Virus record (IMG/VR): IMGVR_UViG_2529293140_000002
Source: a virus
Taxonomy: Duplodnaviria > Heunggongvirae > Uroviricota > Caudoviricetes
Direction: 5' to 3' (one strand)
DNA length: 36,706 nucleotides
The translations under genes were made by a program, and so were the position numbers. This document shows positions 1 through 36,706 of the stretch, piece by piece. Numbering within the stretch: position 1 is the first letter of the stretch; the number at the start of each line of letters is the position of its first letter. The notes beneath the pieces were generated by a model. That model was not told the origin of the DNA. It ran no database searches and was given only the letters and a program-made list of their open reading frames with translations.

Positions 1-1053
1 TTACGGGGTAATGCCAACCGCTGCCGCCACTTTGTCGCCACTTGGCAGCGTTGCCAGAGGATTGAAACGGAGCGCCGTTTCCAGATGATCCGGTGCCAGA
101 TGTGCGTAACGCATAGTCATTTTTATATCGTGGTGTCCGAGAATTTTTTGTAAGGCCAGAATGTTTCCACCCGACATCATGAAGTGCGCCGCAAACGTAT
201 GGCGCAGAACGTGTGTGAGTTGACCGCGAGGGAGCACGATAGACGTTTTTTCCATCACGGATAAAAATTGAAAATAGCAGTCTGTGAAGAAATTGAACCC
301 ATCAAGCGCCATGATCTCTTCGTAAAGCTCTTTACTGATAGGGATGCTTCTGTTTTTCTTCCCCTTCGTTCTTACAAAGGTAATTCGGTATTTGGTCACC
401 TGTGAACGAGTAAGATTTACGGCTTCTCGCCAGCGTGCGCCTGTGCTTAAGCATATCTTAACTACCAGTGCCAGAATTGGGTCCTGACGTTTGCAATCAG
501 CCAGTAATTCAACAATCTGCTCATGGGTAAGCCATGCCATCTCTTTTTCTGCGATGGTGAATTTTCGCATGTTCTCCAGTGGGTTCGGATACGACCATTC
601 GCCCAGGCGGGATAGTTCGCTAAAAACACTACTTAGATAGCTTTGCTCCAGGTTAATGGTGACCGGGCTTGCTCCTTTCTTCCATTTCTCGCTGAAGTAG
701 ATCTCACCTGTCAGGCGTTTATCTCGATAGTGGGCAAACATTTTAGAGGTTAGATCAGTTGCAAGGGGATTGCCCAGAGCGTCAACCATCAGCAGCAATT
801 TGTCATAGACATGCTGCCCAGCAGTCAGTGATTTACCATGTAGTTTGAACCATAGCTCAACCACGTCTTTCAGTGTTCGACGATCCACTGATTCACCTAG
901 CCAGGGCTTTGCTTCGGTTTCTTCCATCGTGTGACGCTCAAAAGCCAGTGCTTCGCCTTTGGTGGCGAATTGTTTACGCACACGACGCCCACTACGTCCG
1001 GCGGGGTAACATTCGCAAAGCCATTTTCCTGTGGTGAGTTTTCGTACAGCCAT
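1..1053 (-). CDS. int: Tyrosine integrase, P2/186 family
   Basis: ORF 1-1131 minus; likely start is the ATG at 1053-1051 (MAVRKLTTGKW...) preceded by GGAGGG; C-terminal catalytic region with HxxRHT-like motif (LTHVLRHTFAAH) and tyrosine (MRYAHL). Stop codon sits at window positions 1-3. Last codons overlap the att core repeat. Confidence 0.9.
   Translation of the reverse strand: MAVRKLTTGKWLCECYPAGRSGRRVRKQFATKGEALAFERHTMEETEAKPWLGESVDRRTLKDVVELWFKLHGKSLTAGQHVYDKLLLMVDALGNPLATDLTSKMFAHYRDKRLTGEIYFSEKWKKGASPVTINLEQSYLSSVFSELSRLGEWSYPNPLENMRKFTIAEKEMAWLTHEQIVELLADCKRQDPILALVVKICLSTGARWREAVNLTRSQVTKYRITFVRTKGKKNRSIPISKELYEEIMALDGFNFFTDCYFQFLSVMEKTSIVLPRGQLTHVLRHTFAAHFMMSGGNILALQKILGHHDIKMTMRYAHLAPDHLETALRFNPLATLPSGDKVAAAVGITP
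19..40. repeat. att core, left copy (CGCTGCCGCCACTTTGTCGCCA)
   Basis: 22-bp sequence repeated in direct orientation at 33852-33873 with one mismatch (C at 30 versus T at 33863); flanking sequence diverges on both sides; lies at the integrase 3' end as expected for a P2-family attachment site. Confidence 0.6.
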
Positions 1054-1241
1054 AAAAAATGCCCTCCAATAGAGAGCATTTTTACTGTATGTATAACCAG
1101 TGTCAATGTATGAAATCCTGCGACCATACATCTCACTGAAGCCATAATGAAGTAGGCTATTCTTTTTGCTATGTGATCATGTAACTTTTGCGGTTAACCT
1201 GTGGCTCATTTTTATTTTAGGCGCAGATATAAAAGCAAAAG

Positions 1242-1433
1242 TTATCGTGAGTTTTTAGTACAGATTTTTTTGGATTTACTAATAGTTCCATCATTGCAAA
1301 CGAATTTGCCATCAGAGGTACAGTGAGAAACACCTCCCTTTTTCCCTGAGCAGGGATAATTTCTAGCATAGGTAGCTAGTGGGTTTAATAACAAAGAACA
1401 TGACAAAACCACAAAAAATACCTTACCAAGCAT
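1242..1433 (-). CDS. Small secreted cysteine-containing peptide, hypothetical (candidate moron)
   Basis: 63-aa ORF with an N-terminal hydrophobic signal-like segment ([23 protein letters not shown]) and a Cys-rich mature part; GGGAG Shine-Dalgarno 6 nt upstream; lies 15 bp downstream of the cI stop on the same strand; AT-rich relative to the phage backbone. Confidence 0.45.
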
Positions 1434-1448
1434 AATTTACTCCCGGTA

Positions 1449-2018
1449 CTATTTAACATACTTGACTGTTAAACTTATAATTTTACCAATTATTTCAATG
1501 TCTTCTATCTTACATTCAAAGGCTCTGTTTCCACCCTCGACGAAGATTCTTCCACCGGGTAAACGAGTAATGTCACGGATCGTTATTTCGCCATCAATAC
1601 TTATTACCCATTTACCATCACGTATATCATCAAATTCCTTATCACAAATAAATTCAGAATTATTATCTGTGATTACAAAAAGATTCTTGAATGCCGACGG
1701 TAGAAATTCTCTATCGAAAATATAAAAACCGTCTTCACACAAGGCCCCATCAGATAATACATATTTAGCAACTTCCATAGTATTTGTATTACCTGAAGTT
1801 TGCTTTGAACCATGCCCGGTTGTGAGCCAATTAAGCGAGGTGCCTGTTTCAAGGGCGCACTGGATTACCCATTCTGCTGGGAATGAGTCACGCATGTAGC
1901 GTGTGGCGAGTGTACTTTTAGAGATTCCTAAATGATCGCACAACGCCTGTCGAGTCTTGAATCCATAAGCTTCTACCATGCGCTCTATGGCGCCTCGTCC
2001 GCCTTTCTCCAAATTCAT
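1449..2018 (-). CDS. cI: CI-type immunity repressor (phage 186 CI-like)
   Basis: ORF 1449-2024 minus; likely start ATG at 2018-2016 with GGAG upstream; N-terminal region (EAYGF...LGISKSTLATRY...CALETGTSLNWLTTG) resembles the 186 CI helix-turn-helix domain as I recall it; position between int and the rightward early operon. Confidence 0.75.
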   Translation of the reverse strand: MNLEKGGRGAIERMVEAYGFKTRQALCDHLGISKSTLATRYMRDSFPAEWVIQCALETGTSLNWLTTGHGSKQTSGNTNTMEVAKYVLSDGALCEDGFYIFDREFLPSAFKNLFVITDNNSEFICDKEFDDIRDGKWVISIDGEITIRDITRLPGGRIFVEGGNRAFECKIEDIEIIGKIISLTVKYVK

Positions 2019-2042
2019 GGTCACTCCAAGTGAACTTTTATC

Positions 2043-2071
2043 TTGACGATTTCACCGTGCGATCGTATGTT
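2043..2071 (+). promoter_or_regulatory. Candidate sigma70 early rightward promoter (pR-like)
   Basis: TTGACG (2043-2048), 17-bp spacer, TATGTT (2066-2071), about 70 bp upstream of the apl/cox-like start; flanked by short inverted repeats (GTGAAC...GTTCAC) that could be operator half-sites. Confidence 0.4.
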
Positions 2072-2143
2072 TATGGTGTTCACAAAATACAAACGATCCG
2101 TATTCGTCCTGATTAATCATCATTAAACGAGGAATGTTGCATC

Positions 2144-2365
2144 ATGAGACCTAACATTTCAATCACTCTTACCACGCCTCATGTGACTATTGAACGCTAT
2201 AGCGAGCTGACAGGGCTATCCATCGATACCATCAATGACATGTTGGCTGATGGACGCCTTATCCGTCACCGTCTGCGCAAAGATAAAAAACGCGAAAAAG
2301 TGATGATCAACATAGCAGCAATGACCGTTGATGCGCTTTCAGAATGCAATCTAAACCTTAATTAG
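2144..2365 (+). CDS. Apl/Cox-like excisionase and transcriptional regulator (small HTH protein)
   Basis: 73-aa ORF, first gene of the rightward operon opposite cI, basic C-terminus; position equivalent to P2 cox and 186 apl. Confidence 0.55.
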
Positions 2366-2397
2366 TTCGATTCTGAAATACATCAGAGGCATTGACC

Positions 2398-2907
2398 ATG
2401 TTTGATTACCAAGTTTCCAAACATCCACATTTTGATGAAGCCTGTCGTGCATTTGCACTGCGCCACAATCTGGTGCAACTGGCAGAACGTGCAGGCATGA
2501 ATGTGCAGATTCTGCGGAACAAGCTGAACCCAGCTCAGCCTCATTTATTAACCGCACCAGAAATCTGGCTGCTTACCGATCTGACTGAAGATTCAACGCT
2601 GGTAGATGGTTTTCTGGCACAGATTCATTGTCTGCCATGTGTACCGATTAATGAGGTGGCAAAAGAGAAACTGCCACATTACGTCATGAGTGCAACCGCA
2701 GAGATCGGGCGTGTTGCTGCAGGTGCGGTGTCTGGCGATGTAAAAACCTGTGCCGGTCGTCGTGATGCTATCAGCAGCATTAACTCTGTAACACGACTGA
2801 TGGCGCTGGCGGCTGTTTCATTGCAGGCCCGTTTACAGGCTAATCCTGCGATGGCGAGTGCAGTTGATACCGTGACTGGCCTCGGTGCTTCATTTGGTTT
2901 GCTGTGA
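2398..2907 (+). CDS. cII: CII-like lysogeny establishment activator (phage 186 CII family)
   Basis: ORF 2392-2907; ATG at 2398 gives [20 protein letters not shown]...[25 protein letters not shown], which matches my recollection of 186 CII closely; size about 169 aa. Confidence 0.75.
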
Positions 2908-2914
2908 GGTGCTT

Positions 2915-3115
2915 ATGCTGACGAAAGAACCATCATTTGCATCGCTGCTGGTTAAACAAAGCCCGGCAATGCATTACGGTCACGGCTGGATCATGGGGGA
3001 GGATGGTAAACGCTGGCATCCGTGCCGTTCACAAGATGAATTGCTGGCAGAACTATCTACGAAAAAACGGGGGAACAAATGGCTATTGAAGGCACTGCGG
3101 CGACTGTTCCATTAA
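2915..3115 (+). CDS. Small early protein, hypothetical (position of phage 186 fil)
   Basis: ORF 2885-3115; internal ATG at 2915 preceded by GAGGTG; overlaps the cII stop region. Confidence 0.45.
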   Translation: MLTKEPSFASLLVKQSPAMHYGHGWIMGEDGKRWHPCRSQDELLAELSTKKRGNKWLLKALRRLFH

Positions 3116-3420
3116 GCCCCGGTGAACGCCTGAATGGACTTAATCACATTGCGGAGTTAAGGGCGAAAGTTTTTGGCCTGAATATTGAGTCAGAGCTTGA
3201 GCGGTTTATTAAAGATATGCGTGATTCACGGGATATTAATAGCGAACAAAATAAACGGGCACTGGCTGCCATATTCTTTATGGCAAAAATTCCAGCTGAA
3301 CGTCATAGCATCAGCATTAATGAGCTGACCACTGACGAAAAGCGGGAGTTGATTAAAGCAATGAATCATTTTCGTGCAGTGGTGAGCTTATTTCCCAGAC
3401 GGCTAACCATGCCGAATTAA
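3079..3420 (+). CDS. Early-operon protein, hypothetical
   Basis: 113-aa ORF with Shine-Dalgarno-like GGGGGAA upstream; codon usage consistent with neighbours. Confidence 0.5.
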   Translation: MAIEGTAATVPLSPGERLNGLNHIAELRAKVFGLNIESELERFIKDMRDSRDINSEQNKRALAAIFFMAKIPAERHSISINELTTDEKRELIKAMNHFRAVVSLFPRRLTMPN

Positions 3421-3487
3421 CCAACTAATGAAATTAATGGCGTAAACCCGCCGGGCATCCCTTTATCTAAATTCAGGAGAATTGATT

Positions 3488-3721
3488 ATGCGTAATATTG
3501 AAACCCTCTCGACCAAAACCGGACCGGATGACGCAGGGCTTAATATTTTACTGACAGAGGCTCGTCTGGAAGAACGCCGGGCAAGGGCTGAAGCAATGGC
3601 AGCTCGCCTTGATAGCTTGGCGTGTCATATCACATCCCGCCAGCTAACCCACGTCGAAGCGGCAGAACTGCTTCGTGTGACTGCTGAAGCAATCCAGAAC
3701 GAAGCGCAGGAGATCCACTAA
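3488..3721 (+). CDS. Early-operon protein, hypothetical
   Basis: ORF 3482-3721; ATG at 3488 preceded by AGGAGA; stop overlaps the next start (TAATG). Confidence 0.5.
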   Translation: MRNIETLSTKTGPDDAGLNILLTEARLEERRARAEAMAARLDSLACHITSRQLTHVEAAELLRVTAEAIQNEAQEIH

Positions 3722-3948
3722 TGGCTGATGCAATGGATCTCGTACAGCAGCGCGTTGAAGAAGAACGCCAACGCCATATCCGTGCTGCCCGTGCCAAAAC
3801 GCCGGGCGTGTCCCGCGTGCTTTGCATTGAGTGTGAAGCGCCAATTCCGCCAGCACGCCGCCGTGCCATTCCGGGTGTGCAGCTTTGCATTACCTGTCAG
3901 GAAATCGCAGAGCTGAAAGGCAAACATTACAACGGAGGTGCTGTATGA
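3721..3948 (+). CDS. TraR/DksA-family C4 zinc-finger protein
   Basis: 75-aa ORF with CxxC...CxxC spacing (CIECEAPIPPARRRAIPGVQLCITCQ) typical of phage and plasmid TraR/DksA-like zinc fingers. Confidence 0.7.
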   Translation: MADAMDLVQQRVEEERQRHIRAARAKTPGVSRVLCIECEAPIPPARRRAIPGVQLCITCQEIAELKGKHYNGGAV

Positions 3949-4802
3949 GCACCATCCTGAAATGGGCGGGAAATAAAACTGCCATAATGTCCGAACTGAA
4001 AAAACATCTTCCTGCTGGCCCGCGACTGGTTGAACCTTTCGCGGGTTCCTGTGCTGTGATGATGGAGACGGATTATCCCAGCTATCTGGTTGCGGATATT
4101 AATCCTGATTTAATCAACCTCTATAAAAAGGTTGCCGCTGATTGTGAATCGTTTATATCTCGCGCCAGAGTTTTATTTGAGATCGCAAACAGGGAGGTGG
4201 CTTATTACAACATAAGGCAGGAGTTTAATTACTCAACTGAAATTACTGATTTCATGAAAGCGGTATATTTCCTGTATCTCAATCGTCACGGTTACCGTGG
4301 TTTATGTCGCTATAACAAGAGCGGGCATTTCAACATTCCCTACGGTAATTATAAAAATCCGTATTTCCCTGAAAAAGAAATTCGCGCATTTGCAGAAAAG
4401 GCCCAGCGAGCAACGTTTATCTGCGCCAGCTTTGATGAAACGCTGGCGATGTTGAAGGCGGGGGATGTGGTGTATTGCGATCCGCCGTATGACGGTACGT
4501 TTTCCGGCTATCACACTGACGGCTTCACTGAAGATGACCAGTATCACCTGGCATCTGTTCTTGAACATCGGTCATCAGAAGGACATCCGGTCATTGTTTC
4601 TAACAGTGACACATCCCTGATCCGTTCGCTGTATCGCAATTTTACTCACCACTACATCAAGGCAAAACGCAGCATCGGTGTGGCAGCTGGCGAGGGTAAA
4701 TCAGCAACAGAAATCATTGCTGTTTCCGGGCCGCGCTGCTGGGTGGGATTTGATTATTCGCGTGGCGTGGATAGTTCTGCCGTGTACGGAGTACGTGCAT
4801 GA
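3945..4802 (+). CDS. dam: DNA adenine methyltransferase (Dam family, N6-adenine MTase)
   Basis: ATG at 3945 with GGAGGT upstream; N-terminal SAM-binding region (LKWAGNK...[10 protein letters not shown]) and the DPPY catalytic motif (VYCDPPYDG); stop overlaps the gene A start (ATGA). Confidence 0.85.
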
Positions 4803-7213
4803 GTCATGCCGATATGAACAACTGCTGCGGCTTTAACGAAGCTGCCGCATCGTTCTCATGGAACAGCTCGAAAAAGGCCATTAACCCTTATCTGGACCCG
4901 GTGGAAGTTGCGCCGGTTTCTACGCTTTCAAACCTGATCACTCTGTACGCTGCCGATAACGAGCAGGAACAGCTGCGCCGTGAGGCGCTGAGTGATCAGG
5001 TCTGGGAGCGTTATTTCTTTAATGAATCCCGTGATCCTGTCCAGCGCGAAATGGAACAGGATAAGCTCATTAGTCGGGCAAAGCTGGCGCATGAGCAGCA
5101 GCGTTTTAATCCGGATATGGTCATTCTGGCGGACGTCAACGCCCAGCCTTCCCATATCAGCAAGCCGCTGATGCAACGTATTGAATACTTCAGCAGCCTG
5201 GGCAGGCCAAAGGCTTATTCCCGCTATTTACGTGAGACGATTAAGCCATGTCTGGAACGACTGGAGCATGTACGCGACAGTCAGCTATCTGCATCTTTTC
5301 GCTTTATGGCAAGCCATGAAGGGCTGGACGGCCTGCTGATCCTGCCTGAAATGAGTCAGGATCAGGTGAAACGCCTGTCCACCCTGGTAGCTGCGCATAT
5401 GAGTATGTGCCTTGATGCCGCTTGTGGCGATTTGTATGCCACCGATGACGTTAAGCCAGAAGAAATCCGCAATACATGGGAAAGGGTGGCAGCGGAAACC
5501 CTGCGTCTGGATGTCATCCCGCCTGCGTTTGAGCAACTCCGTCGGAAAAGAAACCGCCGTAAACCCGTGCCCTATGAACTCATTCCGGGTTCGCTGGCGC
5601 GTATGTTGTGCGCCGACTGGTGGTATCGGAAATTATGGAAGATGCGTTGCGAATGGCGGGAAGAGCAGTTGCGTGCTGTCTGCCTTGTCAGCAAAAAAGC
5701 ATCTCCCTATGTCAGCTATGAAGCCGTGTTGCATAAACGTGAGCAGCGCCGTAAGTCGCTGGAGTTTTTCCGTTCTCATGAACTGGTGAACGAAGACGGC
5801 GACACGCTAGACATGGAGGATGTGGTAAACGCCAGCAGCAGCAACCCTGCGCATCGCCGCAATGAGATGATGGCCTGTGTTAAAGGTCTGGAGCTTATCG
5901 CGGAAATGCGCGGTGACTGCGCCGTTTTCTACACCATCACCTGTCCGTCACGTTTCCATTCCACGCTAAATAACGGCAGGCCCAACCCGACCTGGACAAA
6001 TGCGACGGTAAGACAAAGCAGCGATTATCTGGTCGGTATGTTTGCTGCATTTCGTAAGGCGATGCACAAAGCCGGGTTGCGCTGGTATGGCGTGCGGGTG
6101 GCTGAGCCGCATCACGACGGCACAGTTCACTGGCACCTGTTGTGTTTCATGCGCAAAAAAGACCGCCGCGCCATTACAGCATTGTTGCGTAAGTTTGCTA
6201 TCCGTGAAGACCGCGAGGAGCTGGGCAATAACACGGGGCCGCGCTTTAAGTCTGAGCTGATTAACCCGCGCAAAGGAACGCCGACAAGCTACATAGCGAA
6301 ATACATCAGTAAGAACATTGACGGGCGTGGTCTGACTGGCGAGATCAGCAAGGAAACGGGTAAATCTCTGCGTGATAACGCTGAATACGTGAATGCCTGG
6401 GCGTCTTTGCATCGTGTTCAGCAATTCCGCTTCTTTGGCATTCCGGGGCGTCAGGCTTACCGTGAACTGCGATTGCTGGCTGGTCAGGCGGCAAGGCAAA
6501 AGGGGGACAAAAAAGCAGGTGCGCCGGTACTGGATAACCCGCGCCTTGATGCCATCCTGGCTGCTGCTGATGCTGGTTGTTTTGCCACCTACATCATGAA
6601 GCAGGGCGGCGTACTGGTTCCCCGTAAATATCACCTCATCAGAACCGCTTATGAAATCAACGAAGAGCCGACCGCCTATGGCGATCACGGCATTCGTATT
6701 TATGGCATCTGGTCACCCATTGCAGAGGGCAAGATCTGCACTCATGCAGTGAAGTGGAAAATGGTTCGTAAAGCCGTTGACGTTCAGGAGGCGGCAGCCG
6801 ACCAGGGCGCTTGCGCCCCTTGGACTCGTGGCAATAACTGTCCCCTTGCTGAAAATTTGAACCAACAGGAGAAAGATAAATCAGCTGATGGGGACACCAG
6901 AACGGACATTACCCGCATGGATGACAAGGAGTTGCACGATTACCTGCACAGTATGAGCAAAAAAGAGCGCCGGGAACTGGCTGCAAGGTTACGCCTGGTG
7001 AAACCGAAACGGCGTAAAGACTACAAACAGCGAATTACAGACCATCAGCGACTGCAGCTCGTCTATGAGCTGAAGTCCAGAGGATTTGATGGTAACGAGA
7101 AAGAGGTCGATTTACTCCTTCGCGGCGGCAGTATTCCGTCAGGAGCAGGCCTGCGTATCTTCTATCGGAACCAGCGTTTGCAGGAAGATGATAAGTGGCG
7201 GAACCTGTATTAA
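4799..7213 (+). CDS. A: Replication initiation protein A (P2 gpA-like rolling-circle endonuclease)
   Basis: 804-aa ORF; conserved blocks recognisable from P2 gpA ([45 protein letters not shown]...AYRELR). Confidence 0.9.
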
Positions 7214-7305
7214 TTACGCGGGTTAACAATTCGTGCTCTTAATAATACCAGGCATATCAGGCTGATGAACGTAAAAAAACGTTTTACATCAGTAATATTA
7301 TTATA

Positions 7306-7325
7306 TACTGTAAATATAAACAGTA
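7306..7325 (+). promoter_or_regulatory. LexA operator (SOS box) TACTGTAAATATAAACAGTA
   Basis: Perfect CTGT-N8-ACAG palindrome with AT-rich spacer matching the E. coli LexA box consensus; about 40 bp upstream of the 7367 ATG, which has an AGGAGG Shine-Dalgarno. Confidence 0.7.
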
Positions 7326-7366
7326 GTTATCTATACAGTATTGTTTGCGGTGTCATAGGAGGAAAG

Positions 7367-7555
7367 ATGCAGGACTATTTTTTGGAGTCTTTGAAGCTCC
7401 AGCGCATTGATTTTTTTCTTAAGCTTGTAGCGGCTAGTGAGTGTAGTGATGAAGAGAAGGGGCTGGCTCTGCAGTGGGTTTCTGAACTGACAGATGAACT
7501 CATGGCAAAAATCAGAACCCACGAATACAACCGCTCAATGGATGTCATCAGCTGA
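7367..7555 (+). CDS. Small SOS-regulated protein, possible Tum-like antirepressor N-terminal module
   Basis: ORF 7265-7555; internal ATG at 7367 lies just downstream of the LexA box with a strong Shine-Dalgarno; 62 aa; followed 10 bp later by the DinI-like gene. Confidence 0.5.
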   Translation: MQDYFLESLKLQRIDFFLKLVAASECSDEEKGLALQWVSELTDELMAKIRTHEYNRSMDVIS

Positions 7556-7565
7556 GGTGACTTTT

Positions 7566-7799
7566 ATGCGCATTGAAATAATGATCGATAAAGAGCAGAA
7601 GATTAGCCAGTCTACACTGGACGCCCTTGAATCCGAGCTTTACCGCAATCTGCGCCCTCTGTATCCCAAAACGGTAATCCGTATCCGTAAAGGTAGCTCT
7701 AACGGTGTGGAACTGACCGGACTGCAACCGGACGAAGAAAGAAAACAAGTGATGAAAATTATGCAGAAGGTGTGGGAAGACGACAGCTGGCTGCATTAA
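7566..7799 (+). CDS. DinI-family protein (Tum C-terminal-like)
   Basis: ATG at 7566 preceded by GAGGTGA; 77 aa beginning MRIEIMIDK with acidic C-terminus (WEDDSWL), matching the DinI fold pattern as I recall it (MRIEVTIAK...WESADDW). Confidence 0.7.
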   Translation: MRIEIMIDKEQKISQSTLDALESELYRNLRPLYPKTVIRIRKGSSNGVELTGLQPDEERKQVMKIMQKVWEDDSWLH

Positions 7800-8243
7800 G
7801 AAATGTTGCCCCCAGGAGGATTCATTCTAATGGGGGCTAGTTTGGGCAACGAGTGAAACGAGGCGTAAGGTGGGTAATCATTTTGATAAGTGATCGCCCA
7901 CTTTGTGCCAAAAGCGGACATCGCAGATATGACAATATGTTAGTCAACCGCGATTAGATCAGTCAGTTGGAGATGGGGGGAAGTTACAAAAACTTGTCGT
8001 CCGCCATCTCCGACTACGGGTATTCTTAACTGTACATGCTCTTTCAATCGATGATTTTTGAGTAAGTGACTAACCTATTGTTTTGATAGTAATTAAACGT
8101 ATAAACGTGCGGAGTTAATTTGAAAGTTATGTGTCTATGTTTGACAAGCAAAATTTTAAAGATTGGTTTTATCCACAGGTAATTTATGCTATTAATAGCC
8201 TCAAGCCCTGTAATTATTTTTATTTAAATGGATAAATTTGAAA

Positions 8244-10364
8244 ATGAGTACATATCATAATGATCAGCCAATACTAGGTGGTCAAAATGACCCCGATTTA
8301 TTAAACAGGCTCGATTTTGCAAATCACTTGGCAAATATTCTACTATTAAATCACAATGATGATTGCCTTACTGTATCTATAGAGGCAGAGTGGGGATATG
8401 GTAAAACGTCAGTGATAAATCTTATAAAAGGTGCTTTGAATGAAAAGGAGTTCTTACCAATAATAATAGAATATAATCCATGGCTGGCCGGTCAACCTGA
8501 ATCCTTGATTCAGGATTTTTTATTACAGTTCTCTTCACAACTAAATATTAAAGACAATTCAAAAGCTGCTTTGGAAGCTTCAAAAGAATTAATTGCATAC
8601 TCCAATCTCTTCAGTGTAGCAAAACTTATTCCAGGGACAGAACCTTGGGCATCTATCATAGAAAAAGTCCTCTCTAATTTTGGGAGTGCTACTAAAAAGA
8701 TTGCTGAATTAAAAAAACTGGATCTTTTAGGTAGAAAAAAACAAGTAGAGAAGGCAATAAAAAAAATAAAAAATCCTATTGTGGTAATAATTGATGATAT
8801 TGATCGATTGACTCCTGCAGAAACTTTTCAAGTTTTACGATTGGTTAAAGCAGTTGCAGATTTCTCAGGAACTTCTTTTTTACTTGCATTTGATCCTAAT
8901 TATTTGATTTCTGTGCTTGATAAAAATAATATCGTCAATTCTTCGGAGTATCTTAATAAAATTGTTCAACTTCGAGTCCCACTTCCTGTAATCTCAGAAA
9001 GGGGTATGAATGAACTTGCAAATGCAGAACTGGAAAAGATAGCTAATAAATCTTTAACTGACAGATTCGAAAGTGATCAAGAAAGACTAAGCTGGATTTA
9101 TCATAATTATTTTAAAAAACTAATTAAGAATCCGAGAGAGTTAAAAAGATTTTTTAACCATTTGAGATTCGTTTTAGAGCAAATTGAAGGGCAGGTATGT
9201 TTTTCTGATCTCTTTGCTTTATCTCTGGTCGCCACTAAATCGAGTTTGGTATACGAGCATATTAAAAGCACACCAGAGGCATATATAGGGAAGAGATTCA
9301 CTAATGATGGCCTTTTGATGGATAAACCTCAAGATATTGTGGATAGATTTAGTGATGAGCGAAATAAGAAACTGAGTAATTTTTCTGATCAAGAGCGTTC
9401 AGTGATGCAGGAACTCTTAGGAGATATTTTCCCACTTCTACAGTCAAGCGGGTATTCTCATTATGGGGTTTCTGATCCCGATACAGCAGGAAGGGTTTCT
9501 GCACCACAAAGGCTTCATATTGCGTTTCATTATAAAACTCCAGCAGGGTATATTTCTGATCATGATATTATCAGTTTCATTAATGGAGATGTCAAAAGAA
9601 ACGAATTTCTAAGAGATGTGCTCTCGCAAAATGCAGAAGAAAGATTTTTTGAAATGATGAATAATTATTCGAGTTATTGTAAGGATAATAGTTTTGAAAT
9701 ATTAACGTGTATTTATGATACTTTTCTGTTTTCTCAAGAATTGAAATCCTCATTGGAAAGAAACTATGGTTTTTTGACAAAAGATCTTTATAGAAGGATG
9801 AATTGGCTCACTAATAAGGTAATATCTGAAAGTGATGATAAATATGGGTTAATAAAGGGGGTTGTAGGTAGGCATGAGAATGCGCCACTTGGTGCAGACG
9901 TATTATGCCAAGCTCGTAAACAGATTCAAAATGGATGGAATGACAAAATATGGGTTAGTATTGAAGAATTGGCTGAACTTGAAGGTATCTTTCAACAGGT
10001 GGCTATTAAAGTTTTAAGTGATAAAATATATTTTGATTATCATCTTGAATCTCATATATTTTTCGAATTAAAGAGAGTTTCATCTCAATTTACATCAGAG
10101 TTTATTGCTTCTGTATTATCAAGTGATGGCCTGATTAGGATGTGTGAGATTATTGGTGAAACAGGTAGTGATTCAACAAATGGCCCTTATTTTAAGTTTG
10201 ATGAAATTTACTTCGGGGAAATACTTGATGTGAATGAACTTCGAAATAAAGCGAAAAATTTAGATTTTTCAATTTATCCCACACGCATTCAAGCTGTACT
10301 TAAGAGTATTCTGGATGGACAAAAATATTATTTGAGAGATGCAACTGTTGGTGAAGATTGGTAA
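8244..10364 (+). CDS. KAP-family P-loop NTPase
   Basis: About 706 aa from the ATG at 8244 (the track ORF starts at a TTG at 8238); Walker A WGYGKTS at 8391-8411 and Walker B hhhhDDIDR (IVVIIDDIDRL) at about 8781-8807, the characteristic KAP NTPase signatures; strongly AT-rich compared with the phage backbone. Confidence 0.8.
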   Translation: MSTYHNDQPILGGQNDPDLLNRLDFANHLANILLLNHNDDCLTVSIEAEWGYGKTSVINLIKGALNEKEFLPIIIEYNPWLAGQPESLIQDFLLQFSSQLNIKDNSKAALEASKELIAYSNLFSVAKLIPGTEPWASIIEKVLSNFGSATKKIAELKKLDLLGRKKQVEKAIKKIKNPIVVIIDDIDRLTPAETFQVLRLVKAVADFSGTSFLLAFDPNYLISVLDKNNIVNSSEYLNKIVQLRVPLPVISERGMNELANAELEKIANKSLTDRFESDQERLSWIYHNYFKKLIKNPRELKRFFNHLRFVLEQIEGQVCFSDLFALSLVATKSSLVYEHIKSTPEAYIGKRFTNDGLLMDKPQDIVDRFSDERNKKLSNFSDQERSVMQELLGDIFPLLQSSGYSHYGVSDPDTAGRVSAPQRLHIAFHYKTPAGYISDHDIISFINGDVKRNEFLRDVLSQNAEERFFEMMNNYSSYCKDNSFEILTCIYDTFLFSQELKSSLERNYGFLTKDLYRRMNWLTNKVISESDDKYGLIKGVVGRHENAPLGADVLCQARKQIQNGWNDKIWVSIEELAELEGIFQQVAIKVLSDKIYFDYHLESHIFFELKRVSSQFTSEFIASVLSSDGLIRMCEIIGETGSDSTNGPYFKFDEIYFGEILDVNELRNKAKNLDFSIYPTRIQAVLKSILDGQKYYLRDATVGEDW

Positions 10365-10956
10365 TACTTTTATAGGCATGCTTAGAGATGATGGAGTATC
10401 TTTTTCTCCCTTTTTGAGGAAGTGATTTCCAACTGGGCATGGATGCCACATCAAATGGACAGTTGTTGTCACCTGTCAGTTAGCTGCTATTTGTTTATAG
10501 CAGCTGAAAGCCCACTACATAGTTACACCAGAAGGAGTAACAATGTAGTGGATAGCTAAATTTGACCACCTTAACAGATATGTTAATTTCCCCCCTCGCT
10601 CACAGCGGACTTTCATCTTTGTAAACCCTTATAATTCGCTTTTCAGCGGTCATTCAGATACGGATTTACGCTTTCCTTGGCAGTGCATGACTATGACGCA
10701 TGAGATCGCATGATCGTTTGAGGATCGTTTTTGCTGAGGCCAGCCAGAACTGGCGTGCTTTTGCTTATGTCATGCAGGTGCATGAAAACCACTACATAAA
10801 GTGGGCAGGCGTGGCGGGGATACGAGCGCGCGCTAACTCTTGGCTTTGTTTCATAATCAAAAATGTGATCATTGAGATTATTCTTAATTTTATGTTTGTC
10901 TATGAAATATCATTTCGCTTAACATTGTTTGAGTTAGGACTACATGAGAATAAAGA

Positions 10957-11532
10957 ATGCTTTTACCCGTAAGTGTTACATCGTGTGGCTTGTATCACCC
11001 CTACTGGCATTTGGGAGAGCGCAACCCTCATAGCGATGAACTATCAAGGCAGATGATGGATTTTAAGGATGAAAATAATCGTAATCATCAAAGGGCTATT
11101 AACCGTTTTTCTCGATTAGCTATAGATAAGGTTGGGCGGTTAGTAATCAGAGGTGGCGGTGGGCGTTTTGTTGAGTCTCCTTTTTCGATAGCAGTCGTCC
11201 CATCTCACACTGAAGGCAGAATTTCACCGGCTTTGATTGAGGTCGCCGAGCGAATCGTAAATGTTCACCGTCGGGGCATTGTTGATTGCTGTTTGGAAAG
11301 AACACGCACTGTTCCTAGCGCACATCGTGAAGGAGGAGATCGCTCAATTACTGGTCACATGTCTAGTATCAGAGTTAGGGGTGGTAACCTCATGGGGCGA
11401 AATGTGTTACTACTAGATGATGTTAAAACAACAGGCGGTAGTTTGTCTGCGTGTTTTTATTTACTGGAGTCTGCAGGAGCTGGAGTTATAATGCCATTAG
11501 CTCTGCTAGAAACTGCAAACTATGAGGAGTAG
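10957..11532 (+). CDS. Phosphoribosyltransferase-domain protein (ComF-like PRTase); candidate toxin or effector
   Basis: 191-aa ORF; type I PRTase PRPP-binding signature VLLLDDVKTTGGSL at 11404-11442 plus upstream ComF-like blocks (SIAVVPSH, LERTRTVPSAHRE); N-terminus uncertain because a possibly frameshifted ORF 10700-10972 lies upstream. Confidence 0.7.
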   Translation: MLLPVSVTSCGLYHPYWHLGERNPHSDELSRQMMDFKDENNRNHQRAINRFSRLAIDKVGRLVIRGGGGRFVESPFSIAVVPSHTEGRISPALIEVAERIVNVHRRGIVDCCLERTRTVPSAHREGGDRSITGHMSSIRVRGGNLMGRNVLLLDDVKTTGGSLSACFYLLESAGAGVIMPLALLETANYEE

Positions 11533-12496
11533 CAAAGTGCACTCAGAAGAATTAAAAAATACACTTGGATTAGCTATTCAAATCGGGAAGCTAGCATCTG
11601 ATCAAAGTGTATTGAAATTCTTTGAGCTTATTGATTTTGATGTTATTCGTGATATACGCGACTTAACTGAGATGGTTAATAGCCACGGGTTTCTAAAAGA
11701 TAAAATATCTGAGACTGATTTTCTAATAGCGAATGCTGAATTGGAGAACCACCATGTTAATGGTGTGGAGCTAATACCATATGGGTCTGAATTCTATCCT
11801 CTTAGTTTAGCGTTTACTCCTAATCCACCATCAATTCTCTACATAAAAGGGGATAAAAGTATACTAAAAGAATTGCCGGGTGTCGCAATTGTAGGATCCC
11901 GTGATACTTCCCCTGCAGGGGAAGAAATAACGAGGCGAATCACTAATCAGATAGTGTCTGCTGGGTATATTGTTGTAAGTGGGTTAGCAATAGGCACTGA
12001 TGCGAATGCTCATAAGGCAACGTTACAAGCAAAAGGAAAAACCATTGCTGTCTTGGCGCATGGTCTTGAGGAGGCTAAGCCGAAGCAAAACAGTCGACTT
12101 GCTCAAGAGATTCTGGATAAAGGTGGTGCATGGATTTCTGAGTATCCTATGGGGCGACCGGCCCAGAAACAATCATTTGTACAAAGAAATCGGATACAAG
12201 TTGGATTATCTGCAGGTTCAATTTTAATCGAGGCTGCGTTAAATAGCGGAACGATAACTCAAGCTGAGTTTGCAAATAAGGCTAAAAGACCAGTGTTTGC
12301 GGTTGTACCTCACCTACCTAATAATCCGCTTAATCTTAATTGTGAGGGAACAGTTGATTTAGTTAAGAGCAACATGGCTAGAGCGTTAAAAACAAAACGG
12401 GATTATGATGATGTGATTATGATCATAAATGAGTCTCGGGAGTATTTGTTAGAGCTAAAATGGCCAGGGAAACAGAGTACATTAGACTTGATTTAA
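11522..12496 (+). CDS. DprA/Smf-like Rossmann-fold protein; candidate antitoxin or partner of the PRTase
   Basis: 324-aa ORF overlapping the PRTase stop (alternative GTG at 11537 after GAGGAG); DprA signature VAIVGSR...VVSGLAIGTDANAHKA...IAVLAHGL...SEYP...RNRI...LIEAALNSG...RPVFAV. Confidence 0.75.
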   Translation: MRSSKVHSEELKNTLGLAIQIGKLASDQSVLKFFELIDFDVIRDIRDLTEMVNSHGFLKDKISETDFLIANAELENHHVNGVELIPYGSEFYPLSLAFTPNPPSILYIKGDKSILKELPGVAIVGSRDTSPAGEEITRRITNQIVSAGYIVVSGLAIGTDANAHKATLQAKGKTIAVLAHGLEEAKPKQNSRLAQEILDKGGAWISEYPMGRPAQKQSFVQRNRIQVGLSAGSILIEAALNSGTITQAEFANKAKRPVFAVVPHLPNNPLNLNCEGTVDLVKSNMARALKTKRDYDDVIMIINESREYLLELKWPGKQSTLDLI

Positions 12497-12520
12497 AGCG
12501 CCTCTTTTAGAGGCACTTTG

Positions 12521-13546
12521 CTAAATTTGATATCTCTCGAATTTTATAATTTCTTCACCGCTCCAATGATTAAATTCTTTCATTCTTTTTTGTAATGGTA
12601 ATAATTCATTTTTCACAAATACCTTACTAGCTTTTTCTACATCCCCAAATCCCCCAACATTATTAGGCATTATCCCCATCATCTGTGGCGGAACGCGATG
12701 TGCTGCCATCATGTCATCCCGGCTCACGTTCTTGATATTTAGAAACTCATCCTTCGCCGCAACTTCTGACAAAGGGATGATCTGAAGGCCGTCCTTTTTG
12801 CCGTTAGGCGAGTACATAAACAGGTTGCGGAAGTTACCCGGACCTTTGGCACTTTTCATTGCATTGCGGAGGTTGTTCACGTCCTCCTGGTTCTGCGCAG
12901 CATCGGTCATGTACATGATGAAGCCTGCATGACTACCGTTAATGTAATACTTGCGGCGGAACAGCGTGGCGGACTCATTGAGCAGGGCGGACGGAATGGC
13001 AGAAAGATAGCTGGGCAGGCCGTAGATCTCCTGGTTAATGTCCGGTTCCATCAGATGAAAAATGCTGCCTTTCGTGAACTGATACGGCTGGGTTGTCATA
13101 CCGTATTGCACAAACCAGTAGGTATCCAGGTCTAACCCGCGTCGGGTGTATTTTGCCAGAGCAGGCTCAAGGGCGATAACTTCACCGAAGCGGTTCGTGC
13201 GTTTCTCCAGGTAGGCGTTACCAAATACCAGATAGTCCTGCACAAAACGTGAAAAAGCCTGCTGGCTGAGCAGCGGGTGAGGGATGTAGGTACTGGTCAG
13301 AATGTTGCATTTTACTGCAATTGGTGAGCTGTGATGCACGGCAGCGCGGAAGGTTCGTGCCAGTCCGTCAAAGCTGACGGGCGGCTCATACCAGCGGTCC
13401 ATCTGTACGCATTCCACATAGTCCAGCAGTTCACGGCGGTCCAGAACAGGAACGGGATCGCCAAAGCTGAATGCTTCGGCTGAAGTCTGGCTTTTATGCT
13501 TGAGCTGATTCGTCGCCGCAGCGCGGTTTTTCTTACTCTTTCCCAT
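12521..13546 (-). CDS. Q: Portal protein (P2 gpQ-like)
   Basis: ORF 12521-13549 minus; ATG at 13546-13544 overlapping the upstream terminase stop; size about 341 aa; conserved position and length for P2-family portal. Confidence 0.85.
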   Translation of the reverse strand: MGKSKKNRAAATNQLKHKSQTSAEAFSFGDPVPVLDRRELLDYVECVQMDRWYEPPVSFDGLARTFRAAVHHSSPIAVKCNILTSTYIPHPLLSQQAFSRFVQDYLVFGNAYLEKRTNRFGEVIALEPALAKYTRRGLDLDTYWFVQYGMTTQPYQFTKGSIFHLMEPDINQEIYGLPSYLSAIPSALLNESATLFRRKYYINGSHAGFIMYMTDAAQNQEDVNNLRNAMKSAKGPGNFRNLFMYSPNGKKDGLQIIPLSEVAAKDEFLNIKNVSRDDMMAAHRVPPQMMGIMPNNVGGFGDVEKASKVFVKNELLPLQKRMKEFNHWSGEEIIKFERYQI

Positions 13547-15312
13547 CAAAAAATCTCCACAATATTGCTGGTATTGGCGGATTCGCCCTGCAGCGGTTCG
13601 TTAAACAGTGCGTGCATCGTTGCCCAGGCCAGATCGGCGTGGCTGGCTTCTTCGCTGCGGCTGGCTTCATAGGTCGGGCGGTTGCCGCTGGCGGTGGTGG
13701 CGCGACGGATTGCCATGAATGACTGCGCAATGTCGGTGTGCCCGGCGTCAAACTCCAGACGGCGGTGGCTGATAATGTCGTAGGCCTTGAGTACCAGGGC
13801 GTTTTTAACATTGGGGTTGTAGACAAACTCCCGGACGGCAGGAAAGAACGCTTTCACGTTCTCATAAACCCCGTGACCAACGCCGGTTGAGTCGATACCG
13901 ATATAGGTCACGTTGTACTGTTCGGTGAGTTTTTTGATGGCGTCAGCCTGGGCGCGGAAGTCCATCCCGCGCCACTGGTGACGCTCAAGAATGCGGAACT
14001 TACCACCCGGCACGGCTGGCGGAGCCACCACCACGCATCCGGCACTGTCGCCGTTCTGCGTACCTTTTGCCGGGTCATAACCGATCCACACTTCGCGCCA
14101 GCCAAACGGGCGCAGGGCCAGTGCATGAAAGTCGGTCCAGACTTCCCAGCTGTCCACCATGCACGCCTGCAGTTCGCTGAGCGGGAACACGGACGCGAGA
14201 TCGTCCACGAACTCGCACATCAGCAGGTTCTGGTATTCGTCCGGGCTGTACTCCATGCGTAGCTGGTCGAGGTCGAACAGGTTACAGCCGCCGCGCACCG
14301 CATCTTCCACGGTGACTATCTGGCGGTATTGCCCGTCTGCGCACAGCAGGCCGGGGGCCAAATTGCTGTGGGACAGGTCGATGTCCACCTTGTCAGCTTT
14401 GTTGCGTCCACGGTTGAACAGCGCACCGGACCAGAACGGATAAGCACTGTGGGTCAGGCTGGATGGCGTGGAAAAATAGGTTTGTCGCCATTTTTTGTGA
14501 ATAGCCATCCCGGAAGCCACTTTGCGCAGCTCCTGGAATTTCGGTATCCAGAAATATTCATCCAGATACAGGTTGCCGTGATAACTCTGGGCCGTGCGGG
14601 CATTGGTGCCGAGGAAGTAAAGCGTGGCTCCGTTAGGAAGCACCATCGGATCGCCTTTTAGCTCCACCTCGACTTCTTTGGCGAAGTCGATGATGTATTG
14701 TTTAAAGACGTGGGCCTGAGCCTTACTGGCAGAAAGGAAAATCTGGTTACGTCCGGTAAGCAGGGCGTCAATCAGGGCTTCACGGGCAAAATAGAAGGTC
14801 GCGCCGATCTGGCGTGACTTCAGCAGGTTGCGGATGCGGTTGGTTTTTCCGGCTTCCCACCAGTGGCGCTGGTAGTTGAACATGGAGGAATGGAAGATTT
14901 CTTCCAGCTTCTCAATCTGCTCATCGGTGAAAACATTCTTTTCCGGCTGACGGCGTGGGCCTTTATTGCGGTTGGCGACGTTAGGGTTTAAGTCGGCTTC
15001 GTTGCCGCCATTGTTAAACTTGCCGATCCGCGCGTGGCGCTCAGACTGGCGCGCCAGCAGGTCAATCTCTTTGAAATCTTTCCCTTCTTTGTGCTCCTTC
15101 ATAATGAGCTGGCAGTAGCGTGCGGCGGTGGTGAGCTGCATCTGATCCAGCGGCCCATAGTCACCCCACTTGTCGCGTTTTTTCCAGCTGTGAACGGTTG
15201 CAACTTTCTCGCCCAGCATTTCAGCAATGCGGGCTACGCGGTATCCCTGAAAGTACAGCAGCATGGCCTGCCGACGGGGATCGAGATCTGCGGGTGTCAG
15301 TGTGGTGTTCAT
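13546..15312 (-). CDS. P: Terminase large subunit, ATPase (P2 gpP-like)
   Basis: 588-aa ORF, start ATG at 15312-15310 (MNTTLTPADL); divergent from the scaffold gene O as in P2. Confidence 0.9.
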   Translation of the reverse strand: MNTTLTPADLDPRRQAMLLYFQGYRVARIAEMLGEKVATVHSWKKRDKWGDYGPLDQMQLTTAARYCQLIMKEHKEGKDFKEIDLLARQSERHARIGKFNNGGNEADLNPNVANRNKGPRRQPEKNVFTDEQIEKLEEIFHSSMFNYQRHWWEAGKTNRIRNLLKSRQIGATFYFAREALIDALLTGRNQIFLSASKAQAHVFKQYIIDFAKEVEVELKGDPMVLPNGATLYFLGTNARTAQSYHGNLYLDEYFWIPKFQELRKVASGMAIHKKWRQTYFSTPSSLTHSAYPFWSGALFNRGRNKADKVDIDLSHSNLAPGLLCADGQYRQIVTVEDAVRGGCNLFDLDQLRMEYSPDEYQNLLMCEFVDDLASVFPLSELQACMVDSWEVWTDFHALALRPFGWREVWIGYDPAKGTQNGDSAGCVVVAPPAVPGGKFRILERHQWRGMDFRAQADAIKKLTEQYNVTYIGIDSTGVGHGVYENVKAFFPAVREFVYNPNVKNALVLKAYDIISHRRLEFDAGHTDIAQSFMAIRRATTASGNRPTYEASRSEEASHADLAWATMHALFNEPLQGESANTSNIVEIF

Positions 15313-15358
15313 GGCACAAACCTACAGCCTTGAATGAAGGCTTTCCCCGCCTGCGGTT

Positions 15359-15376
15359 TGTGTGGTTGTCGGTACA
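15359..15376. promoter_or_regulatory. Ogr-type late-activator site TGT-N12-ACA (P/O divergent late promoter region)
   Basis: TGTGTGGTTGTCGGTACA in the 142-bp P-O intergenic region; nearly identical to the site upstream of the sheath gene (26612-26629). Confidence 0.5.
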
Positions 15377-15454
15377 AATACCGCGCATTGTTTCACTGCC
15401 CCCATCACCGCAACCATAAGGCTCCAGTAAGTTTTTTCTAACGGAGCACGGCTC

Positions 15455-16288
15455 ATGACAGTGAAAGCAAAGCGTTTTCGCATCGGGGTGGAAGGTGCCA
15501 CTACCGACGGACGCGAAATCCAGCGTGAATGGCTGGAACAGATGGCAGCCAGCTACAATCCGGCGGTGTACACCGCGCTGATTAACCTTGAGCACATCAA
15601 GTCTTATCTTCCGGACAGCACCTTTAACCGCTACGGCAAGGTGACGGCGCTGTTTGCTGAAGAAATCACGGAAGGTCCGCTGGCAGGCAAGATGGCACTG
15701 TATGCCGACGTTGAGCCAACGGAGTCCTTGGTGGAACTGGTGAAAAAAGGCCAGAAATTATTCACCTCTATGGAAGTCAGCCCGAAGTTCGCTGATACGG
15801 GCAAAGCCTACCTGGTTGGCCTGGCTGCCACTGATGATCCTGCCAGTCTGGGTACGGAAATGCTGACATTCAGCGCCAGTGCAGCCCATAACCCGCTGGC
15901 AAACCGCAAGCAGAATCCCGCCAATCTCTTTACCGCCGCAGAGGAAACGGTGATCGAACTGGAAGAAGTCCAGGACGACAAACCGTCCCTGTTTGCCCGC
16001 GTCACGGCGCTGTTTACCAAAAAAGAGCAGTCCGATGACGCCCGGTTCTCTGATGTGCATAAGGCCGTGGAGCTGGTCGCCACTGAGCAGCAGAACCTGA
16101 GCGCACGCACCGAAAAATCCCTGTCTGAGCAGGAAGAACGTCTGTCTGAGCTGGAGACTGCCCTGCAGGCACAGCAGACCGCCTTTAACGAACTGGTGAA
16201 TAAGCTGAGTCATGAAGACAGCCGACAGGACTACCGCCAGCGTGCAACAGGCGGTAACGCCCCCGCTGATACTCTGACCAATTGCTGA
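15455..16288 (+). CDS. O: Capsid scaffolding protein (P2 gpO-like)
   Basis: 277-aa ORF directly upstream of the major capsid gene; acidic, coiled-coil-rich C-terminal half; GGAG upstream. Confidence 0.85.
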   Translation: MTVKAKRFRIGVEGATTDGREIQREWLEQMAASYNPAVYTALINLEHIKSYLPDSTFNRYGKVTALFAEEITEGPLAGKMALYADVEPTESLVELVKKGQKLFTSMEVSPKFADTGKAYLVGLAATDDPASLGTEMLTFSASAAHNPLANRKQNPANLFTAAEETVIELEEVQDDKPSLFARVTALFTKKEQSDDARFSDVHKAVELVATEQQNLSARTEKSLSEQEERLSELETALQAQQTAFNELVNKLSHEDSRQDYRQRATGGNAPADTLTNC

Positions 16289-16303
16289 TGGAGCACAAAC
16301 CTG

Positions 16304-17362
16304 ATGAAGAAGAATACCCGCTTTGCTTTTAACGCTTACCTGCAGCAACTGGCACGTCTGAACGGTGTGGCAGTTGAAGAACTGTCCAGCAAGTTCACTG
16401 TAGAGCCGTCTGTGCAGCAGACGCTGGAAGACCAGATCCAGCAGTCCGCCGCTTTCCTGACGCTGATTAACGTCACGCCAGTGACTGAGCAGTCCGGTCA
16501 GCTGCTGGGGCTGGGTGTTGGCAGCACCATTGCCGGAACCACTGACACCACCGCGAAAGAGCGTGAACCTGTCGATCCGACGCTGATGGTCGATGTGGAA
16601 TACAAATGCGAGCAGACCAACTTTGACACGGTGCTGACCTACGCGAAGCTGGACCTGTGGGCGAAGTTTCAGGATTTCCAGGTGCGTATCCGTGACGCCA
16701 TCGTGAAACGTCAGGCACTGGACCGCATCATGATCGGCTTTAACGGCGTGAAGCGTGCGAAAACCTCCAACCGTAGTGAAAACCCGCTGCTGCAGGATGT
16801 GAACAAAGGCTGGCTGCAGAAAATCCGTGAGGATGCACCGGATCACGTCATGGGCAGCACCACCACGGGCGGTGAAACCACTCCGGGTGCGGTGAAAGTC
16901 GGGAAAGGTGGCGAATATGCCAACCTGGACGCTGTGGTGATGGATGCCGTCAATGAGCTTATCGACGTGGTTTACCAGGACGATGACGATCTGGTGGTGA
17001 TTTGCGGTCGTGAACTGTTGTCTGACAAGTATTTCCCGCTGGTCAACAAAGAGCAGGAAAACAGTGAAAAACTGGCTGCCGATATGATCATCAGCCAGAA
17101 ACGCATGGGTGGCCTGCAGGCCGTGCGTGCGCCGTTCTTCCCGCCGAATGCGCTGCTGGTCACCCGTCTGGATAACCTGTCCATCTACTGGCAGGAAGAC
17201 ACCCGCCGCCGTTCAGTTATCGACAACCCGAAACGTGACCGGATTGAAAACTTTGAATCCGTTAATGAAGCCTATGTGGTTGAGGACTACCGCTGCGCCG
17301 CACTGGTGGAAAACATCCAGATTGGTGATTTCAGCGCCGCCGCAGCCGAAACCGGAGCGTAA
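16304..17362 (+). CDS. N: Major capsid protein (P2 gpN-like)
   Basis: 352-aa ORF in conserved order O-N-M; size matches P2 N. Confidence 0.9.
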   Translation: MKKNTRFAFNAYLQQLARLNGVAVEELSSKFTVEPSVQQTLEDQIQQSAAFLTLINVTPVTEQSGQLLGLGVGSTIAGTTDTTAKEREPVDPTLMVDVEYKCEQTNFDTVLTYAKLDLWAKFQDFQVRIRDAIVKRQALDRIMIGFNGVKRAKTSNRSENPLLQDVNKGWLQKIREDAPDHVMGSTTTGGETTPGAVKVGKGGEYANLDAVVMDAVNELIDVVYQDDDDLVVICGRELLSDKYFPLVNKEQENSEKLAADMIISQKRMGGLQAVRAPFFPPNALLVTRLDNLSIYWQEDTRRRSVIDNPKRDRIENFESVNEAYVVEDYRCAALVENIQIGDFSAAAAETGA

Positions 17363-17365
17363 TCC

Positions 17366-18016
17366 ATGAGCCTGAGTCCCGCACGGCAGCATCGCCTGCG
17401 CGTTCAGGCTGAACAGGCCGCCCGCGAGGGCGGCAGTGTTCGCCACGCATCGGGCTATGACCTGATGCTGCTGCAACTGGCGGAAGACCGCCGCCGTCTC
17501 AAGGGCGTTCAGTCCACGGTCAAAAAAGCGGAAATCAAGGTGGAGCTGCTGCCGAAGTACGCCGCCTGGGCAGAGGGTGTCCTGGCTGCCGGAGGCGCTC
17601 AACAGGATGACGTGCTGATGTACGTGATGCTGTGGCGCATTGATGCCGGAGATTATGCCGGGGCGCTGGAGATCGGGCGTCATGCCCTGCGTCATGGCTG
17701 GGTGATGCCGCTGGGTAACCGCAACGTGCAGACCGTGCTGGCAGAGGAAATGGCAGACGCCGCGCAGAGCGCAATGCTTGCCGCCACCGGCTTTGATGCC
17801 GATCTGTTGTTGCAGACGCTGGAGCTGACAGACGGTCTGGATATGCCGGACCAGTCACGGGCGCGTCTGCATAAAGCGATTGGCGCTGTCCTGAGTGAAA
17901 GCAATCCGGCTTCCGCCCTTAATCATCTCAACCATGCGTTACAGCTTGATCCCCGCTGTGGCGTGAAAAAAGACAAACAGCAGCTGGAGCGCAGACTGCG
18001 CAATGACAGCCGCTGA
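17366..18016 (+). CDS. M: Terminase small subunit / endonuclease (P2 gpM-like)
   Basis: 216-aa ORF immediately after N; conserved gene order. Confidence 0.8.
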   Translation: MSLSPARQHRLRVQAEQAAREGGSVRHASGYDLMLLQLAEDRRRLKGVQSTVKKAEIKVELLPKYAAWAEGVLAAGGAQQDDVLMYVMLWRIDAGDYAGALEIGRHALRHGWVMPLGNRNVQTVLAEEMADAAQSAMLAATGFDADLLLQTLELTDGLDMPDQSRARLHKAIGAVLSESNPASALNHLNHALQLDPRCGVKKDKQQLERRLRNDSR

Positions 18017-18111
18017 CAGAACGTGCCCCCGCGCACGGGCGGCACGGGGTGGCGAAAGGCACTGCCACATCAAAACCCCGTCCACCGCCCTCTATTTCAG
18101 GAGAAAGCAGC

Positions 18112-18576
18112 ATGAAGTTTGTTGCGCCAGAACAGGCACCGGAACAGGCGGAAATCATCAGAAATACGCCGTTCTGGCCTGATGTGGACCTGTCGGAGTT
18201 TCGCAGTGTCATGCGCACTGACGGCACGGTGACGCAGCCGCGTTTAAAGCAGGTTGCGCTGTCGGCAATTTCGGAGGTCAACGCAGAGCTGTATGAGTTT
18301 CGCAGACGTCAGCAGATGCTGGGGTATGTGTCGCTGGCTGAGGTTCCGGCGGAACAGTTGGACGGCAAAAGTGAGCGCATTCAGCACTATTTCAACGCGG
18401 TTTACTGCTGGGCACGCGCCATGCTCAACGAACGATACCAGGACTATGACGCCACGGCATCCGGTGTGAAGCGAGGCGAGGAACTGGCGGAATCCAGCGG
18501 TGATTTGTGGCGTGACGCCCGCTGGGCTATCAGCCGGGTGCAGGATGCGCCGCACTGCACAGTGGAGCTTATCTGA
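18112..18576 (+). CDS. L: Head completion/stabilisation protein (P2 gpL-like)
   Basis: ORF 18049-18576; ATG at 18112 preceded by AGGAGAAAG; stop overlaps the X start. Confidence 0.8.
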   Translation: MKFVAPEQAPEQAEIIRNTPFWPDVDLSEFRSVMRTDGTVTQPRLKQVALSAISEVNAELYEFRRRQQMLGYVSLAEVPAEQLDGKSERIQHYFNAVYCWARAMLNERYQDYDATASGVKRGEELAESSGDLWRDARWAISRVQDAPHCTVELI

Positions 18577-18779
18577 TGAAAGTGCGTGCGCATCAGTATG
18601 ACACGGTGGACGCGCTTTGCTGGCGTCATTACGGGCGCACGCAGGGTGTCACGGAGCAGGTACTGAAGGCAAATCCGGGGCTTGCCGAATATGGCCCCTT
18701 TTTACCTCACGGGCTGCAGGTGGAGCTGCCGGACATTCCGACCACCACCACCGTGCAGACCGTCCAGCTATGGGACTGA
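18576..18779 (+). CDS. X: Tail protein X (P2 gpX-like)
   Basis: 67-aa ORF, same length as P2 X, in conserved position before the lysis cassette. Confidence 0.8.
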   Translation: MKVRAHQYDTVDALCWRHYGRTQGVTEQVLKANPGLAEYGPFLPHGLQVELPDIPTTTTVQTVQLWD

Positions 18780-18782
18780 ATT

Positions 18783-18998
18783 ATGACGCTTGAGCGAATC
18801 AGCGCCTTTATCACGTACTGCATCGCCGTTGTGCTGGCCTGGCTGGGCGATTTGTCCATCAAGGATGCCTCAACGCTGGGCGGCCTGATGATTGGTGTGC
18901 TGATGCTGGCTATCAACTGGTACTACAAACACAAAGCCTACCAGCTTCTGCGCGACGGGCAGATCTCGCGGGAGGACTATGAATCCATCAATCGTTAA
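18783..18998 (+). CDS. Y: Holin (P2 gpY-like)
   Basis: 71-aa ORF with two hydrophobic segments and a charged C-terminus; immediately upstream of and overlapping the endolysin gene. Confidence 0.75.
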   Translation: MTLERISAFITYCIAVVLAWLGDLSIKDASTLGGLMIGVLMLAINWYYKHKAYQLLRDGQISREDYESINR

Positions 18999-19491
18999 AC
19001 GCTGCCTTGTCGGGGCCGTGCTGGCTATTGCTGCCACGCTGCCGGGGTTTCAGCAGCTTCACACCTCCGTGGAGGGGCTGAAACTGATTGCCGATTACGA
19101 AGGCTGTCGTCTGCAGCCGTATCAGTGCAGCGCGGGCGTCTGGACCGACGGCATTGGTAACACGTCAGGCGTCATTCCCGGCAAAACCATTACGGAACGA
19201 CAGGCAGCAGAAGGACTGATTTCCAACGTGCTGCGTGTGGAGCGGGCGCTGGAAAGGTGTGTGAAACAACAGCCGCCGCAGAAGGTATATGACGCTGCGG
19301 TGTCGTTTGCCTTCAACGTGGGAACGGGCAATGCCTGCAATTCCACGCTGGTGAAATTACTCAATCAGCGGCGCTGGGCGGATGCGTGCCGACAGTTGCC
19401 GCGCTGGGTGTATGTGAAAGGTGTGTTTAATCAGGGGCTGGATAACCGCCGTGCGCGGGAGATGGCCTGGTGTTTACAGGGAGCAAACTGA
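18979..19491 (+). CDS. K: Endolysin, lysozyme family (P2 gpK-like)
   Basis: 170-aa ORF with GGGAGGA Shine-Dalgarno; hydrophobic N-terminal segment followed by a lysozyme-like domain (DYEGCRLQPYQCSAGVWTDGIGNT). Confidence 0.85.
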   Translation: MNPSIVKRCLVGAVLAIAATLPGFQQLHTSVEGLKLIADYEGCRLQPYQCSAGVWTDGIGNTSGVIPGKTITERQAAEGLISNVLRVERALERCVKQQPPQKVYDAAVSFAFNVGTGNACNSTLVKLLNQRRWADACRQLPRWVYVKGVFNQGLDNRRAREMAWCLQGAN

Positions 19492-19492
19492 A

Positions 19493-19870
19493 ATGAAAAA
19501 GAAATTAATCAGCGGGCTGTTTCTGATGTTATGGATGGCGCTGTTAATCGCAGCAATGGTGTATCCCCAGGGGATTTTTCCGGTACTGGCAGCGTCCGGC
19601 GTTTGGGTAGCCTGTTTACTGATATGGGCGGTAATTCCGGTAGCACTGGCTGCGTTAATTAAGAATGGCCCGCTCTGGCAGGAGTTGAGGGCATCTTTGC
19701 TGAAGACAATTACCCGAAAAGAAAACGTATTTATCAGCTGGGTGATGCGATTGCTGATTGTCGTAAGTCTCGCCTGGACGGGGTGGGCTATTACCCTGGT
19801 CTTTTATCTACTGACCGTTATTGCCTTCTGGATCACCCGTAATCAGATGGCGCAACAGGTATCAGCATGA
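19493..19870 (+). CDS. lysA: Lysis regulatory membrane protein (P2 LysA-like)
   Basis: ATG at 19493 (MKKKLISGLF...); about 125 aa with four predicted transmembrane segments; follows the endolysin. Confidence 0.7.
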   Translation: MKKKLISGLFLMLWMALLIAAMVYPQGIFPVLAASGVWVACLLIWAVIPVALAALIKNGPLWQELRASLLKTITRKENVFISWVMRLLIVVSLAWTGWAITLVFYLLTVIAFWITRNQMAQQVSA

Positions 19871-20295
19871 ACCGGTTGCTGCTGGTTGTGCTGGCGTTAT
19901 TACTGGCGGCGCTGGGCTGGCAGACGTGGCGGCTGGCTGATGCCAGCCAGACCATCAGCACGCAGGCAGACGAGCTGCAGAGCAAAAGCCAGGCACTGGC
20001 AAAGAGCAATAGCCAGCTTATCAGCCTGTCCATTCTGACTGAAACCAATAACCGGGAGCAGGCGCGGCTCTATGCCGAAGCAGAACAGACCAGTGTACTG
20101 CTGAGACAACGACAACACCGGATTGAGGAACTGAAACGTGAGAACGAGGATTTACGCCGCTGGGCTGATACACCTTTGCCTGCTGACATTATCCGGCTGC
20201 GGGAACGCCCCACACTCACCGGAGGTGCAGATTACCGTCAGTGGTTGTCCGCGAGTGACGCCGTGTCGGCTGGGACAGGCAGCGCCGCGCACTAA
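19867..20295 (+). CDS. lysB: Rz-like spanin inner-membrane component (P2 LysB-like)
   Basis: 142-aa ORF with an N-terminal transmembrane anchor and coiled-coil periplasmic region; ATGA overlap with lysA. Confidence 0.7.
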   Translation: MNRLLLVVLALLLAALGWQTWRLADASQTISTQADELQSKSQALAKSNSQLISLSILTETNNREQARLYAEAEQTSVLLRQRQHRIEELKRENEDLRRWADTPLPADIIRLRERPTLTGGADYRQWLSASDAVSAGTGSAAH

Positions 20296-20428
20296 CGGTG
20301 GCCTGAACGCGTTGCTGGATGAAACGGAGGCCGCCTGGGCGGTCTGTGCAGACAAAGTGGACATGATTATTGCGTGTCAGGAGCGAAACAGTGAACAAAC
20401 CACAATCCCTGCGCCACGCCCTCAATAA
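20138..20428 (+). CDS. lysC: Rz1-like spanin outer-membrane lipoprotein (P2 LysC-like), embedded in +1 frame
   Basis: 96-aa ORF (GTG start) overlapping the lysB 3' end; lipobox LTLSGC after a short signal sequence; proline-rich. Confidence 0.55.
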   Translation: MRTRIYAAGLIHLCLLTLSGCGNAPHSPEVQITVSGCPRVTPCRLGQAAPRTNGGLNALLDETEAAWAVCADKVDMIIACQERNSEQTTIPAPRPQ

Positions 20429-20822
20429 AGCGGTGCCTTATGTCCGCAATAACCCGGACAAACTGCATCTGTTTGTGGATAACGGTTCGCTGGTTGCCAC
20501 GGGGGCCAGCTCCATGTCATGGGAGTACCGCTATACCCTGAACGTGGTGATAGAGGATTTCAGCGGCGACCAGAATCTGCTGATGGCCCCGGTTTTACTG
20601 TGGCTTCGGGATAACCAGCCCGATGCCATCAATAACCCGGCGTTACGGGAAAAGCTATTCACCTTTGAGGTGGATATTTTGCGCAACGATGTCTGTGATA
20701 TCAGCCTTAACCTGCAATTGACGGAACGTGTGCTGGTCAGTACTGACGGCAGTGTGTCGAGCGTTGAAGCTGTAGCAGAACCCGATGAACCTGAAGAAAT
20801 GTGGACGGTGAAACGTGGCTGA
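20391..20822 (+). CDS. R: Tail completion protein R (P2 gpR-like)
   Basis: ORF 20370-20822; GTG at 20391 preceded by AGGAG gives VNKPQSLRHALNKAV, matching my recollection of the P2 R N-terminus (MLKPDSLRRALTDAV). Confidence 0.8.
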   Translation: MNKPQSLRHALNKAVPYVRNNPDKLHLFVDNGSLVATGASSMSWEYRYTLNVVIEDFSGDQNLLMAPVLLWLRDNQPDAINNPALREKLFTFEVDILRNDVCDISLNLQLTERVLVSTDGSVSSVEAVAEPDEPEEMWTVKRG

Positions 20823-21261
20823 ACTGCAGAAGGTGGACGACTGGCTGAGTGCCTTGCTGGCGAATCTGGAACCAGCCACGAGAAGCCGCATGATGCGCCA
20901 GCTGGCGCAGGAACTGCGCCGGACACAGCAGCAGAATATCAGGATGCAGCGCAATCCAGATGGCAGCAGTTATGAACCGCGCAGGGTAACAGCACGCAGC
21001 AAGAAAGGCCGCATCAAACGTCAGATGTTTGCAAAGTTGCGCACCACAAAATACCTGAAAACTGCCGCCAGCGCCGACTCTGCCAGCGTACAGTTTGAAG
21101 GCAAGGTGCAGCGTATTGCCCGTGTTCACCATTACGGCCTGCGTGATCGCGTCAGTCGCAAAGGACCGGAGGTCCGTTACGCAGAGCGCCGCCTGCTGGG
21201 TGTAAATGATGATGTTGAGGCAATGACCCGCGACATGATTCTGCAATGGCTGGCGGGGTGA
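20815..21261 (+). CDS. S: Tail completion protein S (P2 gpS-like)
   Basis: 148-aa ORF overlapping the R stop; conserved order R-S-V. Confidence 0.8.
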   Translation: MAELQKVDDWLSALLANLEPATRSRMMRQLAQELRRTQQQNIRMQRNPDGSSYEPRRVTARSKKGRIKRQMFAKLRTTKYLKTAASADSASVQFEGKVQRIARVHHYGLRDRVSRKGPEVRYAERRLLGVNDDVEAMTRDMILQWLAG

Positions 21262-21265
21262 TCTT

Positions 21266-21283
21266 TGTATCAGCACTGATACA
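21266..21283. promoter_or_regulatory. Ogr-type late-activator site TGT-N12-ACA (V operon late promoter)
   Basis: Perfect palindrome TGTATCAGCACTGATACA, 5 bp after the S stop and about 50 bp upstream of the V start. Confidence 0.55.
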
Positions 21284-21329
21284 AGTTGCAGCACTGCCGC
21301 CTTTCTTCCCCTGATGGCAACCTTTCCCT

Positions 21330-21908
21330 ATGAACGCACAATTAACCGAAATCATGCGCCTTATCACCAACCTGATCCGCACTGGTGTAGTCACCGAAGT
21401 GGACCGGGAAAACTGGCTTTGCCGGGTGAAAACGAGCGACCTTGAAACCAACTGGATTAACTGGCTGACGCTGCGCGCGGGTAATGCCCGCACATGGTGG
21501 AAACCATCGGAAGGTGAGCAGGTGGTGCTGCTGAGTCTGGGCGGCAATCTGGAGACGGCCTTTGCGCTGCCCGCTGTCTATTCGAATCAGTTCGCACCAC
21601 CGTCGACGTCGGCGGACGCCTGTGTGACAGAACATCCTGACGGTGGCTGGTTTGAATACGAACCCGCCAGTGGGCGCTGGTATGTCAGGGGCATCAAATC
21701 AATGGTCATTGAGGCCGCTGACAACATCACCATGAAAACCAGTGAGTTTGTACTGGAGGCTGACCGCACGCGCATTAACAGCGAAGTGGTGATCAATGGT
21801 GGCGTTACCCAGGGCGGCGGAGCGATGAGTTCTAACGGGATCGCGGTTGATGCGCATCAGCATACTGGCGTCCTGAAAGGCGGCGATACCACCGGAGGTC
21901 CGGTATGA
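21330..21908 (+). CDS. V: Baseplate spike/assembly protein V (P2 gpV-like)
   Basis: 192-aa ORF; first gene after the late-promoter palindrome; conserved order V-W-J-I-H-G. Confidence 0.85.
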   Translation: MNAQLTEIMRLITNLIRTGVVTEVDRENWLCRVKTSDLETNWINWLTLRAGNARTWWKPSEGEQVVLLSLGGNLETAFALPAVYSNQFAPPSTSADACVTEHPDGGWFEYEPASGRWYVRGIKSMVIEAADNITMKTSEFVLEADRTRINSEVVINGGVTQGGGAMSSNGIAVDAHQHTGVLKGGDTTGGPV

Positions 21909-22264
21909 CGCTTTATAGCGGGATGAACAATACCAGCGGTAAAGCTATTACTGATATTGACCATCTGCGCCAGTCGGTGCGGGACATTCTGCTGACACCG
22001 CAGGGTAGCCGCATTGCCCGCCGGGAATATGGTTCCCTGCTGTCGGCTTTAATAGATCAGCCACAAAATCCGGTGTTACGCCTGCAGGTCATGTCGGCTG
22101 TGTATGTGGCACTGAGTCGCTGGGAGCCACGGCTGACGCTGGATTCCATCACCATCAACAGCAATTTTGACGGTTCAATGGTGGTGGAGCTGACCGGGCG
22201 GCGGAATAACGGTGTGCCTGTGTCCCTTTCCGTATCAACAGGAGCAGAGAATGGCAGTGATTGA
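21905..22264 (+). CDS. W: Baseplate wedge protein W (P2 gpW-like)
   Basis: 119-aa ORF, ATGA overlap with V; size matches P2 W. Confidence 0.85.
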   Translation: MTLYSGMNNTSGKAITDIDHLRQSVRDILLTPQGSRIARREYGSLLSALIDQPQNPVLRLQVMSAVYVALSRWEPRLTLDSITINSNFDGSMVVELTGRRNNGVPVSLSVSTGAENGSD

Positions 22265-23159
22265 CCTTTCGCAGTTGCCTGCGCCGCAGATTGTGGATGT
22301 GCCGGACTTTGAGACGCTGCTTGCCGAACGCAAGGCAGAATTTGTGGCGCTTCATCCGAAAGATGAGCAGGAGGCTGTGATCCGCACGCTGGAACTGGAA
22401 TCTGAACCCGTCACCAAATTGCTGCAGGAGAACGCTTACCGTGAGTTGCTTCTGCGCCAGCGCATTAACGAAGCCGCGCAGGCGGTGATGGTGGCTTACG
22501 CGATGGGCGGCGATCTGGACCAGCTCGCTGCCAACTACAACGTGAAACGCCTGACGGTGACGCCTGCTGATGATGACGCTGTGCCGCCCGTTGCAGCTGT
22601 GATGGAAAGCGATGAAGCGTTACGCCTGCGTGTGCCTGCAGCCTTTGAGGGGCTTTCAGTTGCGGGGCCAACTGCAGCTTATGAATTTCATGCCCGAAGC
22701 GCCGACGGTCGGGTGGCGGATGCCAGTGCAACCAGTCCGGCACCTGCAGAGGTGGTGCTGACAGTCCTTAGCCGCGAAGGCGACGGAACAGCAGAAAAAG
22801 ACCTGCTGGATGTGGTGGAAAAAGCCCTGAACAGTGAGAACGTCCGCCCGGTGGCTGACCGTCTGACGGTTCGCAGTGCAGAAATCATCCCGTACCGTGT
22901 GGAAGCCACCATTTTTCTCTATCCGGGACCGGAAGCGGAGCCGGTAATGGCAGCGGCAAAAGCCAGCCTGCAGAAGTACATCGCCAGTCAGACGCGGCTT
23001 GGTCGGGATATTCGCCGTAGTGCCATTTTTGCCGCGCTGCATGTTGAGGGGGTTCAACGTGTGGAGCTGGCTTCACCGCTGGCGGATGTGGTCCTGAACA
23101 AAACACAGGCCGCATCATGTACGCAGTGGAGCGTAACCAACGGAGGAACGGATGAATAG
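22251..23159 (+). CDS. J: Baseplate protein J (P2 gpJ-like)
   Basis: ORF 22212-23159; ATG at 22251 preceded by GGAG gives 302 aa, the length of P2 J. Confidence 0.85.
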   Translation: MAVIDLSQLPAPQIVDVPDFETLLAERKAEFVALHPKDEQEAVIRTLELESEPVTKLLQENAYRELLLRQRINEAAQAVMVAYAMGGDLDQLAANYNVKRLTVTPADDDAVPPVAAVMESDEALRLRVPAAFEGLSVAGPTAAYEFHARSADGRVADASATSPAPAEVVLTVLSREGDGTAEKDLLDVVEKALNSENVRPVADRLTVRSAEIIPYRVEATIFLYPGPEAEPVMAAAKASLQKYIASQTRLGRDIRRSAIFAALHVEGVQRVELASPLADVVLNKTQAASCTQWSVTNGGTDE

Positions 23160-23757
23160 TCTGCTGCCACCGGGTTCAACTTCACTGGAGCGCCGACTGG
23201 CGCAAACCTGCAGCGGGATTTCTGATCTGCAGGTGCCGCTTCGTGACTTGTGGAATCCGGCAACCTGTCCGGTCAGTTTCCTGCCTTATCTCGCCTGGGC
23301 GTTCTCTGTGGATCGCTGGGACGAGGGCTGGACAGAAAGCGTCAAACGCCAGGTAGTGAAGGATGCTTTTTATATTCATCAGCATAAAGGAACCACCAGT
23401 GCCGTGCGGCGGGTGGTGGAACCGTTCGGATTCCTGATCCGCATTATTGAGTGGTGGCAGACCGGAGAGGCTCCGGGCACGTTTCGCCTGGATATCGGCG
23501 TGCAGGACCAGGGCATCACTGAAGATACCTATCTGGAACTTGAGCGACTGATAAGCGATGCCAAACCATGTAGCCGCCACATGATCGGCATGTCCATCAA
23601 TCTGCAGACCAGCGGCCCGCATTGGGTGGGAGCCGCCAGCTATCTTGGCGAAGAAATCACGATCTATCCGTATATCAACGAAACAATTATTTCTGGCGGC
23701 ACCGCGCATGAAGGCGGGGCGGTCCATGTTATTGACACAATGAGAGTGAATCCATGA
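23152..23757 (+). CDS. I: Baseplate/tail protein I (P2 gpI-like)
   Basis: 201-aa ORF with GGAGGA upstream; overlaps the J stop and the H start. Confidence 0.85.
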   Translation: MNSLLPPGSTSLERRLAQTCSGISDLQVPLRDLWNPATCPVSFLPYLAWAFSVDRWDEGWTESVKRQVVKDAFYIHQHKGTTSAVRRVVEPFGFLIRIIEWWQTGEAPGTFRLDIGVQDQGITEDTYLELERLISDAKPCSRHMIGMSINLQTSGPHWVGAASYLGEEITIYPYINETIISGGTAHEGGAVHVIDTMRVNP

Positions 23758-25427
23758 GCACAAAATTTTATACCCTGCTGACGGATATTGGCGCGGCGAA
23801 ACTTGCCAGCGCCGCCGCGCTCGGTGTGCCGCTAAAAATTACCCATATGGCGGTGGGCGATGGTGGCGGAACATTGCCGACGCCGGACGCAAAGCAGAGT
23901 GCACTGGTAAATGAGAAACGTCGGGCTGCGCTGAATATGCTCTATATCGACCCACAGAACAGCAGCCAGATTATTGCTGAACAGGTGATCCCTGAAAACG
24001 AGGGCGGTTGGTGGATACGTGAAGTGGGCCTGTTTGATGAGTCCGGGGCATTGATTGCCGTGGGAAACTGCCCGGAAAGCTATAAGCCGCAACTGGCTGA
24101 AGGTAGCGGGCGCACTCAGACCGTGCGCATGGTGCTGATTACCAGCAGCACGGACAATATCACCCTGAAAATCGACCCTGCTGTAGTGCTGGCAACCCGC
24201 AAGTATGTGGATGACAAGGCACTGGAGCTGAAGGTGTACGCGGATGATCAGATGGCAAAACATCTTGCCGCACCGGACCCGCATTCACAGTATGCACCCA
24301 AAGAAAGTCCGACGTTTACCGGGACACCCAAAGCGCCAACGCCAGCAGCAGGGAATAACACCACGCAGATTGCGACCACCGCGTTTGTTCAGGCGGCTCT
24401 GACGGCCCTTATTAATGGTGCGCCAGCCACGCTGGACACGCTGAAAGAAATAGCCGCAGCCATTAACAATGATCCGAATTTCAGTACCACCATTAACAAT
24501 GTGCTGGCACTAAAAGCACCGTTGTCGAGTCCGGCACTCACCGGAACGCCAACAGCCCCCACGGCGGAGCAGTCGGTCAACAATACACAGATTGCCACTA
24601 CGGCTTTTGTGAAATCGGCGATTGCAGGAATGGTGGGTTCTGCACCCGCGGCACTGGATACACTGAACGAACTGGCGGCGGCACTGGGGAATGATCCGAA
24701 CTTTGCCACGACAATGCTTAATGCGCTGGCAGGTAAACAACCGCTGGACAATACGCTGACTAATTTGAGTGGAAAGGATGTTGCTGGTCTTCTCGCATAC
24801 CTTGGTTTGGTGGATGATTCCGGTGTAGTAGGCCGCTTGCTTAATACTCAAGTGATTACCTCATCTGGTACTTACACCCCAACACCGGGTACCCGGAAAA
24901 TTAAGGTAATTCTTACCGGGGGAGGTGGCGGTGGTAGTTCTGTCATCGCCACATCATTTTCTCAGACGGCGTTTGGAGGTGGAGGTGGCTCTGCCGCAAC
25001 CTGCATCGGTATTTTTGACCTTGAAGATATCAGTGATTTTTCTGTCGTTATCGGAGCAGGTGGAACAGCTGGTAATCCAGGTGGGACATCAACATTTAAT
25101 GGAATGTCAGCCGGTTGCGGTGGTGGTGGATCCGGCGTAAACACTCCGGCAACTGGTACTGGTGGTACAGCTGGAACAGCTACTGGCGGGCTAATCAATA
25201 TCCATGGTGGCCATGGTAGTGACGGTCAGGTGGGAAGTTATTACTCATTTGGTAATGGTGCGGCTTCGTTCTGGGGGGGAGGTGGTCGTTCTGGTGCTGC
25301 TAATGGTATTGCAGCCAAAGCATATGGTGCTGGCGGAGGTGCTGCTTATGACACCGCTTTTTCAGGAGTGCTAAAAGCCGGTGGAACAGGAGCGCCTGGG
25401 ATCTGCGTGATTGAGGAGTTTGCATAA
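23754..25427 (+). CDS. H: Tail fibre protein H with glycine-rich C-terminal domain
   Basis: 557-aa ORF; N-terminus typical of P2 H (MSTKFYTLLTDIGAAK...); internal tandem repeat (NTTQIATTAFV...LDTLKEIAAAINNDPNF, twice); C-terminal third is glycine-rich. Confidence 0.85.
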   Translation: MSTKFYTLLTDIGAAKLASAAALGVPLKITHMAVGDGGGTLPTPDAKQSALVNEKRRAALNMLYIDPQNSSQIIAEQVIPENEGGWWIREVGLFDESGALIAVGNCPESYKPQLAEGSGRTQTVRMVLITSSTDNITLKIDPAVVLATRKYVDDKALELKVYADDQMAKHLAAPDPHSQYAPKESPTFTGTPKAPTPAAGNNTTQIATTAFVQAALTALINGAPATLDTLKEIAAAINNDPNFSTTINNVLALKAPLSSPALTGTPTAPTAEQSVNNTQIATTAFVKSAIAGMVGSAPAALDTLNELAAALGNDPNFATTMLNALAGKQPLDNTLTNLSGKDVAGLLAYLGLVDDSGVVGRLLNTQVITSSGTYTPTPGTRKIKVILTGGGGGGSSVIATSFSQTAFGGGGGSAATCIGIFDLEDISDFSVVIGAGGTAGNPGGTSTFNGMSAGCGGGGSGVNTPATGTGGTAGTATGGLINIHGGHGSDGQVGSYYSFGNGAASFWGGGGRSGAANGIAAKAYGAGGGAAYDTAFSGVLKAGGTGAPGICVIEEFA

Positions 25428-25840
25428 TGAATTACGCATTAATTAAAAATAATGTCGTCGTAAATACGGTTGTCTGTAATTCAGATAACGATGCAAAAAA
25501 ATTATTTCCGGATTACACCGTCATTAATATTACTGGCATTGCCGCAGGAATAAACTGGACATATGACGGTACTAATTTCACGGCGCCAGTTATTGAAAAA
25601 TCAGTTGCCGAATTAGCCGCGGAAAATATGGCAATATCAAACTCTGAGTATGCTCGCGCAACAACTCAAATCGATTTGTTGAACGATCAGATCCAGGATG
25701 CTGACTACACTGACACAACTGAGAACGCAGTGAAGTCGGCACTTACAGAGTGGACTGAGTACCGTAAATCATTACGTGCATATATCAGGGCTGGTGACTG
25801 GACACAGTCACTGCCTATTCAGCCAGATTCGGTCAGTTAA
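25427..25840 (+). CDS. G: Tail fibre assembly chaperone (P2 gpG-like)
   Basis: 137-aa ORF immediately after H with TAATG overlap; AT-rich relative to the phage backbone; position of the tail fibre assembly gene. Confidence 0.65.
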   Translation: MNYALIKNNVVVNTVVCNSDNDAKKLFPDYTVINITGIAAGINWTYDGTNFTAPVIEKSVAELAAENMAISNSEYARATTQIDLLNDQIQDADYTDTTENAVKSALTEWTEYRKSLRAYIRAGDWTQSLPIQPDSVS

Positions 25841-25860
25841 CGTTTAGCAAGATGTCGGAA

Positions 25861-25895
25861 GCCGCAGCACGTCGGATGCAAGGACGTGCTGCGGC
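25861..25895. terminator. Perfect 13-bp stem hairpin (GCCGCAGCACGTC / GACGTGCTGCGGC), possible terminator or structured site
   Basis: Stem 25861-25873 and 25883-25895 with 9-nt loop, 20 bp after the G stop; no clear U-tract on either strand, so intrinsic-terminator function is uncertain. Confidence 0.3.
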
Positions 25896-25996
25896 TGGCT
25901 GGCGAACTTTCGATAGTGCGAGTATTGAACGTTTAAGAAAATGAAGAGATAACGGCTAACTGGCATCATTTCCGGTTTCTATTCAGGGGGATGATC

Positions 25997-26563
25997 ATGC
26001 TTATTGGATATGTACGCGTGTCAACAAATGACCAGAACACCGATTTGCAACGTAGTGCGCTGAACTGCGCGGGATGTGAGCGGATTTTTGAGGACAAAAT
26101 CAGTGGTACTAAGTCCGACAGACCGGGGCTTAAAAAACTGCTCAGGACACTATCGGCAGGTGACACACTGGTTGTCTGGAAGCTGGACAGGTTGGGGCGC
26201 AGTATGCGGCATCTTGTTACGCTGATAGAAGAGTTGCGCCAGCGCGGCGTGAATTTCCGAAGTCTGACTGACAGTATTGATACCAGTACCCCAATGGGCA
26301 GTTTCTTTTTTCATGTCATGGGTGCCCTGGCTGAAATGGAACGCGAACTGATAGTTGAACGTACCAGGGCAGGGCTGGCTGCAGCTCGTGCTAAAGGCAG
26401 AGTAGGTGGACGCCGTCCTAAGTTGACTACCGAACAGTGGGCACAGATTGGGCGTTTACTCGAGGCCGGAGAATCAAGACAGCGTATTGCACTGATTTTT
26501 GATGTAGGCGTTTCTACCATTTATAGAAAATTTCCGGCAAATAAGAGCAATGAATCTCCCTGA
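25997..26563 (+). CDS. Serine recombinase, DNA invertase of the Hin/Gin/Pin/Cin family
   Basis: ATG at 25997 after GGGGGA; N-terminus MLIGYVRVSTNDQNTDLQ with catalytic serine context, resolvase domain and C-terminal HTH (GVSTIYRKF); about 188 aa. Confidence 0.85.
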   Translation: MLIGYVRVSTNDQNTDLQRSALNCAGCERIFEDKISGTKSDRPGLKKLLRTLSAGDTLVVWKLDRLGRSMRHLVTLIEELRQRGVNFRSLTDSIDTSTPMGSFFFHVMGALAEMERELIVERTRAGLAAARAKGRVGGRRPKLTTEQWAQIGRLLEAGESRQRIALIFDVGVSTIYRKFPANKSNESP

Positions 26564-26611
26564 ATCAGCTTTATTTTGATTATCCCTGAAAGCAGACAAA
26601 TACCGTCATTT

Positions 26612-26629
26612 TGTGTGAATAACGGTACA
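26612..26629. promoter_or_regulatory. Ogr-type late-activator site TGT-N12-ACA (tail sheath operon late promoter)
   Basis: TGTGTGAATAACGGTACA about 80 bp upstream of the sheath start; shares TGTGTG...CGGTACA with the site at 15359-15376. Confidence 0.55.
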
Positions 26630-26705
26630 ACTGCGCTTAGCTGTTTGTCAGGCACAATCACTTCAATATAGGGCGAAGCCTAATCCAATCAGGAGGTTCG
26701 CCACT

Positions 26706-27044
26706 ATGGCTCAGGATTACCACCACGGAGTGCGCGTTGTTGAAGTCAACGAAGGCACCCGATCCATTACCACGGTGAGCACCGCCATCGTGGGTATGGT
26801 CTGCACGGGCGATGATGCCGATGCAAAAATGTTTCCTCTTAATAAACCCGTGCTGATCACTGATGTGCTGACTGCCAGCGGTAAAGCGGGCGAGTCCGGT
26901 ACGCTGGCCCGTTCGCTGGATGCCATCGCTGACCAGGCAAAACCCGTGACCGTTGTTGTGCGTGTGCCGCAGGGTGAAACGGAAGAAGAAACCACGACCA
27001 ATATCATCGGCGCAGTGACTGCTGAAGGTAAAAAACAGGCATGA
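26706..27044 (+). CDS. FI: Tail sheath protein FI, N-terminal fragment (gene interrupted by frameshift)
   Basis: 112-aa ORF starting [19 protein letters not shown], the conserved sheath N-terminus; terminates at TGA 27042-27044 just after an A6 run (27030-27035). Confidence 0.75.
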
Positions 27045-27877
27045 AAACCCTGTTATCTGCCCAGTCACAGCTCGGCGTTAAACCGCGCATTCTCGGCGTG
27101 CCAGGTCACGATAACAAAGCCGTTGCTACTGAGTTGCTGAGCGTGGCGCAAAGCCTGCGTGGGTTTGCTTACCTGTCAGCGTATGGCTGCAAGACGATAC
27201 AGGAGGCGATCACTTACCGCGAAAACTTCAGCCAGCGCGAAGGGATGCTGATCTGGCCTGACTTTACTGGCTGGGACACGGTGCTGAATGCCGAAGCAAC
27301 GGCATATGCCACCGCCCGTGCGCTTGGTCTGCGCGCCAAAATTGATGAGCAGACTGGATGGCACAAAAGCCTGTCCAACGTGGGCGTGAACGGTGTCACC
27401 GGAATTTCTGCTGATGTGTTCTGGGATCTGCAGGACCCGGCAACCGATGCAGGTCTGCTGAACCAGAACGACGTCACCACGCTTGTGCGTAAAGACGGTT
27501 TCCGCTTCTGGGGTTCCCGCTGCCTGAGTGATGACCCGCTCTTTGCCTTCGAAAACTACACCCGCACGGCGCAGGTGCTGATGGACACGATGGCAGAAGC
27601 ACACATGTGGGCGGTGGATAAACCGCTTAACCCGTCGCTGGCCCGCGACATTATCGAAGGTATCCGCGCCAAAATGCGCAGCCTGGTCAGTCAGGGCTAT
27701 CTCATTGGTGGTGATTGCTGGCTGGATGAGTCGGTGAACGACAAAGACACGCTGAAAGCCGGAAAACTCACCATCGACTATGACTACACGCCAGTGCCGC
27801 CACTTGAAAATCTGATGCTGCGCCAGCGCATCACCGATCAGTACCTGGTGAATTTCGCCAGCCAGGTCAGCGCGTAA
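27041..27877 (+). CDS. FI: Tail sheath protein FI, C-terminal fragment (continues in -1 frame)
   Basis: 278-aa ORF in the -1 frame relative to the N-terminal fragment; contains conserved sheath blocks ([47 protein letters not shown]); the two fragments total about 390 aa, the size of an intact P2-type sheath. Confidence 0.75.
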
Positions 27878-27886
27878 GGGGACAAC

Positions 27887-28402
27887 ATGGCTTTACCACG
27901 CAAATTAAAACATCTGAACCTGTTTAACGACGGGAACAACTGGCAGGGGATCGTTGAGTCGCTGACGCTGCCGAAATTCACCCGCAAATATGAGAAGTAT
28001 CGCGGCGGCGGAATGCCGGGTGCAGTGGATGTGGATCTGGGACTGGATGACAGTGCACTGGATACAGAATTTTCCATTGGTGGTACTGAACTGCTGCTGT
28101 TTAAGCAGATGGGCAAATCCACGGTGGATGGCATCCAGCTGCGCTTTACCGGCTCTATTCAGCGTGACGATACCGGGGAAGTGCAGGCCGTGGAGCTTGT
28201 CGTGCGTGGACGTCACAAAGAAGTGGATTCCGGCGAGTGGAAGACGGGCGAAAGCAACACCACCAAAGTGACCAGTACCAACAGCTACGCGAAGCTGACC
28301 ATCAATGGTGAGGTGCTCTATGAAGTGGACCTTATCAACATGGTGGAAATTGTGGACGGTGTGGACCTGATGGAAGTGCACCGCAACGCCCTCGGCCTCT
28401 GA
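27887..28402 (+). CDS. FII: Tail tube protein FII (P2 gpFII-like)
   Basis: 171-aa ORF immediately after the sheath gene with AAGGGGA upstream; size matches P2 FII. Confidence 0.85.
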   Translation: MALPRKLKHLNLFNDGNNWQGIVESLTLPKFTRKYEKYRGGGMPGAVDVDLGLDDSALDTEFSIGGTELLLFKQMGKSTVDGIQLRFTGSIQRDDTGEVQAVELVVRGRHKEVDSGEWKTGESNTTKVTSTNSYAKLTINGEVLYEVDLINMVEIVDGVDLMEVHRNALGL

Positions 28403-28456
28403 TATATCTGAACGGCGCGGGATACCGCGCCAGAACCCAATTGACAGGACAGCAAA

Positions 28457-28759
28457 ATGAGCGATAAGCAGACTGAAAAGACCATTCAACTGGATACCCC
28501 CATCAAGCGCGGTAAAACAGAAATCACCGAAATTGTGCTGCGTAAACCGCAGTCCGGTGCGCTGCGCGGTACACGCCTGCAGGCCATTATGGATATGGAT
28601 GTAAACGCGATGATGACCGTGATCCCCCGCATCTCCAGTCCGGCACTGACTGCACAGGAAATTGCAGAGATGGACCCGGCAGATCTCACTGCCATGTCGG
28701 TTGAGGTTGTCACTTTTTTGTTGAAGAAGTCGGTGCTTGCCGGTTTACCGACAGCCTGA
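28457..28759 (+). CDS. E: Tail assembly chaperone E (P2 gpE-like)
   Basis: 100-aa ORF between the tube and tape-measure genes; contains the slippery T6G run near its 3' end. Confidence 0.8.
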   Translation: MSDKQTEKTIQLDTPIKRGKTEITEIVLRKPQSGALRGTRLQAIMDMDVNAMMTVIPRISSPALTAQEIAEMDPADLTAMSVEVVTFLLKKSVLAGLPTA

Positions 28760-28893
28760 CGGTTGACGATCTGGTGGCAGATATCGCCACCATTTTTCAC
28801 TGGCCGCCATCCGTTACTGACGTTATGCCGCTGACCGAAGTGCTGGAATGGCGGTATAAAGCGATTCAGAGAAGCAGGGCCAACGATGAGTGA
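28457..28893 (+). CDS. E': Tail assembly chaperone E+E', predicted programmed -1 frameshift product
   Basis: Heptamer T_TTT_TTG at 28714-28720 in the E frame; the -1 frame stays open from the slip site to TGA 28891-28893, overlapping the tape-measure start at 28886; same arrangement as P2 E/E'. Confidence 0.6.
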
Positions 28894-31800
28894 TAACAAC
28901 CTGCGTCTGCAGGTCATTCTTAATGCGGTTGACAAGCTCACCCGCCCATTTCGATCTGCGCAGGCCAGTTCAAGAGAACTGGCTGCTGCTGTCAAAAAAT
29001 CCCGCGATGCAATAAAGCAGCTTGATCAGGCCGGGAGCAGTCTGGACAGCTTCCGAAAGCTGCAGGCAGAAAATCAGAAATTAGGCGACAGGCTGAACTA
29101 TGCCCGCCAGCGTGCAAATTTGCTCAGTCAGGAACTGGGAGCGATGGGGCCGCCTTCGCAACGTCAGGTTGTTGCTCTGGGCCGTCAACGGCTGGCTGTT
29201 CAGCGCCTGGAAGAACGCCAGAAAAAGCTGCAGCAGCAGACGGCGCTTGTGCGTGCTGAACTGTACCGGGCGGGAATTTCTGCGAAAGACGATGCGGGAG
29301 CAACTGCCCGTTTAGCCCGTGAAACATCACGTTATAACCAGGAACTTTCGAAACAGGAGGCGCGGCTGAAGCGACTGGGGGAAGCTCAGCGCAGGATGAA
29401 TGCAGCGCGTGCCAGTTATGCCCGTTCGCTGGAGGTGCGTGATCGTATTGCAGGTGCCGGAGCCACCACCACGGCTGCAGGGCTGGCAATGGGTGCGCCA
29501 GTGATGGCGGCAGTAAAAAGCTATACCAGCATGGAAGATGCCATGAAAGGTGTGGCAAAGCAGGTCAATGGTCTGCGTGACGATAATGGCAACCGCACTG
29601 CACGTTTTTATGAAATGCAGGATGCCATCAAGGCTGCCAGCGAACAGTTGCCGATGGAAAACGGTGCGGTGGACTTCGCTGCACTGGTTGAAGGTGGTGC
29701 GCGCATGAACGTCGCAAACCCTGACGACAGCTGGGAAGATCAGAAACGTGACCTGCTGGCCTTCGCCAGTACGGCAGCAAAGGCGGCAACAGCCTTTGAG
29801 CTGCCAGCGGATGAACTGTCAGAAAGTCTGGGGAAAATCGCCCAGCTCTACAAAATCCCCACCCGCAATATTGAACAGCTCGGTGATGCGCTGAACTATC
29901 TGGATGATAACGCCATGTCGAAAGGGGCAGACATCATTGATGTGATGCAACGTCTGGGCGGTGTGGCTGACCGTCTGGATTATCGTAAAGCGGCGGCGCT
30001 GGGTTCCACCTTCCTGACACTGGGCGCTGCGCCAGAGGTTGCAGCCAGTGCAGCAAACGCGATGGTGCGTGAATTGTCCATTGCCACCATGCAAAGCAAG
30101 AGTTTCTTTGAAGGGATGAATCTGCTGAAACTCAATCCTGAAGTGATTGAAAAGCAGATGACGAAGGATGCGATGGGAACCATCCAGCGCGTGCTGGAGA
30201 AGGTAAACGCGCTGCCGCAGGACAAGCGCCTGTCTGCCATGACTATGTTGTTTGGTAAAGAGTTTGGCGATGACGCGGCGAAACTGGCAAACAACCTGCC
30301 GGAACTGCAGCGTCAGTTAAAACTGACAGCGGGCAATGATGCGCTTGGCTCCATGCAGAAAGAATCCGACATTAACAAGGATTCACTTTCTGCGCAGTGG
30401 TTGCTGGTCAAAACCGGAGCGCAGAACACCTTCAGCAGCCTGGGCGAAACGCTGCGCCAGCCGCTGATGGATATTCTGTACACGGTGAAAAGCATCACGG
30501 GAGCGTTGCGCCGCTGGGTGGAAGCTAACCCGGAACTGACAGGCACACTGATGAAAGTATCGGCTGTTGTGGCTGCGGTTACCGTCGGCCTCGGCACCTT
30601 AGCGGTGGCGCTGGCTGCAGTGCTGGGGCCGCTGGCAGTGATCCGTCTGGGATTCTCTGTGTTGGGTATCAAAACGTTATCTTCCGTTACGGCAGCAGTA
30701 ACTCGAACCAGCAGCGCGTTGTCCTGGCTGGCTGGCGCACCACTGGCACTGCTGCGACGCGGGCTTGCTTCATCGGGCAACGCCGCAGGTTTACTTACTG
30801 CGCCGTTGTCGTCTTTGCGCCGCACGGCATCACTGACGGGAAATGTCCTGAAAACTGTAGCAGGTGCGCCGGTTGCACTTTTGCGGTCTGGATTATCCGG
30901 TTTACGTGCTGTTGCTGTGATGTTTATGAATCCTCTGGCGGTACTGCGCGGTGGACTGGCCGCCGCAGGCACGGTGCTGCGAGTACTGGCATCTGGTCCA
31001 CTGGCGATGCTGCGCGTTGCCCTGTATGCCATATCTGGTCTGTTAGGTGCTCTGCTCAGTCCGATAGGTCTTGTGGTTACTGCACTGGCGGGCGTGGCGC
31101 TGGTTGTCTGGAAATACTGGCAACCCATCACCGCATTTCTCGGTGGCGTGGTGGAAGGATTCAAAGCGGCGGCAGGTCCCATCAGTGCAGCGTTCGAACC
31201 GCTTAAGCCCGTGTTCCAGTGGATTAGCGACAAAGTGCAGGCGCTGTGGGGCTGGTTTACTGATCTGCTGACGCCCGTTAAGTCGACCTCTGCCGAACTG
31301 CAGAGCGCAGCGGCAATGGGGCGGCGATTCGGGGAGGCACTGGCGGAAGGGCTGAATATGGTCATGCATCCGCTGGACTCCCTGAAATCCGGCGTTTCCT
31401 GGTTGCTGGAGAAGCTCGGCATTGTCAGTAAAGAGGCCGCAAAGGCAAAACTGCCGGAAAGCGTGACGCGTCAGCAACCTGCGACGGTGAATGCAGACGG
31501 TAAAGTGATGATGCCATCGGGTGGTTTTCCATCATGGGGATATGGCTTTGCGGGGATGTATGACAGCGGCGGCTATATCCCGCGCGGGCAGTTTGGCATC
31601 GTCGGTGAAAACGGGCCGGAAATTGTTAACGGCCCGGCAAATGTGACCAGCCGGAGAAATACAGCTGCACTGGCTGCCGTTGTTGCCGGAATGATGGGCG
31701 TTGCTGCCGCGCCTGCAGAGCTTCCACCGTTGCACCCTTTGGCACTTCCCGCGAAAGGCGGCGAAGCGATGGTGAGTCGTGCAGCCACTGTGCCGCCCGT

Positions 31801-31963
31801 TCAACGGATTGAGGCACCGATGCAGATCATCATTCAGACGCAGCCAGGACAAAGTGCGCAGGATATTGCGCGGGAGGTGGCCCGCCAGCTTGATGAACGT
31901 GAACGCAGGCTGAAGGCAAAAGCCAGGAGTAACTACAGCGATCAGGGGGGATACGACGCATGA
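28886..31963 (+). CDS. T: Tail tape measure protein (P2 gpT-like)
   Basis: 1025-aa ORF; coiled-coil N-terminal half, hydrophobic repeat block (PLALLRRGL-type repeats) and glycine-rich C-terminal region; conserved position after E/E'. Confidence 0.85.
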   Translation: MSDNNLRLQVILNAVDKLTRPFRSAQASSRELAAAVKKSRDAIKQLDQAGSSLDSFRKLQAENQKLGDRLNYARQRANLLSQELGAMGPPSQRQVVALGRQRLAVQRLEERQKKLQQQTALVRAELYRAGISAKDDAGATARLARETSRYNQELSKQEARLKRLGEAQRRMNAARASYARSLEVRDRIAGAGATTTAAGLAMGAPVMAAVKSYTSMEDAMKGVAKQVNGLRDDNGNRTARFYEMQDAIKAASEQLPMENGAVDFAALVEGGARMNVANPDDSWEDQKRDLLAFASTAAKAATAFELPADELSESLGKIAQLYKIPTRNIEQLGDALNYLDDNAMSKGADIIDVMQRLGGVADRLDYRKAAALGSTFLTLGAAPEVAASAANAMVRELSIATMQSKSFFEGMNLLKLNPEVIEKQMTKDAMGTIQRVLEKVNALPQDKRLSAMTMLFGKEFGDDAAKLANNLPELQRQLKLTAGNDALGSMQKESDINKDSLSAQWLLVKTGAQNTFSSLGETLRQPLMDILYTVKSITGALRRWVEANPELTGTLMKVSAVVAAVTVGLGTLAVALAAVLGPLAVIRLGFSVLGIKTLSSVTAAVTRTSSALSWLAGAPLALLRRGLASSGNAAGLLTAPLSSLRRTASLTGNVLKTVAGAPVALLRSGLSGLRAVAVMFMNPLAVLRGGLAAAGTVLRVLASGPLAMLRVALYAISGLLGALLSPIGLVVTALAGVALVVWKYWQPITAFLGGVVEGFKAAAGPISAAFEPLKPVFQWISDKVQALWGWFTDLLTPVKSTSAELQSAAAMGRRFGEALAEGLNMVMHPLDSLKSGVSWLLEKLGIVSKEAAKAKLPESVTRQQPATVNADGKVMMPSGGFPSWGYGFAGMYDSGGYIPRGQFGIVGENGPEIVNGPANVTSRRNTAALAAVVAGMMGVAAAPAELPPLHPLALPAKGGEAMVSRAATVPPVQRIEAPMQIIIQTQPGQSAQDIAREVARQLDERERRLKAKARSNYSDQGGYDA

Positions 31964-32445
31964 TGATGGTGCTGGGATTGTACGTGTTTATGCTGCGCAC
32001 CGTGCCGTATCAGGAGCTGCAGTATCAACGCAGCTGGCGACATGCGGCAAACAGCCGGGTAAACCGACGTCCGTCCACGCAGTTTCTGGGACCGGACAAC
32101 GACATGCTGACGCTTTCCGGTGTTCTTATGCCGGAGATAACAGGTGGCAGGCTGTCGTTGCTGGCACTGGAGCAGATGGCAGAACAGGGGAAAGCATGGC
32201 CCCTGATTGAAGGCAGCGGCACGATTTATGGCATGTATGTGATTGAGGGACTGAATCAGACTAAAACGGAGTTTTTCCGCGACGGTATGCCGCGCCGGAT
32301 TGAGTTCACCCTGTCGCTCAAAAGGGTGGATGAATCATTGTCCGATATGTTCGGTGATCTCAGTGCGCAACTGAATAATCTGCAGGACACGGCAACGTCT
32401 GCCTTAAGCGATATCAGTAAAACGGTGGGAGGGCTGCTGTCGTGA
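31960..32445 (+). CDS. U: Tail protein U (P2 gpU-like)
   Basis: 161-aa ORF with ATGA overlap to T; size matches P2 U. Confidence 0.85.
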   Translation: MMMVLGLYVFMLRTVPYQELQYQRSWRHAANSRVNRRPSTQFLGPDNDMLTLSGVLMPEITGGRLSLLALEQMAEQGKAWPLIEGSGTIYGMYVIEGLNQTKTEFFRDGMPRRIEFTLSLKRVDESLSDMFGDLSAQLNNLQDTATSALSDISKTVGGLLS

Positions 32446-33542
32446 ATTTCAGCTCTGAACTGCTTAACAAAGGCAACAAAACTCCCGCATTCAGCATCAG
32501 TATTGAGGGCAGGGATATCACCACTGTGCTGGATAACCGCCTGATGAGTCTGACGCTGACGGACAATCGGGGCTTTGAAGCGGACCAGCTTGATCTGGAG
32601 CTGGACGACGCCGATGGAAAAATAGCGCTGCCGCGCCGTGGTGCGGTCGTTACGCTGGCGCTGGGCTGGAAGGGGCAGCCGCTTTTCCCGAAAGGGGCAT
32701 TCACGGTGGACGAGATTGAACACACTGGCGCACCGGACCGCCTGACTATCCGGGCGCGAAGTGCTGATTTTCGGGAAACGCTGAATACCCGCCGTGAAAA
32801 GTCGTGGCACAAGACCACTGTCGGGGAAGTGGTGAAGGAAATAGCTGTGCGGCACAAACTGAAGATGGCACTGGGTAAAGACCTGTCAGATAAACCCGTG
32901 GAACATATAGACCAGACCAATGAGAGTGACGGCAGTTTTCTGATGCGGCTGGCGCGCCAGTACGGTGCTATTGCGTCGGTGAAAAATGGCAATCTGTTAT
33001 TCATCCGGCAGGGACAGGGTAAAAGCGCCAGCGGTAAACCACTACCGGTGATCACTATCACACGTAAGGACGGCGACAGTCACCGCTTTACCCTGGCAGA
33101 TCGCGGAGCCTATACGGGCGTAATTGCCAGTTGGTTGCATACCCGCGAACCCGCGAAGAAAGAAAGCACCACGGTGAAGCGTAAGCGCAGGACTAAGAAG
33201 CAGAAGAAAGAGCCGGAAGCGAAGCAGGGCGATTACCTGGTGGGTACGGATGAAAACGTGCTGGTACTTAATCGCACCTATGCCAACCGGAGCAACGCCG
33301 AACGGGCGGCAAAAATGCAGTGGGAACGCCTGCAACGCGGCGTTGCGTCATTCTCGCTACAACTGGCGGAAGGGCGGGCAGATCTCTACACGGAAATGCC
33401 AGTGAAAGTCAGTGGCTTTAAACAGCTGATAGATGATGCGGAATGGACCATTACGACTCTGACACATACCGTCAGCCCGGATAACGGTTTTACGACCAGT
33501 CTGGAGCTTGAAGTGAGGATTGATGATTTCGAAATGGAATGA
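32442..33542 (+). CDS. D: Tail protein D (P2 gpD-like)
   Basis: 366-aa ORF overlapping the U stop; last gene of the late tail operon. Confidence 0.85.
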   Translation: MNFSSELLNKGNKTPAFSISIEGRDITTVLDNRLMSLTLTDNRGFEADQLDLELDDADGKIALPRRGAVVTLALGWKGQPLFPKGAFTVDEIEHTGAPDRLTIRARSADFRETLNTRREKSWHKTTVGEVVKEIAVRHKLKMALGKDLSDKPVEHIDQTNESDGSFLMRLARQYGAIASVKNGNLLFIRQGQGKSASGKPLPVITITRKDGDSHRFTLADRGAYTGVIASWLHTREPAKKESTTVKRKRRTKKQKKEPEAKQGDYLVGTDENVLVLNRTYANRSNAERAAKMQWERLQRGVASFSLQLAEGRADLYTEMPVKVSGFKQLIDDAEWTITTLTHTVSPDNGFTTSLELEVRIDDFEME

Positions 33543-33632
33543 TTCTTCGCAATGGAGAACTTTTAAGTTTGCAAAATGGAATAATGCGGTATCATTATTG
33601 TGAATTTAGCAAAAATGGGGAGAACTCGAAAA

Positions 33633-33851
33633 ATGATGATTTGCCCACTGTGTGGAAGTGCCGCCCATACTCGCAGCAGTTTTCAGGTATCTTCATTGAC
33701 CAAAGAGCGTTACAACCAGTGCCAGAACATTAACTGCAGCCATACTTTTGTTACCCATGAAACTTTTGTTCGTTCGATTGCAACGCCAAAAGAGTCAAAT
33801 CCGGTTCAGCCGCATCCAATGAAATCAGGACAGGTAGCGCTCTCTCTTTGA
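33633..33851 (+). CDS. ogr: Ogr/Delta-family zinc-finger late transcription activator
   Basis: ORF 33600-33851; ATG at 33633 gives 72 aa with CPLCGSAAH...CQNINCSHTF, the Ogr zinc-finger pattern (P2 Ogr is 72 aa: CPLCQHAAH...CQNVNCSATF); terminal gene before the right att core. Confidence 0.8.
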   Translation: MMICPLCGSAAHTRSSFQVSSLTKERYNQCQNINCSHTFVTHETFVRSIATPKESNPVQPHPMKSGQVALSL

Positions 33852-33873
33852 CGCTGCCGCCATTTTGTCGCCA
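33852..33873. repeat. att core, right copy (CGCTGCCGCCATTTTGTCGCCA)
   Basis: Direct repeat of 19-40 with one mismatch, starting immediately after the ogr stop codon; sequence to its right is host-like and leads into ybjL. Confidence 0.6.
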
Positions 33874-33927
33874 TCGTTAAAAAACAGTGCTTCTAACATC
33901 ATGATCTTAAACAGCTTAAATTTCAGG

Positions 33928-33974
33928 CAACAAAAAACCCATCAACCTTGAACCGAAATGGCGGGGTTGATGGG
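33928..33974 (-). terminator. Candidate rho-independent terminator of ybjL
   Basis: 10-bp stem (CCCATCAACC / GGTTGATGGG, 33938-33947 and 33965-33974) followed on the minus strand by TTTTTTGTTG; lies about 115 bp downstream of the ybjL stop. Confidence 0.45.
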
Positions 33975-34086
33975 CTCCACAAAATGGGGACATCAAAGAA
34001 AAGCAGTGGCACTAATTAAGACTGATGCCCTGCGGAAAAGTTCTGCGGTTGTGCAAAAAAATTTCATTTTCAGGGCAACTTCAGTT

Positions 34087-35772
34087 TTATCCTAATCCTG
34101 GCCATACCATGACGATGATTGTCCCTGCCAGCGTCAGCAGGACGTTGGCGATTGCATAGGTGCCCGCATAGCCCAGCGCCGGGATGTTACTGCGAGCTGT
34201 ATCACTGATGATCTCCATTGCCGGCGCGCAGGTACGTGCGCCCATCATTGCGCCGAACAACAGCGCGCGGTTCATTCGCAATACATAAGCACCGAACAAG
34301 AAACAGATAACCACGGGCACCAGACTGACAATCAATCCGGCAATCAACATCTGACCGCCAATCGCGCCCAGGCCGTTATTAATACCGCTACCGGCGCTCA
34401 GACCAACGCCTGCCATAAACACCATCAAGCCGAACTCTTTCACCATGCTTAATGCACCCTGCGGAATGTAACCGAAGGTCGGGTGGTTAGCACGCATAAA
34501 GCCCAGCATAATTCCGGCGAATAACAACCCGGCAGCGTTCCCCATGCCGAAACTGAATGTGCTGAACTGGAAGGTGATCATCCCGATCATCAGCCCAATA
34601 ACAAAGAAGGCGCAGAATGCCAGCAGGTCAGTGACCTGGCTGTGAATCGAGATAAAGCCGATGCGATCGGCGATGGTTTTTACGCGGCGGGCATCGCCGC
34701 TGACTTGTAAAACGTCACCTTTGTTAAGCACGACGTTGTCATCTATCGGCATCTCAATCTGGCTACGAATGACGCGGTTAAGGAAGCAACCGTGATCGGT
34801 CAACTTCAGTTGTGCGAGACGTTTACCTACAGCGTTATGGTTTTTAACGACCACTTCTTCAGTGACGATACGCATGTCGAGAAGGTCACGATCGAAAACT
34901 TCTTTACCGTTACGGAAGCTGGGATCGAGTCGGGCATGGGCGTCGGGATAGCCTACCAACGCTATTTCATCGCCCATTTGTAGCACGGCATCACCGTCTG
35001 GATTTGCCAGAATCCCGTTACGTCGAATACGTTCAATGTAGCAGCCGGTTTGTCGATAAATACCCAGTTCACGCAGATTTTTGCCGTCGGTCCAGGCCAC
35101 CAGTTCCGGGCCGACGCGATAGGCGCGGATCACCGGTAAATAAACCTTACGGTTGGCATCAGTGTCCAGGCCACGTTCGCGGGCGATTTGCTGGGCGCTG
35201 GTCTGTAAGTCCTGATGCTGCAATTTCGGCAAGTAACGCGCACCAACAATCAAACTCACCAGACCGATTAAATAGGTTAAGGCATACCCGAGGCTCAGAT
35301 TATCCAGTGCCAGTGAGAGCTGCCTGCTTTCCATGCCGGAATGACGCAGTGTATCGCCAGCACCGACCAGAACCGGTGTCGACGTCATAGAGCCTGCTAA
35401 CATACCGGCCGTCAGGCCAATATCCCAGCCAAACAGCTTACCTAACCCTAAGGCGATCACCAGCGCACTGCCAACCATCACCAGTGCTAACATTAGGTAA
35501 TTTTTCCCATCGCGAAAAAAAATGGAAAAAAAGTTCGGTCCGGCTTCGACCCCGACGCAGAAAATAAACAGCATAAAGCCAAGATTAAGCGCATCGGTGT
35601 TAATGCTGAAATGTTGTTGGCCTAATAACAGCGATACGACTAAAACGCCAATGGAATTACCCAGTTGGATCGAACCAAGTCGTAACTTTCCGAGACATAG
35701 CCCAAGCGCGAGGACCACAAATAATAACAGAATGTAATTCCCATTTAACAATTCGGCGACGTTTATATTCAC
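34087..35772 (-). CDS. ybjL: Putative transport protein YbjL (AAE-family membrane transporter with TrkA-C-like domains)
   Basis: 561-aa ORF whose sequence ([33 protein letters not shown]...) I recognise as E. coli YbjL; multi-pass membrane protein with central soluble domains. Confidence 0.85.
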
Positions 35773-36041
35773 GGAGGCTAACTTCTTGTTTACTAGTAAG
35801 CTGTTGAAAGAAATGGTAATTTACGATAATGTTTTTTACCAGAATTCAGGGCGCAGATTCATTCAGCGCACCTAAACGATAGTAAAGTAACAATATATTT
35901 TACTAGTGTAATCACATTAGGTATCAACGGCTATATGAATTGCGTTGGCCTATATTAGCATGGAATGCGAAGCGGCTTTATCTTACTGAACGCCACACTG
36001 GCGAAAAATGTGTTCGATAGACGCAGTGTCAGGAGGAACGA

Positions 36042-36419
36042 GTGAAACATAAACAACGTTGGGCGGGGGCAATCTGCTGTTTTGTCCTCTTCATTGTGGT
36101 GTGCCTTTTTCTGGCGACGCACATGAAAGGCGCTTTTCGGGCTGCCGGGCATCCTGAAATCGGCTTGCTATTTTTCATTCTTCCTGGAGCAGTCGCCAGC
36201 TTCTTTTCACAGCGTAGAGAAGTCCTGAAACCTCTGTTTGGCGCAATGCTGGCGGCACCCTGTTCGATGCTCATTATGCGGCTGTTTTTTTCACCGACGC
36301 GCTCATTCTGGCAAGAGCTGGCATGGTTACTAAGCGCGGTGTTCTGGTGTGCGCTGGGGGCACTGTGTTTCTTATTTATCAGTAGTTTGTTTAAACCACA
36401 GCACAGAAAAAATCAGTAA
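36042..36419 (+). CDS. ybjM: Inner membrane protein YbjM
   Basis: 125-aa hydrophobic ORF (GTG start after AGGAGG) in the position and orientation of E. coli ybjM between ybjL and grxA. Confidence 0.75.
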   Translation: MKHKQRWAGAICCFVLFIVVCLFLATHMKGAFRAAGHPEIGLLFFILPGAVASFFSQRREVLKPLFGAMLAAPCSMLIMRLFFSPTRSFWQELAWLLSAVFWCALGALCFLFISSLFKPQHRKNQ

Positions 36420-36438
36420 AGCCCTCAACGCGAGGGCT
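36420..36438. terminator. Hairpin terminator between ybjM and grxA (convergent genes)
   Basis: AGCCCTC-AACGC-GAGGGCT stem-loop; on the minus strand it is followed by TTTACTGATTTTTT, so it most plausibly terminates grxA and may act bidirectionally. Confidence 0.5.
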
Positions 36439-36448
36439 TGTCAGACGA

Positions 36449-36706
36449 TCAGGCGTCCAGATTTTCTTTCACCCATGCAGCAAAATCGGTATAGCCGCCG
36501 ATATGTTGCTGATCGACAAAAATCTGCGGCACGGTTTCTACGGGTTTACCTGCCTTTTGTTGTAGATCTTCTTTAGTGATCCCTTCCGCACGAATATCTA
36601 CATACTGATACTGAAAATCATCGCGTTCATTGCTCAATTTCTCAGCCAGATCTTTTGCACGCACACAGTAAGGGCAACCCGAACGACCAAAAATAACGGT
36701 TTGCAT
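36449..36706 (-). CDS. grxA: Glutaredoxin 1
   Basis: 85-aa ORF MQTVIFGRSGCPYCVRAKDLAEKL... with the CPYC active site; start codon at the very end of the window; matches E. coli GrxA. Confidence 0.9.
   Translation of the reverse strand: MQTVIFGRSGCPYCVRAKDLAEKLSNERDDFQYQYVDIRAEGITKEDLQQKAGKPVETVPQIFVDQQHIGGYTDFAAWVKENLDA

Follow-up and report, generated by a model that had tools for sequence, protein, structure and literature searches.

The window, a 36,706-nucleotide stretch of DNA from a tailed virus (Caudoviricetes; IMG/VR record IMGVR_UViG_2529293140_000002), carries near its start a short open reading frame (ORF) lying between a phage repressor gene and an integrase gene. The ORF and both of its neighbors are read on the minus strand, and two further genes follow on the plus strand:

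1..1053, minus strand: tyrosine integrase gene (int; Pfam Int_N and Phage_integrase), the downstream neighbor of the ydcA-like gene
1242..1433, minus strand: ydcA-like coding sequence, taken from the ORF list, with 63 codons plus a TAA stop at 1242-1244
1449..2024 (1449..2018 in RefSeq), minus strand: gene for a 186-type CI repressor (Phage_CI_repr, 2.8e-33; Phage_CI_C, 2.7e-27)
2144..2365, plus strand: Apl/Cox-like gene
2392..2907, plus strand: CII/CP76 gene

Because the repressor has both the Phage_CI_repr and the Phage_CI_C domain and is accompanied by Apl/Cox-like and CII genes, we assign the region to the 186 type of immunity. The original prediction, made from the letters and ORF translations, had measured the locus against P2 and its C repressor; the neighbor is a CI of the 186 type and not a C of the P2 type, and that part of the comparison falls away. 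In RefSeq genomes of Escherichia coli, the identical locus belongs to a complete prophage of ~34 kb situated between rcdA and ybjL, which the annotation shows as integrated adjoining rcdA. This P2/186-like prophage locus is free of T4SS genes. A defective prophage of E. coli B, in which cII and a replication gene are pseudogenes, has kept the cI-ydcA-int arrangement intact.

A conserved gene of the YdcA family

The 63-amino-acid ORF claimed at 1242-1433 is present and is a real gene under very strong purifying selection. With the curated NCBIfam model NF007463 (PRK10040.1-2), which has a cut-off of 93 bits, its product scores 114.6 bits, residues 5 to 63 aligning to positions 1 to 58 of the 58 in the model, and it matches phrog_6000 (3e-34), a PHROG family without an assigned function. 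RefSeq/PGAP names the protein "YdcA family protein" (WP_001513672.1), and the precomputed Pfam label PF27300 stands on the identical protein P0001, the exact sequence of which is recorded on at least 1,000 contigs. A local version of Pfam-A without PF27300 returned for it a spurious sub-threshold match alone (PF22906; E, 0.076). The peptide is thus not anonymous: the homology search places it in a named family (K-12 ydcA, NF007463, PF27300), and both gene and family already bear this name in public annotation.

DNA corresponding to the ORF region occurs in 648 of 5,426 complete E. coli genomes, 592 of which have it at a coverage of at least 80% (~11%, about 1 in 9). Among the matches listed, the region is annotated with "phage repressor protein CI" together with a hypothetical or YdcA-family protein. 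Since the first 4 kb of the window hold 41 ORFs of at least 30 amino acids, the length of the ORF is by itself not remarkable, and conservation is the test that is needed. Compared with allele L009 by the method of Nei and Gojobori, which was applied to alleles of ~91 to 98% nucleotide identity, the gene shows 11 differences at 42.8 synonymous sites and 2 at 146.2 non-synonymous sites, giving a dN/dS of ~0.05. In a 34-codon core aligned with the diverged copy L014, 20 of 21.5 synonymous sites have changed, as against 2 of 80.5 non-synonymous sites.

These figures bear directly on the reading of the ORF as a chance frame or non-functional spacer in AT-rich DNA. The base composition of the region (31 to 39% GC) and the abundance of short ORFs speak for such a reading; a score above a curated cut-off, occurrence in 592 to 648 of the E. 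coli genomes, a dN/dS near 0.05, near-saturated synonymous change with amino acids almost unchanged, and homologues in Gamma-, Beta-, and Alphaproteobacteria all speak against it. We put its probability at next to nil and regard it as refuted by the conservation data. Lack of conservation, together with poor codon usage, had been named in advance as grounds for abandoning the gene, and strong conservation was found.

Predicted product

Two segments are distinguished in the product:

1365..1433, minus strand: predicted Sec signal peptide, amino acids 1 to 23, with cleavage after Ala23 (hydropathy and the -3/-1 rule)
1245..1364, minus strand: predicted mature peptide of 40 amino acids with 4 Cys and a net charge of +7

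A signal-peptide-like N terminus and a cysteine-containing mature region had both been claimed, and both hold up. The leader consists of a short basic n-region (MLGK) and a 12-residue hydrophobic core at residues 5 to 16, with Kyte-Doolittle 9-residue means of 2.2 to 2.7, and it ends in a site of the signal-peptidase-I type, TYA/R (the slash marks the cut). In an alignment of 31 homologues, Ala23 is invariant and the rest of the signal peptides are divergent or unrelated; after the leader comes a peptide that is near-invariant in Enterobacteriaceae, Moraxella, and Herbaspirillum. The mature peptide has a pI of 9.7, with 9 Lys and Arg residues to 2 Asp and Glu residues. The fifth Cys of the ORF product lies inside the signal peptide. 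Every position of the family motif PCSGxKGG[VI]SHC..F[VI]CNDG[ST]xSxSKKxC is found in the product. Across 150 family representatives, C38 and S52 do not vary, and P27, C28, S29, K32, G33, G34, F44, C46, D48, G49, S54, and C58 are conserved in at least 90%. AlphaFold2 models the core of the mature domain with a pLDDT of 86 to 90.

From these features we infer that the 63-residue precursor is exported by the Sec pathway and cleaved after Ala23, and the mature 40-residue peptide would be held by two disulfides in the periplasm. [quoted passage not shown] It resembles the window product in combining a Sec leader with a domain of ~35 amino acids that contains 4 Cys and the motif PCSGxKGG[VI]SHC...FVCNDG.S.SKK.C. 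The two differ in that the window copy is prophage-borne and sits beside a CI gene, whereas the K-12 gene is chromosomal, and their leaders are unrelated. At the DNA level, the similarity of the window gene to chromosomal ydcA amounts to one 87-bp match at 77% identity and nothing more.

Other identities were considered for the peptide and set aside. An outer-membrane lipoprotein of the Cor/Llp type would need a lipobox, and none is conserved: the sole candidate in the leader is VLSC (Cys at residue 12, Leu at -2), in homologues, position -1 is taken by I, V, or F or the Cys is absent, and the conserved boundary is A23/[RK]NYPCS. An arbitrium-like communication peptide does not fit a sequence that is not phage-specific and is 89 to 95% identical where the CI proteins are only 69 to 71% identical; the peptide is moreover a folded 4-Cys domain occurring also on chromosomes, on plasmids, and in nuclease fusions, and no AimR-like gene is present. 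A resemblance to the DUF3761-type pattern "CxDGxxSxS...CSxHGGV" was dropped when 0 of the 150 family representatives matched that Pfam family.

Proposed operon and RNA structures

The signals flanking the gene are the following:

1440..1444, minus strand: Shine-Dalgarno sequence GGGAG, read from the sequence, 6 nt 5' of the ydcA-like ATG
1180..1246, minus strand: structured 3' region just after the stop, seen in RNA folds, with a 10-bp inverted repeat (UAACUUUUGC ... GCAAAAGUUA) and no U-tract
1055..1083, minus strand: hairpin found in folds, a 13-bp stem followed by U6, -20.8 kcal/mol

The cI gene ends with a TAG codon at 1451..1449, and 15 nt (1434..1448), which include the Shine-Dalgarno sequence, separate it from the ydcA-like gene, in agreement with the tight coupling that had been proposed. 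Termination ahead of the ORF had been raised as a second possible objection, but terminator prediction gave none in the gap after cI. Because the gap is so short and free of a predicted terminator, we place the two genes in one operon, in which cI and the ydcA-like gene would be cotranscribed. A consensus scan for a lysogenic promoter on the minus strand found none.

The 188-nt spacer 3' of the ydcA-like gene is unusually structured, and the region 1040 to 1260 has a folding z-score of -5.3. The hairpin at 1055..1083 ends 1 nt before the int start codon (ATG, 1053-1051), and its 3' arm includes the int Shine-Dalgarno sequence, GGAGGG. Its stem is invariant in five alleles, the variation being confined to one loop base, and it forms part of an int module common to phages that carry other cargo. 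The hairpin was not listed by a simple terminator scan and was found by folding instead. It likely serves as a terminator or attenuator that closes the cI-ydcA operon and masks the int ribosome-binding site. Under this arrangement, transcription from the repressor promoter would run through the ydcA-like gene and largely stop at the hairpin before int, and such read-through would make the peptide constitutive in lysogens. A search of positions 900 to 2300 against Rfam gave a chance miRNA match alone (E, 0.42).

The cI-int interval in related prophages

In the canonical relative SEN8, int follows cI directly, the annotated coding regions being 3 nt apart; the ydcA-like gene is therefore extra cargo in the cI-int interval. 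The earlier description of a gene inserted between cI and int is right to that extent and wrong if taken as a single event, for the arrangement recurs across divergent immunity types and genera. Conservation in related prophages had been suggested as a check, and the pairing of YdcA with cI is seen again in four enterobacterial genera (in 186-like prophages of E. coli, Klebsiella, Hafnia, and Yersinia) and in Haemophilus phage HP2. In the Yersinia prophage, YdcA lies after cI with int directly next, as in the window, and in the Hafnia prophage a 347-amino-acid protein comes after YdcA. The order cI-YdcA-KAP NTPase-int occurs in E. coli and Klebsiella prophages whose YdcA and CI have diverged. 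HP2 has an unannotated YdcA ORF of 60 amino acids, the ATG of which overlaps the cI stop codon. In six other prophages, YdcA follows cI at a distance of -1 to 49 nt. Across these loci, the identity of CI to that of the window drops to 35 to 38%, and the mature peptide is 77 to 95% identical. With L014, cI and ydcA are colinear at 72% nucleotide identity, which points to their coinheritance as one immunity module.

The same interval holds other genes in other phages, established or candidate defense genes among them. PADLOC identified PD-Lambda-1 (558 amino acids) in the cI-int slot of a phage at the same rcdA site, and the KAP NTPase found in the slot of relatives matches PDC-S20 (PADLOC, 2.4e-171); Klebsiella phage 4LV2017 has a 349-amino-acid hypothetical protein there. 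A 2026 survey described the integrase-to-primase interval as a minor defense hotspot of P2-like prophages, with 8% of their systems (PMC13586616). PD-Lambda-1 and the PDC-S20 KAP NTPase share the slot with YdcA, and sometimes the attachment site by rcdA, but they are large proteins of the cytoplasmic or membrane NTPase type, whereas YdcA is an exported 40-residue peptide that keeps its place next to cI even where cargo lies downstream. This attachment to cI sets YdcA apart from the swappable cargo of the slot. Compared with the JA0072 locus, the window has positions 1142-1264 in place of the KAP gene, and the junction falls within the last 8 codons of ydcA.

We also looked for a partner gene conserved after YdcA. 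The proteins of ~230 to 350 amino acids that come next in HP2, Hafnia, Acinetobacter plasmids, and a Moraxellaceae chromosome are mostly unrelated, with weak similarity within Moraxellaceae only. A general two-gene system made up of YdcA and a partner is unsupported. In enterobacterial prophages, no conserved neighbor was found.

Family distribution, domain fusions, and Dis2

Searching 1.84 billion cluster representatives with a profile (50%-identity library; E up to 0.001) recovered 468 clusters, which include tandem proteins with two and three copies of the YdcA domain. In a phage collection searched by tblastn, the gene was not found in enterobacterial phage isolates; the matches were to phages of Moraxella, Acinetobacter, Haemophilus, and Pseudomonas. 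In those of Moraxella and Acinetobacter that we examined, the YdcA gene lies among head and tail genes, that is, in late structural operons, and the Moraxella copies are ~75% identical to the mature peptide. Chromosomal copies comprise K-12 ydcA (b1419), between cybB/rydC and hokB, and further copies in core contexts in Moraxella bovoculi and a second lineage. A YdcA gene is also carried by small Acinetobacter plasmids, including one of just 4 kb. Plasmid homologues lie outside transfer operons, save for one on a 4-kb mobilizable plasmid that adjoins a TraD-like gene. No functional study of any YdcA protein was found in the searchable literature; up-regulation of ydcA in a pnp mutant has been recorded there.

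Fused domains were surveyed with Pfam in the best 150 of the 468 family representatives. Secreted nucleases dominate, and they come from three unrelated superfamilies: Endonuclease_NS (three proteins), SNase (two), and PLDc_2 (one). Each nuclease fusion begins with a signal peptide, which is followed by the YdcA domain, a linker, and the catalytic domain. The other fused domains are DUF4124, PBCV_basic_adap, VasL, and TerY_C.

The top profile match in the PDB is Dis2 (Lpg0823) of Legionella pneumophila (7MUC chain AN; E, 5e-5), which is also the top Foldseek match of the mature domain (probability, 0.97; 38% identity); a truncated Dis2 homologue has the precomputed label PF27300. Dis2 is a subunit of the Dot/Icm outer-membrane cap, with two lobes and five disulfide bonds, situated beneath the outer membrane (PMC8486379), where it contacts DotK, DotC, and the N terminus of DotD (PMC8486379, PMC12716638). 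Its authors found no structural relatives and called it Legionella specific (PMC8486379, PMC12716638). It is the only relative of the YdcA domain with a solved structure (PDB 7MUC/7MUD). Both proteins have the small disulfide-pinned fold and share the motif C-x-K-x-GG-[VI]-x-x-C...G-x-x-VCN-[ND]-G-x-x-S, and the periplasmic location of Dis2 is the one predicted for the window peptide. They differ in that Dis2 has two lobes and five disulfides and the window peptide a single lobe with 4 Cys; Dis2 is without the basic SKSKK motif that the highly basic window peptide keeps; and Dis2 is a stoichiometric T4SS subunit, whereas the window peptide has no T4SS nearby. The window peptide shares the Dis2 fold and is not a Dis2 orthologue.

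Proposed role and alternatives

We propose, as a judgment for which the chances seem to us evenly balanced, that the lysogenic cI operon of this 186-type (P2-like) prophage ends with the ORF as its second gene and that the ORF encodes a YdcA-family periplasmic protein acting at the envelope. In lambda, rexA and rexB occupy an analogous place, downstream of the repressor in the lysogen transcript. The exclusion proteins Sp and Imm of T4, Cor of phi80, and Llp of T5 lie in the envelope, which is also the predicted location of the window product. In contrast to these likenesses, the product has no sequence or profile similarity to known exclusion or defense proteins (PADLOC, PHROG) and is not a lipoprotein.

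How such a protein might work is a more tentative matter, and the reading that we favor, a periplasmic polyanion- or DNA-binding module acting against incoming DNA or phage, is possible and on balance somewhat unlikely. The peptide would be a free-standing ligand-binding module and not an enzyme. Its ligand would be a polyanionic polymer in the periplasm, most likely DNA, because the domain is found repeated in tandem, serves as N-terminal module in proteins from three unrelated secreted-nuclease superfamilies, and is strongly basic. Expressed from the prophage, the peptide could act at the envelope on incoming foreign DNA or phage with an exclusion-type effect, which would be consistent with the defense genes that fill the same slot in sister prophages. 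Several observations weigh against this mechanism. A PADLOC search of the ORF product (E up to 0.01) assigned it to no defense family; the solved relative, Dis2, binds proteins (DotK, DotC, and DotD) and not DNA, and is without the basic SKSKK motif; and fusion to nucleases could mean anchoring at the envelope and not substrate binding. The DNA of tailed phages is normally kept shielded on its way across the periplasm, so a free DNA-binding peptide is not an obvious means of exclusion. The presence of YdcA on chromosomes in housekeeping contexts and in the late operons of Moraxella and Acinetobacter phages likewise argues for a general envelope function that is not specific to lysogeny. In its widest form, the proposal would make the YdcA domain a previously unrecognized periplasmic mini-domain for binding DNA or polyanions, one that aims nucleases, was duplicated into Dis2, and, as a free prophage copy, intercepts foreign DNA. 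This version is speculative and in our judgment unlikely; if it were true, it would amount to a new envelope-level mechanism of exclusion directed at superinfecting phage and at conjugative or transforming DNA, reaching from E. coli to Haemophilus.

The benefit to the lysogen might instead be one of fitness, with the peptide protecting the envelope from acid and organic-acid stress and in stationary phase, a form of lysogenic conversion and not of phage exclusion. Deletion of ydcA in E. coli W brings sensitivity to 300 mM 3-hydroxypropionate, and ydcA is reported to be up-regulated at pH 5 under YdcI (PMC7642389); a constitutive sigma-S promoter has been mapped in the rydC-ydcA intergenic region (PMC5493296). 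The stand-alone chromosomal copies in core-gene contexts, the copy carried as cargo by a 4-kb Acinetobacter plasmid, and the survival of an intact cI-ydcA-int segment in the defective prophage of E. coli B would all suit such a role. The 3-hydroxypropionate phenotype, however, is fully suppressed by deletion of yieP (PMC7642389), and a stress factor leaves unexplained the nuclease fusions, the tandem forms, and the relationship to Dis2, as well as the tight and recurrent linkage to cI in a slot for defense genes. We think it improbable that this is what the gene does.

Dis2 itself inspires a decidedly improbable alternative, an adaptor that docks on outer-membrane-proximal lipoproteins or OmpA-like proteins and thereby hides or reshapes a phage receptor, a secretin, or a contact site for conjugation or a T4SS. 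[quoted passage not shown] That the gene is the orphaned remnant of a two-gene cargo, in which YdcA works with the KAP NTPase (PDC-S20) and the partner was lost from the window, we hold to be very improbable. The cI-YdcA-KAP NTPase-int order in E. coli and Klebsiella prophages, the strong match of the KAP gene to PDC-S20, and the exact difference between the window and JA0072, which comes down to the KAP gene, are what would be expected of a remnant. YdcA nevertheless occurs without KAP in Yersinia, Hafnia, HP2, and ~590 E. coli genomes with the window allele, still under strong purifying selection, and the different cargo found after YdcA in different phages indicates nested insertion at a hotspot and not a fixed pair.

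Significance

The linkage of YdcA to repressors of the 186/HP2 type, the relationship to Dis2, and the nuclease fusions appear to be new with respect to the searchable literature, and they bring the family within reach of experiment. A 40-residue sequence that stays so constant while the repressor beside it falls to 35 to 38% identity should have a definite target. That target would give a function to the YdcA family, the E. coli K-12 gene included, and would help toward a function for Legionella Dis2, regarded in the literature as species specific and without relatives. It would also tell whether P2/186-like prophages use the repressor-integrase slot to encode an envelope exclusion or fitness factor alongside the known cytoplasmic defenses. 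Natural lysogens include E. coli HS and B strains, which are in standard use in the laboratory. The ydcA-like gene is a good but unproven candidate for a gene that alters the cell envelope of the lysogen.

Conservation and transcription of ydcA

Comparison of the 34-codon core of ydcA in the window (1245-1364) with that of L014 (6001-6186), a locus carrying a homologous gene, revealed 20 synonymous differences over 21.5 sites and only 2 non-synonymous differences over 80.5 sites. The synonymous divergence exceeds the ~75% expected at saturation, suggesting that the window and L014 lineages have opposite codon or GC bias. The genes cI, ydcA, and int are all intact in a defective P2/186-like prophage of the E. 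coli B derivative T7Express_Crystal (L009; NZ_CP053594.1), in which cII and the replication endonuclease carry pseudogene annotations. The gene is therefore naturally present in common laboratory B strains.

Inverted repeats lie at the ydcA stop codon and ahead of int in the window:
1180-1246, minus strand: 10-bp perfect inverted repeat (TAACTTTTGC ... GCAAAAGTTA), beginning at the ydcA stop codon
1055-1083, minus strand: 13-bp hairpin followed by U6, on the upstream side of the int ATG (1053-1051) and 1 nt short of it

The repeat at 1180-1246 has no U-tract. The hairpin at 1055-1083, the stem of which is unchanged across five alleles, contains the Shine-Dalgarno sequence of int, and the segment belongs to an int module common to phages with different cargo. 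It looks like a terminator and ribosome-binding-site mask combined, restricting int expression from the repressor transcript.

Gene cargo around YdcA

In sister 186-like prophages, the slot between cI and int is occupied by PD-Lambda-1, by a KAP NTPase of the PDC-S20 type, or by an unclassified protein of 347 aa whose N-terminal region is hydrophobic, at the following positions:
L007, 3591-5267: PD-Lambda-1 directly after cI, with no YdcA gene
L013, 1142-2473: cargo downstream of the YdcA gene
L014 and L018, 6198-7529: cargo downstream of the YdcA gene
L029, 5247-6290: cargo downstream of the YdcA gene

In the window prophage, the primase-portal hotspot harbors the following genes:
8238-10364, plus strand: PifA-like KAP NTPase (PADLOC PifA match, 6.7e-65)
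10957-11532 and 11522-12496, plus strand: Shosta-like pair (ShosT, 3.6e-14; ShosA, 2.8e-70, with a DprA domain on ShosA)

Three loci of Moraxellaceae encode YdcA followed by a protein with a hydrophobic segment at its N terminus:
L033 (chromosome of Moraxella bovoculi), 5186-5884: protein after YdcA
L026 (Acinetobacter plasmid), 878-1609: protein after YdcA
L003 (Moraxella phage), 3623-4075: protein after YdcA

No Pfam domain was found in these three downstream proteins, and their mutual similarity is weak (blastp E values of 1.7e-4 and 3.8e-8). YdcA and the downstream protein may constitute a lineage-specific two-gene module.

YdcA as a domain of larger proteins

Secreted nucleases of three superfamilies that are unrelated to one another, namely SNase (proteins P0118 and P0226), Endonuclease_NS (P0169 and P0170), and PLD-type (P0183), also carry the YdcA domain as their N-terminal module, behind a signal peptide. 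The domain is found in tandem as well, in proteins with two and three copies (e.g., P0078-P0082). Legionella Dis2 (Lpg0823), a subunit of the Dot/Icm outer-membrane cap, has been termed Legionella specific and without structural relatives (PMC8486379, PMC12716638). In contrast to that description, Dis2 (PDB 7MUC chain AN; see also proteins P0227 and P0228) appears to consist of the widespread YdcA domain duplicated in tandem.

What the first reader, a model, noticed from the sequence alone, without database searches (positions are those of the whole stretch)
7306..7799. SOS-controlled Tum/DinI-like module with a consensus LexA box
A perfect CTGT-N8-ACAG LexA operator (TACTGTAAATATAAACAGTA, 7306-7325) lies just upstream of a 62-aa ORF with a strong Shine-Dalgarno, followed 10 bp later by a DinI-family ORF (MRIEIMIDK...). 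In phage 186, prophage induction is driven by the LexA-repressed antirepressor Tum, whose C-terminal part is DinI-like. Here the equivalent appears as two separate small ORFs, suggesting a split or bipartite version of the antirepressor module.
Basis: partly seen in the sequence, partly recalled or inferred. Interest (0 to 1): 0.55.

Follow-up and report, generated by a model that had tools for sequence, protein, structure and literature searches.

The report
Split Tum SOS antirepressor operon
This is the DNA-damage switch of a 186/Fels-2-type prophage of E. coli: a LexA-repressed promoter driving a small antirepressor gene (tumA-like) and a DinI-like gene (tumB-like). This two-gene form of phage 186 Tum is already described for phages PSP3 and Fels-2, so the finding is correct but ordinary.

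Summary

- **Setting.** The window is a 186/Fels-2-like prophage, 100% identical to E. coli chromosomes. It has a 186-type int–cI | apl–cII–…–A layout.
- **The module.** Right after gene A lie a LexA box (7306-7325), a 62-aa ORF (7367-7555) and a 77-aa DinI-family ORF (7566-7799).
- **ORF1.** It is 98% identical to Fels-2 STM2728. It is homologous to the N-terminal half of 186 Tum through PHROG cross-hits and in-register transitive BLASTP.
- **Coverage of Tum.** ORF1 and ORF2 joined cover Tum residues 7-145.
- **Prior description.** GenBank annotates the PSP3 equivalents as tumA and tumB. Lemire et al. 2011, citing Bunny et al. 2002, state that Fels-2 and PSP3 have tum split in two and that the upstream gene is the antirepressor.

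New details from this work:
- The operator is really two overlapping LexA boxes. The second is at 7321-7340. It is conserved in 25 of 27 long-spacer relatives and is about 85% identical to the dual SOS operator of colicin genes.
- TumA sequence does not co-vary with CI sequence (Mantel r = 0.03).
- The only other LexA-like box in the window sits in a promoter-like site upstream of int.

Interest is low to moderate.

The parts
7283..7288 (+). -35 hexamer TTTACA of the SOS promoter (p95 equivalent)
   Evidence: It lies 17 nt upstream of TACTGT. TTTACA is at this exact distance in 24 of 32 related loci. The layout matches the annotated 186 p95 promoter. The generic promoter scan did not call it, because the -10 matches only 3 of 6 positions.
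7306..7311 (+). Putative -10 hexamer TACTGT, inside LexA box 1
   Evidence: This is the same hexamer, in the same relation to the LexA box, as the annotated -10 of 186 p95. Assigned by analogy, not by experiment.
7306..7325 (+). LexA box 1, TACTGTAAATATAAACAGTA
   Evidence: It is conserved in 30 of 31 assessable related loci and in all 7 reference phages.
7321..7340 (+). LexA box 2, CAGTAGTTATCTATACAGTA (core GTAG-N8-ACAG, sharing one base with core 1)
   Evidence: The right half ACAG is in exact register in 25 of 27 relatives that have the long spacer, and the left half is usually GTGG. Together with box 1 it aligns almost base for base with the dual SOS operator of colicin N and a pColE1-type plasmid. 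Colicin operators of this kind bind two LexA dimers. 186 and PSP3 lack this second box.
7357..7362 (+). Shine-Dalgarno AGGAGG of ORF1
   Evidence: Read from the sequence. GGAGG is conserved in the relatives.
7367..7555 (+). tumA-like gene (62 aa), the predicted CI antirepressor
   Evidence: It hits phrog_698 at E = 3.6e-38 and cross-hits the Tum N-terminal families. It is 98.4% identical to Fels-2 STM2728 and 100% identical to the ORF in many Klebsiella and E. coli phages. Transitive homology links it to the 186 Tum N-terminus and PSP3 TumA. The predicted structure is a helical hairpin with mean pLDDT 90. Third-codon-position substitution bias shows it is coding.
7566..7799 (+). tumB-like gene (77 aa), DinI family
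   Evidence: Pfam PF06183 at E = 1e-22. 77% identical to PSP3 TumB, 41% to 186 Tum residues 71-145, and E = 2.5e-6 to E. coli DinI structure 1GHH. It scores below the NCBIfam cut-off for chromosomal DinI (42.7 against 111 bits).
7808..7837 (+). G+C-rich hairpin after tumB; possible weak or partial terminator, comparable to 186 t95a
   Evidence: The RNA fold gives -20.4 kcal/mol, z = -2.2. There is no good T-run after it, and the terminator scan did not call it. Homology with most related phages ends here.
1449..2024 (-). 186-type cI repressor, the predicted target of TumA
   Evidence: Pfam Phage_CI_repr plus Phage_CI_C. 33% identical to 186 CI over 175 residues, E = 8e-38.

Best explanation
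This is the SOS operon of a 186/Fels-2-type prophage in its two-gene form, tumA-tumB.

**Repressed state (inferred).** In an undamaged lysogen, LexA dimers occupy two overlapping boxes. These cover the -10 region and the start region of a promoter located just after replication gene A, and they keep it shut.

**Induction (inferred).** DNA damage activates RecA, LexA cleaves itself, and the promoter fires. Two proteins are then made:
- **TumA-like (62 aa, a helical hairpin)** binds the prophage's 186-type CI repressor and stops it binding its operators. The early lytic promoter opens and the prophage is induced.
- **TumB-like (77 aa, DinI-like)** is an accessory. By analogy with DinI and with the short C-terminal Tum products of 186, it modulates RecA filament activity and the strength or timing of the SOS signal.

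**Shown here:** the sequence elements, their conservation, the homologies and the genomic context.

**Inferred from 186, PSP3 and Fels-2:** LexA binding, the TumA-CI interaction and the role of TumB.
For: **Context**
- gpA, Dam, cII (69% identical to 186 CII), a 186-type CI, int and the portal gene are all in 186 order.
- 186 has the annotated promoter p95, a LexA site and tum in the same place.

**Operator**
- Box 1 is conserved in 30 of 31 assessable loci and in all 7 reference phages.
- Box 2 is conserved in 25 of 27 long-spacer loci.
- The pair matches the colicin dual SOS operator, which is known to bind two LexA dimers and to give tight repression.

**TumA homology**
- PHROG cross-hits: ORF1 hits phrog_698, phrog_8554 and phrog_1993. 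The Tum N-terminal half hits phrog_1993, phrog_8554 and phrog_698 in register 7-44.
- hhalign gives E = 1.2e-3.
- The BLASTP chain is: window-ESSI2 6e-18, window-YenM 6e-8, YenM-186 2.9e-11, ESSI2-186 2.6e-6, and 186-PSP3 TumA 5e-6.
- The joined ORFs align with Tum residues 7-145.
- tblastn with Tum reads through both ORFs in Yersinia phage MLG42, phage 500465-1 and PSP3.

**TumB homology:**

**Published function**
- Tum binds CI and prevents operator binding.
- Fels-2 and PSP3 have tum split in two, and the PSP3 upstream gene carries the antirepressor activity (PMC3121763).
- The PSP3 record annotates tumA as 'UV induction of prophage'.
[quoted passage not shown] Fels-2 TumA differs from this ORF at 1 of 62 residues.
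- The p95-tum module is enough for UV induction of the 186 switch (PMC7708051).
Against: - No experiment exists on this exact element.
- ORF1 has no direct BLASTP match to 186 Tum or to PSP3 TumA, so homology rests on profiles and intermediates. hhalign probability is only 19%, from shallow alignments.
- The -10 hexamer is weak, matching 3 of 6 positions.
- The PSP3 antirepressor assignment reaches the literature only as a personal communication, cited second-hand. I could not read Bunny et al. 2002.
- TumA sequence is uncoupled from CI sequence. A strictly cognate antirepressor-repressor pair would not be expected to behave this way.
Confidence: 0.85

Rival explanations
1. Obligate two-subunit Tum: neither protein works alone. 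TumA-like and TumB-like must associate to rebuild a 186-Tum-like antirepressor.
For: - In 186 the annotated short products that lack the N-terminus only 'modulate' induction, and the full-length protein is the antirepressor.
- The two genes are 9-12 nt apart and always in this order where both are present.
- In some relatives only a stop codon separates them in the same frame.
Against: - The TumA-like gene, with its LexA box, stands alone without any DinI gene in ESSI2 and Yersinia phages.
- It also stands alone in 14 of 32 genome loci, and 3 more loci have a truncated DinI gene.
- The PSP3 upstream gene alone is reported to carry antirepressor activity.
- In Gifsy phages, dinI deletions did not affect induction.
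Confidence: 0.08
2. Not an induction switch: a LexA-controlled accessory cassette. The DinI paralogue tunes the host SOS response for the lysogen, and ORF1 has some unrelated function.
For: - ORF1 is 'hypothetical protein' in RefSeq.
- It has no Pfam or NCBIfam family and no solved or specific structural relative.
- DinI homologues under LexA control occur in many unrelated prophages.
- The same TumA sequence sits next to very different CI repressors.
Against: - ORF1 is homologous to the functional half of Tum.
- It is conserved with the LexA box even where DinI is absent.
- The module occupies the tum position in a genome with a 186-type CI.
- Fels-2, whose ORF1 homologue differs at one residue, causes LexA-dependent lethality.
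Confidence: 0.05
3. The LexA box is a chance match in A+T-rich intergenic DNA, and the operon is expressed constitutively or under CI control.
For: The 16-mer core alone is expected 0.41 times per window, and 31% of shuffles contain one.
Against: - The full 20-mer is the only perfect match in the window.
- Its position relative to the -35 hexamer is fixed across relatives, while the flanks and the 8-nt spacer vary.
- It also matches the experimentally studied colicin operators.
Confidence: 0.02

Closest known systems
Salmonella phage Fels-2 STM2728 / STM2726.1 (Felsduovirus) and the same module in Klebsiella and E. coli Peduoviridae (Cartapus, 4LV2017, 813R9 and others)
   Same: - It is essentially the same DNA: 88-98% nucleotide identity over 7200-7800.
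- ORF1 is 98.4-100% identical.
- The dual LexA operator, the spacing and the 10-nt gap are the same.
- The Fels-2 split of tum is reported in the literature.
   Different: - Box 1 ends in GTA here and GTG in Fels-2. Box 2's left half is GTAG here and GTGG in Fels-2.
- The CI repressor is a different immunity type, 38-56% identical to the CI of phages that carry an identical TumA.
- The cargo downstream differs: PifA-like plus Shosta here, an orf97-like gene in Fels-2.
Phage PSP3 tumA / tumB
   Same: - The two-gene layout behind a LexA box, just after gene A, is the same. It is annotated 'similar to 5' end 186 tum; UV induction of prophage' and 'similar to dinI and 3' end of 186 tum'.
- TumB is 77% identical to ORF2.
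   Different: - TumA belongs to a different subfamily, with no direct BLASTP match. The link runs through 186 and Yersinia intermediates.
- PSP3 has a single LexA box, 20 nt from the start codon.
- In PSP3 the two ORFs are in one frame, separated by a stop codon.
Phage 186 Tum (p95 SOS operon)
   Same: - A LexA-repressed promoter in the same position, with -10 TACTGT inside the box.
- The N-terminal antirepressor part and the C-terminal DinI-like part are collinear with ORF1 plus ORF2.
- The target is a 186-type CI.
   Different: - 186 makes one 146-aa polypeptide plus internal-start products. Here there are two genes in different frames.
- 186 has one LexA box; here there are two overlapping boxes.
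- 186 orf97 follows tum; here defence cargo follows.
Dual overlapping SOS boxes of colicin operons (colicin N, E1/10, E8, K)
   Same: Two 16-mer cores share one base, in the form CTGT-N8-(A/C)CAG-TGG-N8-ACAG. The Fels-2 version is about 85% identical to the colicin N operator over 41-48 nt. Two LexA dimers bind such sites.
   Different: - It drives a phage antirepressor, not a toxin.
- The flanking promoter and 5' leader are unrelated.
- Whether the resemblance reflects common descent or convergence is not settled.
Gifsy prophage dinI-gfoA/gftA LexA operons
   Same: A LexA-controlled operon that pairs a DinI homologue with a small antirepressor that acts without repressor cleavage.
   Different: The gene order is reversed, with dinI first. 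The antirepressors and repressors are unrelated in sequence, and the phage type is lambdoid.

Membership tests
186-type SOS antirepressor operon (Tum; TumA/TumB) | A LexA box overlapping the promoter directly upstream of the gene | tested here: met
   Box 1 is at 7306-7325 and overlaps the putative -10. It is conserved across relatives. This test is on sequence only.
186-type SOS antirepressor operon (Tum; TumA/TumB) | Located immediately after replication gene A of a 186-like (Peduoviridae) genome that encodes a 186-type CI (Phage_CI_repr plus Phage_CI_C) | tested here: met
   gpA runs 4799-7213. CI has both Pfam domains and is 33% identical to 186 CI. cII is 69% identical to 186 CII.
186-type SOS antirepressor operon (Tum; TumA/TumB) | Protein homologous to the N-terminal (antirepressor) half of Tum | tested here: met
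   Met at profile and transitive level. Direct pairwise BLASTP is negative.
186-type SOS antirepressor operon (Tum; TumA/TumB) | DinI-like part homologous to the C-terminal half of Tum / TumB | tested here: met
   41% identical to Tum residues 71-145, 77% to PSP3 TumB, and Pfam DinI at E = 1e-22.
186 Tum in the strict sense (single fused polypeptide) | N-terminal and DinI-like parts in one reading frame, as one protein | tested here: not met
   There is a stop at 7553-7555, a 10-nt gap and a frame change. It therefore belongs to the split PSP3/Fels-2 form, not the fused 186 form.
186-type SOS antirepressor operon (Tum; TumA/TumB) | The protein binds CI and prevents operator binding; expression induces the prophage | not testable with these tools
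   Known for 186 Tum and reported for PSP3 TumA. Fels-2 genetics are consistent with it.
186-type SOS antirepressor operon (Tum; TumA/TumB) | Transcription repressed by LexA and induced by DNA damage | not testable with these tools
   Only sequence and conservation evidence is available here.
DinI family (PF06183) | Match to the family profile above Pfam's gathering score | tested here: met
   80.7 bits against a cut-off of 24.2. Also aligns with the E. coli DinI structure 1GHH at E = 2.5e-6.
Chromosomal DinI (NCBIfam NF007893 equivalog) | Score above the equivalog cut-off | tested here: not met
   42.7 bits against a cut-off of 111. It is a phage DinI-like paralogue, not the host DinI orthologue.
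Colicin-type dual overlapping SOS operator | Two LexA 16-mer cores overlapping by one base downstream of the -35 hexamer | tested here: met
   The cores are 7308-7323 and 7323-7338. The register is conserved in 25 of 27 long-spacer loci, and the pair aligns with colicin N and pColE1-type operators.
Colicin-type dual overlapping SOS operator | Occupancy by two LexA dimers | not testable with these tools
   Shown for colicin E8 by footprinting, not for this site. In this window box 2 has a weak left half, GTAG.

The most novel reading that the evidence does not exclude
The Fels-2-type TumA may be a generalist antirepressor. The same or nearly the same 62-aa protein inactivates many heteroimmune 186-type CI repressors, by binding their conserved N-terminal DNA-binding domain. 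One SOS-induced P2-like prophage could then induce others in trans. The module could also move freely between immunity types.

A related possibility is that its tight, colicin-like double LexA operator was acquired as a ready-made regulatory cassette shared with Col plasmids.
Probability: 0.3. Interest if true: 0.5.

Novelty: already known. Interest (0 to 1): 0.22.

Why it matters
**Significance of the module itself.** It decides whether DNA damage, including that from quinolone antibiotics, wakes up a very common family of E. coli, Klebsiella and Salmonella prophages. It was found in 1126 of 5426 complete E. coli genomes. The principle is textbook for phage 186, and the split form is documented for PSP3 and Fels-2, so the finding adds no new biology.

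**Practical value.** RefSeq still labels the antirepressor gene 'hypothetical protein'. The name tumA could be propagated to it.

**Side observations that are cheap to test and not obviously published:**
- A colicin-like double LexA operator.
- A lack of co-variation between TumA and CI.
- A LexA-like box in a promoter-like site upstream of int.

These bear on how tightly, and how specifically, P2-like prophages are wired to the SOS response.

Tried and rejected
- **Direct BLASTP** of ORF1 against 186 Tum and PSP3 TumA found no alignment. Homology had to be shown through profiles and intermediates.
- **Pfam and NCBIfam** have no family for ORF1. Sequence search of the PDB found nothing.
- **Structure.** The AlphaFold model of ORF1 is a confident two-helix hairpin. 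Foldseek against the PDB and BFVD gave only generic hairpin matches with E > 0.4, which are uninformative.
- **Hairpin at the ORF1/ORF2 junction.** The hairpin at 7544-7561 hides the ORF2 ribosome-binding site and was flagged as terminator-like. I considered it as a translational-coupling element. It is not conserved in relatives, so I rejected it as incidental.
- **Locus search with a broad alignment.** An alignment spanning all TumA subfamilies was too diverse for the search for related loci. A narrower alignment worked.
- **Unavailable papers.** Bunny et al. 2002 and Gillor et al. 2008 are not held. I could not check whether the second LexA box of Fels-2 has been noted before.
- **'Levan regulatory protein'.** UniRef and one phage record give this name to ORF1. 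No family search here supports it, and I treat it as an annotation artefact.
- **Co-evolution of TumA with CI** was tested and not found.

Full report
**What is there**

- TACTGTAAATATAAACAGTA lies at 7306-7325.
- AGGAGG lies at 7357-7362.
- A 62-aa ORF runs 7367-7555.
- Ten bases later, in another frame, a 77-aa ORF runs 7566-7799 and matches Pfam DinI at E = 1e-22.

The bare CTGT-N8-ACAG core is not statistically remarkable on its own. About 0.41 are expected per window, and 31 of 100 shuffles contain one. Its reality has to come from comparison with relatives.

**Context**

The window is a 186/Fels-2-type (Peduoviridae) prophage.
- int is at 1-1131 on the minus strand.
- A 186-type cI is at 1449-2024 on the minus strand. 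It has Pfam Phage_CI_repr plus Phage_CI_C and is 33% identical to 186 CI.
- It is followed by an apl-like ORF, cII (69% identical to 186 CII), a Dam methylase and replication gene A at 4799-7213.
- Then come the module, a variable region, and the portal gene at 12521-13549 on the minus strand.

In phage 186 the same position after gene A holds the annotated promoter p95, its LexA site and tum. The stretch 6900-8400 is 100% identical to the chromosomes of E. coli BE311, F41, K99S and EC24.26. A match to it is found in 1126 of 5426 complete E. coli genomes, and RefSeq calls ORF1 'hypothetical protein'.

**Is ORF1 the front half of Tum?**

ORF2 is clearly the back half. It is 41% identical to Tum residues 71-145 (E = 2e-24) and 77% identical to PSP3 TumB.

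ORF1 gives no direct BLASTP hit to Tum or to PSP3 TumA. Several independent lines still connect them, all in the same register.
- **PHROG profiles.** ORF1 hits phrog_698 (3.6e-38), phrog_8554 (2.4e-8) and phrog_1993 (2e-3). The N-terminal half of Tum hits phrog_1993 (1e-22), phrog_8554 (1.4e-11) and phrog_698 (2.4e-5, residues 7-44 on profile positions 7-44).
- **hhalign.** The ORF1 family against the Tum N-terminal family aligns columns 4-43 with 4-43 at E = 1.2e-3. Both alignments are shallow, and the probability is only 19%.
- **A chain of pairwise BLASTP hits.** Window-ESSI2_ev015 6e-18, window-Yersinia YenM_06.16-2 6e-8, YenM-186 2.9e-11, ESSI2-186 2.6e-6, and 186-PSP3 TumA 5e-6.
- **Read-through tblastn.** Tum aligns in a single piece through both ORFs in Yersinia phage MLG42, over Tum residues 1-145. 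The MLG42 ORF1 homologue is 84% identical to this one. The same happens in phage 500465-1 and in PSP3.
- **The joined ORFs.** ORF1 plus ORF2, joined with a 3-residue linker I added, align with Tum residues 7-145 at 30% identity and 56% positives (E = 8e-28). That is 11 bits more than ORF2 alone.

The shared motif is roughly (I/L)xR(I/V)(D/E)x(I/F)x(R/K)(L/M)xA…C…(D/E)(K/R)x(I/L)AL..(I/V)(A/S)E(L/I).

ORF1 is predicted to be a two-helix hairpin, with helices at residues 2-23 and 28-61 and mean pLDDT 90. Third-position substitution bias shows that both ORFs are under purifying selection.

**Already known**

- ORF1 is 98.4% identical to Fels-2 STM2728 and 100% identical to the ORF in many Klebsiella and E. 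coli phages.
- The PSP3 GenBank record annotates the two genes as tumA ('similar to 5' end 186 tum; UV induction of prophage') and tumB ('similar to dinI and 3' end of 186 tum').
- Lemire et al. 2011 (PMC3121763) say that Tum looks like an antirepressor fused to DinI. [quoted passage not shown] 2002.

**Is the DinI half needed?**

Probably not for antirepression.
- The TumA-like gene, with its LexA box, stands alone in ESSI2_ev015 and in Yersinia phage YenM_06.16-2.
- Among 32 loci from different Enterobacterales species, 15 have an intact 77-aa DinI gene 9-12 nt downstream, 3 have a truncated one, and 14 have none within 600 nt.
- In the phage collection the fused 186 form, the split form and the TumA-only form all occur.

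**The operator is double**

Aligning the upstream regions of the 32 loci shows a fixed design.
- An A-run is followed by TTTACA, found in 24 of 32 loci.
- After 17 nt comes TACTGT-N8-(A/C)CAG, which is box 1.
- Box 1 is exact in 23 loci and one core mismatch off in 7, mostly the natural CCAG variant.
- One locus is cut by a contig end and one is degenerate.

In the 27 loci with a long leader there is a second core that shares one base with the first. It usually reads GTGG-N8-ACAG, with ACAG in exact register in 25 of the 27. In this window it is 7321-7340, CAGTAGTTATCTATACAGTA. The five loci with a short leader lack this element, and so do 186 and PSP3.

The pair of boxes matches a known design.
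- It aligns almost base for base with the operator upstream of colicin genes on small Col plasmids. The Fels-2 version is about 85% identical to the colicin N operator over 41-48 nt.
- More than 1100 plasmid records match it. The two I inspected lie upstream of a colicin N gene and of a colicin-10 gene on pColE1-MRE600.

Tight repression makes sense for a gene whose leaky expression would induce the prophage. I could not find out whether this second box has been described for Fels-2, because the key paper is not held. Whether the resemblance to colicin operators reflects shared ancestry or convergence is open.

**TumA does not track CI**

- Phages with a TumA 100% identical to this one carry CI repressors only 38-56% identical to this CI.
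- Over 25 loci (300 pairs), TumA identity and CI identity are uncorrelated: Mantel r = 0.035, p = 0.34, and Spearman -0.09.
- Pairs with at least 95% identical TumA have a median CI identity of 43%.
- One locus, L028, pairs this TumA type with a CI whose N-terminus resembles that of 186.
- The most conserved part of these CIs is the N-terminal helix-turn-helix domain, residues 11-75.

One reading is that TumA recognises a conserved surface there, and so can act across immunity types. That would parallel the trans-acting Gifsy antirepressors of Lemire et al.. This is inference, not a result.

**Mechanism**

In the lysogen, LexA on the double operator blocks the promoter. DNA damage leads to LexA self-cleavage and transcription of tumA-tumB. 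TumA sequesters CI away from its operators, the early lytic promoter fires, and the prophage is induced. TumB, like DinI and the short Tum products annotated as 'modulates SOS induction', tunes RecA filament activity.

A hairpin at 7808-7837 (-20.4 kcal/mol, z = -2.2) may terminate part of the transcripts, but it lacks a good T-run.

The sequence anatomy, its conservation and the homology are shown here. LexA binding, TumA-CI binding and the TumB role are inferred from 186, PSP3, Fels-2 and the colicin work.

**Verdict**

It is the Fels-2/PSP3-type tumA-tumB SOS operon, nearly identical to copies in sequenced phages. Interest is low. The modest additions are the colicin-like double operator, the lack of co-variation between TumA and CI, and a candidate LexA-controlled int promoter.

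Noticed in passing
window 1078-1106 (minus strand); LexA-like box at 1083-1102: TACTGTATGTATAACCAGTG is the only other LexA-like box in the window. On the minus strand it fills the spacer of a promoter-like site, TTGACA-17-AAAAAT. That site lies about 25 nt upstream of the likely int start (ATG at 1053-1051, RBS GGAGGG). The CTGG-N8-ACAG core is conserved in Klebsiella phages 4LV2017 and KP12, E. coli phage 813R9 and an Escherichia sp. prophage, although the flanks differ. It may be an SOS-regulated integrase promoter. A hairpin with a T-run (GCTCTC-tattg-GAGGGC-ATTTTTT) lies between it and the ATG.
   Followed up: partly
window 8238-12496: The stretch between the SOS module and the portal gene holds defence cargo. 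There is a PifA-like KAP-family NTPase at 8238-10364 (PADLOC PifA 6.7e-65). There is also a Shosta-like pair: ShosT-like at 10957-11532 and ShosA-like (DprA/SLOG) at 11522-12496. This is the gpA-gpQ hotspot of P2-like phages (PMC9122126). Only 18 of 1126 matching E. coli genomes share this cargo junction. All the cargo genes are on the same strand as the SOS operon, so read-through from the LexA-controlled promoter is conceivable but untested.
   Followed up: partly
window 1449-2024 compared with loci L008-L039 and phage records: Identical or near-identical TumA proteins are paired with CI repressors only 36-56% identical to each other, and there is no correlation between the two (Mantel r = 0.035, p = 0.34). 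The CI N-terminal domain is the conserved part. This suggests a broadly acting antirepressor, or free shuffling of the module between immunity types.
   Followed up: partly
window 7296-7340; plasmid loci L040 at 1201-1245 and L041 at 1201-1249: The tumA promoter-operator of Fels-2-type phages is about 85% identical over 41-48 nt to the dual SOS operator of colicin genes on small mobilizable Col plasmids. More than 1100 plasmid records match it. Common origin versus convergence is unresolved.
   Followed up: partly
window 1242-1433 (minus strand): A 63-aa ORF lies between cI and int. It has a hydrophobic, signal-peptide-like N-terminus and six cysteines ([23 protein letters not shown]...). It has no Pfam match and may be a small secreted moron protein.
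   Followed up: no
window 7544-7561: A hairpin, GTCATC-AGCTGA-GGTGAC followed by TTTTAT, spans the ORF1 stop codon and the ORF2 ribosome-binding site and was flagged as terminator-like. It is not conserved in related loci, so it is probably incidental.
   Followed up: yes
window 7265-7555 and database proteins P0005, P0007 and others: Many public gene calls for ORF1 are 87-101 aa long. They start at upstream in-frame codons, such as the ATG at 7265, which lie upstream of or inside the promoter and LexA boxes. The conserved RBS and the 62-aa length across genera indicate that 7367 is the real start.
   Followed up: partly

Follow-up and report, generated by a model that had tools for sequence, protein, structure and literature searches.

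The AT-rich cargo flanking cos in a 186/P2-like Escherichia coli prophage: a probable hotspot of exchangeable defence-type modules

The stretch of viral DNA analyzed here, hereafter called the window (IMG/VR record IMGVR_UViG_2529293140_000002, 36,706 nucleotides), carries AT-rich DNA between its replication gene A and its portal gene Q, which raises the question of what this DNA is, how it is exchanged among related prophages and what its genes may do. A sequence-only reading had taken positions 7800-12520 to be one cargo island, inserted in a P2 backbone and most plausibly acquired for anti-phage defence. Our results strongly suggest that the locus represents the accessory hotspot beside cos in an E. 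coli prophage of 186/P2 type, in which two cargo slots flank cos and receive, independently of each other, AT-rich modules of the defence type. The A-Q, cos-proximal defence hotspot of P2-like phages was described by Rousset et al. 2022 (PMC9122126) and extended by Moura de Sousa et al. 2026 (preprint, 10.64898/2026.02.27.708500). The exact gene arrangement of the window is already catalogued in the former study, since its Table S5A lists WP_001154434 with WP_000109153 (KAP), WP_001324531 (DprA) and WP_001217580 (DinI), the same accessions as here (PMC9122126); the hotspot is thus a known and ordinary one.

Anatomy and composition of the locus

The locus runs from gene A through a LexA-controlled operon (a hypothetical and a DinI-like gene), slot L, cos and slot R to portal gene Q, with the following features.

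4799..7213, plus strand: replication gene A, the conserved left flank (Pfam Phage_GPA, 2e-127)
7306-7325, upstream of the hypothetical/DinI operon: LexA box (pattern TACTGT-N8-ACAGTA, seen once against 0.05 expected)
7367-7555, plus strand: 62-aa hypothetical gene of the backbone operon (phrog_698, 3.6e-38)
7566-7799, plus strand: DinI-like gene of the backbone operon (Pfam DinI, 2e-22; phrog_189)
7919..10596, plus strand: variable module of slot L, comprising the KAP gene and AT-rich flanks of its own, absent from E2348/69
8244..10364, plus strand: KAP-family P-loop NTPase, 706 aa, soluble (PF07693, 2.1e-46, 159 bits against a cut-off of 20)
10512..10551, plus strand: stem-loop 3' of the KAP gene (18-nt arms, 89% complementary; -23.9 kcal/mol, z = -5.85 against shuffles)
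10597..10835, no strand: conserved cos block, 239 bp, alike in the window, D7 and E2348/69 though both its sides differ
10808-10826, no strand: 19-nt cos cohesive-end site, aligned with the annotated P2 cosR/cosL junction
10836..12539, plus strand: slot R variable module, from cos to the last Q codons, differing from D7, K56-43-un and A12
10957..11532, plus strand: PRTase-only, ShosT-like putative toxin, 191 aa (PADLOC ShosT, 3.6e-14, 51 bits, partial)
11522..12496, plus strand: DprA-like, ShosA-like putative antitoxin, 324 aa (PF02481, 1.4e-60, 204 bits; PADLOC ShosA, 2.8e-70, 235 bits)
12499..12514, no strand: hairpin separating the stop codons of the DprA-like gene and Q, which converge (-12.9 kcal/mol, z = -2.96)
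12521..13549, minus strand: portal gene Q, the conserved right flank (Pfam Phage_portal)
13546-15312: terminase P

The island lies between the Phage_GPA and Phage_portal homologues, as the sequence-only reading had it, but Q occupies 12521-13549, and position 13546, there given as its start, is the lower coordinate of terminase P. The description of the island as markedly AT-rich is borne out: GC is 0.377 (37.7%) for 7800-12520 versus 0.555 for the backbone at 13500-33500, where 500-bp windows have a mean of 0.556 (sd 0.033, minimum 0.434), and windows of the same size give values of at most 0.452 throughout the island. Slot L (GC 0.341; KAP coding sequence, 0.334) and the PRTase/DprA module of slot R (0.408) are both AT-rich, and GC3 is 0.24-0.35 in the three cargo genes versus 0.57-0.70 in A, Q and P. 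Positions 7800-7918, however, are still conserved backbone and have to be removed from the island. Moreover, the backbone is not that of P2 proper but of 186 type, in which CI, CII and Dam are accompanied by a DinI/tum-like gene with a LexA box. P2 likewise carries accessory exclusion genes, old and tin, between A and cos, the equivalent of slot L, although their proteins are unrelated to the cargo proteins found here; the cos-Q slot of P2 and 186 is empty except for the terminators tQ and tW, annotated at matching relative places in the two phages.

The cos core, GGCGTGGCGGGGA, at 10808-10820, occurs only once in the window (0.01 expected) and can be aligned with the cos junction annotated in P2. 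Among the P2-like, 186 and P4-like loci that we fetched, 10 have it at the corresponding place; an exact match to it is absent from Klebsiella phage 4LV2017. Long non-coding spacers had been noted between the cargo genes, and a spacer of 592 bp does separate the KAP and PRTase genes, but it is not empty, as it contains the conserved cos block. The strong stem-loop downstream of the KAP gene is possibly a terminator or an RNA stabiliser, and the hairpin at 12499..12514, in the position of P2 tQ, is likely a bidirectional terminator. A search for sigma-70 promoters gave no convincing candidate in either module, sites resembling promoters being no commoner than in shuffled sequence (20 versus 16.8).

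Distribution of the cargo in the two slots

Comparison with related prophages defines the limits of the variable DNA. The gene A region is 94-99% identical to that of the D7 and E2348/69 prophages, and the hypothetical/DinI operon is present in all prophages compared. Homology between E2348/69 and the window stops at 7918/7919 and restarts at 10597, and further breakpoints lie at 10835/10836 and around 12540. The variable DNA is therefore not one insert, as previously supposed, but two segments, 7919-10596 and 10836-12539. At the right-hand end, the window and E2348/69, with the same slot R cargo, have one and the same C-terminal Q peptide, which is different in D7, K56-43-un, 813R9 and 4LV2017; the last 20 or so codons of Q travel with the cargo of slot R.

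We then counted both modules in 5,426 complete E. coli genomes, at no less than 99% identity for the KAP module and 95% for the PRTase/DprA module. About 1,270 of these genomes match the backbone on either side, but only 18 carry the KAP module and 23 the PRTase/DprA module, and no more than 5 have the whole locus with both. Such figures agree with the earlier view of a variable insert in a conserved backbone, and the three genes are clearly not core genes of all related prophages. Consistently, the interval from A to P is covered to no more than 56% by any phage record, because only its flanks match.

The contents of the two slots vary separately. With KAP in slot L, slot R holds either the PRTase/DprA pair, a PDC-S06 ATPase or a RES NAD+ phosphorylase (one or other of the latter two in D7, K56-43-un and A12), and with the PRTase/DprA pair in slot R, slot L contains a small hypothetical gene if not KAP. 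Other relatives have retron St85 or a HEPN/Hypoth_Ymh protein as their cargo, and the alternative cargoes at the hotspot number at least six. These combinations show that slots L and R assort independently. The A-Q position beside cos, the fast swapping of cargo and loci that often house two or more systems are features in common with the hotspot of Rousset et al. 2022; however, the latter and Moura de Sousa et al. 2026 treat it as a single hotspot, whereas here there are two slots, with the cos block between them, that assort independently. Each slot would then contain a horizontally acquired AT-rich module, exchanged by recombination in the conserved flanks, for which the tail of DinI, the cos block of 239 bp and the end of Q at its 3' side would serve.

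The KAP NTPase of slot L

All three cargo genes are intact and none belongs to the phage core, in line with the sequence-only reading, which had called them unrelated to phage morphogenesis or replication. The KAP protein has Walker A (G51-G53-K54-T55) and Walker B (D184-D185) residues that are invariant across 22 homologues, no transmembrane segment and, by Pfam, no recognisable effector domain. Its C-terminal 266 residues have matches in only 40 clusters of 1.84 billion proteins and, in full-length matches, always form the C-terminal end of a protein some 700 aa long. The structure model is mediocre (pLDDT 67.5) and its Foldseek matches to ORC/Cdc6, RdrA and Apaf-1 are weak, with TM scores of 0.15-0.22; similarity to STAND/NLR-like (Avs-type) ATPases consists of these matches and of the label that the protein bears in Table S5B of Rousset et al. 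2022, where it is system 117, 'NLR-like protein', with 26 occurrences (PMC9122126).

In PADLOC the protein matches PDC-S20 and also the model of PifA, the T7 exclusion protein of the F plasmid. Each of the two is a KAP P-loop NTPase, about 700-740 aa long, and acts as a single protein, but the PifA match (6.7e-65) covers only profile positions 2-456 of 720, with 218 bits versus 963 for F PifA, and BLASTP finds 26% identity over residues 43-360 and nothing beyond, the C-terminal halves being unrelated. Furthermore, F has pifC directly upstream, whereas here there is none: the 444 bp upstream of the KAP gene contain no ORF of 42 aa or longer. With a likeness of the NTPase half only, at 26% identity, and without pifC, orthology with PifA was rejected.

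The KAP gene stands alone in Vibrio and Shewanella, in a P2-like hotspot of Klebsiella oxytoca and, in other P2-like prophages of E. coli, in the D-ogr slot, a distribution suggesting that it acts as a solitary, single-gene system. Solitary KAP genes on mobile elements are known elsewhere. Reve, a single-gene KAP + AAA_22 system of P4-like satellites whose defence has been shown experimentally (Moura de Sousa et al. 2026, preprint), shares with the KAP protein here its Pfam signature (PF07693 + PF13401) and the kind of structure that Foldseek ranks first (ORC ATPase), a comparison at the domain level only. KAP NTPases of Enterococcus and of the gut, likewise solitary genes on a mobile element, are experimentally validated defences (PMC12632615), even if EF_KAP has two N-terminal transmembrane helices and our protein has none. 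The NTPase module with its intact Walker motifs is probably an ATP-dependent switch, and the C-terminal half, all-alpha and specific to the family, is probably the sensor of a phage component. Once activated, the protein would stop infection, most likely at a cost to the cell, as F-plasmid PifA does. (Elsewhere the KAP gene is in some copies split or interrupted by IS1, and the gene can therefore decay.)

The PRTase and DprA-like pair of slot R

The first gene of the pair encodes a protein with a weak Pfam match to PRTases, in the PRPP loop, and its fold is confirmed by structure prediction (AlphaFold pLDDT 90.4). Proteins of this family, 189-193 aa long, are conserved over their full length including the N-terminus, and share the motifs GDRS, H134 and the PRPP loop DD-x-T-x-G-x-S, in which D155 is invariant and D154 is present in at least 90% of the aligned sequences. 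(PGAP leaves the gene uncalled in RefSeq records.) Among solved structures, the best matches of the model are those of ShosT, 8zvc and 8zvd (Foldseek, E = 3e-5), followed by ComF. D154/D155 align with D331/D332 of ShosT, mutation of which abolishes toxicity (PMC11961720). At the sequence level, a single-sequence search found no match to the ShosT structures at E < 0.01, similarity to ShosT being limited to 44 residues, with only the PRPP loop in common.

The DprA-like gene is adjacent and co-oriented, its start overlapping the stop of the PRTase gene by 11 nt. Its product is 36% identical to the tested ShosA over the Rossmann core, while the N- and C-terminal regions of ShosA do not align with it, and its matches in the PDB include ShosA (9vzo and 8zva, 1.7e-29). 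Two other identities were rejected: canonical DprA (Smf), as the scores are below the equivalog cut-offs (TIGR00732, 186.4 versus 191.15 bits; PRK10736, 168.6 versus 495), and the ComF family for the PRTase (TIGR00201, 25.5 versus 233.55 bits), which has a single cysteine in its first 100 residues. The pairing of the two genes is kept in four genomic contexts, including a P2-like cos-Q slot of Pectobacterium, a P4-like satellite of Hafnia and a genomic island of STEC, indicating that the pair behaves as a unit.

The sequence-only reading had recognised the pair, but not as a system type that already has a name, ShosTA (E. coli KTE181 / APEC O1; Millman 2022, Rousset 2022, Pu 2025 PMC11961720, Yang 2026 PMC12961424). 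ShosTA is likewise a two-gene operon of PRTase and DprA-like proteins in a P2-like hotspot; the acidic pair of the PRPP loop is kept here and ShosT is the best structural match. In contrast, ShosT has 424 aa and an N-terminal PPase/HAD-like domain that the 191-aa PRTase lacks, and the gene order and slot differ, the pair in the window lying on the Q side of cos. In our overall reading, in which we have good confidence, the slot R cargo is a toxin-antitoxin of ShosTA type with a PRTase-only toxin. A DprA + PRTase system has been tested as a defence in work on P2-like hotspots (PMC9122126); neither the KAP protein nor the short-PRTase pair was found among the systems tested in Rousset 2022 and Moura de Sousa 2026. 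The earlier proposal of acquired anti-phage cargo is well supported by homology and context, namely the PADLOC matches to PifA, ShosT and ShosA, the defence cargo of sister prophages and the listing in Rousset 2022, from which we infer defence activity for these particular alleles.

It could be argued that the pair serves mainly as an addiction module stabilising the prophage by post-segregational killing, with another lysogenic-conversion role for KAP and with defence absent or incidental. ShosTA is a true toxin-antitoxin, first discovered as such, with an intrinsically unstable antitoxin, and plasmid-partition-like genes in about one quarter of P2-like hotspots indicate that maintenance functions occur at the locus. 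Yet tested ShosTA homologues reduce T7 plating up to 10^6-fold, sister prophages have retrons, HEPN proteins and PDC-S06 in the same slots, and an integrated prophage scarcely needs segregational stabilisation, so that we consider this explanation unlikely. That the whole island is neutral or decaying DNA, hitch-hiking without current function, is highly improbable: its modules show 99-100% identity between strains that are unrelated, none of the three ORFs is broken, and length and catalytic motifs are kept across genera down to 40% (PRTase) and 69% (KAP) identity. The foreign composition, the split or IS-disrupted KAP copies and the PRTase gene that PGAP does not call would fit such decay, but defence pseudogenes are reportedly rare in P2 and P4 hotspots.

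Another candidate is a DNA-processing pair of ComF/DprA type, carried by the phage, that would assist recombination or repair by loading RecA on ssDNA, be it of the phage or incoming. ComF of H. pylori is the third-best Foldseek match of the PRTase, NCBIfam comF matches its residues 28-183 at 1e-5, a Kluyvera homologue is named 'ComF family protein', and the DprA-like protein is nearly as close to true DprA (3maj, 2.2e-31) as to ShosA. Nevertheless, both the comF and the dprA scores fall under their cut-offs, the zinc finger of ComF is missing, with one cysteine in the PRTase N-terminus, and the best fold match is ShosT; in addition, the pair moves among P2-like defence hotspots, a P4-like satellite and a genomic island, and E. 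coli already has its own dprA/smf. We therefore regard such a function, distinct from toxin-antitoxin, as very unlikely.

Returning to the ShosTA-type reading, in characterised ShosTA the toxin is lethal alone and the antitoxin rescues cells without binding it, via ssDNA and RecA (PMC11961720, PMC12961424). By extension, the pair in the window would be a minimal type IV toxin-antitoxin, in which the PRTase would bind PRPP via its DD...TxGxS loop and poison nucleotide and DNA metabolism, and the DprA-like protein would bind ssDNA and RecA, countering the damage while leaving the toxin itself alone. On infection the PRTase would be set free and the infection aborted; as possible triggers, host shut-off may deplete the antitoxin, which is unstable, or ssDNA/SSB intermediates of the phage may divert it. 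A ShosT mutated in its PPase remains almost as toxic (PMC11961720), and the N-terminal PPase domain may thus be dispensable for a mechanism of this type.

Composition and gene content of the A-Q interval

The sequence-only reading had placed an AT-rich cargo island between replication gene A and portal gene Q, and the comparison of base composition bears this out: the GC content is 37.7% in 7800-12520 versus 55.5% in the morphogenesis backbone (13500-33500), where 500-bp windows have a standard deviation of 3.3% and a minimum of 43.4%, those of the island reaching a maximum of 45.2%. GC at the third codon position is 0.24, 0.35 and 0.31 in the three cargo genes, as against 0.57-0.70 in A, Q and P. 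The three cargo genes proved to be those that the reading had named, and lie between their flanks as follows:

4799-7213, gene A, one flank
8244-10364, KAP P-loop NTPase (PF07693 at 2e-46)
10957-11532, small PRTase
11522-12496, DprA-like protein (PF02481 at 1e-60)
12521-13549, minus strand, portal Q, the other flank
13546-15312, terminase P, beyond Q

The remainder of the window is a complete 186-like prophage with integrase, CI, CII and Dam methylase, then D and ogr. Host DNA with ybjL and ybjM makes up the right end of the window (34090-36416), where the ybjL-like gene encodes an Asp-Al_Ex/TrkA_C permease, and the prophage therefore terminates shortly beyond ogr (33600-33851).

A retron-type or other known non-coding RNA in the spacers was ruled out by an Rfam search of 7200-12600, which returned no match (best chance match E = 0.95), while a transposon-like cassette was ruled out because neither the KAP nor the PRTase/DprA module is bounded by terminal inverted or direct repeats. 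The sites found in a promoter scan were no better than those in shuffled sequence. On the A side of the cargo, a perfect LexA-box-like palindrome, TACTGTAAATATAAACAGTA (7306-7325; one occurrence in the window versus 0.05 expected), lies 40 bp upstream of an operon encoding a hypothetical protein (7367-7555) and a DinI-like protein (7566-7799), an arrangement reminiscent of the tum operon of phage 186, which is under SOS control. Since the hairpin 3' of DinI (approximately 7808-7837; -19.5 kcal/mol, z = -2.2) is not followed by a T-run, SOS-induced read-through from this operon into the KAP gene is conceivable.

Two cargo slots around the cos site

The 5.4-kb locus is 100% identical in four complete E. 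coli chromosomes (BE311, F41, K99S and EC24.26) and 99.7% identical in NCTC9041. Compared with BE311, the sole difference over the 5.4 kb is one extra T at 10415 (T5 vs T4), in a T-run within non-coding DNA 3' of KAP. The flanks are matched in 1,269 of 5,426 complete E. coli genomes and the whole locus in the five strains above only, in agreement with the earlier expectation of a conserved backbone and a variable insert; phage records cover at most 56% of the A-to-P interval because their flanks alone match.

In pairwise comparisons, homology with the prophage of E. coli D7 extends over 4799-10835 and resumes from 12540, and that with the prophage of E2348/69 extends over 5200-7918 and resumes from 10597. 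These breakpoints therefore define two variable segments, 7919-10596 (slot L, holding KAP) and 10836-12539 (slot R, holding the PRTase/DprA pair), separated by a 239-bp block common to the window and both of these prophages. The block contains GGCGTGGCGGGGA at 10808-10820, which is identical to bases 1-13 of the cohesive end annotated in phage 186 and has a single mismatch to that of P2; the surrounding 60 bp can be aligned, column for column, to the annotated cosR/cosL junction of P2. This core has one copy in the window versus 0.01 expected and occupies the equivalent place in 10 of the P2-like, 186 and P4-like loci compared; Klebsiella phage 4LV2017 has no exact match to it. A search for the P2 cos 19-mer, allowing up to three mismatches, gave no match. 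Recognized only from the 13-nt core and the alignment to annotated P2 and 186 ends, the packaging site cos lies in this conserved block.

Consequently, the earlier view of the region needs revision on two points. What had been taken as a long non-coding spacer between KAP and PRTase holds the packaging site and, since cos lies between the modules, the variable cargo correctly located between A and Q is not a single insert but two slots astride cos, slot L on the A side and slot R on the Q side. Once packaged, the linear genome carries one module at each of its extreme ends, positions that could affect the timing of their expression after injection.

A 90-aa ORF (10700-10972) spans cos and extends into the beginning of the PRTase gene; it is absent from RefSeq annotation and, given its weak Amidohydro_2 match (0.0019) and its overlap with cos, was judged probably spurious, even if some phage records annotate a 'hypothetical protein' over the equivalent block. 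A stem-loop at 10512-10551, 150 nt 3' of the KAP stop (18-nt arms, -23.9 kcal/mol, z = -5.85), is part of the KAP module, as D7 has it too and E2348/69 lacks it; its CCACTACAT motif is repeated in a hairpin just left of cos (10789-10804).

The two slots assort independently. Among the 5,426 E. coli genomes, 18 carry the KAP module (99% identity or more), 23 the PRTase/DprA module (95% or more) and 5 both. When KAP occupies slot L, slot R holds either PRTase/DprA, a 778-aa ATPase matching the PADLOC candidate PDC-S06 (strains D7 and A12) or a RES-family NAD+ phosphorylase (K56-43-un); conversely, when PRTase/DprA occupies slot R, either KAP or a small hypothetical gene is found in slot L. In related phages, the cargo of slot R is retron St85 or a HEPN/Hypoth_Ymh protein. 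The last ~20 codons of Q (12521-12600) co-vary with this cargo, the encoded C-terminal residues being the same in the window and E2348/69 but different in D7, K56-43-un, 813R9, 4LV2017 and P2, which places the right recombination boundary inside Q; cargo exchange thus involves recombination within the 3'-terminal part of an essential gene.

The gpA-gpQ cos-proximal hotspot has been described with 1,650 arrangements in 18,150 loci, and a DprA+PRTase system from it has been validated (Rousset et al. 2022; PMC9122126). Table S5A of that study lists the exact arrangement seen here (WP_001154434 + WP_000109153 + WP_001324531 + WP_001217580), some records adding the PRTase as WP_001324530, while in Table S5B the KAP protein is entered as system 117 ('KAP_NTPase/NB-ARC'), an 'NLR-like protein' with 26 occurrences (PMC9122126). 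A 2026 preprint re-analysed 1,511 P2-like prophages, stressed rapid modular swapping and validated 'Reve', a P4-borne single-gene KAP + AAA_22 system, against Drexlerviridae (10.64898/2026.02.27.708500). The locus is therefore a catalogued instance of a known phenomenon, with members or variants of known families. Anti-phage defence, previously proposed as the most plausible role of the cargo, is supported by PADLOC matches to PifA, ShosT and ShosA and by the catalogued hotspot (PMC9122126), and so is the interpretation of the A-Q cargo as a defence island. As a textbook example of P2/186-like prophages as swappable carriers of bacterial immunity, the locus has little significance beyond confirmation; what is added here is the two-slot anatomy around cos, the recombination boundary inside Q and the missing PRTase annotation.

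The KAP protein

The KAP protein is predicted to be soluble (maximum 19-residue hydropathy of 1.48) and its Walker A and Walker B residues are invariant. The PADLOC model of PifA, the KAP NTPase of the F plasmid, matches it over profile positions 2-456 of 720 only (218 bits), whereas PifA itself scores 963 bits over its full length and has pifC upstream. By BLASTP, the two proteins share 26% identity over residues 43-360 and no similarity in the C-terminal half, so that the KAP protein is PifA-like rather than PifA. A search of 1.84 billion proteins with its C-terminal 266 residues matched no more than 40 cluster representatives; the full-length proteins so retrieved are all ~700 aa long, with the match C-terminal behind the NTPase. 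The structure model is mediocre (pLDDT 67.5), its all-alpha C-terminal part being better, and a fold search with it gave weak AAA+/STAND matches only (ORC/Cdc6, RdrA and Apaf-1). On the model of PifA and of KAP NTPases recently validated as defences (PMC12632615), the protein probably combines an ATP switch with a sensor. Soluble and with no recognizable effector, it may be an uncharacterised kind of single-protein immune sensor.

Members of the KAP family vary little in length (700-713 aa). Those of Vibrio, Shewanella, Aeromonas, Serratia and others are ~70% identical to the protein of the E. coli prophages and are encoded by solitary genes, flanked by housekeeping genes or carried on a plasmid-like contig, with no conserved neighbour. 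The flanks of the gene differ between genera and therefore only the ORF itself travels. The Klebsiella oxytoca gene occupies the A-Q hotspot and that of other E. coli/Salmonella P2-like prophages the D-ogr slot, which indicates that the same defence gene moves between P2-like slots. The D-ogr junction of the window spans just 57 bp (33543-33599); that of those other prophages carries a 75%-identical KAP paralogue. In a few genomes (E. coli SCU-176, C21 and CT29), KAP is interrupted by IS1, annotated in two pieces or followed by IS903B, reflecting decay or IS traffic in the hotspot.

The PRTase/DprA pair

The pair matches the PADLOC models of ShosTA, a known PRTase toxin (ShosT) with its DprA-like antitoxin (ShosA), at 3.6e-14 for the PRTase and 2.8e-70 for the DprA-like protein. 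The PRTase ORF (10957-11532) is unannotated by PGAP/RefSeq in BE311 and E2348/69, although older records have it as WP_001324530. Because RefSeq omits the toxin gene, annotation-dependent automated surveys miss the pair. Conservation nevertheless argues that the ORF is a real gene: the family, of 189-193 aa, is conserved over its full length at 40-89% identity in Enterobacterales and Shewanella, including the N-terminal 30 residues, GDRS, H134 and the LLLDDVKTTGGS loop. D155 is invariant, and at least 90% of the sequences have D154. PGAP calls a shorter, 160-aa PRTase in a 76%-identical STEC copy, and PHROG 7188 begins at residue 34; the 191-aa form is favoured, since residues 1-33 are conserved across the family. 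The two genes recur as a pair in a P2-like prophage of Pectobacterium, where they again lie between cos and Q, in a P4-like satellite of Hafnia, where they adjoin cos, and in a STEC genomic island.

The AlphaFold model of the PRTase, a confident one (pLDDT 90.4), finds the ShosT crystals 8zvc and 8zvd as best solved-structure matches (E ~3e-5), followed by H. pylori ComF. The single sequence has no match among PDB sequences and the family profile recovers there the generic PRPP loop only, ShosT scoring no better than housekeeping PRTases; it is the fold comparison and the PADLOC HMM that link the PRTase to ShosT. In the tested ShosTA (E. coli KTE181/APEC O1), ShosA (327 aa) is 36% identical to our DprA-like protein over the DprA core, whereas ShosT (424 aa) has only the PRPP loop in common with the PRTase at the sequence level. 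D154/D155 align with D331/D332 of ShosT, mutation of which abolishes toxicity (PMC11961720). The PRTase lacks the N-terminal pyrophosphatase domain of ShosT, but the R56A mutant of this domain loses little toxicity (PMC11961720), which makes a PRTase-only toxin plausible. If the scheme of characterised ShosTA applies, a PRPP-dependent toxin would perturb purine and DNA metabolism, the DprA-like protein, binding ssDNA and RecA, would counteract it, and host shut-off or phage replication intermediates would be the trigger.

The pair may represent a minimal ShosTA lineage; if true, the pyrophosphatase domain is dispensable, and the acceptor substrate or the trigger might differ. We consider it rather unlikely that this lineage, an uncharacterised single-protein sensor in KAP and an expression-relevant position at the genome ends all hold together. 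Both cargo alleles, the soluble KAP NTPase with its rare C-terminal domain and the ShosT variant consisting of a PRTase only, are good candidates for wet-lab work. The native KTE181 ShosTA insert (Millman et al. 2022, supplementary table) carries GTGCTTTCCCCGCCTCGCC, the reverse complement of the P2 cos 19-mer; the tested ShosTA, too, comes from a cos-adjacent P2-like hotspot.

Follow-up and report, generated by a model that had tools for sequence, protein, structure and literature searches.

A 186/P2-like prophage in the chromosome of Escherichia coli holds one foreign gene, the product of which is, as judged from profile comparisons, distantly homologous over its full length to PifA. This protein of the F plasmid, which mediates phage T7 exclusion (Pif) by killing T7-infected cells, has been known for approximately 50 years. 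PifA is a founding member of the KAP family of NTPases, which is named for Kidins220/ARMS and PifA. The gene, which lies in a stretch of DNA of 36,706 nucleotides referred to below as the window, is a stand-alone, self-contained, and horizontally mobile cargo gene that is independent of its neighboring genes, and its full-length, though distant, relationship to PifA makes it probably an anti-phage gene of a known kind. The preliminary description of this DNA had left the gene unassigned to any named defense system; the distant homology to PifA now ties it to one. The exact protein accession, WP_000109153.1, is entered as 'KAP_NTPase' in the P2 hotspot in Table S5 of Rousset et al. 2022; KAP_NTPase is absent from the systems tested in that study, and the protein accessions had no match in the DefensePredictor supplements.

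Protein domains, motifs, and predicted structure

The open reading frame starts with the ATG at 8244, ends with the stop codon at 10364, and encodes 706 amino acids (Table 1), identical to the RefSeq product; an in-frame TTG at 8238 is an alternative start that would give a protein of 708 amino acids. The gene had been described as the most AT-rich of the window, and its GC content of 0.334 (33.4%) is indeed the lowest among the 21 genes measured, with 0.508 for the whole window and approximately 0.55 for the structural genes. Its assignment to the KAP family, proposed in the preliminary description, was borne out by the Pfam KAP_NTPase profile (PF07693), which matched residues 25 to 309 with an E value of 2.1e-46 (159 bits, with a cutoff of 20) in an alignment spanning profile positions 4 to 288 of 293; the Pfam pair found on this protein is PF07693 and PF13401. 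The catalytic motifs are intact. The Walker A motif WGYGKTS lies exactly where it had been placed, and Walker B, formerly put at about 8781 to 8807, occupies the interval given in Table 1. In a deep alignment of 60 sequences, conservation is 90% or higher at G51, G53, K54, and S56 and complete at D184, D187, and R188, and both Walker motifs, an NPW motif, and R298 are kept in relatives down to 22% identity.

The structure prediction that had been suggested for defining the C-terminal domain yielded a model (pLDDT 86.5) in which an RdrA/ORC-like NTPase is joined to an α-solenoid formed by residues 351 to 706. A Pfam scan and the predicted structure revealed no enzyme, effector, or pore-forming domain in the 706-residue protein, and Pfam scans of ten distant relatives of about 700 to 870 residues revealed no effector domain. 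The two halves of the protein differ largely in their conservation: among orthologues, the N-terminal half is 85 to 87% identical versus 65 to 68% for the C-terminal half, and in the deep family the corresponding values are about 40% versus 16 to 25%, the alignment of many relatives of about 700 residues ending at about residue 470. Immune sensors typically evolve in such a fast manner, which suggests a sensor role for the C-terminal domain.

Transmembrane helices are typical of many, although not all, members of the KAP family. The preliminary description had recommended a search for such helices inserted in the NTPase domain; none was found there or elsewhere in the 706-residue protein, in which the Kyte-Doolittle mean over 19 residues does not exceed 1.48. 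Their lack does not exclude membership in the KAP family, because PifA has also been reported to be devoid of transmembrane helices (PMC13001434). The interval between Walker A and Walker B contains a conserved loop (residues 128 to 156) that is the sole segment of the predicted structure with a pLDDT below 50, and its identity of 85% among orthologues equals the conservation of the NTPase core. The hydrophobicity of this loop is too low for a transmembrane helix on the Kyte-Doolittle scale, and a hydrophobic-moment scan did not single it out as an amphipathic helix. Aravind et al. are said to have described, in 2004, that membrane-bound KAP NTPases carry their transmembrane helices in the Walker A-B interval. 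The equivalence of the loop to that interval is only putative, because the transmembrane helices of KAP proteins have also been placed outside the P-loop domain (PMC13001434, which cites Aravind et al. 2004).

Table 1. Coordinates of the gene, its protein features, and the neighboring elements in the window
Feature	Position	Strand	Basis or remark
PifA-like KAP-family NTPase gene, 706 aa, stop codon included	8244..10364	+	ORF list, Pfam, PADLOC, RefSeq
KAP P-loop NTPase domain, residues 25-309; fold like RdrA and ORC/Cdc6	8316..9170	+	
Walker A WGYGKTS (W50-S56)	8391..8411	+	Coordinates checked
Conserved loop of the Walker A-B interval, residues 128-156, LIPGTEPWASI...	8625..8711	+	Low-confidence prediction
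Walker B IVVIIDDIDRL (I179-L189)	8778..8810	+	Coordinates checked
C-terminal all-helical (α-solenoid) domain, residues 351-706; proposed sensor; homologous to the PifA C-terminal half	9294..10361	+	
Conserved β-hairpin motif GSDSTNGPY, residues 641-649	10164..10190	+	Invariant alignment columns
Cargo cassette, absent from an otherwise collinear prophage without the KAP gene	7919..10596	.	E2348/69 comparison
Phage cos cohesive-end sequence GGCGTGGCGGGGATACGAG	10808..10826	+	Aligns with P2 cosR/cosL and flanks
ShosTA system: PRTase 10957-11532, DprA-like gene 11522-12496	10957..12496	+	PADLOC ShosT E 3.6e-14, ShosA E 2.8e-70

Relation to PifA of the F plasmid

The similarity to PifA is most evident in the NTPase domain, where BLASTP against F PifA gave 26% identity over residues 43 to 360 (E value of 3e-21) and where the hhalign comparison of the N-terminal halves gave an E value of 8e-31. 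For the C-terminal halves, hhalign with a deep alignment returned a probability of 96.4%, an E value of 1.4e-9, and a score of 75.2 over 321 collinear columns, as opposed to scores of 15.4 for the reversed control and 20.1±3.0 (maximum 26.6) for 30 block shuffles. This match was significant only after the alignment had been deepened, a shallow orthologue alignment giving a probability of 4%, and it was then checked by the shuffles. Furthermore, the conserved motif GSDSTNGPY of the C-terminal domain has its counterpart in an invariant S-x-x-x-G-x-Y of the PifA alignment (S689, G693, and Y695). PifA is also the top PADLOC model for the protein (E value of 9.9e-65), with 217 bits versus 963 for F PifA and an envelope covering positions 4 to 456 of the 720 positions of the model, and a Vibrio orthologue aligns over positions 4 to 715. 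These values indicate a remote relation, in which the protein represents a very distant branch. On the F-type plasmid, pifC is located upstream of pifA; tblastn with PifC gave a best E value of 5.2 in the window and no significant match in seven orthologue loci.

PifA was reported to exclude T7 by membrane depolarization and nucleotide leakage (PMC13001434; BASEL authors). In the literature, T7 gp1.2 or gp10 is given as the trigger and the exclusion as abortive, and the BASEL authors found PifA hard to express ectopically.

Genomic setting and the cos site

The gene is placed between replication gene A (4799 to 7213) and portal gene Q (12521 to 13549), the interval defined by Rousset et al. 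2022 as the P2 hotspot, in agreement with the cargo hotspot named in the preliminary description. The latter had also noticed no obvious partner within about 450 bp upstream or 590 bp downstream. The actual gaps are 444 bp to the DinI-like gene, which ends at 7799, and 592 bp to the PRTase open reading frame, which starts at 10957, and RefSeq annotates no feature in either of them. No RNA family was found in an Rfam scan of positions 7000 to 13000, and a promoter/terminator scan was at background (20 sites versus 16.8 expected), with no convincing promoter for the KAP gene.

The 592-bp gap contains the phage cos site, which sits inside a conserved backbone element of approximately 150 bp (about 10682 to 10835) that approximately 1,250 E. 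coli genomes have in common irrespective of cargo. The site has three mismatches to the P2 cos 19-mer, so that a search allowing no more than two found nothing; it was located by inspection of the sequence and alignment with the ends of P2. The site is a neighbor that bounds the cargo slot and not a part of the KAP gene. A 90-residue open reading frame at 10700 to 10972 crosses the cos site and is probably spurious.

Because cos lies between them, the KAP gene and the downstream ShosTA genes are at opposite genome ends in virion DNA, and the independence of the two is therefore stronger than could be known when only the gap was considered. A DprA plus PRTase system from the P2 hotspot was validated by Rousset et al. 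2022. ShosTA is present without the KAP gene in E2348/69, and other prophages, in which the KAP gene is 99.5% identical, have either PDC-S06 or a RES-domain gene (the latter assignment being our own reading) at the position of ShosTA. The KAP gene is thus not part of a ShosT/ShosA operon, with cos between them and each occurring without the other, and the P2 hotspot consists of two slots that are split by cos and filled independently. On the upstream side, all of the P2-like prophage loci that were inspected have a DinI-like gene annotated beside gene A, whether the KAP gene is present or not.

Distribution and mobility

Homology to the E2348/69 prophage that lacks the KAP gene runs through the DinI-like gene, ends at 7918, and restarts at 10597, which delimits a cargo cassette with a GC content of 0.341. 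The nearest non-phage copy, from Enterobacter, shares positions 8154 to 10606. Homologues were found in eight unrelated contexts, this prophage and seven others, that have no gene in common, so that the check for conserved neighbors proposed in the preliminary description yielded none; DNA similarity between the contexts is confined to the open reading frame. An orthologue is the sole cargo in the same A-Q slot of a Serratia prophage, in other P2-like prophages a paralogue with 74% identity is found in the D-ogr slot, and the Shewanella copies adjoin plasmid ParAB and RelE genes, with the other copies in small variable islands and several between ordinary chromosomal genes. The mobility is hence that of a single gene, and this single-gene branch ranges over Enterobacterales, Vibrio, Shewanella, and Aeromonas.

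The orthologues are 68 to 89% identical and of constant length, and they keep the full reading frame and the catalytic residues across genera. Among 5,426 complete E. coli genomes, 18 carry the gene, and two of these copies are truncated by single-A deletions that cause premature stops at codons 156 and 175, the protein ending at residue 155 or 174. Because the deletions are independent and located in A5 and A8 homopolymers, they may reflect errors in assembly or a loss that is recent. A tblastn search of 50,697 deposited phage genomes found no homologue, a result that was counted against a defense function.

Proposed function and alternative explanations

The reading that we favor, with a confidence slightly better than even, is that this is a mobile anti-phage gene of a distant PifA branch, encoding a sensor and switch in one protein by which infection is aborted. 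Having no transmembrane helix, the protein would be idle in the cytoplasm of the lysogen until a phage infects the cell and one of its proteins is bound by the fast-evolving α-solenoid. Binding would free the KAP NTPase switch, permitting NTP exchange or hydrolysis followed by self-assembly, which is modeled on the heptameric rings of RdrA, the closest solved structure. The active assembly would then halt infection at the cost of the cell, with no separate enzymatic effector domain, and the most likely route would be that described for PifA, namely, membrane permeabilization, nucleotide loss, and abortive infection. This end-point cannot be transferred with confidence, because another KAP protein, EF_KAP, was reported to be nonabortive and Tmn was reported not to depolarize the membrane. 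EF_KAP is a single-gene KAP protein that is protective in a Walker B-dependent manner; its protection is the same at MOI 1 as at MOI 10, and its action was judged to be nonabortive (2025 preprint). Tmn is a membrane NTPase of the YobI family that acts by ATP turnover and Mg2+ export (PMC13001434), and the single-gene KAP protein Reve, from the P4 hotspot, was found experimentally to be protective (2026 preprint). A more speculative and rather unlikely version of the mechanism is that the PifA-like branch consists of 'effector-less' immune NTPases, in which one protein serves as both switch and weapon: the α-solenoid would sense a phage protein, and the soluble protein would then oligomerize and breach the membrane with the loop of residues 128 to 156; if true, it would explain how PifA causes membrane leakage without transmembrane helices.

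A defense gene with a mode of action other than that of PifA, such as arrest without killing by sequestering or remodeling a phage protein, or an ATP or ion drain like that of Tmn, has a low but appreciable probability. The equal protection by EF_KAP at both multiplicities, the ion export by Tmn, and a protein with no recognizable effector or pore-forming domain or transmembrane helix are consistent with it. However, PifA, which alone among the characterized homologues has both domains in common with the protein, acts abortively and causes membrane leakage, whereas EF_KAP has two N-terminal transmembrane helices, Tmn belongs to another family, and Reve has no significant BLASTP similarity (best E value of 0.28). 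We regard it as improbable that the gene has a different role in the mobile element or host, for instance, in signaling, element stabilization, or plasmid/conjugation exclusion, its effect on phages being incidental. This would agree with the suggestion of the BASEL authors that PifA may not have evolved primarily for immunity, with the orthologues between ordinary chromosomal genes, and with the lack of a tblastn homologue in deposited phage genomes. Against it, P2-type cargo slots were occupied by the gene on two independent occasions, and in one case it is all that the A-Q hotspot carries as cargo. Its neighbors in the same hotspot are defense genes or candidates (ShosTA, PDC-S06, and, by our reading, the RES-domain gene). 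Its distribution is patchy, its composition is foreign, its C-terminal half evolves as fast as is typical of immune sensors, and no housekeeping family was matched, a possibility raised at the outset for which NCBIfam returned only a sub-threshold QatA match (38 bits, with a cutoff of 600).

A decaying or inert passenger, with an intact-looking reading frame that is no longer expressed or functional, is very improbable: the truncated copies and the lack of a clear promoter point in this direction, but conservation of frame, length, and catalytic residues across genera argues against it, as does the nature of the two homopolymer deletions. The least probable alternative, which has been largely refuted, makes the gene a member of a multigene system with the downstream PRTase and DprA-like genes or with the upstream DinI-like gene. 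These neighbors are physically adjacent and on the same strand, and RdrA and QatA, the closest structural relative and a sequence relative, respectively, both depend on their operons. Yet cos separates the KAP gene from ShosTA, each is found without the other, the DinI-like gene accompanies gene A regardless of the KAP gene, the eight contexts share no gene, and neither an adenosine deaminase nor QatBCD is present.

The preferred reading, that of a mobile anti-phage gene of a distant PifA branch, is of wider relevance for the mechanism of PifA. A PDB sequence search with the protein returned nothing meaningful, and the PifA family has no sequence relative with a solved structure according to this search. 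The branch described here, predicted to be soluble, confidently modeled, and compact, could provide a more tractable entry to the PifA problem. In addition, the inventory of the P2 hotspot gains a catalogued candidate cargo gene, and in the context of phage therapy, the gene adds to the candidate resistance determinants that are carried by prophages, here in E. coli, Serratia, Enterobacter, and Vibrio.

Comparison with known systems

The closest structural relative is RdrA of RADAR (PDB 8fnu, 8fnt, and 8hr8). This resemblance is structural only, with a whole-chain TM-score of only about 0.3, and no chain in the PDB was significantly similar in sequence. RdrA partners with the adenosine deaminase RdrB, whereas no rdrB is found beside the KAP gene; a deaminase is absent from all eight contexts, and the neighbors in the prophage are the DinI-like gene, cos, and ShosTA. 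Reve and EF_KAP, the latter described together with related KAP-effector fusions, likewise consist of a single KAP NTPase with a C-terminal region in which no known domain is recognized. The origin of Reve is the sister hotspot of the P4 satellite, which is also cos-adjacent, and Reve has the same Pfam pair, but it matches PDC-S49 and not PifA. Identity with Reve (586 residues, translated from an open reading frame of the preprint Dataset E1) was rejected, the best BLASTP hit being a 12-residue match spanning Walker A. EF_KAP differs in its transmembrane helices and its origin from Enterococcus. QatA and PDC-S20 share the KAP-type NTPase domain, as reflected by weak HMM matches with E values of 6e-12 and 2.6e-21, respectively. 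Membership in Qat was rejected given the low QatA score and the lack of an adjacent QatB, QatC, or QatD, and the PDC-S20 models of about 450 residues match only the NTPase part of the protein.

STAND/Avs-type sensors are alike in a pattern that we infer here, a P-loop switch combined with a fast-evolving helical-repeat sensor that recognizes a phage protein and oligomerizes; they differ from this KAP-family protein, which carries no N-terminal nuclease, TIR, or SIR2 effector domain. Old and Tin of P2 occupy the same slot, from gene A to cos, and have the same presumed exclusion role in lysogenic conversion, although the proteins are unrelated and their genes are on the opposite strand in P2. 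PifA itself differs in having the repressor gene pifC upstream and in being encoded on a conjugative plasmid, whereas the KAP gene is located in a prophage or in chromosomal islets. Like the protein described here, however, PifA is a single large cytoplasmic KAP NTPase without transmembrane helices (741 versus 706 residues) that is carried as mobile-element cargo and shares the C-terminal S-x-x-x-G-x-Y motif.

Reading frame and phage context of the KAP gene

The KAP gene ORF is real; the same 706-aa product is annotated by RefSeq in five E. coli chromosomes (region match of 99.7-100%), and the profile search that the preliminary description had proposed returned Pfam KAP_NTPase over residues 25-309 (E 2.1e-46). 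The Walker A motif lies exactly where that description had placed it, and its Walker B motif was confirmed with a span slightly wider than "about 8781-8807". With a GC content of 33.4%, against 50.8% for the window, the gene is, as had been claimed, the most AT-rich among the 21 genes measured, and the gaps beside it (444 bp upstream and 592 bp downstream) agree with the roughly 450 and 590 bp said to be devoid of an obvious partner.

Coordinates of the KAP gene and associated features
Feature	Sequence	Position	Strand	Remarks
Dam-type N6-adenine methyltransferase	window	3885-4802		orphan
Replication gene A	window	4799-7213
Cassette relative to E2348/69 prophage	window	7919-10596
KAP gene ORF	window	8244-10364	+	ATG to stop; 706 aa
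Walker A	window	8391-8411	+	WGYGKTS
Loop	window	8625-8711		LIPGTEPWASIIEKVLSNFGSATKKIAEL; residues 128-156, between Walker A and B
Walker B	window	8778-8810	+	IVVIIDDIDRL
cos-bearing conserved element	window	10682-10835		~150 bp
Probably spurious ORF	window	10700-10972		90 aa
cos 19-mer	window	10808-10826		GGCGTGGCGGGGATACGAG
ShosT-like PRTase	window	10957-11532		191 aa
Portal gene Q	window	12521-13549
Serine invertase	window	25991-26563		190 aa
Slot 2 ATPase	D7 (L001)	7761-10097		778 aa
Slot 2 RES-domain cargo	SCU-176 (L026)	5777-7115
DUF8087 gene	E2348/69 (L003)	2294-2629	-	slot 1
74%-identity paralogue	L012-L015	6001-8103		700 aa

The window corresponds to a complete 186/P2-like prophage flanked by ybjL and ybjM, with integrase, 186-type CI and CII, Dam methylase, terminase, head and tail genes, and gene D. 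The cargo hotspot assumed previously is the interval from gene A to portal gene Q, which corresponds to the "hotspot" described for P2 by Rousset et al. (2022). Table S5 of that study lists the exact KAP accession (WP_000109153.1) as "KAP_NTPase", adjoining a DprA-like gene, and a second entry, WP_048264226, adjoining an AAA_13 gene; no KAP gene was among the systems tested there.

The cos 19-mer, located in the gap downstream of the KAP gene, aligns together with its flanks with the right and left cohesive ends of P2. It differs from P2 cos at four positions, three of which were counted as mismatches since the search pattern had N at the fourth. Because the cos-bearing element lies inside the hotspot and is present in ~1,250 of 5,426 complete E. 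coli genomes whatever the cargo, cos splits the A-Q hotspot into two cargo slots that are filled independently. Slot 1, bounded by the DinI-like gene and cos, corresponds to the site of tin and old in P2 and here accommodates the KAP gene. In slot 2, between cos and Q, are a PRTase gene and a DprA-like gene, with PADLOC matches to ShosT (E 3.6e-14) and ShosA (E 2.8e-70), respectively. A ShosTA-type pair from the P2 hotspot was validated as protective against T7 and λ (Rousset et al. 2022). Once the DNA is packaged, the KAP gene lies at one genome end and ShosTA at the other. In P2, a mere 187 bp separate the left end of the genome from the start of gene Q, and the cargo between cos and Q was therefore inserted in the present phage.

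Several other features of this prophage were noted. The ShosT-like ORF, which overlaps the ShosA start by 11 nt, is unannotated in the RefSeq records of BE311 and E2348/69 and absent from the Table S5 protein list of Rousset et al. for this locus; the toxin half of ShosTA seems to be routinely overlooked by annotation. The ORF at 10700-10972, with a weak Amidohydro_2 match (E 0.0019), crosses the conserved cos element into the ShosT start and is almost certainly not a gene. The orphan methyltransferase (MethyltransfD12, E 1e-76), encoded in the early operon just upstream of gene A, may serve as a prophage anti-restriction function. The serine invertase (Resolvase and HTH_7, E 8e-53) comes immediately after H and G, the tail-fibre genes, which points to an invertible segment for tail fibres (host range); serine recombinases have reportedly been proposed of late as markers of nearby defence genes.

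Distribution and neighbours

The KAP gene was found in 18 of the 5,426 genomes, every copy being at least 99% identical. Slot 2 contains ShosTA in five of these genomes, an ATPase matching PADLOC candidate PDC-S06 (E 1.6e-266) in D7, and a RES-family NAD+ phosphorylase in SCU-176, preceded by a small ORF and separated from the KAP gene by an IS1 element; other carriers diverge at the same point as D7, just past cos. Conversely, the E2348/69 prophage possesses ShosTA without the KAP gene. The small DUF8087 gene occupying slot 1 of KAP-less prophages (E2348/69 and also BL21(DE3)) seems to be a common alternative cargo.

Orthologues of constant length (~707 aa; 68-89% identity) occur in Yersinia, Klebsiella, Enterobacter, Salmonella, Serratia, Vibrio, Shewanella, Aeromonas, and Alteromonas. 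One is the only cargo in the A-portal slot of a Serratia prophage. In Shewanella the neighbours are either ParAB and RelE genes or metabolic genes on both sides; the copy of V. parahaemolyticus lies in a small variable islet adjoining gcvP, and those of Enterobacter and Aeromonas lie between chromosomal genes. The paralogue (cluster of 145 sequences) sits in other P2-like prophages, of E. coli and Salmonella, where tail gene D and ogr flank it. P2-type phages have thus taken up members of the family at two separate cargo positions. These paralogue loci also have a hok/gef-like small ORF after ogr. Nucleotide similarity was confined to the ORF in all seven comparisons; in the closest case it reached no further than 90 bp upstream of the ORF and 242 bp downstream. 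The preliminary description had named conserved neighbours, indicating an operon with a non-defence function, as evidence against its reading; the contexts compared are unrelated and no partner gene is kept across them.

Relationship to PifA and protein architecture

PADLOC identified PifA as the best model for the KAP protein (E 9.9e-65), PDC-S20 and QatA being far weaker; the NCBIfam scan gave only a sub-threshold QatA match, and the PHROGs match is a family of unknown function. F-plasmid PifA (741 aa, preceded by pifC) aligns with residues 43-360 at 26% identity (E 3e-21). Comparison of the whole-family profiles by hhalign, with a 20-sequence alignment per family, resulted in an overall probability of 99.7%; the N-terminal halves matched with an E-value of 8e-31, and the C-terminal halves did not match significantly with a shallow alignment. 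An exhaustive search of cluster representatives returned 925 relatives at E ≤1e-30, many of ~700 aa and alignable end to end down to ~25% identity. With a deeper alignment of 24 sequences, the C-terminal halves gave 321 collinear columns (probability 96.4%, E 1.4e-9, score 75.2), against scores of 15.4 for the reversed control and 20.1±3.0 (maximum 26.6) for 30 block shuffles. Residues 641-649 carry the family motif GSDSTNGPY, which lines up with the invariant S-x-x-x-G-x-Y of PifA (S689, G693, Y695). As judged by these comparisons, the KAP protein is homologous to PifA along its whole length, albeit distantly; a protein previously left without a system is thereby linked to one.

The AlphaFold2 model, based on a 60-sequence alignment, is confident (pLDDT 86.5, pTM 0.79), and its sole low-confidence segment is the loop at residues 128-156. 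This loop is as conserved as the catalytic core, with P130, G131, and E133 to S137 invariant among orthologues. Aravind et al. in 2004 reportedly placed the TM helices of membrane-bound KAP NTPases between Walker A and B. The loop may occupy the equivalent position, although the TM helices of KAP proteins have also been placed outside the P-loop domain (PMC13001434). The recommended search for TM helices found none in the KAP protein. Judging from identities, the C-terminal half is the faster-evolving one (65-68% versus 85-87% for the N-terminal half among orthologues, and 16-25% versus ~40% in the deep family), and in 10 distant relatives, as in the KAP protein itself, Pfam detected no domain besides P-loop NTPase families.

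Proposed function and alternatives

The KAP protein couples an NTPase switch to a helical-repeat domain that diverges rapidly, the usual layout of protein-sensing immune NTPases. PifA responds to the phage proteins gp1.2 and gp10 by aborting T7 infection, in the course of which the membrane depolarises and nucleotides leak out. Based on this response and on the architecture of the KAP protein, its α-solenoid would detect a phage protein, the NTPase would power activation and RdrA-like oligomerisation, and the cell would be growth-arrested or permeabilised, so that infection would be aborted. The abortive end-point is the weakest step, because EF_KAP is reported to be non-abortive and Tmn to act without depolarisation; for the same reasons, a defence role with an end-point other than that of PifA, although unlikely, deserves some weight.

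A role outside defence would be at odds with the repeated capture in phage cargo slots, the neighbouring defence genes, the patchy distribution, and the sensor-like evolution, and is improbable. Participation in a multi-gene system with the neighbours is extremely doubtful, given that cos intervenes and the slot 2 cargo is interchangeable. Independent single-A deletions in 2 of the 18 copies (SCU-176 and C21 [L027]; window equivalents 8694 and 8759), which truncate the protein at residue 155 or 174 through premature stops at codons 156 and 175, would fit an inert passenger, but they fall within homopolymers (A5 and A8), where assembly error is possible. Long-read errors at these homopolymers are one reading, and true loss of function in a costly gene is the other; a passenger is very unlikely.

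Comparison with known systems

Single-gene defence by KAP-family proteins is already known, with PifA as the prototype. EF_KAP, whose protection requires the Walker B motif, and Reve, from the P4 hotspot, are likewise single KAP proteins that protect alone; Reve, considered as a relative, was found by sequence comparison to be unrelated save for 12 matching residues across the Walker A motif. The branch of the KAP gene is listed in the hotspot catalogue, but neither a name nor a functional test was found in the literature searched. The gene is a solid and testable defence candidate, unlikely to surprise a specialist, and its branch is possibly a more tractable way into the mechanism of PifA. 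The F plasmid has pifC, whereas no homologue was present in the window or in any KAP orthologue locus. PifA likewise lacks a TM helix (PMC13001434) and is the only characterised homologue that has both domains of the KAP protein.

Follow-up and report, generated by a model that had tools for sequence, protein, structure and literature searches.

A ShosTA-like pair of phosphoribosyltransferase and DprA-like genes in a P2-like prophage of Escherichia coli

The window (the whole stretch of DNA analysed, 36,706 nt long, IMG/VR record IMGVR_UViG_2529293140_000002) is a P2-like prophage of E. coli. Between a cos-like site and the portal gene Q it carries one gene for a phosphoribosyltransferase (PRTase) and one for a DprA-like protein, adjoined by a gene for a PifA-like KAP NTPase. 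This locus is the P2 gpA-gpQ defence hotspot of Rousset et al. (2022). The features are collected in Table 1. As an earlier note on this DNA had described, the two genes lie on the same strand and overlap. The ATG of the DprA-like gene is situated inside the 3' end of the PRTase gene (AAC-TAT-GAG-GAG-TAG). Because this start falls within the last PRTase codons, the overlap suggests that translation of the two genes is coupled. The TATGAGGAG-stop junction is common to the E2348/69, SopEPhi, Hafnia, and Pectobacterium loci, and the gene-junction comparison did not find it in the Shewanella locus. Purifying selection acts on both genes: measured against the E2348/69 allele, the PRTase gene has a dN/dS of 0.10, and the DprA-like gene shows 6.8% synonymous differences and zero amino-acid changes. 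The two proteins diverge in step, with dN/dS about 0.1 or lower. The GC content is low at the pair.

Table 1. Features at the PRTase/DprA-like locus (positions in the window).
Feature	Position	Strand	Remarks
Terminator-like hairpin and T-run	10739..10764	+	Consensus scan; just before the cos-like site
Cos-like 19-mer, GGCGTGGCGGGGATACGAG, then CGCGCGC	10808..10826	+	Left boundary of the slot holding the pair
Tentative promoter of the pair, TTGTCT, 18 nt, TAACAT	10894..10923	+	By eye, from the alignment
Short ShosT-like PRTase, putative toxin/effector	10957..11532	+	191 aa; one PRTase domain
Overlap of the two genes	11522..11532	+	11 nt; read directly from the sequence
ShosA-like DprA-family protein, putative antitoxin/sensor	11522..12496	+	324 aa

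The cos-like 19-mer compares with the cosL annotated at positions 1-19 of P2 (GGCGAGGCGGGGAAAGCAC, then TGCGCGC). Its motif has one match in the window versus none expected from shuffled sequences, and it recurs in six other P2-like or P4-like loci, always ahead of the PRTase gene and 120-1100 nt away from it: at 122-135 nt in the four P2-like loci, at 455 nt in Yersinia, and in Hafnia, with an FRG-domain gene in between, at about 1085 nt. From this we infer that the site works as cos. The hairpin before it is kept as GCCCGCCAGAACTGGCGGGCTTTTGC in related phages, the copy in the window having two stem mismatches, and would probably insulate the pair from the upstream KAP NTPase gene and early transcription. 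The consensus scan gave no plus-strand promoter upstream of the PRTase gene; the tentative promoter, at whose position SopEPhi reads TTGTCA...TACTAT and Pectobacterium TTGTCA...TAGTGT, might conceivably serve the pair. We do not count the 90-aa open reading frame at 10700-10972 as a gene, since it spans both the hairpin and the cos-like site. Searches of Rfam returned no RNA family at the pair locus (elsewhere in the window there is a single match, to RybB at 33929-34007), and a repeat search of positions 6800-13000 gave nothing meaningful.

The first protein, whose reading frame includes VLLLDDVKTTGGSL in the ORF list, carries the PRPP-binding motif that the earlier note had pointed out. Its PRPP loop is LLLDDVKTTGGS, with the acidic pair D154/D155. 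In the homologue alignment D155 is invariant and D154 is shared by 90% or more of the family members, the further invariant residues including P82-S83-H84, R115, G127-D128-R129-S130, and H134. The Pfam profile Pribosyltran matches only weakly (E=1.2e-3, under the curated cut-off), and neither Pfam nor NCBIfam gives a match for a HAD domain. CxxC pairs are absent from both the sequence and the alignment, in which the N-terminus conserves C10 only. Similarity searches of the PDB, with the single sequence or with a 20-sequence profile, gave generic PRPP-loop matches; ShosT, at E=0.011, does not stand out among them from APRT or OPRT. Likewise, when the protein is compared by hhalign with canonical ShosT or with E. 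coli YhgH, the PRPP loop alone aligns. As sequence aligns at the PRPP loop only and cannot place the protein, its tentative placement relies on predicted structure. The AlphaFold2 model is confident (pLDDT 89.9) and consists of a single PRTase domain, and the structures ranked at the top by Foldseek are the ShosT crystals 8zvc, 8zvd, and 8zvb. Full-length homologues of 189-193 aa, 40-89% identical, occur across the Gammaproteobacteria. An exhaustive profile search collected 1046 cluster representatives at E<=1e-10, and HAD+PRTase fusions are found among the close relatives of the short protein.

The second protein was correctly recognised in the earlier note as a DprA/Smf-like Rossmann protein: its reading frame includes VAIVGSR...GLAIGTDANAH and it matches the Pfam profile DNA_processg_A with E=1.4e-60. 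In a confident AlphaFold2 model (pLDDT 92.6) it is predicted to consist of an N-terminal helical SAM-like domain (about residues 4-79), a DprA Rossmann domain (about 82-289), an extra helix (292-310), and a tail of low confidence (311-324), which is the architecture of ShosA. The best Foldseek match is ShosA itself (8zva, E=5.3e-20, 307 columns), closely followed by DprA 3maj; the match to 8zva spans the whole protein, with the helical N-terminal domain and the extra C-terminal helix both covered. The identity to ShosA is 28%.

Rousset et al. (2022, PMC9122126) and Millman et al. (2022, bioRxiv 10.1101/2022.05.11.491447) both describe ShosTA as a toxin-antitoxin (TA) defence system made up of a PRTase and a DprA-like protein; according to the latter, it was as a TA pair that it first became known. 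The DprA+PRTase system of APEC O1, taken from the gpA-gpQ hotspot of P2, blocks T7 and lambda (Rousset et al. 2022, PMC9122126; pFR105). In the APEC O1 and KTE181 systems the toxin harms cells when expressed on its own, and the antitoxin neutralises it without binding to it directly, as in a type IV TA system (PMC11961720). The subtype with a ShosT of 424 aa protects against T7, lambda, and other phages by abortive infection (PMC11961720), its toxin being composed of an N-terminal HAD-like PPase domain and a C-terminal PRTase domain (Pu 2025, PMC11961720; Yang 2026, PMC12961424). Mutation of D331/D332 abolishes the toxicity of ShosT (PMC11961720, PMC12961424). The PPase-domain mutant R56A loses toxicity only marginally (PMC11961720), which makes a PRTase-only toxin plausible. 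In ShosA, R139 and R234 bind ssDNA and are essential, and K200 is the RecA contact with the strongest effect (PMC12961424). We found no experiments on the short-PRTase subtype in the literature searched.

The pair in the window agrees with the description of the ShosTA family in having adjacent, co-oriented genes for a PRTase-domain and a DprA-like protein, and in residing, as ShosTA-type pairs do, in defence islands or hotspots of mobile elements (P2 gpA-gpQ, P4-like, Mu-like, SopEPhi). The ShosTA-like architecture that the earlier note had proposed is supported by the two published descriptions, together with the PADLOC matches, the 8zva match, and the P2 hotspot. The PADLOC model for ShosT (PDLC03962) matches the PRTase at 3.6e-14 over positions 62-211 of 237 (YhgH/ComF control, 8e-7), and the model for ShosA (PDLC03961) matches the DprA-like protein at 2.8e-70 (E. 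coli K-12 Smf, 3.5e-58; canonical ShosA, 2e-85); as the control matches of Smf and YhgH demonstrate, these labels are not specific with respect to housekeeping ComF and DprA, and PDLC03961 recognises DprA proteins in general. The PADLOC model of the characterised subtype (PDLC03012) does not match the PRTase. Assignment to the ShosTA family is supported by these ShosT and ShosA matches and by 8zva as the best match of the predicted DprA-like structure.

Residue by residue, the comparison with ShosT and ShosA proposed in the earlier note holds in part. On the one hand, D154/D155 of the PRTase align with D331/D332 of ShosT in the PRPP loop, and R139, R234, and K200 of ShosA correspond to R127, R222, and K188 of the DprA-like protein, which are kept in all five partner homologues. 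On the other hand, R206 of ShosA (a RecA contact) and its L181/F182 dimer interface are not conserved. Moreover, the toxin candidate, with its 191 aa, is without the HAD-like PPase domain (residues 1-164 of canonical ShosT); this two-domain layout is a feature of the characterised ShosT and is absent from the family description. It resembles the characterised ShosT in sequence at the PRPP loop only. The gene order is also reversed, toxin then antitoxin with an overlap in the window versus antitoxin then toxin in the characterised system, and the pair occupies the gap between cos and Q whereas the characterised system sits in the gap between A and cos (old/tin). In our assessment the pair is a real but ordinary variant of the known ShosTA system and does not belong to the characterised subtype.

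Three other systems invite comparison. In PsyrTA/RqlHI, too, the antitoxin is DprA-like and the toxin has a PRTase domain at its C-terminus; by PADLOC the window proteins score 1e-30 against PsyrA and 4.9e-6 against the C-terminal end of PsyrT. However, PsyrT has a model length of about 690 positions, of which the PRTase covers only 577-686 (of 689), and a large N-terminal region, called RecQ-like in the title of PMC4670107, that the window toxin lacks. The ComFC and DprA proteins of transformation (H. pylori ComFC 7p0h; DprA 3uqz, 3maj, 4ljr) differ in that the window PRTase has no CxxC zinc finger and in that the window pair is phage-borne and tightly linked, whereas E. coli keeps yhgH and smf at separate chromosomal loci. 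The NCBIfam scores stay below the cut-offs for ComF (TIGR00201, 25.5 bits versus 233.55), for DprA (TIGR00732, 186.4 versus 191.15), and for the E. coli-type DprA (NF008007, 374 positions; 168.6 bits versus 495), in line with the view of the earlier note that a role in competence is not obvious. System 98 of Rousset et al. 2022 (Table S5B) combines a stand-alone PRTase_3 protein of about 190 aa with a partner of the DprA/SLOG superfamily in the same P2 hotspot; its partner, however, is a SLOG(LDcluster4)/DNA_processg_A protein of about 185 aa encoded upstream of the PRTase, and the two PRTases are alike at the PRPP loop only.

Eleven further contexts were inspected, and every one has the order PRTase then DprA: P2-like elements (E2348/69, SopEPhi of Salmonella, Pectobacterium, Dickeya), P4-like satellites (Hafnia, Yersinia), Mu-like prophages (Shewanella, Aeromonas), and Vibrio islands (two loci in V. 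parahaemolyticus and one in V. splendidus). In all contexts checked the pair is located on mobile elements; among them are unrelated phage types, in which it takes moron positions. It is accessory: of 5426 E. coli genomes, 1250 have the flanking backbone and only 33 the pair itself. Pfam gives no DprA-like protein next to a distant cyanobacterial homologue of the PRTase (P0040, 294 aa), which limits the pairing rule to the closer gammaproteobacterial clade.

Annotation of the pair is uneven. GenBank and IMG annotate the PRTase reading frame on at least 1000 contigs. RefSeq/PGAP calls it in none of the 15 best E. coli records, and names the second gene 'DNA-processing protein DprA', so that the pair looks like a lone dprA. 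In SopEPhi the two genes are orf14 and orf15, annotated as 'unknown', and Table S5A of Rousset et al. 2022 (PMC9122126) gives the DprA-like protein without a partner. As the PRTase gene is missing from RefSeq, protein-based defence finders and hotspot catalogues see a lone 'DprA', and the ShosTA-like subtype is therefore under-counted in E. coli.

Taken together, we consider it probable (about 0.75), largely by analogy with the characterised systems, that the pair is a minimal version of ShosTA, a two-gene anti-phage cassette of the toxin-antitoxin type carried by the prophage. By analogy with ShosTA of E. coli, the PRTase would bind PRPP through its DD-containing loop and, if unchecked, would perturb nucleotide (purine) metabolism and damage DNA; the co-translated DprA-like protein would bind ssDNA and RecA and keep this damage repaired. 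An infecting phage that blocks the expression of host genes or fills the cell with ssDNA intermediates of its replication may then cause a labile or titrated DprA-like protein to fail. The unchecked PRTase would kill or arrest the cell (abortive infection), and the lysogen population and the resident prophage would be protected.

The TA-like layout with its overlapping genes, a PRTase predicted by analogy to be toxic, the constant residence on mobile elements in the contexts checked, and the initial recognition of ShosTA as a TA pair would also fit an 'addiction' module without a real part in fighting phages, which would keep the prophage or satellite in the host through post-segregational killing. 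We regard this as rather unlikely, since the related APEC O1 and KTE181 systems defend against phages, the slots hold other defence genes (here the PifA-like gene adjoins), and integrated prophages depend less on such stabilisation; addiction and defence are in any case not mutually exclusive. It is quite improbable that the pair, whose relatives ComF and DprA handle ssDNA in the cytoplasm during natural transformation, serves the phage in DNA handling, either in its own recombination and replication or in countering host defence, and does not kill cells: the PRTase has no CxxC zinc-finger pairs (in ComFC the zinc finger is required for function), its ComF score is far below the cut-off, and the pair is accessory and found at moron positions of unrelated phage types.

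ComF and DprA have these same domains, and the PGAP product name points the same way; even so, that ordinary competence genes comF and dprA simply happen to lie in a prophage is scarcely credible, given the host's own yhgH and smf elsewhere, the equivalog cut-offs missed by both proteins, the strict linkage, and the carriage by phages. The missing PGAP calls, the DprA-like protein listed without a partner in Table S5A, and the Pfam match under threshold could finally suggest that the PRTase reading frame is a non-functional gene and that the DprA-like protein acts alone. This is very improbable for a frame that is intact, with length and start conserved in homologues down to 40% identity, that has a low dN/dS, a confident structural model, and all family-invariant residues, that is annotated widely in GenBank and IMG, and that precedes the DprA-like gene wherever the pair was inspected.

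Read as an anti-phage cassette of the ShosTA kind, the pair adds one variant and leaves the picture of ShosTA-type defence unchanged. Its PRTase-only toxin would cleanly test whether the PRTase domain alone suffices for killing of the ShosT type, as hinted by the published PPase mutant, which is nearly as toxic as the wild type. A broader proposal, in which the clade of short PRTases (mostly stand-alone, about 175-200 aa) is a widespread core effector and the HAD/PPase-ShosT and helicase-PsyrT proteins are derived fusions, appears doubtful; if it were true, the cassette would spread between P2-like phages and P4-like satellites through the shared cos flank. Well-known strains and phages, among them EPEC E2348/69 and SopEPhi of Salmonella, carry the pair, and material is thus readily available.

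The evidence supports reading the pair as a variant of ShosTA, the toxin-antitoxin anti-phage system composed of a phosphoribosyltransferase (PRTase) toxin, ShosT, and a DprA-like antitoxin, ShosA. Minimal in form, reversed in gene order and divergent in sequence, it is not the characterised subtype. The earlier note had proposed two overlapping genes on one strand, and the ORF list for positions 9000-15000 holds them exactly there (see the table); both are real genes. They overlap by 11 nt, the ATG of the DprA-like gene lying within the AAC-TAT-GAG-GAG-TAG end of the PRTase gene. Full-length PRTase homologues of 189-193 aa, with identities from 89% down to 40%, occur in Citrobacter, Enterobacter, Dickeya, Yersinia, Hafnia, Pectobacterium, Kluyvera, and Shewanella and keep the start position; invariant in their alignment are P82-S83-H84, R115, G127-D128-R129-S130, and H134, and the PRPP loop (L151..D155-V-x-T-x-G-x-S) is kept as well. 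Among 1.84 billion cluster representatives, exhaustive searching with a PRTase profile found 1046 at E<=1e-10, most of them stand-alone proteins of 175-200 aa. Against the E2348/69 alleles, the PRTase gene has a dN/dS of 0.10, and the DprA-like gene shows 6.8% synonymous differences and zero amino-acid changes; in distant comparisons pN is 0.28-0.42 with synonymous sites saturated, and the two proteins diverge in parallel.

Features of the hotspot region and of the prophage right end (window coordinates)
Feature	Position	Strand	Details
KAP-family P-loop NTPase	8238-10364	+	708 aa; Pfam KAP_NTPase E=2.1e-46
Conserved block	10682-10838		155 nt
90-aa ORF	10700-10972		probably spurious; crosses the conserved block
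Terminator-like hairpin	10739-10764		5' of cos-like site
cos-like 19-mer	10808-10826		GGCGTGGCGGGGATACGAG, then CGCGCGC; similarity to P2 cosL
PRTase ORF	10957-11532	+	191 aa; has VLLLDDVKTTGGSL
DprA-like ORF	11522-12496	+	324 aa; has VAIVGSR...GLAIGTDANAH
RybB sRNA gene	33929-34007	-	Rfam RF00110, 105 bits

Annotated records identify the window as a P2-like prophage; over the segment, identity is 100% to the chromosome of E. coli BE311 and 97.5% to EPEC E2348/69, and 33 of 5426 complete E. coli genomes carry the pair in full. The prophage runs from integrase, CI, CII, Dam methylase, and replication endonuclease gpA through a DinI-like gene and the KAP-family NTPase to the pair, 3' of which, on the opposite strand, lie portal Q and then terminase P. 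This is the gpA-gpQ hotspot defined in P2-like phages by Rousset et al. 2022 (PMC9122126), from which a ‘DprA + PRTase’ system of E. coli APEC O1 was cloned that blocks T7 and lambda (PMC9122126). G+C is 0.33-0.43 over the hotspot cargo (8-13 kb) and ~0.55 in the structural genes, a difference that fits recent acquisition of the cassettes from a foreign source. The prophage's right end carries the RybB sRNA gene, and a 14-mer from the 3' end of that gene, AACAAAAAACCCAT, recurs in the BE311 record between rcdA and the integrase gene (L001 3315); its presence at both places suggests that the prophage inserted at the rybB 3' end.

One alternative, that the two genes are ordinary comF and dprA of the competence machinery, cannot be judged from HMM names alone. 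Of the Pfam profiles proposed in the earlier note, DNA_processg_A matches the DprA-like protein at E=1.4e-60, and Pribosyltran matches the PRTase weakly, at E=1.2e-3, under the curated cut-off. PADLOC models for ShosT (PDLC03962, 3.6e-14) and ShosA (PDLC03961, 2.8e-70) match the PRTase and the DprA-like protein, respectively, and PsyrT and PsyrA match the pair more weakly; in control searches, however, PDLC03961 also matches the housekeeping Smf of E. coli K-12 (3.5e-58) and PDLC03962 its YhgH (ComF; 8e-7), so that these single-gene matches are not specific for ShosTA and do not separate it from competence genes. What sets the pair apart is a combination of other features: the PRTase scores 25.5 bits with NCBIfam ComF (cut-off 233.55), and the DprA-like protein 168.6 with E. 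coli-type DprA (cut-off 495) and 186.4 with TIGR00732 (cut-off 191.15); the PRTase sequence has no CxxC zinc-finger motif, which ComFC needs (PMC9005727); and the genes are strictly linked and confined to accessory slots on phages and satellites. The earlier view that neither protein has an obvious competence role here holds.

Its proposal of ShosTA kinship stands for the type of system but not for the characterised subtype, biochemically studied in E. coli APEC O1 (PMC11961720) and KTE181 (PMC12961424). There, ShosT (424 aa) joins a HAD-like pyrophosphatase (PPase) domain (1-164) to a PRTase domain (165-424); its toxicity requires PRPP binding and D331/D332, and is only marginally lowered by the PPase mutation R56A (PMC11961720, PMC12961424). 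The window's putative toxin, in contrast, is the PRTase domain alone, the gene order is reversed relative to the phage 10W copy of characterised ShosTA (DprA-like gene upstream of the 424-aa PRTase gene), and the subtype model PDLC03012, which scores canonical ShosT at 4e-276, gives no match to the window's PRTase. Comparison with characterised ShosT showed sequence likeness confined to the PRPP loop (BLASTP E=6e-5 over 44 residues; hhalign, 47 columns), yet in a Foldseek search of the PDB the PRTase AlphaFold2 model (pLDDT 89.9) ranks ShosT structures 8zvc, 8zvd, and 8zvb as the best three and H. pylori ComF fourth, which puts the predicted fold near ComF and ShosT within the PRTase superfamily, with neither of the two favoured as nearer. 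Relatives of the short PRTase at E ~1e-27 include HAD+PRTase fusions, with the HAD domain N-terminal (P0156) or C-terminal (P0170), and larger fusions of 392-708 aa are also found; these fit a modular effector domain, canonical ShosT being one of its fusions.

In ShosA, a SAM-like N-terminal domain is followed by a DprA Rossmann domain, an additional C-terminal helix, and a disordered tail with a destabilising effect; neutralisation requires R139 and R234, which bind ssDNA, and K200, which binds RecA (PMC11961720, PMC12961424). In the AlphaFold2 model of the DprA-like protein (pLDDT 92.6), four helices at the N-terminus (4-79) precede the Rossmann core (82-289), after which come a long C-terminal helix (292-310) and a tail of low confidence; its top Foldseek match is ShosA 8zva (E=5.3e-20, 307 columns), closely followed by R. 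palustris and S. pneumoniae DprA. At 28% identity to ShosA, it retains the three residues as R127, R222, and K188, kept in all partner homologues, whereas positions equivalent to R206, R261, and L181/F182 are not conserved. By analogy with characterised ShosTA, the PRTase would consume PRPP and harm nucleotide and DNA homeostasis, while the co-translated DprA-like protein would keep the damage repaired via ssDNA and RecA binding; this protection could be lost through phage-induced arrest of host expression or through ssDNA intermediates, and the cell would die ahead of phage release. Absence of the PPase domain is compatible with such a mechanism, since that domain adds little to ShosT toxicity.

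The PRTase-then-DprA-like order recurs in all 11 further contexts inspected (window not counted): P2-like elements (E2348/69, Pectobacterium, and Dickeya prophages; Salmonella phage SopEPhi), P4-like satellites of Hafnia and Yersinia (identified from alpha-type primase plus Ogr/Delta genes), Mu-like prophages in Shewanella algae and Aeromonas, and islands in Vibrio parahaemolyticus (two loci) and V. splendidus. Five of the six loci examined share an identical overlapping ATG junction, which suggests translational coupling. No DprA-like neighbour was found beside a distant cyanobacterial PRTase homologue, and the pairing rule is therefore limited to the gammaproteobacterial clade. In SopEPhi, a SopE-converting phage, orf14/orf15 (3489-5037, AY319521), both annotated ‘unknown’, are a homologous pair (~50% identity for the PRTase, ~58% for the DprA-like protein) that shares the 11-nt overlap and likewise follows a cos-like site.

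P2 cosL, as annotated, is GGCGAGGCGGGGAAAGCAC, then TGCGCGC, 167 nt from the Q end; the similar 19-mer, a putative cos (DNA-packaging site), is the single match in the window, and shuffled sequence gives none. The motif lies 122-135 nt upstream of the PRTase gene in E2348/69, SopEPhi, Pectobacterium, and Dickeya, 455 nt upstream in the Yersinia P4-like locus, and ~1085 nt in that of Hafnia, where an FRG-domain gene intervenes; the cassette would therefore sit in the cos-Q gap. The A-cos gap holds P2 old/tin and the canonical ShosTA of phage 10W, and in the window the KAP NTPase, matched over its N-terminal 449 aa by PADLOC PifA (E=6.7e-65) and more weakly by QatA and PDC-S20. The NTPase gene is probably a PifA-like abortive-infection gene in its own right; in E2348/69 it is missing, and a 111-aa gene on the minus strand takes its place. 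Since the conserved block, shared by 1250 of 5426 E. coli genomes and 58 phage records, contains the cos-like site along with the hairpin, the hotspot thus appears as two slots flanking the putative cos, both occupied in the window. A common cos flank could account for cassette transfer between P2-like phages and P4-like satellites. A 48-aa hypothetical protein is annotated on the same block in Yersinia phage MLG42.

The pair is of modest interest, the type of system and the hotspot both being known; its practical value lies in exposing an annotation blind spot, and a PRTase-only candidate toxin is useful for mechanistic work. The PRTase ORF is annotated in none of the 15 best RefSeq records (E. 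coli; RefSeq/PGAP), so that protein-based surveys find an orphan ‘DprA’ and WP_001324531 appears in Table S5A of Rousset et al. as a lone DNA_processg_A gene (PMC9122126). GenBank and IMG do carry the identical 191-aa protein, named ‘hypothetical protein’ or ‘predicted amidophosphoribosyltransferase’, for at least 1000 contigs. In V. parahaemolyticus, too, the homologue goes uncalled in an NCBI record but is called in a Logan assembly.

What the first reader, a model, noticed from the sequence alone, without database searches (positions are those of the whole stretch)
25841..26563. Hin/Gin-family invertase downstream of the tail fibre genes, without an obvious invertible alternative cassette
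A complete serine invertase gene (25997-26563) follows H and G on the same strand. In Mu, P1 and e14-type systems the invertase flanks a segment carrying two alternative tail-fibre C-termini and assembly genes in opposite orientation. Here only 156 bp separate the G stop from the invertase start, with no minus-strand alternative fibre genes, and I could not identify convincing gix/hix-like 26-bp inverted crossover sites by eye. The invertase may be an orphan remnant of a host-range switch, or may act on sites I could not see, for example inside H.
Basis: partly seen in the sequence, partly recalled or inferred. Interest (0 to 1): 0.45.

Follow-up and report, generated by a model that had tools for sequence, protein, structure and literature searches.

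The report
Intact invertase beside a locked tail-fibre switch
A P2-like E. coli prophage keeps an intact Gin/Pin-type DNA invertase, but the flippable tail-fibre segment it should act on has been replaced by a one-way fibre cassette, so the enzyme has lost its local target; this is an ordinary kind of decay.

Summary
An intact 188-aa serine invertase (25997-26563) follows H and G on the same strand, 156 bp after the G stop, and no minus-strand fibre genes are present.

- A 26-bp site lies inside H at 24790-24815 (TTCTCGCATACC TT GGTTTGGTGGAT).
- A remnant lies upstream of the invertase at 25916-25941 (GTGCGAGTATTG AA CGTTTAAGAAAA).
- Both outer half-sites and both core dinucleotides are normal.
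- The two inner half-sites are perfect inverted repeats in relatives. Here one is degraded and the other is replaced, and they match at only 3 of 12 positions.

Homology to relatives stops at the crossover cores on both sides. Between the cores lies a lower-GC foreign cassette: a glycine-rich fibre tip, a 137-aa chaperone-like gene and a hairpin element. The same cassette is joined at the same site in e14/Mu-like and other P2-like prophages and never has an inverted partner.

The switch is therefore most likely locked and the invertase orphaned in cis. The enzyme is 100% identical to one from an intact switch. Action in trans remains possible. This is an ordinary new member of a known kind.

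The parts
23754..24801 (+). Constant part of tail-fibre gene H (Hc), shared at 96-97% identity with relatives that carry a full switch
   Evidence: homology to relatives runs up to position 24801, the base before the crossover core
24790..24815 (+). Left 26-bp crossover site inside H: TTCTCGCATACC TT GGTTTGGTGGAT. The core TT is at 24802-24803. The outer half is normal (PWM 17.5). The inner half is degraded (PWM 2.5, against at least 12.8 in natural sites)
   Evidence: it is the top-scoring 26-mer of the whole window
24804..25427 (+). Variable, glycine-rich C-terminal part of H (Hv, Gly_rich_2 domain), part of the foreign one-way cassette
   Evidence: GC falls from about 55% to 38-50% across the cassette
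25427..25840 (+). G-like gene, 137 aa, probably a tail-fibre assembly chaperone; the protein (WP_001104934.1) is identical in the other contexts of the cassette
25852..25929 (+). Hairpin element of about 72-78 nt (14-bp perfect stem, 25860-25873 pairing with 25883-25896). It travels with the cassette and is also found downstream of tfa in lambdoid phages and downstream of pinE in e14-like prophages
   Evidence: (I23)
25916..25941 (+). Right crossover-site remnant: GTGCGAGTATTG AA CGTTTAAGAAAA. The core AA is at 25928-25929. The outer half is kept (PWM 14.3). The inner half is replaced by the end of the hairpin element (PWM -30.3)
25942..25996 (+). Conserved leader of the invertase gene, one mismatch from relative L050, with GGGGGA before the ATG
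25997..26563 (+). Intact Gin/Pin/Cin/Hin-family serine DNA invertase, 188 aa
26018..26101 (+). Stretch where the Fis-dependent recombinational enhancer is expected (inferred). There are G-N13-C 15-mers at 26018 and 26067, 49 bp apart, the first centred 96 bp from the core. Synonymous diversity among 72 distinct homologues is lowest here
   Evidence: enhancer position in Hin and Gin from PMC3798978. Suggestive only

Best explanation
The window is a complete-looking P2/186-like prophage of E. coli. Its relatives carry a Mu/P1/e14-type host-range switch. In that switch the invertase gene sits next to a 1.1-4.1 kb (mostly 1.5-2 kb) segment bounded by two inverted 26-bp crossover sites. One site lies inside H at the joint between the constant and variable parts. 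The other lies about 55 bp upstream of the invertase start. The segment holds two opposed Hv-G sets.

In this prophage everything between the two crossover cores has been replaced by a one-way cassette: a glycine-rich Hv, a 137-aa G-like gene and a hairpin element. The outer half-sites and the 2-bp cores survive on both sides. The inner halves no longer match each other. An invertase dimer should therefore not bind the right remnant properly, and the two sites cannot synapse as an inverted pair. The fibre gene is fixed in one state and the invertase, though intact, has no substrate in cis.

Because the right joint falls exactly in the AA core where serine invertases cut, the locking event was probably catalysed by an invertase acting on a secondary (quasi) site. 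That step is inferred.

Shown: the anatomy, the sites, the breakpoints and the intactness of the gene. Inferred: loss of inversion, and the mechanism of origin.
For: 1. Relatives define the sites. In 56 of 66 loci with at least 2.6 kb upstream, the right site (TTCTCCCAAACC AA CGTTTA[A/T]GAAAA) has an inverted partner inside H (TTCTC[G/A]CATACC TT GGTTTGGGAGAA). The core plus inner half shows 0-2 mismatches over 14 nt.

2. Site quality in the window.
- The outer halves score 17.5 and 14.3, close to the natural medians of 17.5 and 15.3.
- The inner halves score 2.5 and -30.3. Natural inner halves have minima of 12.8 and 14.3 and a median of 20.4.
- The two inner halves are complementary at only 3 of 12 positions.
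- No other good 26-mer exists in the 36.7 kb; the next best scores 10.8 against 20.0.

3. Rarity of the defect. Of 106 distinct sequence contexts that carry the conserved outer half plus leader, 102 have a consensus-like inner half. The window type is one of four exceptions.

4. Breakpoints.
- Flank homology to relatives (96-97.7%) runs to 24801 on the left and starts at 25928 on the right.
- The hairpin element continues ...GTATTGAA|TGATTTCC in PD7, L096 and HK97.
- The window switches after that AA to the CGTTTAAGAAAATGAAGAG... of L050-type relatives.

5. The cassette elsewhere. It occurs at 97-98% identity joined to a different fibre gene (StfP type) and to another P2-like H, always at the core of a left site and never with an inverted partner.

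6. Consequence of flipping. A hypothetical inversion would truncate H to 377 aa with a junk tail.

7. Orientation. All the other records fetched with this arrangement have the same orientation as the window: five RefSeq genomes and two IMG/VR contigs (L013/L093 and L095). Among relatives the same segment is seen inverted in 5 locus pairs and in the same orientation in 7.

8. The invertase is intact. It is 100% identical in protein to L014's, and L014 has a full switch. It is 73% identical to Gin, with Ser9 present.
Against: No experiment or read-level data were available, so loss of inversion is a prediction from sequence. Hin-family enzymes tolerate some half-site degeneracy, and the left site keeps 9 of 12 inner positions. 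An intact, unmutated gene is also what one would expect if the enzyme were still useful. The arrangement is rare and nearly clonal, so intactness may only reflect a recent event. Origin by a quasi-site rests on one well-resolved joint. The presumed quasi-site resembles a real site poorly apart from the AA core.
Confidence: 0.75

Rival explanations
1. The invertase is orphaned in cis but functional, and it is kept because it acts in trans on crossover sites in other prophages or elements of the host. PinQ does this on the e14 P segment.
For: The gene is intact and identical in protein to one from a working-type switch. PinQ, which has no segment of its own, inverts the e14 P segment (PMC12529663). 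In EC958 a segment whose own invertase is truncated still flips, presumably in trans (PMC4134206). The crossover sites of e14-type and P2-type switches share the inner half TTGGTTTGGGAGAA.
Against: In host BE311 the only other place similar to this invertase gene is a 122-nt pinH-like fragment next to ypjA. There is therefore no second Gin/Pin-type switch with its own enzyme on that chromosome. The rest of the host genome could not be scanned for sites. Intactness is equally explained by a recent event, since the copies fetched (L001, L013/L093, L095) differ from the window by at most a few bases over 4-5 kb. This rival is compatible with the main explanation rather than exclusive of it.
Confidence: 0.15
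2. The invertase still flips the 1.1-kb Hv-G segment between 24802/3 and 25928/9. It would then act as an ON/OFF switch for the tail fibre rather than a choice between two fibres.
For: Both cores (TT and AA) are in inverted orientation and both outer half-sites are normal. The expected enhancer region and the spacing of 96 bp from the core to the first candidate Fis-like site are conserved.
Against: The inner halves match at 3 of 12 positions and the right one scores -30. Natural pairs never fall below 12.8. The flipped state gives a 377-aa H with no receptor-binding part, which is useless to an otherwise complete prophage. All known copies share one orientation.
Confidence: 0.05
3. The invertase is a decaying pseudogene or is unexpressed, and it merely has not yet picked up a disabling mutation.
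For: A later stage of this decay exists. In AST46 the same cassette is followed by an inserted acyltransferase and only a C-terminal HTH fragment of the invertase. BR1220 and PSS-04 have invertase pseudogenes with internal stops. No sigma-70-like promoter was found by the simple scan.
Against: The ORF is full length. It has no substitution relative to L014's protein, Ser9 and both domains are present, and the leader with its ribosome-binding site is conserved. The promoter scan is too crude to count as evidence of silence.
Confidence: 0.05

Closest known systems
Gin with the G segment of phage Mu, and Cin with the C segment of P1
   Same: The protein is 73% identical to Gin over 184 aa, with the same two domains and Ser9. 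The invertase gene lies next to the tail-fibre genes. A crossover site lies inside the fibre gene at the constant/variable joint.
   Different: There is no second, opposed Hv-G set and no intact second site. The segment between the cores is one-way and cannot give an alternative fibre.
Pin with the P segment of the cryptic prophage e14, and the P2-like (Peduoviridae, e.g. Escherichia phage Cartapus) host-range switches
   Same: The site family is the same. The e14 repeats TTGGTTTGGGAGAAGG / CCTTCTCCCAAACCAA (PMC12529663) equal the inner halves of the relatives. The invertase, its leader and the outer half-site are 97-100% identical to those of relatives with a full switch.
   Different: In the window the inner halves are GGTTTGGTGGAT and an unrelated GTGCGAGTATTG. 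The G'-Hv' half of the segment is absent.
PinR and PinQ of Rac and Qin in E. coli K-12 (invertases without their own invertible segment) and the pinH fragment
   Same: These are invertase genes beside tail-fibre genes in a prophage with no local invertible segment. PinQ shows that such enzymes can still work in trans (PMC12529663).
   Different: PinQ is only 38% identical to PinE and sits in cryptic lambdoid prophages. Here the enzyme is a close Gin/PinE-type relative in an apparently complete P2-like prophage, and the scars of the lost switch are still readable.
Cin-mediated recombination at quasi crossover sites (Iida and Hiestand-Nauer 1986, 1987, as cited in PMC4134206)
   Same: The joint lies exactly in the central dinucleotide, between a genuine site and a sequence that shares little beyond that dinucleotide.
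   Different: Those events were observed in the laboratory. Here the event is only inferred from one natural joint, and deletion or substitution rather than inversion is required.

Membership tests
Gin/Hin/Pin/Cin DNA invertases (small serine recombinases) | N-terminal resolvase-type catalytic domain with the serine nucleophile at position 9/10 | tested here: met
   PF00239 E 7.9e-53 over residues 3-135. The alignment to Gin shows VRVSTNDQ with Ser9.
Gin/Hin/Pin/Cin DNA invertases (small serine recombinases) | C-terminal helix-turn-helix DNA-binding domain; total length about 190 aa | tested here: met
   PF02796 HTH_7 E 1.4e-15 over residues 138-181; 188 aa.
Gin/Hin/Pin/Cin DNA invertases (small serine recombinases) | Close sequence relationship to characterised invertases rather than to resolvases | tested here: met
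   Gin (3UJ3, 4M6F) E 3e-91, 73% identity. Gamma-delta resolvase only E 2e-33. PHROG 125 'DNA invertase' E 2e-99.
Gin/Hin/Pin/Cin DNA invertases (small serine recombinases) | Fis-dependent recombinational enhancer in the 5' part of the invertase gene, about 100 bp from the nearer crossover site | tested here: inconclusive
   There are G-N13-C 15-mers at 26018 and 26067, 49 bp apart, the first centred 96 bp from the core. Synonymous diversity is lowest in codons 1-15 and 26-35 among 72 distinct homologues. No Fis binding data exist. Enhancer position is from PMC3798978.
Gin/Hin/Pin/Cin DNA invertases (small serine recombinases) | Catalyses inversion | not testable with these tools
   This needs an assay or read-level data.
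Phage host-range inversion switch (G / C / P segment type) | Two 26-bp crossover sites in inverted orientation whose inner halves match | tested here: not met
   The left site 24790-24815 has a degraded inner half (PWM 2.5). The right remnant 25916-25941 has an unrelated inner half (PWM -30.3). They are complementary at 3 of 12 positions. Natural pairs show 0-2 mismatches in 14 nt.
Phage host-range inversion switch (G / C / P segment type) | Two alternative Hv plus assembly-gene sets in opposite orientation between the sites | tested here: not met
   Only a plus-strand Hv and G are present. The minus-strand ORFs have no phage-family hits. Relatives have the opposed set.
Phage host-range inversion switch (G / C / P segment type) | Crossover site inside the fibre gene at the constant/variable joint, with the invertase gene adjacent to the other site | tested here: met
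   The core TT at 24802-24803 lies in codons for ...LLAYLGL..., where homology to relatives ends. The right core lies 68 bp before the invertase ATG, as in relatives.

The most novel reading that the evidence does not exclude
Both joints of the substituted cassette lie at the crossover sites. The right joint is resolved to the 2-bp cleavage core. The window may therefore preserve a natural product of invertase-catalysed recombination with a secondary (quasi) site. If so, DNA invertases would not only flip fibre segments but also capture, delete or lock fibre cassettes, which would explain why unrelated fibre tips are found joined at this same site in different phage families.
Probability: 0.35. 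Interest if true: 0.4.

Novelty: new member of a known kind. Interest (0 to 1): 0.2.

Why it matters
This is mainly a point for annotation and phage biology. An invertase next to fibre genes does not by itself mean the prophage can switch host range; the 26-bp sites must be checked. Here the fibre is fixed to one glycine-rich tip.

The case also gives a clean natural example of how such switches decay: an intact enzyme, surviving outer half-sites and replaced inner halves. It further suggests that the crossover site serves as a joint for swapping fibre tips between P2-like, e14/Mu-like and other tail modules.

If the joint was made by the invertase itself, it would link laboratory observations on quasi-sites to the evolution of phage host range. 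In addition, recent work on PinQ shows that invertases without a local target can matter for phage defence in trans, so the gene should not be dismissed as junk without a test.

Tried and rejected
- **Strict consensus search.** TTCTCNNAAACCNNGGTTTNNGATAA with up to 3 mismatches gave 0 hits. The consensus recalled from Hin/Gin was too far from this family's sites. The sites became visible only by comparison with relatives.
- **Generic inverted-repeat search over 22000-28000.** It found only chance pairs and the intergenic hairpin.
- **Apparent contiguity of the 195-nt intergenic stretch.** It seemed contiguous in 135 genomes. This was an artefact of joining two non-collinear pieces. In e14-like prophages the hairpin element lies downstream of pinE, not upstream.
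- **A pre-deletion intermediate.** I looked for the glycine-rich cassette inside an intact invertible segment. None was found in E. coli genomes, IMG/VR loci or species-representative genomes.
- **A near-identical parent prophage with an intact switch.** The best relatives are only 96-97.7% identical in the flanks.
- **The strongest single half-site in the window.** It is at 13859 (TTCTCATAAACC, score 18.7), inside the terminase gene. It has core CC and no second half, and about 0.2 such half-sites are expected by chance. I treated it as chance.
- **A second half-site-like stretch at the G stop (25827-25852, score 5.5).** It is not significant on its own: 49 half-sites in the window score as well.
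- **Fis-site consensus scan.** Inconclusive.
- **Promoter/terminator scan.** It found no sigma-70-like promoter and no terminator-like site in the spacer between G and the invertase (one minus-strand terminator-like site lies inside the invertase gene).
- **Rfam.** Only a sub-threshold CssrB hit, 23.8 bits against a gathering score of 76.
- **A second invertase in host BE311.** The only other match is a pinH-like fragment.

Full report
**What is there**

The window is a P2/186-like prophage of E. coli. It matches five RefSeq chromosomes (BE311, F41, K99S, EC24.26 and TUM2820) at 99.9-100% over the H-to-sheath region. In BE311 it lies between ybjL and rcdA. It has a full set of regulatory, replication, head, lysis and tail genes.

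- H is 23754-25427. It has a tail-collar fibre N-terminus and a Gly_rich_2 C-terminus.
- The G-like ORF is 25427-25840, 137 aa, with weak tail-fibre-assembly hits.
- The invertase is 25997-26563, 188 aa, 156 bp after the G stop on the same strand.
- The invertase has a resolvase domain (E 8e-53) and an HTH_7 domain. It is 73% identical to Mu Gin over 184 residues and keeps the Ser9 nucleophile.
- The small minus-strand ORFs under H, G and the spacer hit no phage protein family.

**Finding the sites**

A search with a Hin/Gin-type consensus recalled from memory found nothing, and a generic inverted-repeat search found only chance pairs. The sites became visible by comparison with relatives.

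Escherichia phage Cartapus and E. coli TUM1881 match the window over the constant part of H and again from just upstream of the invertase onward, but not in between. There they carry Hv-G on the plus strand and G'-Hv' on the minus strand.

In Cartapus the homologous blocks end at two 26-bp sequences: TTCTCGCATACC TT GGTTTGGGAGAA inside H, and TTCTCCCAAACC AA CGTTTATGAAAA upstream of the invertase. Their inner halves are perfect inverted repeats. They equal the repeats published for the e14 P segment, TTGGTTTGGGAGAAGG and CCTTCTCCCAAACCAA (PMC12529663). They also fit the 26-bp crossover-site scheme with a central dinucleotide described for E. coli prophages (PMC4134206).

I fetched 80 loci that encode close relatives of the invertase.
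- Sixty-six had at least 2.6 kb upstream. Fifty-six of these show such a pair, with 0-2 mismatches over the 14 nt of core plus inner half. The spacing is mostly 1.5-2.0 kb.
- The same segment occurs in opposite orientation in five pairs of loci and in the same orientation in seven. These switches therefore do flip in nature.

**The sites in the window**

A half-site weight matrix built from the 56 natural pairs ranks 24790-24815 as the best 26-mer of the whole window, with a score of 20.0 against 10.8 for the next.

| Site | Sequence | Core | Outer half (natural median) | Inner half (natural minimum) |
|---|---|---|---|---|
| Left, 24790-24815 | TTCTCGCATACC TT GGTTTGGTGGAT | TT, 24802-24803 | 17.5 (17.5) | 2.5 (12.8) |
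| Right remnant, 25916-25941 | GTGCGAGTATTG AA CGTTTAAGAAAA | AA, 25928-25929 | 14.3 (15.3) | -30.3 (14.3) |

The median for natural inner halves is 20.4. The two inner halves of the window are complementary at only 3 of 12 positions.

Among 106 distinct sequence contexts that carry the conserved outer half plus invertase leader, 102 keep a consensus-like inner half. The window type is one of four exceptions.

What is there is one composite site and one half-site remnant, not a functional inverted pair.

**What lies between the cores**

Homology to relatives (96-97.7% identity) runs up to 24801 on the left and resumes at 25928 on the right. It therefore reaches the crossover cores on both sides.

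The DNA between the cores has lower GC, down to 38% in G against about 55% in the flanks. It is a cassette that occurs elsewhere at 97-98% identity.
- In pig and environmental E. coli it is joined to the constant part of an e14/Mu-type StfP fibre gene (PD7, DLI.5a, IMG/VR loci L094-L098).
- PSS-04 (L011) and BR1220 (L010) carry only the glycine-rich Hv part, in a different baseplate context. In L011 it is joined at the same StfP-type outer half-site.
- In AST46 it is joined to a different P2-like H.

Wherever the left site is present (the window plus L004, L005, L011, L012, L094 and L096-L098) the joint is at the core of a left crossover site. The outer half is CTCTCGAAAACC or TTCTCGCATACC according to the recipient. 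The inner half is always GGTTTGGTGGAT (AGTTTGGTGGAT in L096 and L098). None of the ten cassette-bearing loci examined has an inverted partner.

The cassette ends with a hairpin element (-43.6 kcal/mol, z -5.15). This element is also found downstream of tfa in HK97-like phages and downstream of pinE in e14-like prophages. In PD7, L096 and HK97 the element reads ...GTGCGAGTATTGAA|TGATTTCC.... In the window it reads ...GTGCGAGTATTGAA|CGTTTAAGAAAATGAAGAG..., which from the AA onward is the sequence of L050-type relatives with one mismatch in 68 nt. The right breakpoint is therefore resolved to the AA core dinucleotide.

**How it most likely works**

The invertible segment has been replaced by a one-way fibre cassette. 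The invertase has no usable pair of sites in cis. H is fixed with its glycine-rich tip.

A hypothetical exchange at the two cores would leave H at 377 aa with a 27-aa nonsense tail and no receptor-binding part. No alternative fibre could result. All other records fetched with this arrangement have the same orientation as the window: five genomes and two IMG/VR contigs (L013/L093 and L095).

The invertase itself shows no sign of decay.
- Its protein is 100% identical to that of L014, whose switch is intact.
- Its leader is conserved.
- The 5' coding stretch where Hin and Gin carry their Fis-dependent enhancer (PMC3798978) shows the lowest synonymous diversity in the family. It holds two Fis-like 15-mers 49 bp apart, the first centred 96 bp from the core. 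This enhancer evidence is only suggestive.

Later stages of decay exist elsewhere. In AST46 the same cassette is followed by an inserted acyltransferase and a mere HTH fragment of the invertase. BR1220 and PSS-04 have invertase pseudogenes.

**Origin of the arrangement (inferred)**

Serine invertases cut at the central dinucleotide, and rejoining needs matching overhangs. A joint that falls exactly in the AA core, with unrelated sequence on the inner side, is what recombination between a genuine site and a secondary site would leave. Laboratory precedents are the Cin quasi-sites, as cited in PMC4134206.

A second locus, L009, has the same signature: a tfa stop codon, then ...CATAGG AA CGTTTAAGAAAA.

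Against this reading, the presumed quasi-site resembles a real site poorly apart from the core. These enzymes strongly prefer inversion in cis. The left joint cannot be resolved because donor and recipient share the site. Ordinary recombination within the shared site on the left, plus an illegitimate joint on the right, is not excluded.

**Action in trans**

PinQ, an invertase without its own segment, inverts the e14 P segment (PMC12529663). In EC958 a segment with a truncated invertase still flips (PMC4134206). Trans action is therefore a real possibility.

In BE311 the only other sequence similar to this gene is a 122-nt pinH-like fragment beside ypjA. No second Gin/Pin-type switch with its own enzyme is present on that chromosome. 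I could not scan the whole host genome for sites.

**Comparison and verdict**

The protein is a member of the Gin/Hin/Pin/Cin invertases by every sequence criterion tested. The locus is not a functional host-range switch, because the two defining features (matched inverted sites and opposed alternative cassettes) were tested and not met.

It works, or rather no longer works, like the decayed switches and segment-less invertases already known in E. coli prophages: pinR, pinQ, pinH, and the converse case of Phi4 in EC958. It is a new member of a known kind and of low to modest interest. The most interesting residue is the core-precise joint, which hints at invertase-mediated capture or locking of a fibre cassette.

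Noticed in passing
window 27030-27035: The window has a run of six A where BE311 (L001) and the IMG/VR copies L093 and L095 have seven. This splits the tail sheath gene into ORFs 26706-27044 and 27041-27877. It is either a real inactivating frameshift in an essential tail gene or a homopolymer sequencing error in this record.
   Followed up: partly
window 25852-25929 (hairpin 25860-25896): An unannotated element of about 72 nt with a 14-bp perfect stem (-43.6 kcal/mol, z -5.15, no T-run). It occurs in more than 5,300 of 5,426 E. coli genomes, downstream of tfa in HK97, HK106 and other lambdoid phages, and downstream of pinE in e14-like prophages. PGAP sometimes labels it a partial 'capsid protein'. 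It has no Rfam family (CssrB 23.8 bits, below the gathering score of 76). Its function is unknown; it may be an RNA-end or stabiliser element of fibre operons.
   Followed up: partly
window 25827-25852: Overlapping the G stop codon is a second, weaker look-alike of core plus outer half-site (ATTCGGTCAGTT AA CGTTTAGCAAGA, outer half score 5.5). It is present in every context of the cassette and resembles the arrangement in L009. It could be the scar of an older locking event, but it is not significant on its own.
   Followed up: partly
L056 about 3905-3930 (upstream of the invertase at 3984): The site before the invertase reads TTCTCCCAAACC AA GGTATGCGAGAA. Its outer half is the reverse complement of the outer half normally found inside H. 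This is a hybrid site that suggests another unusual exchange between left and right sites.
   Followed up: no
L117, L121, L142, L162, L163, L166: In these IMG/VR loci the whole 40-nt outer half-site plus invertase leader occurs twice in opposite orientation, 1.4-1.9 kb apart. The inverted repeat is therefore much longer than 26 bp, and the left site is not the usual H-type site.
   Followed up: no
L005 (E. coli AST46) 5233-6656: Another P2-like prophage carries the same glycine-rich Hv-G cassette at the same crossover joint. Here an acyltransferase gene is inserted on the opposite strand and only a C-terminal HTH fragment of the invertase is left. This is a later stage of decay of the same kind of switch.
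   Followed up: partly
L007 (HK97) 2371-2425: Just after the tfa stop, HK97 carries the reverse complement of a tail-fibre-assembly gene 3' end, the same sequence as the minus-strand G' end in TUM1881 (L003). This is a vestige of an opposed cassette in a lambdoid phage that has no invertase.
   Followed up: no
window about 8245-10365 and 11522-12496 (from the BE311 annotation, L102 26744-30995): Between the portal gene and the replication genes the prophage carries a KAP family P-loop NTPase and a DprA-like gene. These are likely accessory or defence cargo.
   Followed up: no
window 13859-13870: This is the best single match to the crossover half-site matrix in the window (TTCTCATAAACC, score 18.7). 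It lies inside the terminase large subunit gene, with core CC and no second half. It is most likely chance.
   Followed up: yes
L101 29238-29405 (BE311 chromosome 1219237-1219404): A pinH-like invertase fragment lies next to ypjA. It shows 77% identity to the window's invertase over 122 nt and is the only other invertase-like sequence that blastn detects on that chromosome.
   Followed up: yes

Follow-up and report, generated by a model that had tools for sequence, protein, structure and literature searches.

An apparent split of the tail sheath gene in a P2-like prophage of Escherichia coli E482 is probably a homopolymer under-call

Introduction

P2-like phages encode their tail sheath protein, gpFI in phage P2, in a single uninterrupted frame. 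Contractile sheaths that are naturally made of two pieces are known from the type VI secretion system, where the short N-terminal and long C-terminal polypeptides of the TssB/TssC (VipA/VipB) type together roughly correspond to one phage-type sheath protomer. Programmed frameshifting is likewise known from phage tail genes, as the tail chaperone genes of phages P2 (E/E') and lambda (G/GT) are read by a -1 shift. In E. coli, ribosomes slip on Lys codons in A-runs, as they do in dnaX, and efficient transcriptional slippage takes place on runs of about nine bases or more.

Apparent frameshifts at homopolymers may also arise during sequencing. In 454/Newbler consensus sequences of E. coli K-12, tracts of length 7 had an error rate of 1.5% per tract, with missing bases accounting for 67 of the 103 errors, and tracts of length 4 had a rate of 0.0082%, with extra bases in 22 of 24 cases (PMC3045373 Table S3). 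A bias towards A/T and a dependence on tract length were also found for 454 homopolymer errors in PMC3277595.

Here, we analysed a prophage in which the gpFI-like sheath gene appears as two open reading frames that meet at a run of six As, as pointed out in an earlier note made from the sequence. We compared the locus with near-identical prophages, complete genomes, metagenomes and read assemblies of the source strain.

Results

The sheath gene of the window is split directly behind an A6 homopolymer

The window, by which we mean the whole analysed stretch of 36,706 bases (IMG/VR record IMGVR_UViG_2529293140_000002), contains a complete P2-like (Peduoviridae) prophage that extends from an integrase gene beside rcdA to ogr beside ybjL and is followed by the host genes ybjL to grxA. 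The window matches scaffold GL871807.1 in the 2011 draft assembly of E. coli E482 (GCA_000190835.1) with 100% identity. The sheath locus has the following features:

26706..27877, + strand: the entire gpFI-like tail sheath gene; its 1172 nt compare with 1173 nt in all relatives
26706..27044, + strand: ORF of the N-terminal fragment, 112 aa, GenBank EGB38920.1, with Pfam domain PF22671 Gp18_domIII_N (3.7e-12)
27030..27035, + strand: A6 homopolymer, A7 in every close relative; the single base behind the split
27041..27044, + strand: ATGA overlap, in which the premature TGA (27042-27044) overlaps a Met codon (27041-27043)
27041..27877, + strand: ORF of the C-terminal fragment, 278 aa, GenBank EGB38921.1 (E. 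coli E482)

At the break, the window reads GCT GAA GGT AAA AAA CAG GCA TGA. As the earlier note had stated, and as both the sequence and the list of open reading frames show, the N-terminal ORF ends at its TGA right behind GGT AAAAAA C. The remaining part of the sheath was correctly placed in the -1 frame from 27041, two bases out of phase with the 112-aa ORF, and this 278-aa piece carries the sheath domains PF04984 Phage_sheath_1 (6.9e-31) and PF17482 Phage_sheath_1C (9.6e-24). Its first Met codon corresponds to an internal Met, residue 113 (GKKTGM), of the intact sheath gene. A one-base slip on AAA AAA had been proposed to restore the sheath reading. Correspondingly, adding one A to the run computationally yielded a 1173-nt ORF and the predicted 390-aa protein, which is identical to WP_000046149.1 and contains all three sheath Pfam domains.

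P2 FI (NP_046778.1) matches the orthologous 390-aa protein with 68% identity over 390/396 residues. The alignment runs unbroken across the split point, where one side of the pair reads GQYTGLKAMLAAES. Together with the Pfam domains, this full-length similarity identifies the gene as a P2 FI-like sheath gene, and the alignment to the P2 sheath given in the note proved correct. The gene order expected of a P2 sheath locus was also found, with the tube gene (FII), E/E', T (tape measure), U, D and ogr. The relatives read the sheath in a single uninterrupted frame, whereas the deposited sequence is one base short of it.

Near-identical prophages carry seven As and differ at only two further sites

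Relatives annotate the sheath locus as one 1173-nt CDS, 'phage tail sheath protein'. The same prophage is present at 99.99% identity in E. coli BE311, F41, K99S and EC24.26, four independent complete genomes that agree with each other, and all four have A7. The comparison of run lengths in orthologous sheath genes suggested in the earlier note thus gave the same answer in all close relatives, a tract one base longer than in the window. Judged from these alignments, the break comes from a run one base shorter than in every close relative and is not a chance pattern. BE311 aligns to the window along its full 36,706 bases, with a single mismatch and two gaps of 1 nt, and only three sites separate the window from the four genomes: the A6/A7 tract of the sheath gene, a T5/T4 tract at 10411-10415 and a substitution at 16427. 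The T-tract, which we used as evidence on assembly quality, is as follows:

10411..10415, + strand: intergenic T5 homopolymer, T4 in all relatives

All 18 of the 18 RefSeq complete genomes that carry the 10411-10415 segment have T4 and not T5, and the T5 is probably a second homopolymer miscall of the E482 draft. It neither restores nor breaks a gene, being located between the stop codon of a KAP NTPase gene and a ShosT-like ORF. Position 16427 is G in the window (Glu42 of the capsid protein) and A (Lys) in BE311, F41, K99S and EC24.26. As G also occurs in the more distant prophage of TUM2820, we rejected this substitution as a divergence unique to E482 and regard it as a natural polymorphism of the major capsid protein. 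With G shared by TUM2820 and T5 present in no relative, both differences restricted to the window are homopolymer length calls. No substitution demonstrably unique to the window was found against the four near-identical prophages and TUM2820. Two homopolymer length differences without a clearly unique substitution fit sequencing error. A difference that is restricted to the window and located in a homopolymer, among relatives that are otherwise near-identical, is the pattern expected of an artefact. Elsewhere in the window, every homopolymer that reaches 7 bases or more agrees with the relatives (12/12).

Read assemblies of E482 show further homopolymer under-calls

The exact 278-aa product is recorded only in the E482 assembly and in the Logan assemblies of the runs SRR024131 and SRR070457. 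The sheath tract assembles as A6 in both of these E482 runs, and A6 is therefore the majority call in each. Within 18 kb, the only departures of the SRR024131 assembly from the deposited sequence are three losses of a single homopolymer base, at 25495-25501 (A7 to A6), at 28714-28719 (T6 to T5) and near 32427 (G3 to G2), which indicates that E482 reads are prone to such under-calls. The contig from SRR070457 agrees fully with the window for 9.7 kb and stops within the A8 tract at 35515-35522, which suggests that homopolymer lengths may vary in the SRR070457 reads too. Thus, further homopolymer miscalls and error-prone reads, both to be expected with an artefact, were found in the T5/T4 difference and the three deletions of SRR024131.

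A literature search on strain E482 returned nothing on the sequencing platform. Judged from the era of the accession and from the error signature, E482 was probably sequenced by 454, and the directions of the two window differences, A7 to A6 and T4 to T5, are those typical of published 454 errors.

The short tract is rare among complete genomes, sheath loci and metagenomes

A 71-nt query across the site matched 709 RefSeq complete E. coli records. None of them (0/709) had the A6 form; there was no exact match, and the best span was 72 bases, which corresponds to A7. By the rule of three, zero in 709 places the upper bound of the natural A6 frequency at about 0.4%; the true frequency would lie below this and more likely near 0.1%.

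A broader census used the 278-aa fragment as query against IMG/VR and one genome per GTDB species and gave 154 sheath loci. A7 was present in 94 of these and a frameshifting A6 in none (0/154); many lineages have no A-run at the site and read AAG AAA ACN, CAG CGC ACC or CAG TAC ACA instead. In 149 loci, the frame has no stop in 100 or more codons before the site; of the remaining five, three are cut off by a contig end or have no run, and two have a frameshifting A8. The orthologues are accordingly a single gene, and the possibility raised in the earlier note that they might genuinely be two genes at this point did not hold.

The two loci in which A8 frameshifts the sheath gene belong to Xenorhabdus bakwenae SF857 (CP119194.1; L157) and X. 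budapestensis DSM 16342 (L170), with the tract some 20 nt before locus position 1001. Across the loci sampled, indels at the sheath tract, real or erroneous, appear to recur outside E. coli.

An exact-pattern scan of IMG/VR returned A6 in two contigs, both of them from isolate genomes, and A7 in at least 120. In the corresponding metagenome scan, A6 occurred in no contig and A7 in at least 120. In the data covered by these scans, genuine A6 alleles appear to be rare. The frequent tract length polymorphism among strains that characterizes phase-variable loci is not seen with 0/709 RefSeq records, no metagenome contig and 2 IMG/VR contigs.

Other assemblies with a short tract are of mixed quality

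The exact 112-aa product was found in 111 index blocks and 69 contigs, compared to a cluster of 5230 members for the intact form. Because the prophages that carry it are of different variants and occupy two integration sites (ybjL and smpB), we rejected an A6 allele inherited throughout a lineage; the underlying events or errors are therefore independent. We aligned each A6 locus to the BE311 prophage. L008 and L014, both of them long-read-style chromosomes, each show about 25 short indels within 18-19 kb, and most of these lie at homopolymers. In the 2010-2012 drafts L009 (probably E. coli 1827-70), L012 and L015 and in the IMG contig L301, additional homopolymer indels break other genes. L015 (position 9606) and L301 (position 10838) both show T6 to T5 in the DNA invertase gene. 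They represent different prophages that are 97% identical and both have A6 in the sheath gene, and the common shortening of the invertase tract in unrelated assemblies suggests a systematic platform error.

Four loci are otherwise clean and short at the tract, L010, L013 and L016 with A6 and L011 with GGA followed by A7, which is likewise one base short. Real deletions at the sheath tract therefore probably exist in some genomes. A 4-nt length difference at a short GCCA-type repeat in the tape measure gene occurs in L013 (around 14027) and in L301 (around 6417). In L013, this indel splits the tape measure gene into products of 648 aa and 347 aa, which may reflect real decay of that prophage.

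Neighbouring features of the prophage

The gpE-like tail chaperone ORF at 28457-28759 contains T TTT TTG at 28714-28720, in the right frame for the conserved programmed -1 frameshift of P2 E/E'; the T6 in it is the tract that the SRR024131 assembly shortens to T5. The -1 frame is open to 28893, giving an E+E' product of 145 aa; in the RefSeq relatives, the annotation of the E/E' locus is limited to a separate ORF of 39 aa, 'GpE family'. A cargo island (8238-12496) is located between a DinI-like gene and the portal gene. The cargo genes, together with an invertase gene near the sheath gene, are:

8238-10364: PifA-like KAP P-loop NTPase (PADLOC, 6.7e-65)
10957-11532: ShosT-like phosphoribosyltransferase of a Shosta-like pair (3.6e-14)
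11522-12496: ShosA/DprA-like protein of the Shosta-like pair (2.8e-70)
25991-26563: Gin/Hin-type DNA invertase gene, flanked by the tail fibre genes and the sheath gene

The ShosT-like ORF is unannotated in the RefSeq versions of BE311, F41, K99S and EC24.26, which have a 1156-bp gap at this place. The invertase gene is preceded here by a 137-aa ORF only (25427-25840); in relatives, phage Cartapus among them, inverted genes for tail fibre assembly occupy the position next to the invertase.

Discussion

Miscalled, mutated or recoded

From the above, we infer that the sheath split is most likely an artefact and not biology, namely an A7 tract read as A6. The real gene would have seven As and encode a single, ordinary tail sheath protein of the P2 type, 390 aa in length; the E482 draft, which probably stems from pyrosequencing, would have called the run one base short, and the resulting apparent -1 frameshift would have been annotated as two genes. 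According to the published rates, a 454 consensus lacks a base at about 1% of A7 tracts; for the E482 assembly the figure is probably higher, given its other homopolymer length difference and the noise in one of its runs. With this miss rate and a natural A6 frequency below about 0.4% (around 0.1%), the odds of error versus real mutation are roughly 3:1 to 10:1 or better. Counting against an artefact, the error rate of about 1% is only some 3 to 10 times the upper bound for natural A6, both E482 runs give A6, the 12 other long tracts are called correctly, and clean short-tract loci exist (L010, L011, L013 and L016). Some of these observations also speak for a real and very recent deletion, in which replication slippage from A7 to A6 in the E482 lysogen would have inactivated the sheath gene and left a prophage that is otherwise intact, tail-defective and revertible by slippage. 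In a lysogen, selection does not act on prophage genes, and A6 was assembled from two separate E482 runs. Given the frameshifts at the same tract in the otherwise clean L010, L013 and L016 (A6) and L011 (GGA + A7), with L013 also carrying the indel in its tape measure gene, as well as the A8 of both Xenorhabdus loci, the sheath tract also seems to be a hot spot of natural mutation. Nevertheless, we consider a real deletion in E482 unlikely: A6 is absent from all 709 RefSeq complete E. coli records and from the metagenome contigs, E482 reads demonstrably under-call homopolymers in the SRR024131 assembly, and the sole other window-only difference is again a homopolymer length call, with no substitution unique to the window. 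Such an indel-only ratio is unlike natural mutation spectra, as substitutions outnumber indels in mutation-accumulation studies of E. coli.

It is far less probable still that the split gene is functional as it stands. Under this reading, -1 ribosomal slippage of tRNA-Lys on AAA AAA or transcriptional slippage would yield the full-length sheath, the two pieces would be coupled via the ATGA overlap and assemble like TssB/TssC, or the tract would serve as an on/off switch. Slipping back one base on AAA AAA does give the exact orthologous sequence, the stop codon and the next ATG do overlap, and the break falls at a Pfam domain edge, at the first residues of PF04984. However, every clean data set shows the orthologues as one ORF, so that the two-frame arrangement is unconserved, and so is the A-run, given the codons that replace it in many lineages; P2 differs at the site as well. 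T AAA AAA is an incomplete X XXY YYZ heptamer, and we found no stimulatory RNA structure (fold of -29 kcal/mol versus -26.8 +/- 3.2 for shuffled sequences, z = -0.69). A run of A6 or A7 is below the length for efficient transcriptional slippage, and a major structural protein needed in many copies is a poor match to low-efficiency recoding. We give very little credence to the idea that the A-run in the sheath gene of this widespread E. coli/Klebsiella P2-like group acts as a hypermutable on/off switch for tails in lysogens, or that the A6 form still gives sheath; slippage on the Lys codons or a coupled two-piece sheath, the routes by which A6 might do so, share in that same slight chance. Altogether, the order of explanations in the earlier note, with sequencing error and a recent inactivating mutation placed before a less likely tolerated slippage, is backed by the A7 of the relatives, the quality of the draft and the lack of conservation of the tract.

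Consequences for annotation

EGB38920.1 and EGB38921.1 are most likely the halves of one ordinary sheath gene, separated by a base-calling error. Dozens of identical 112-aa 'tail protein' entries in the databases most likely belong to the same class of artefact. Neither these nor the 278-aa entries should be taken to mean that the prophage is defective, that a new small protein exists or that the gene is recoded. If the deletion were real after all, it would represent routine decay of a prophage at a homopolymer.

Comparison with known systems

The arrangement in the window resembles TssB/TssC (VipA/VipB) in that the break is also located at a domain edge. In contrast to this natural two-piece sheath, the split in the window, with its two predicted products, occurs in a small minority of assemblies and is conserved in no lineage. 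With the -1 frameshift of the tail chaperones (P2 E/E' and lambda G/GT), it shares the operon and a homopolymer at the junction of overlapping frames. However, the T TTT TTG site of P2 E/E' is conserved and annotated in P2, whereas the sheath A-run is unconserved and forms a noncanonical heptamer. The errors of 454/Newbler drafts also resemble the split, in that they likewise remove a single base from an A/T run of 7 and add one to a run of length 4. Random errors of this kind would often differ between runs, whereas both E482 runs, for which 454 is the probable platform, agree on A6. P2 gpFI and WP_000046149.1 have the same Pfam domains and the same gene order of sheath, FII, E/E', T, U, D and ogr. 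Compared to these, the window gene is one base short and annotated as two CDS, and a DNA invertase gene, which P2 itself does not have, is located just upstream of the sheath gene. Whether by error or by mutation, the sheath split of the E482 prophage belongs to a well-known class.
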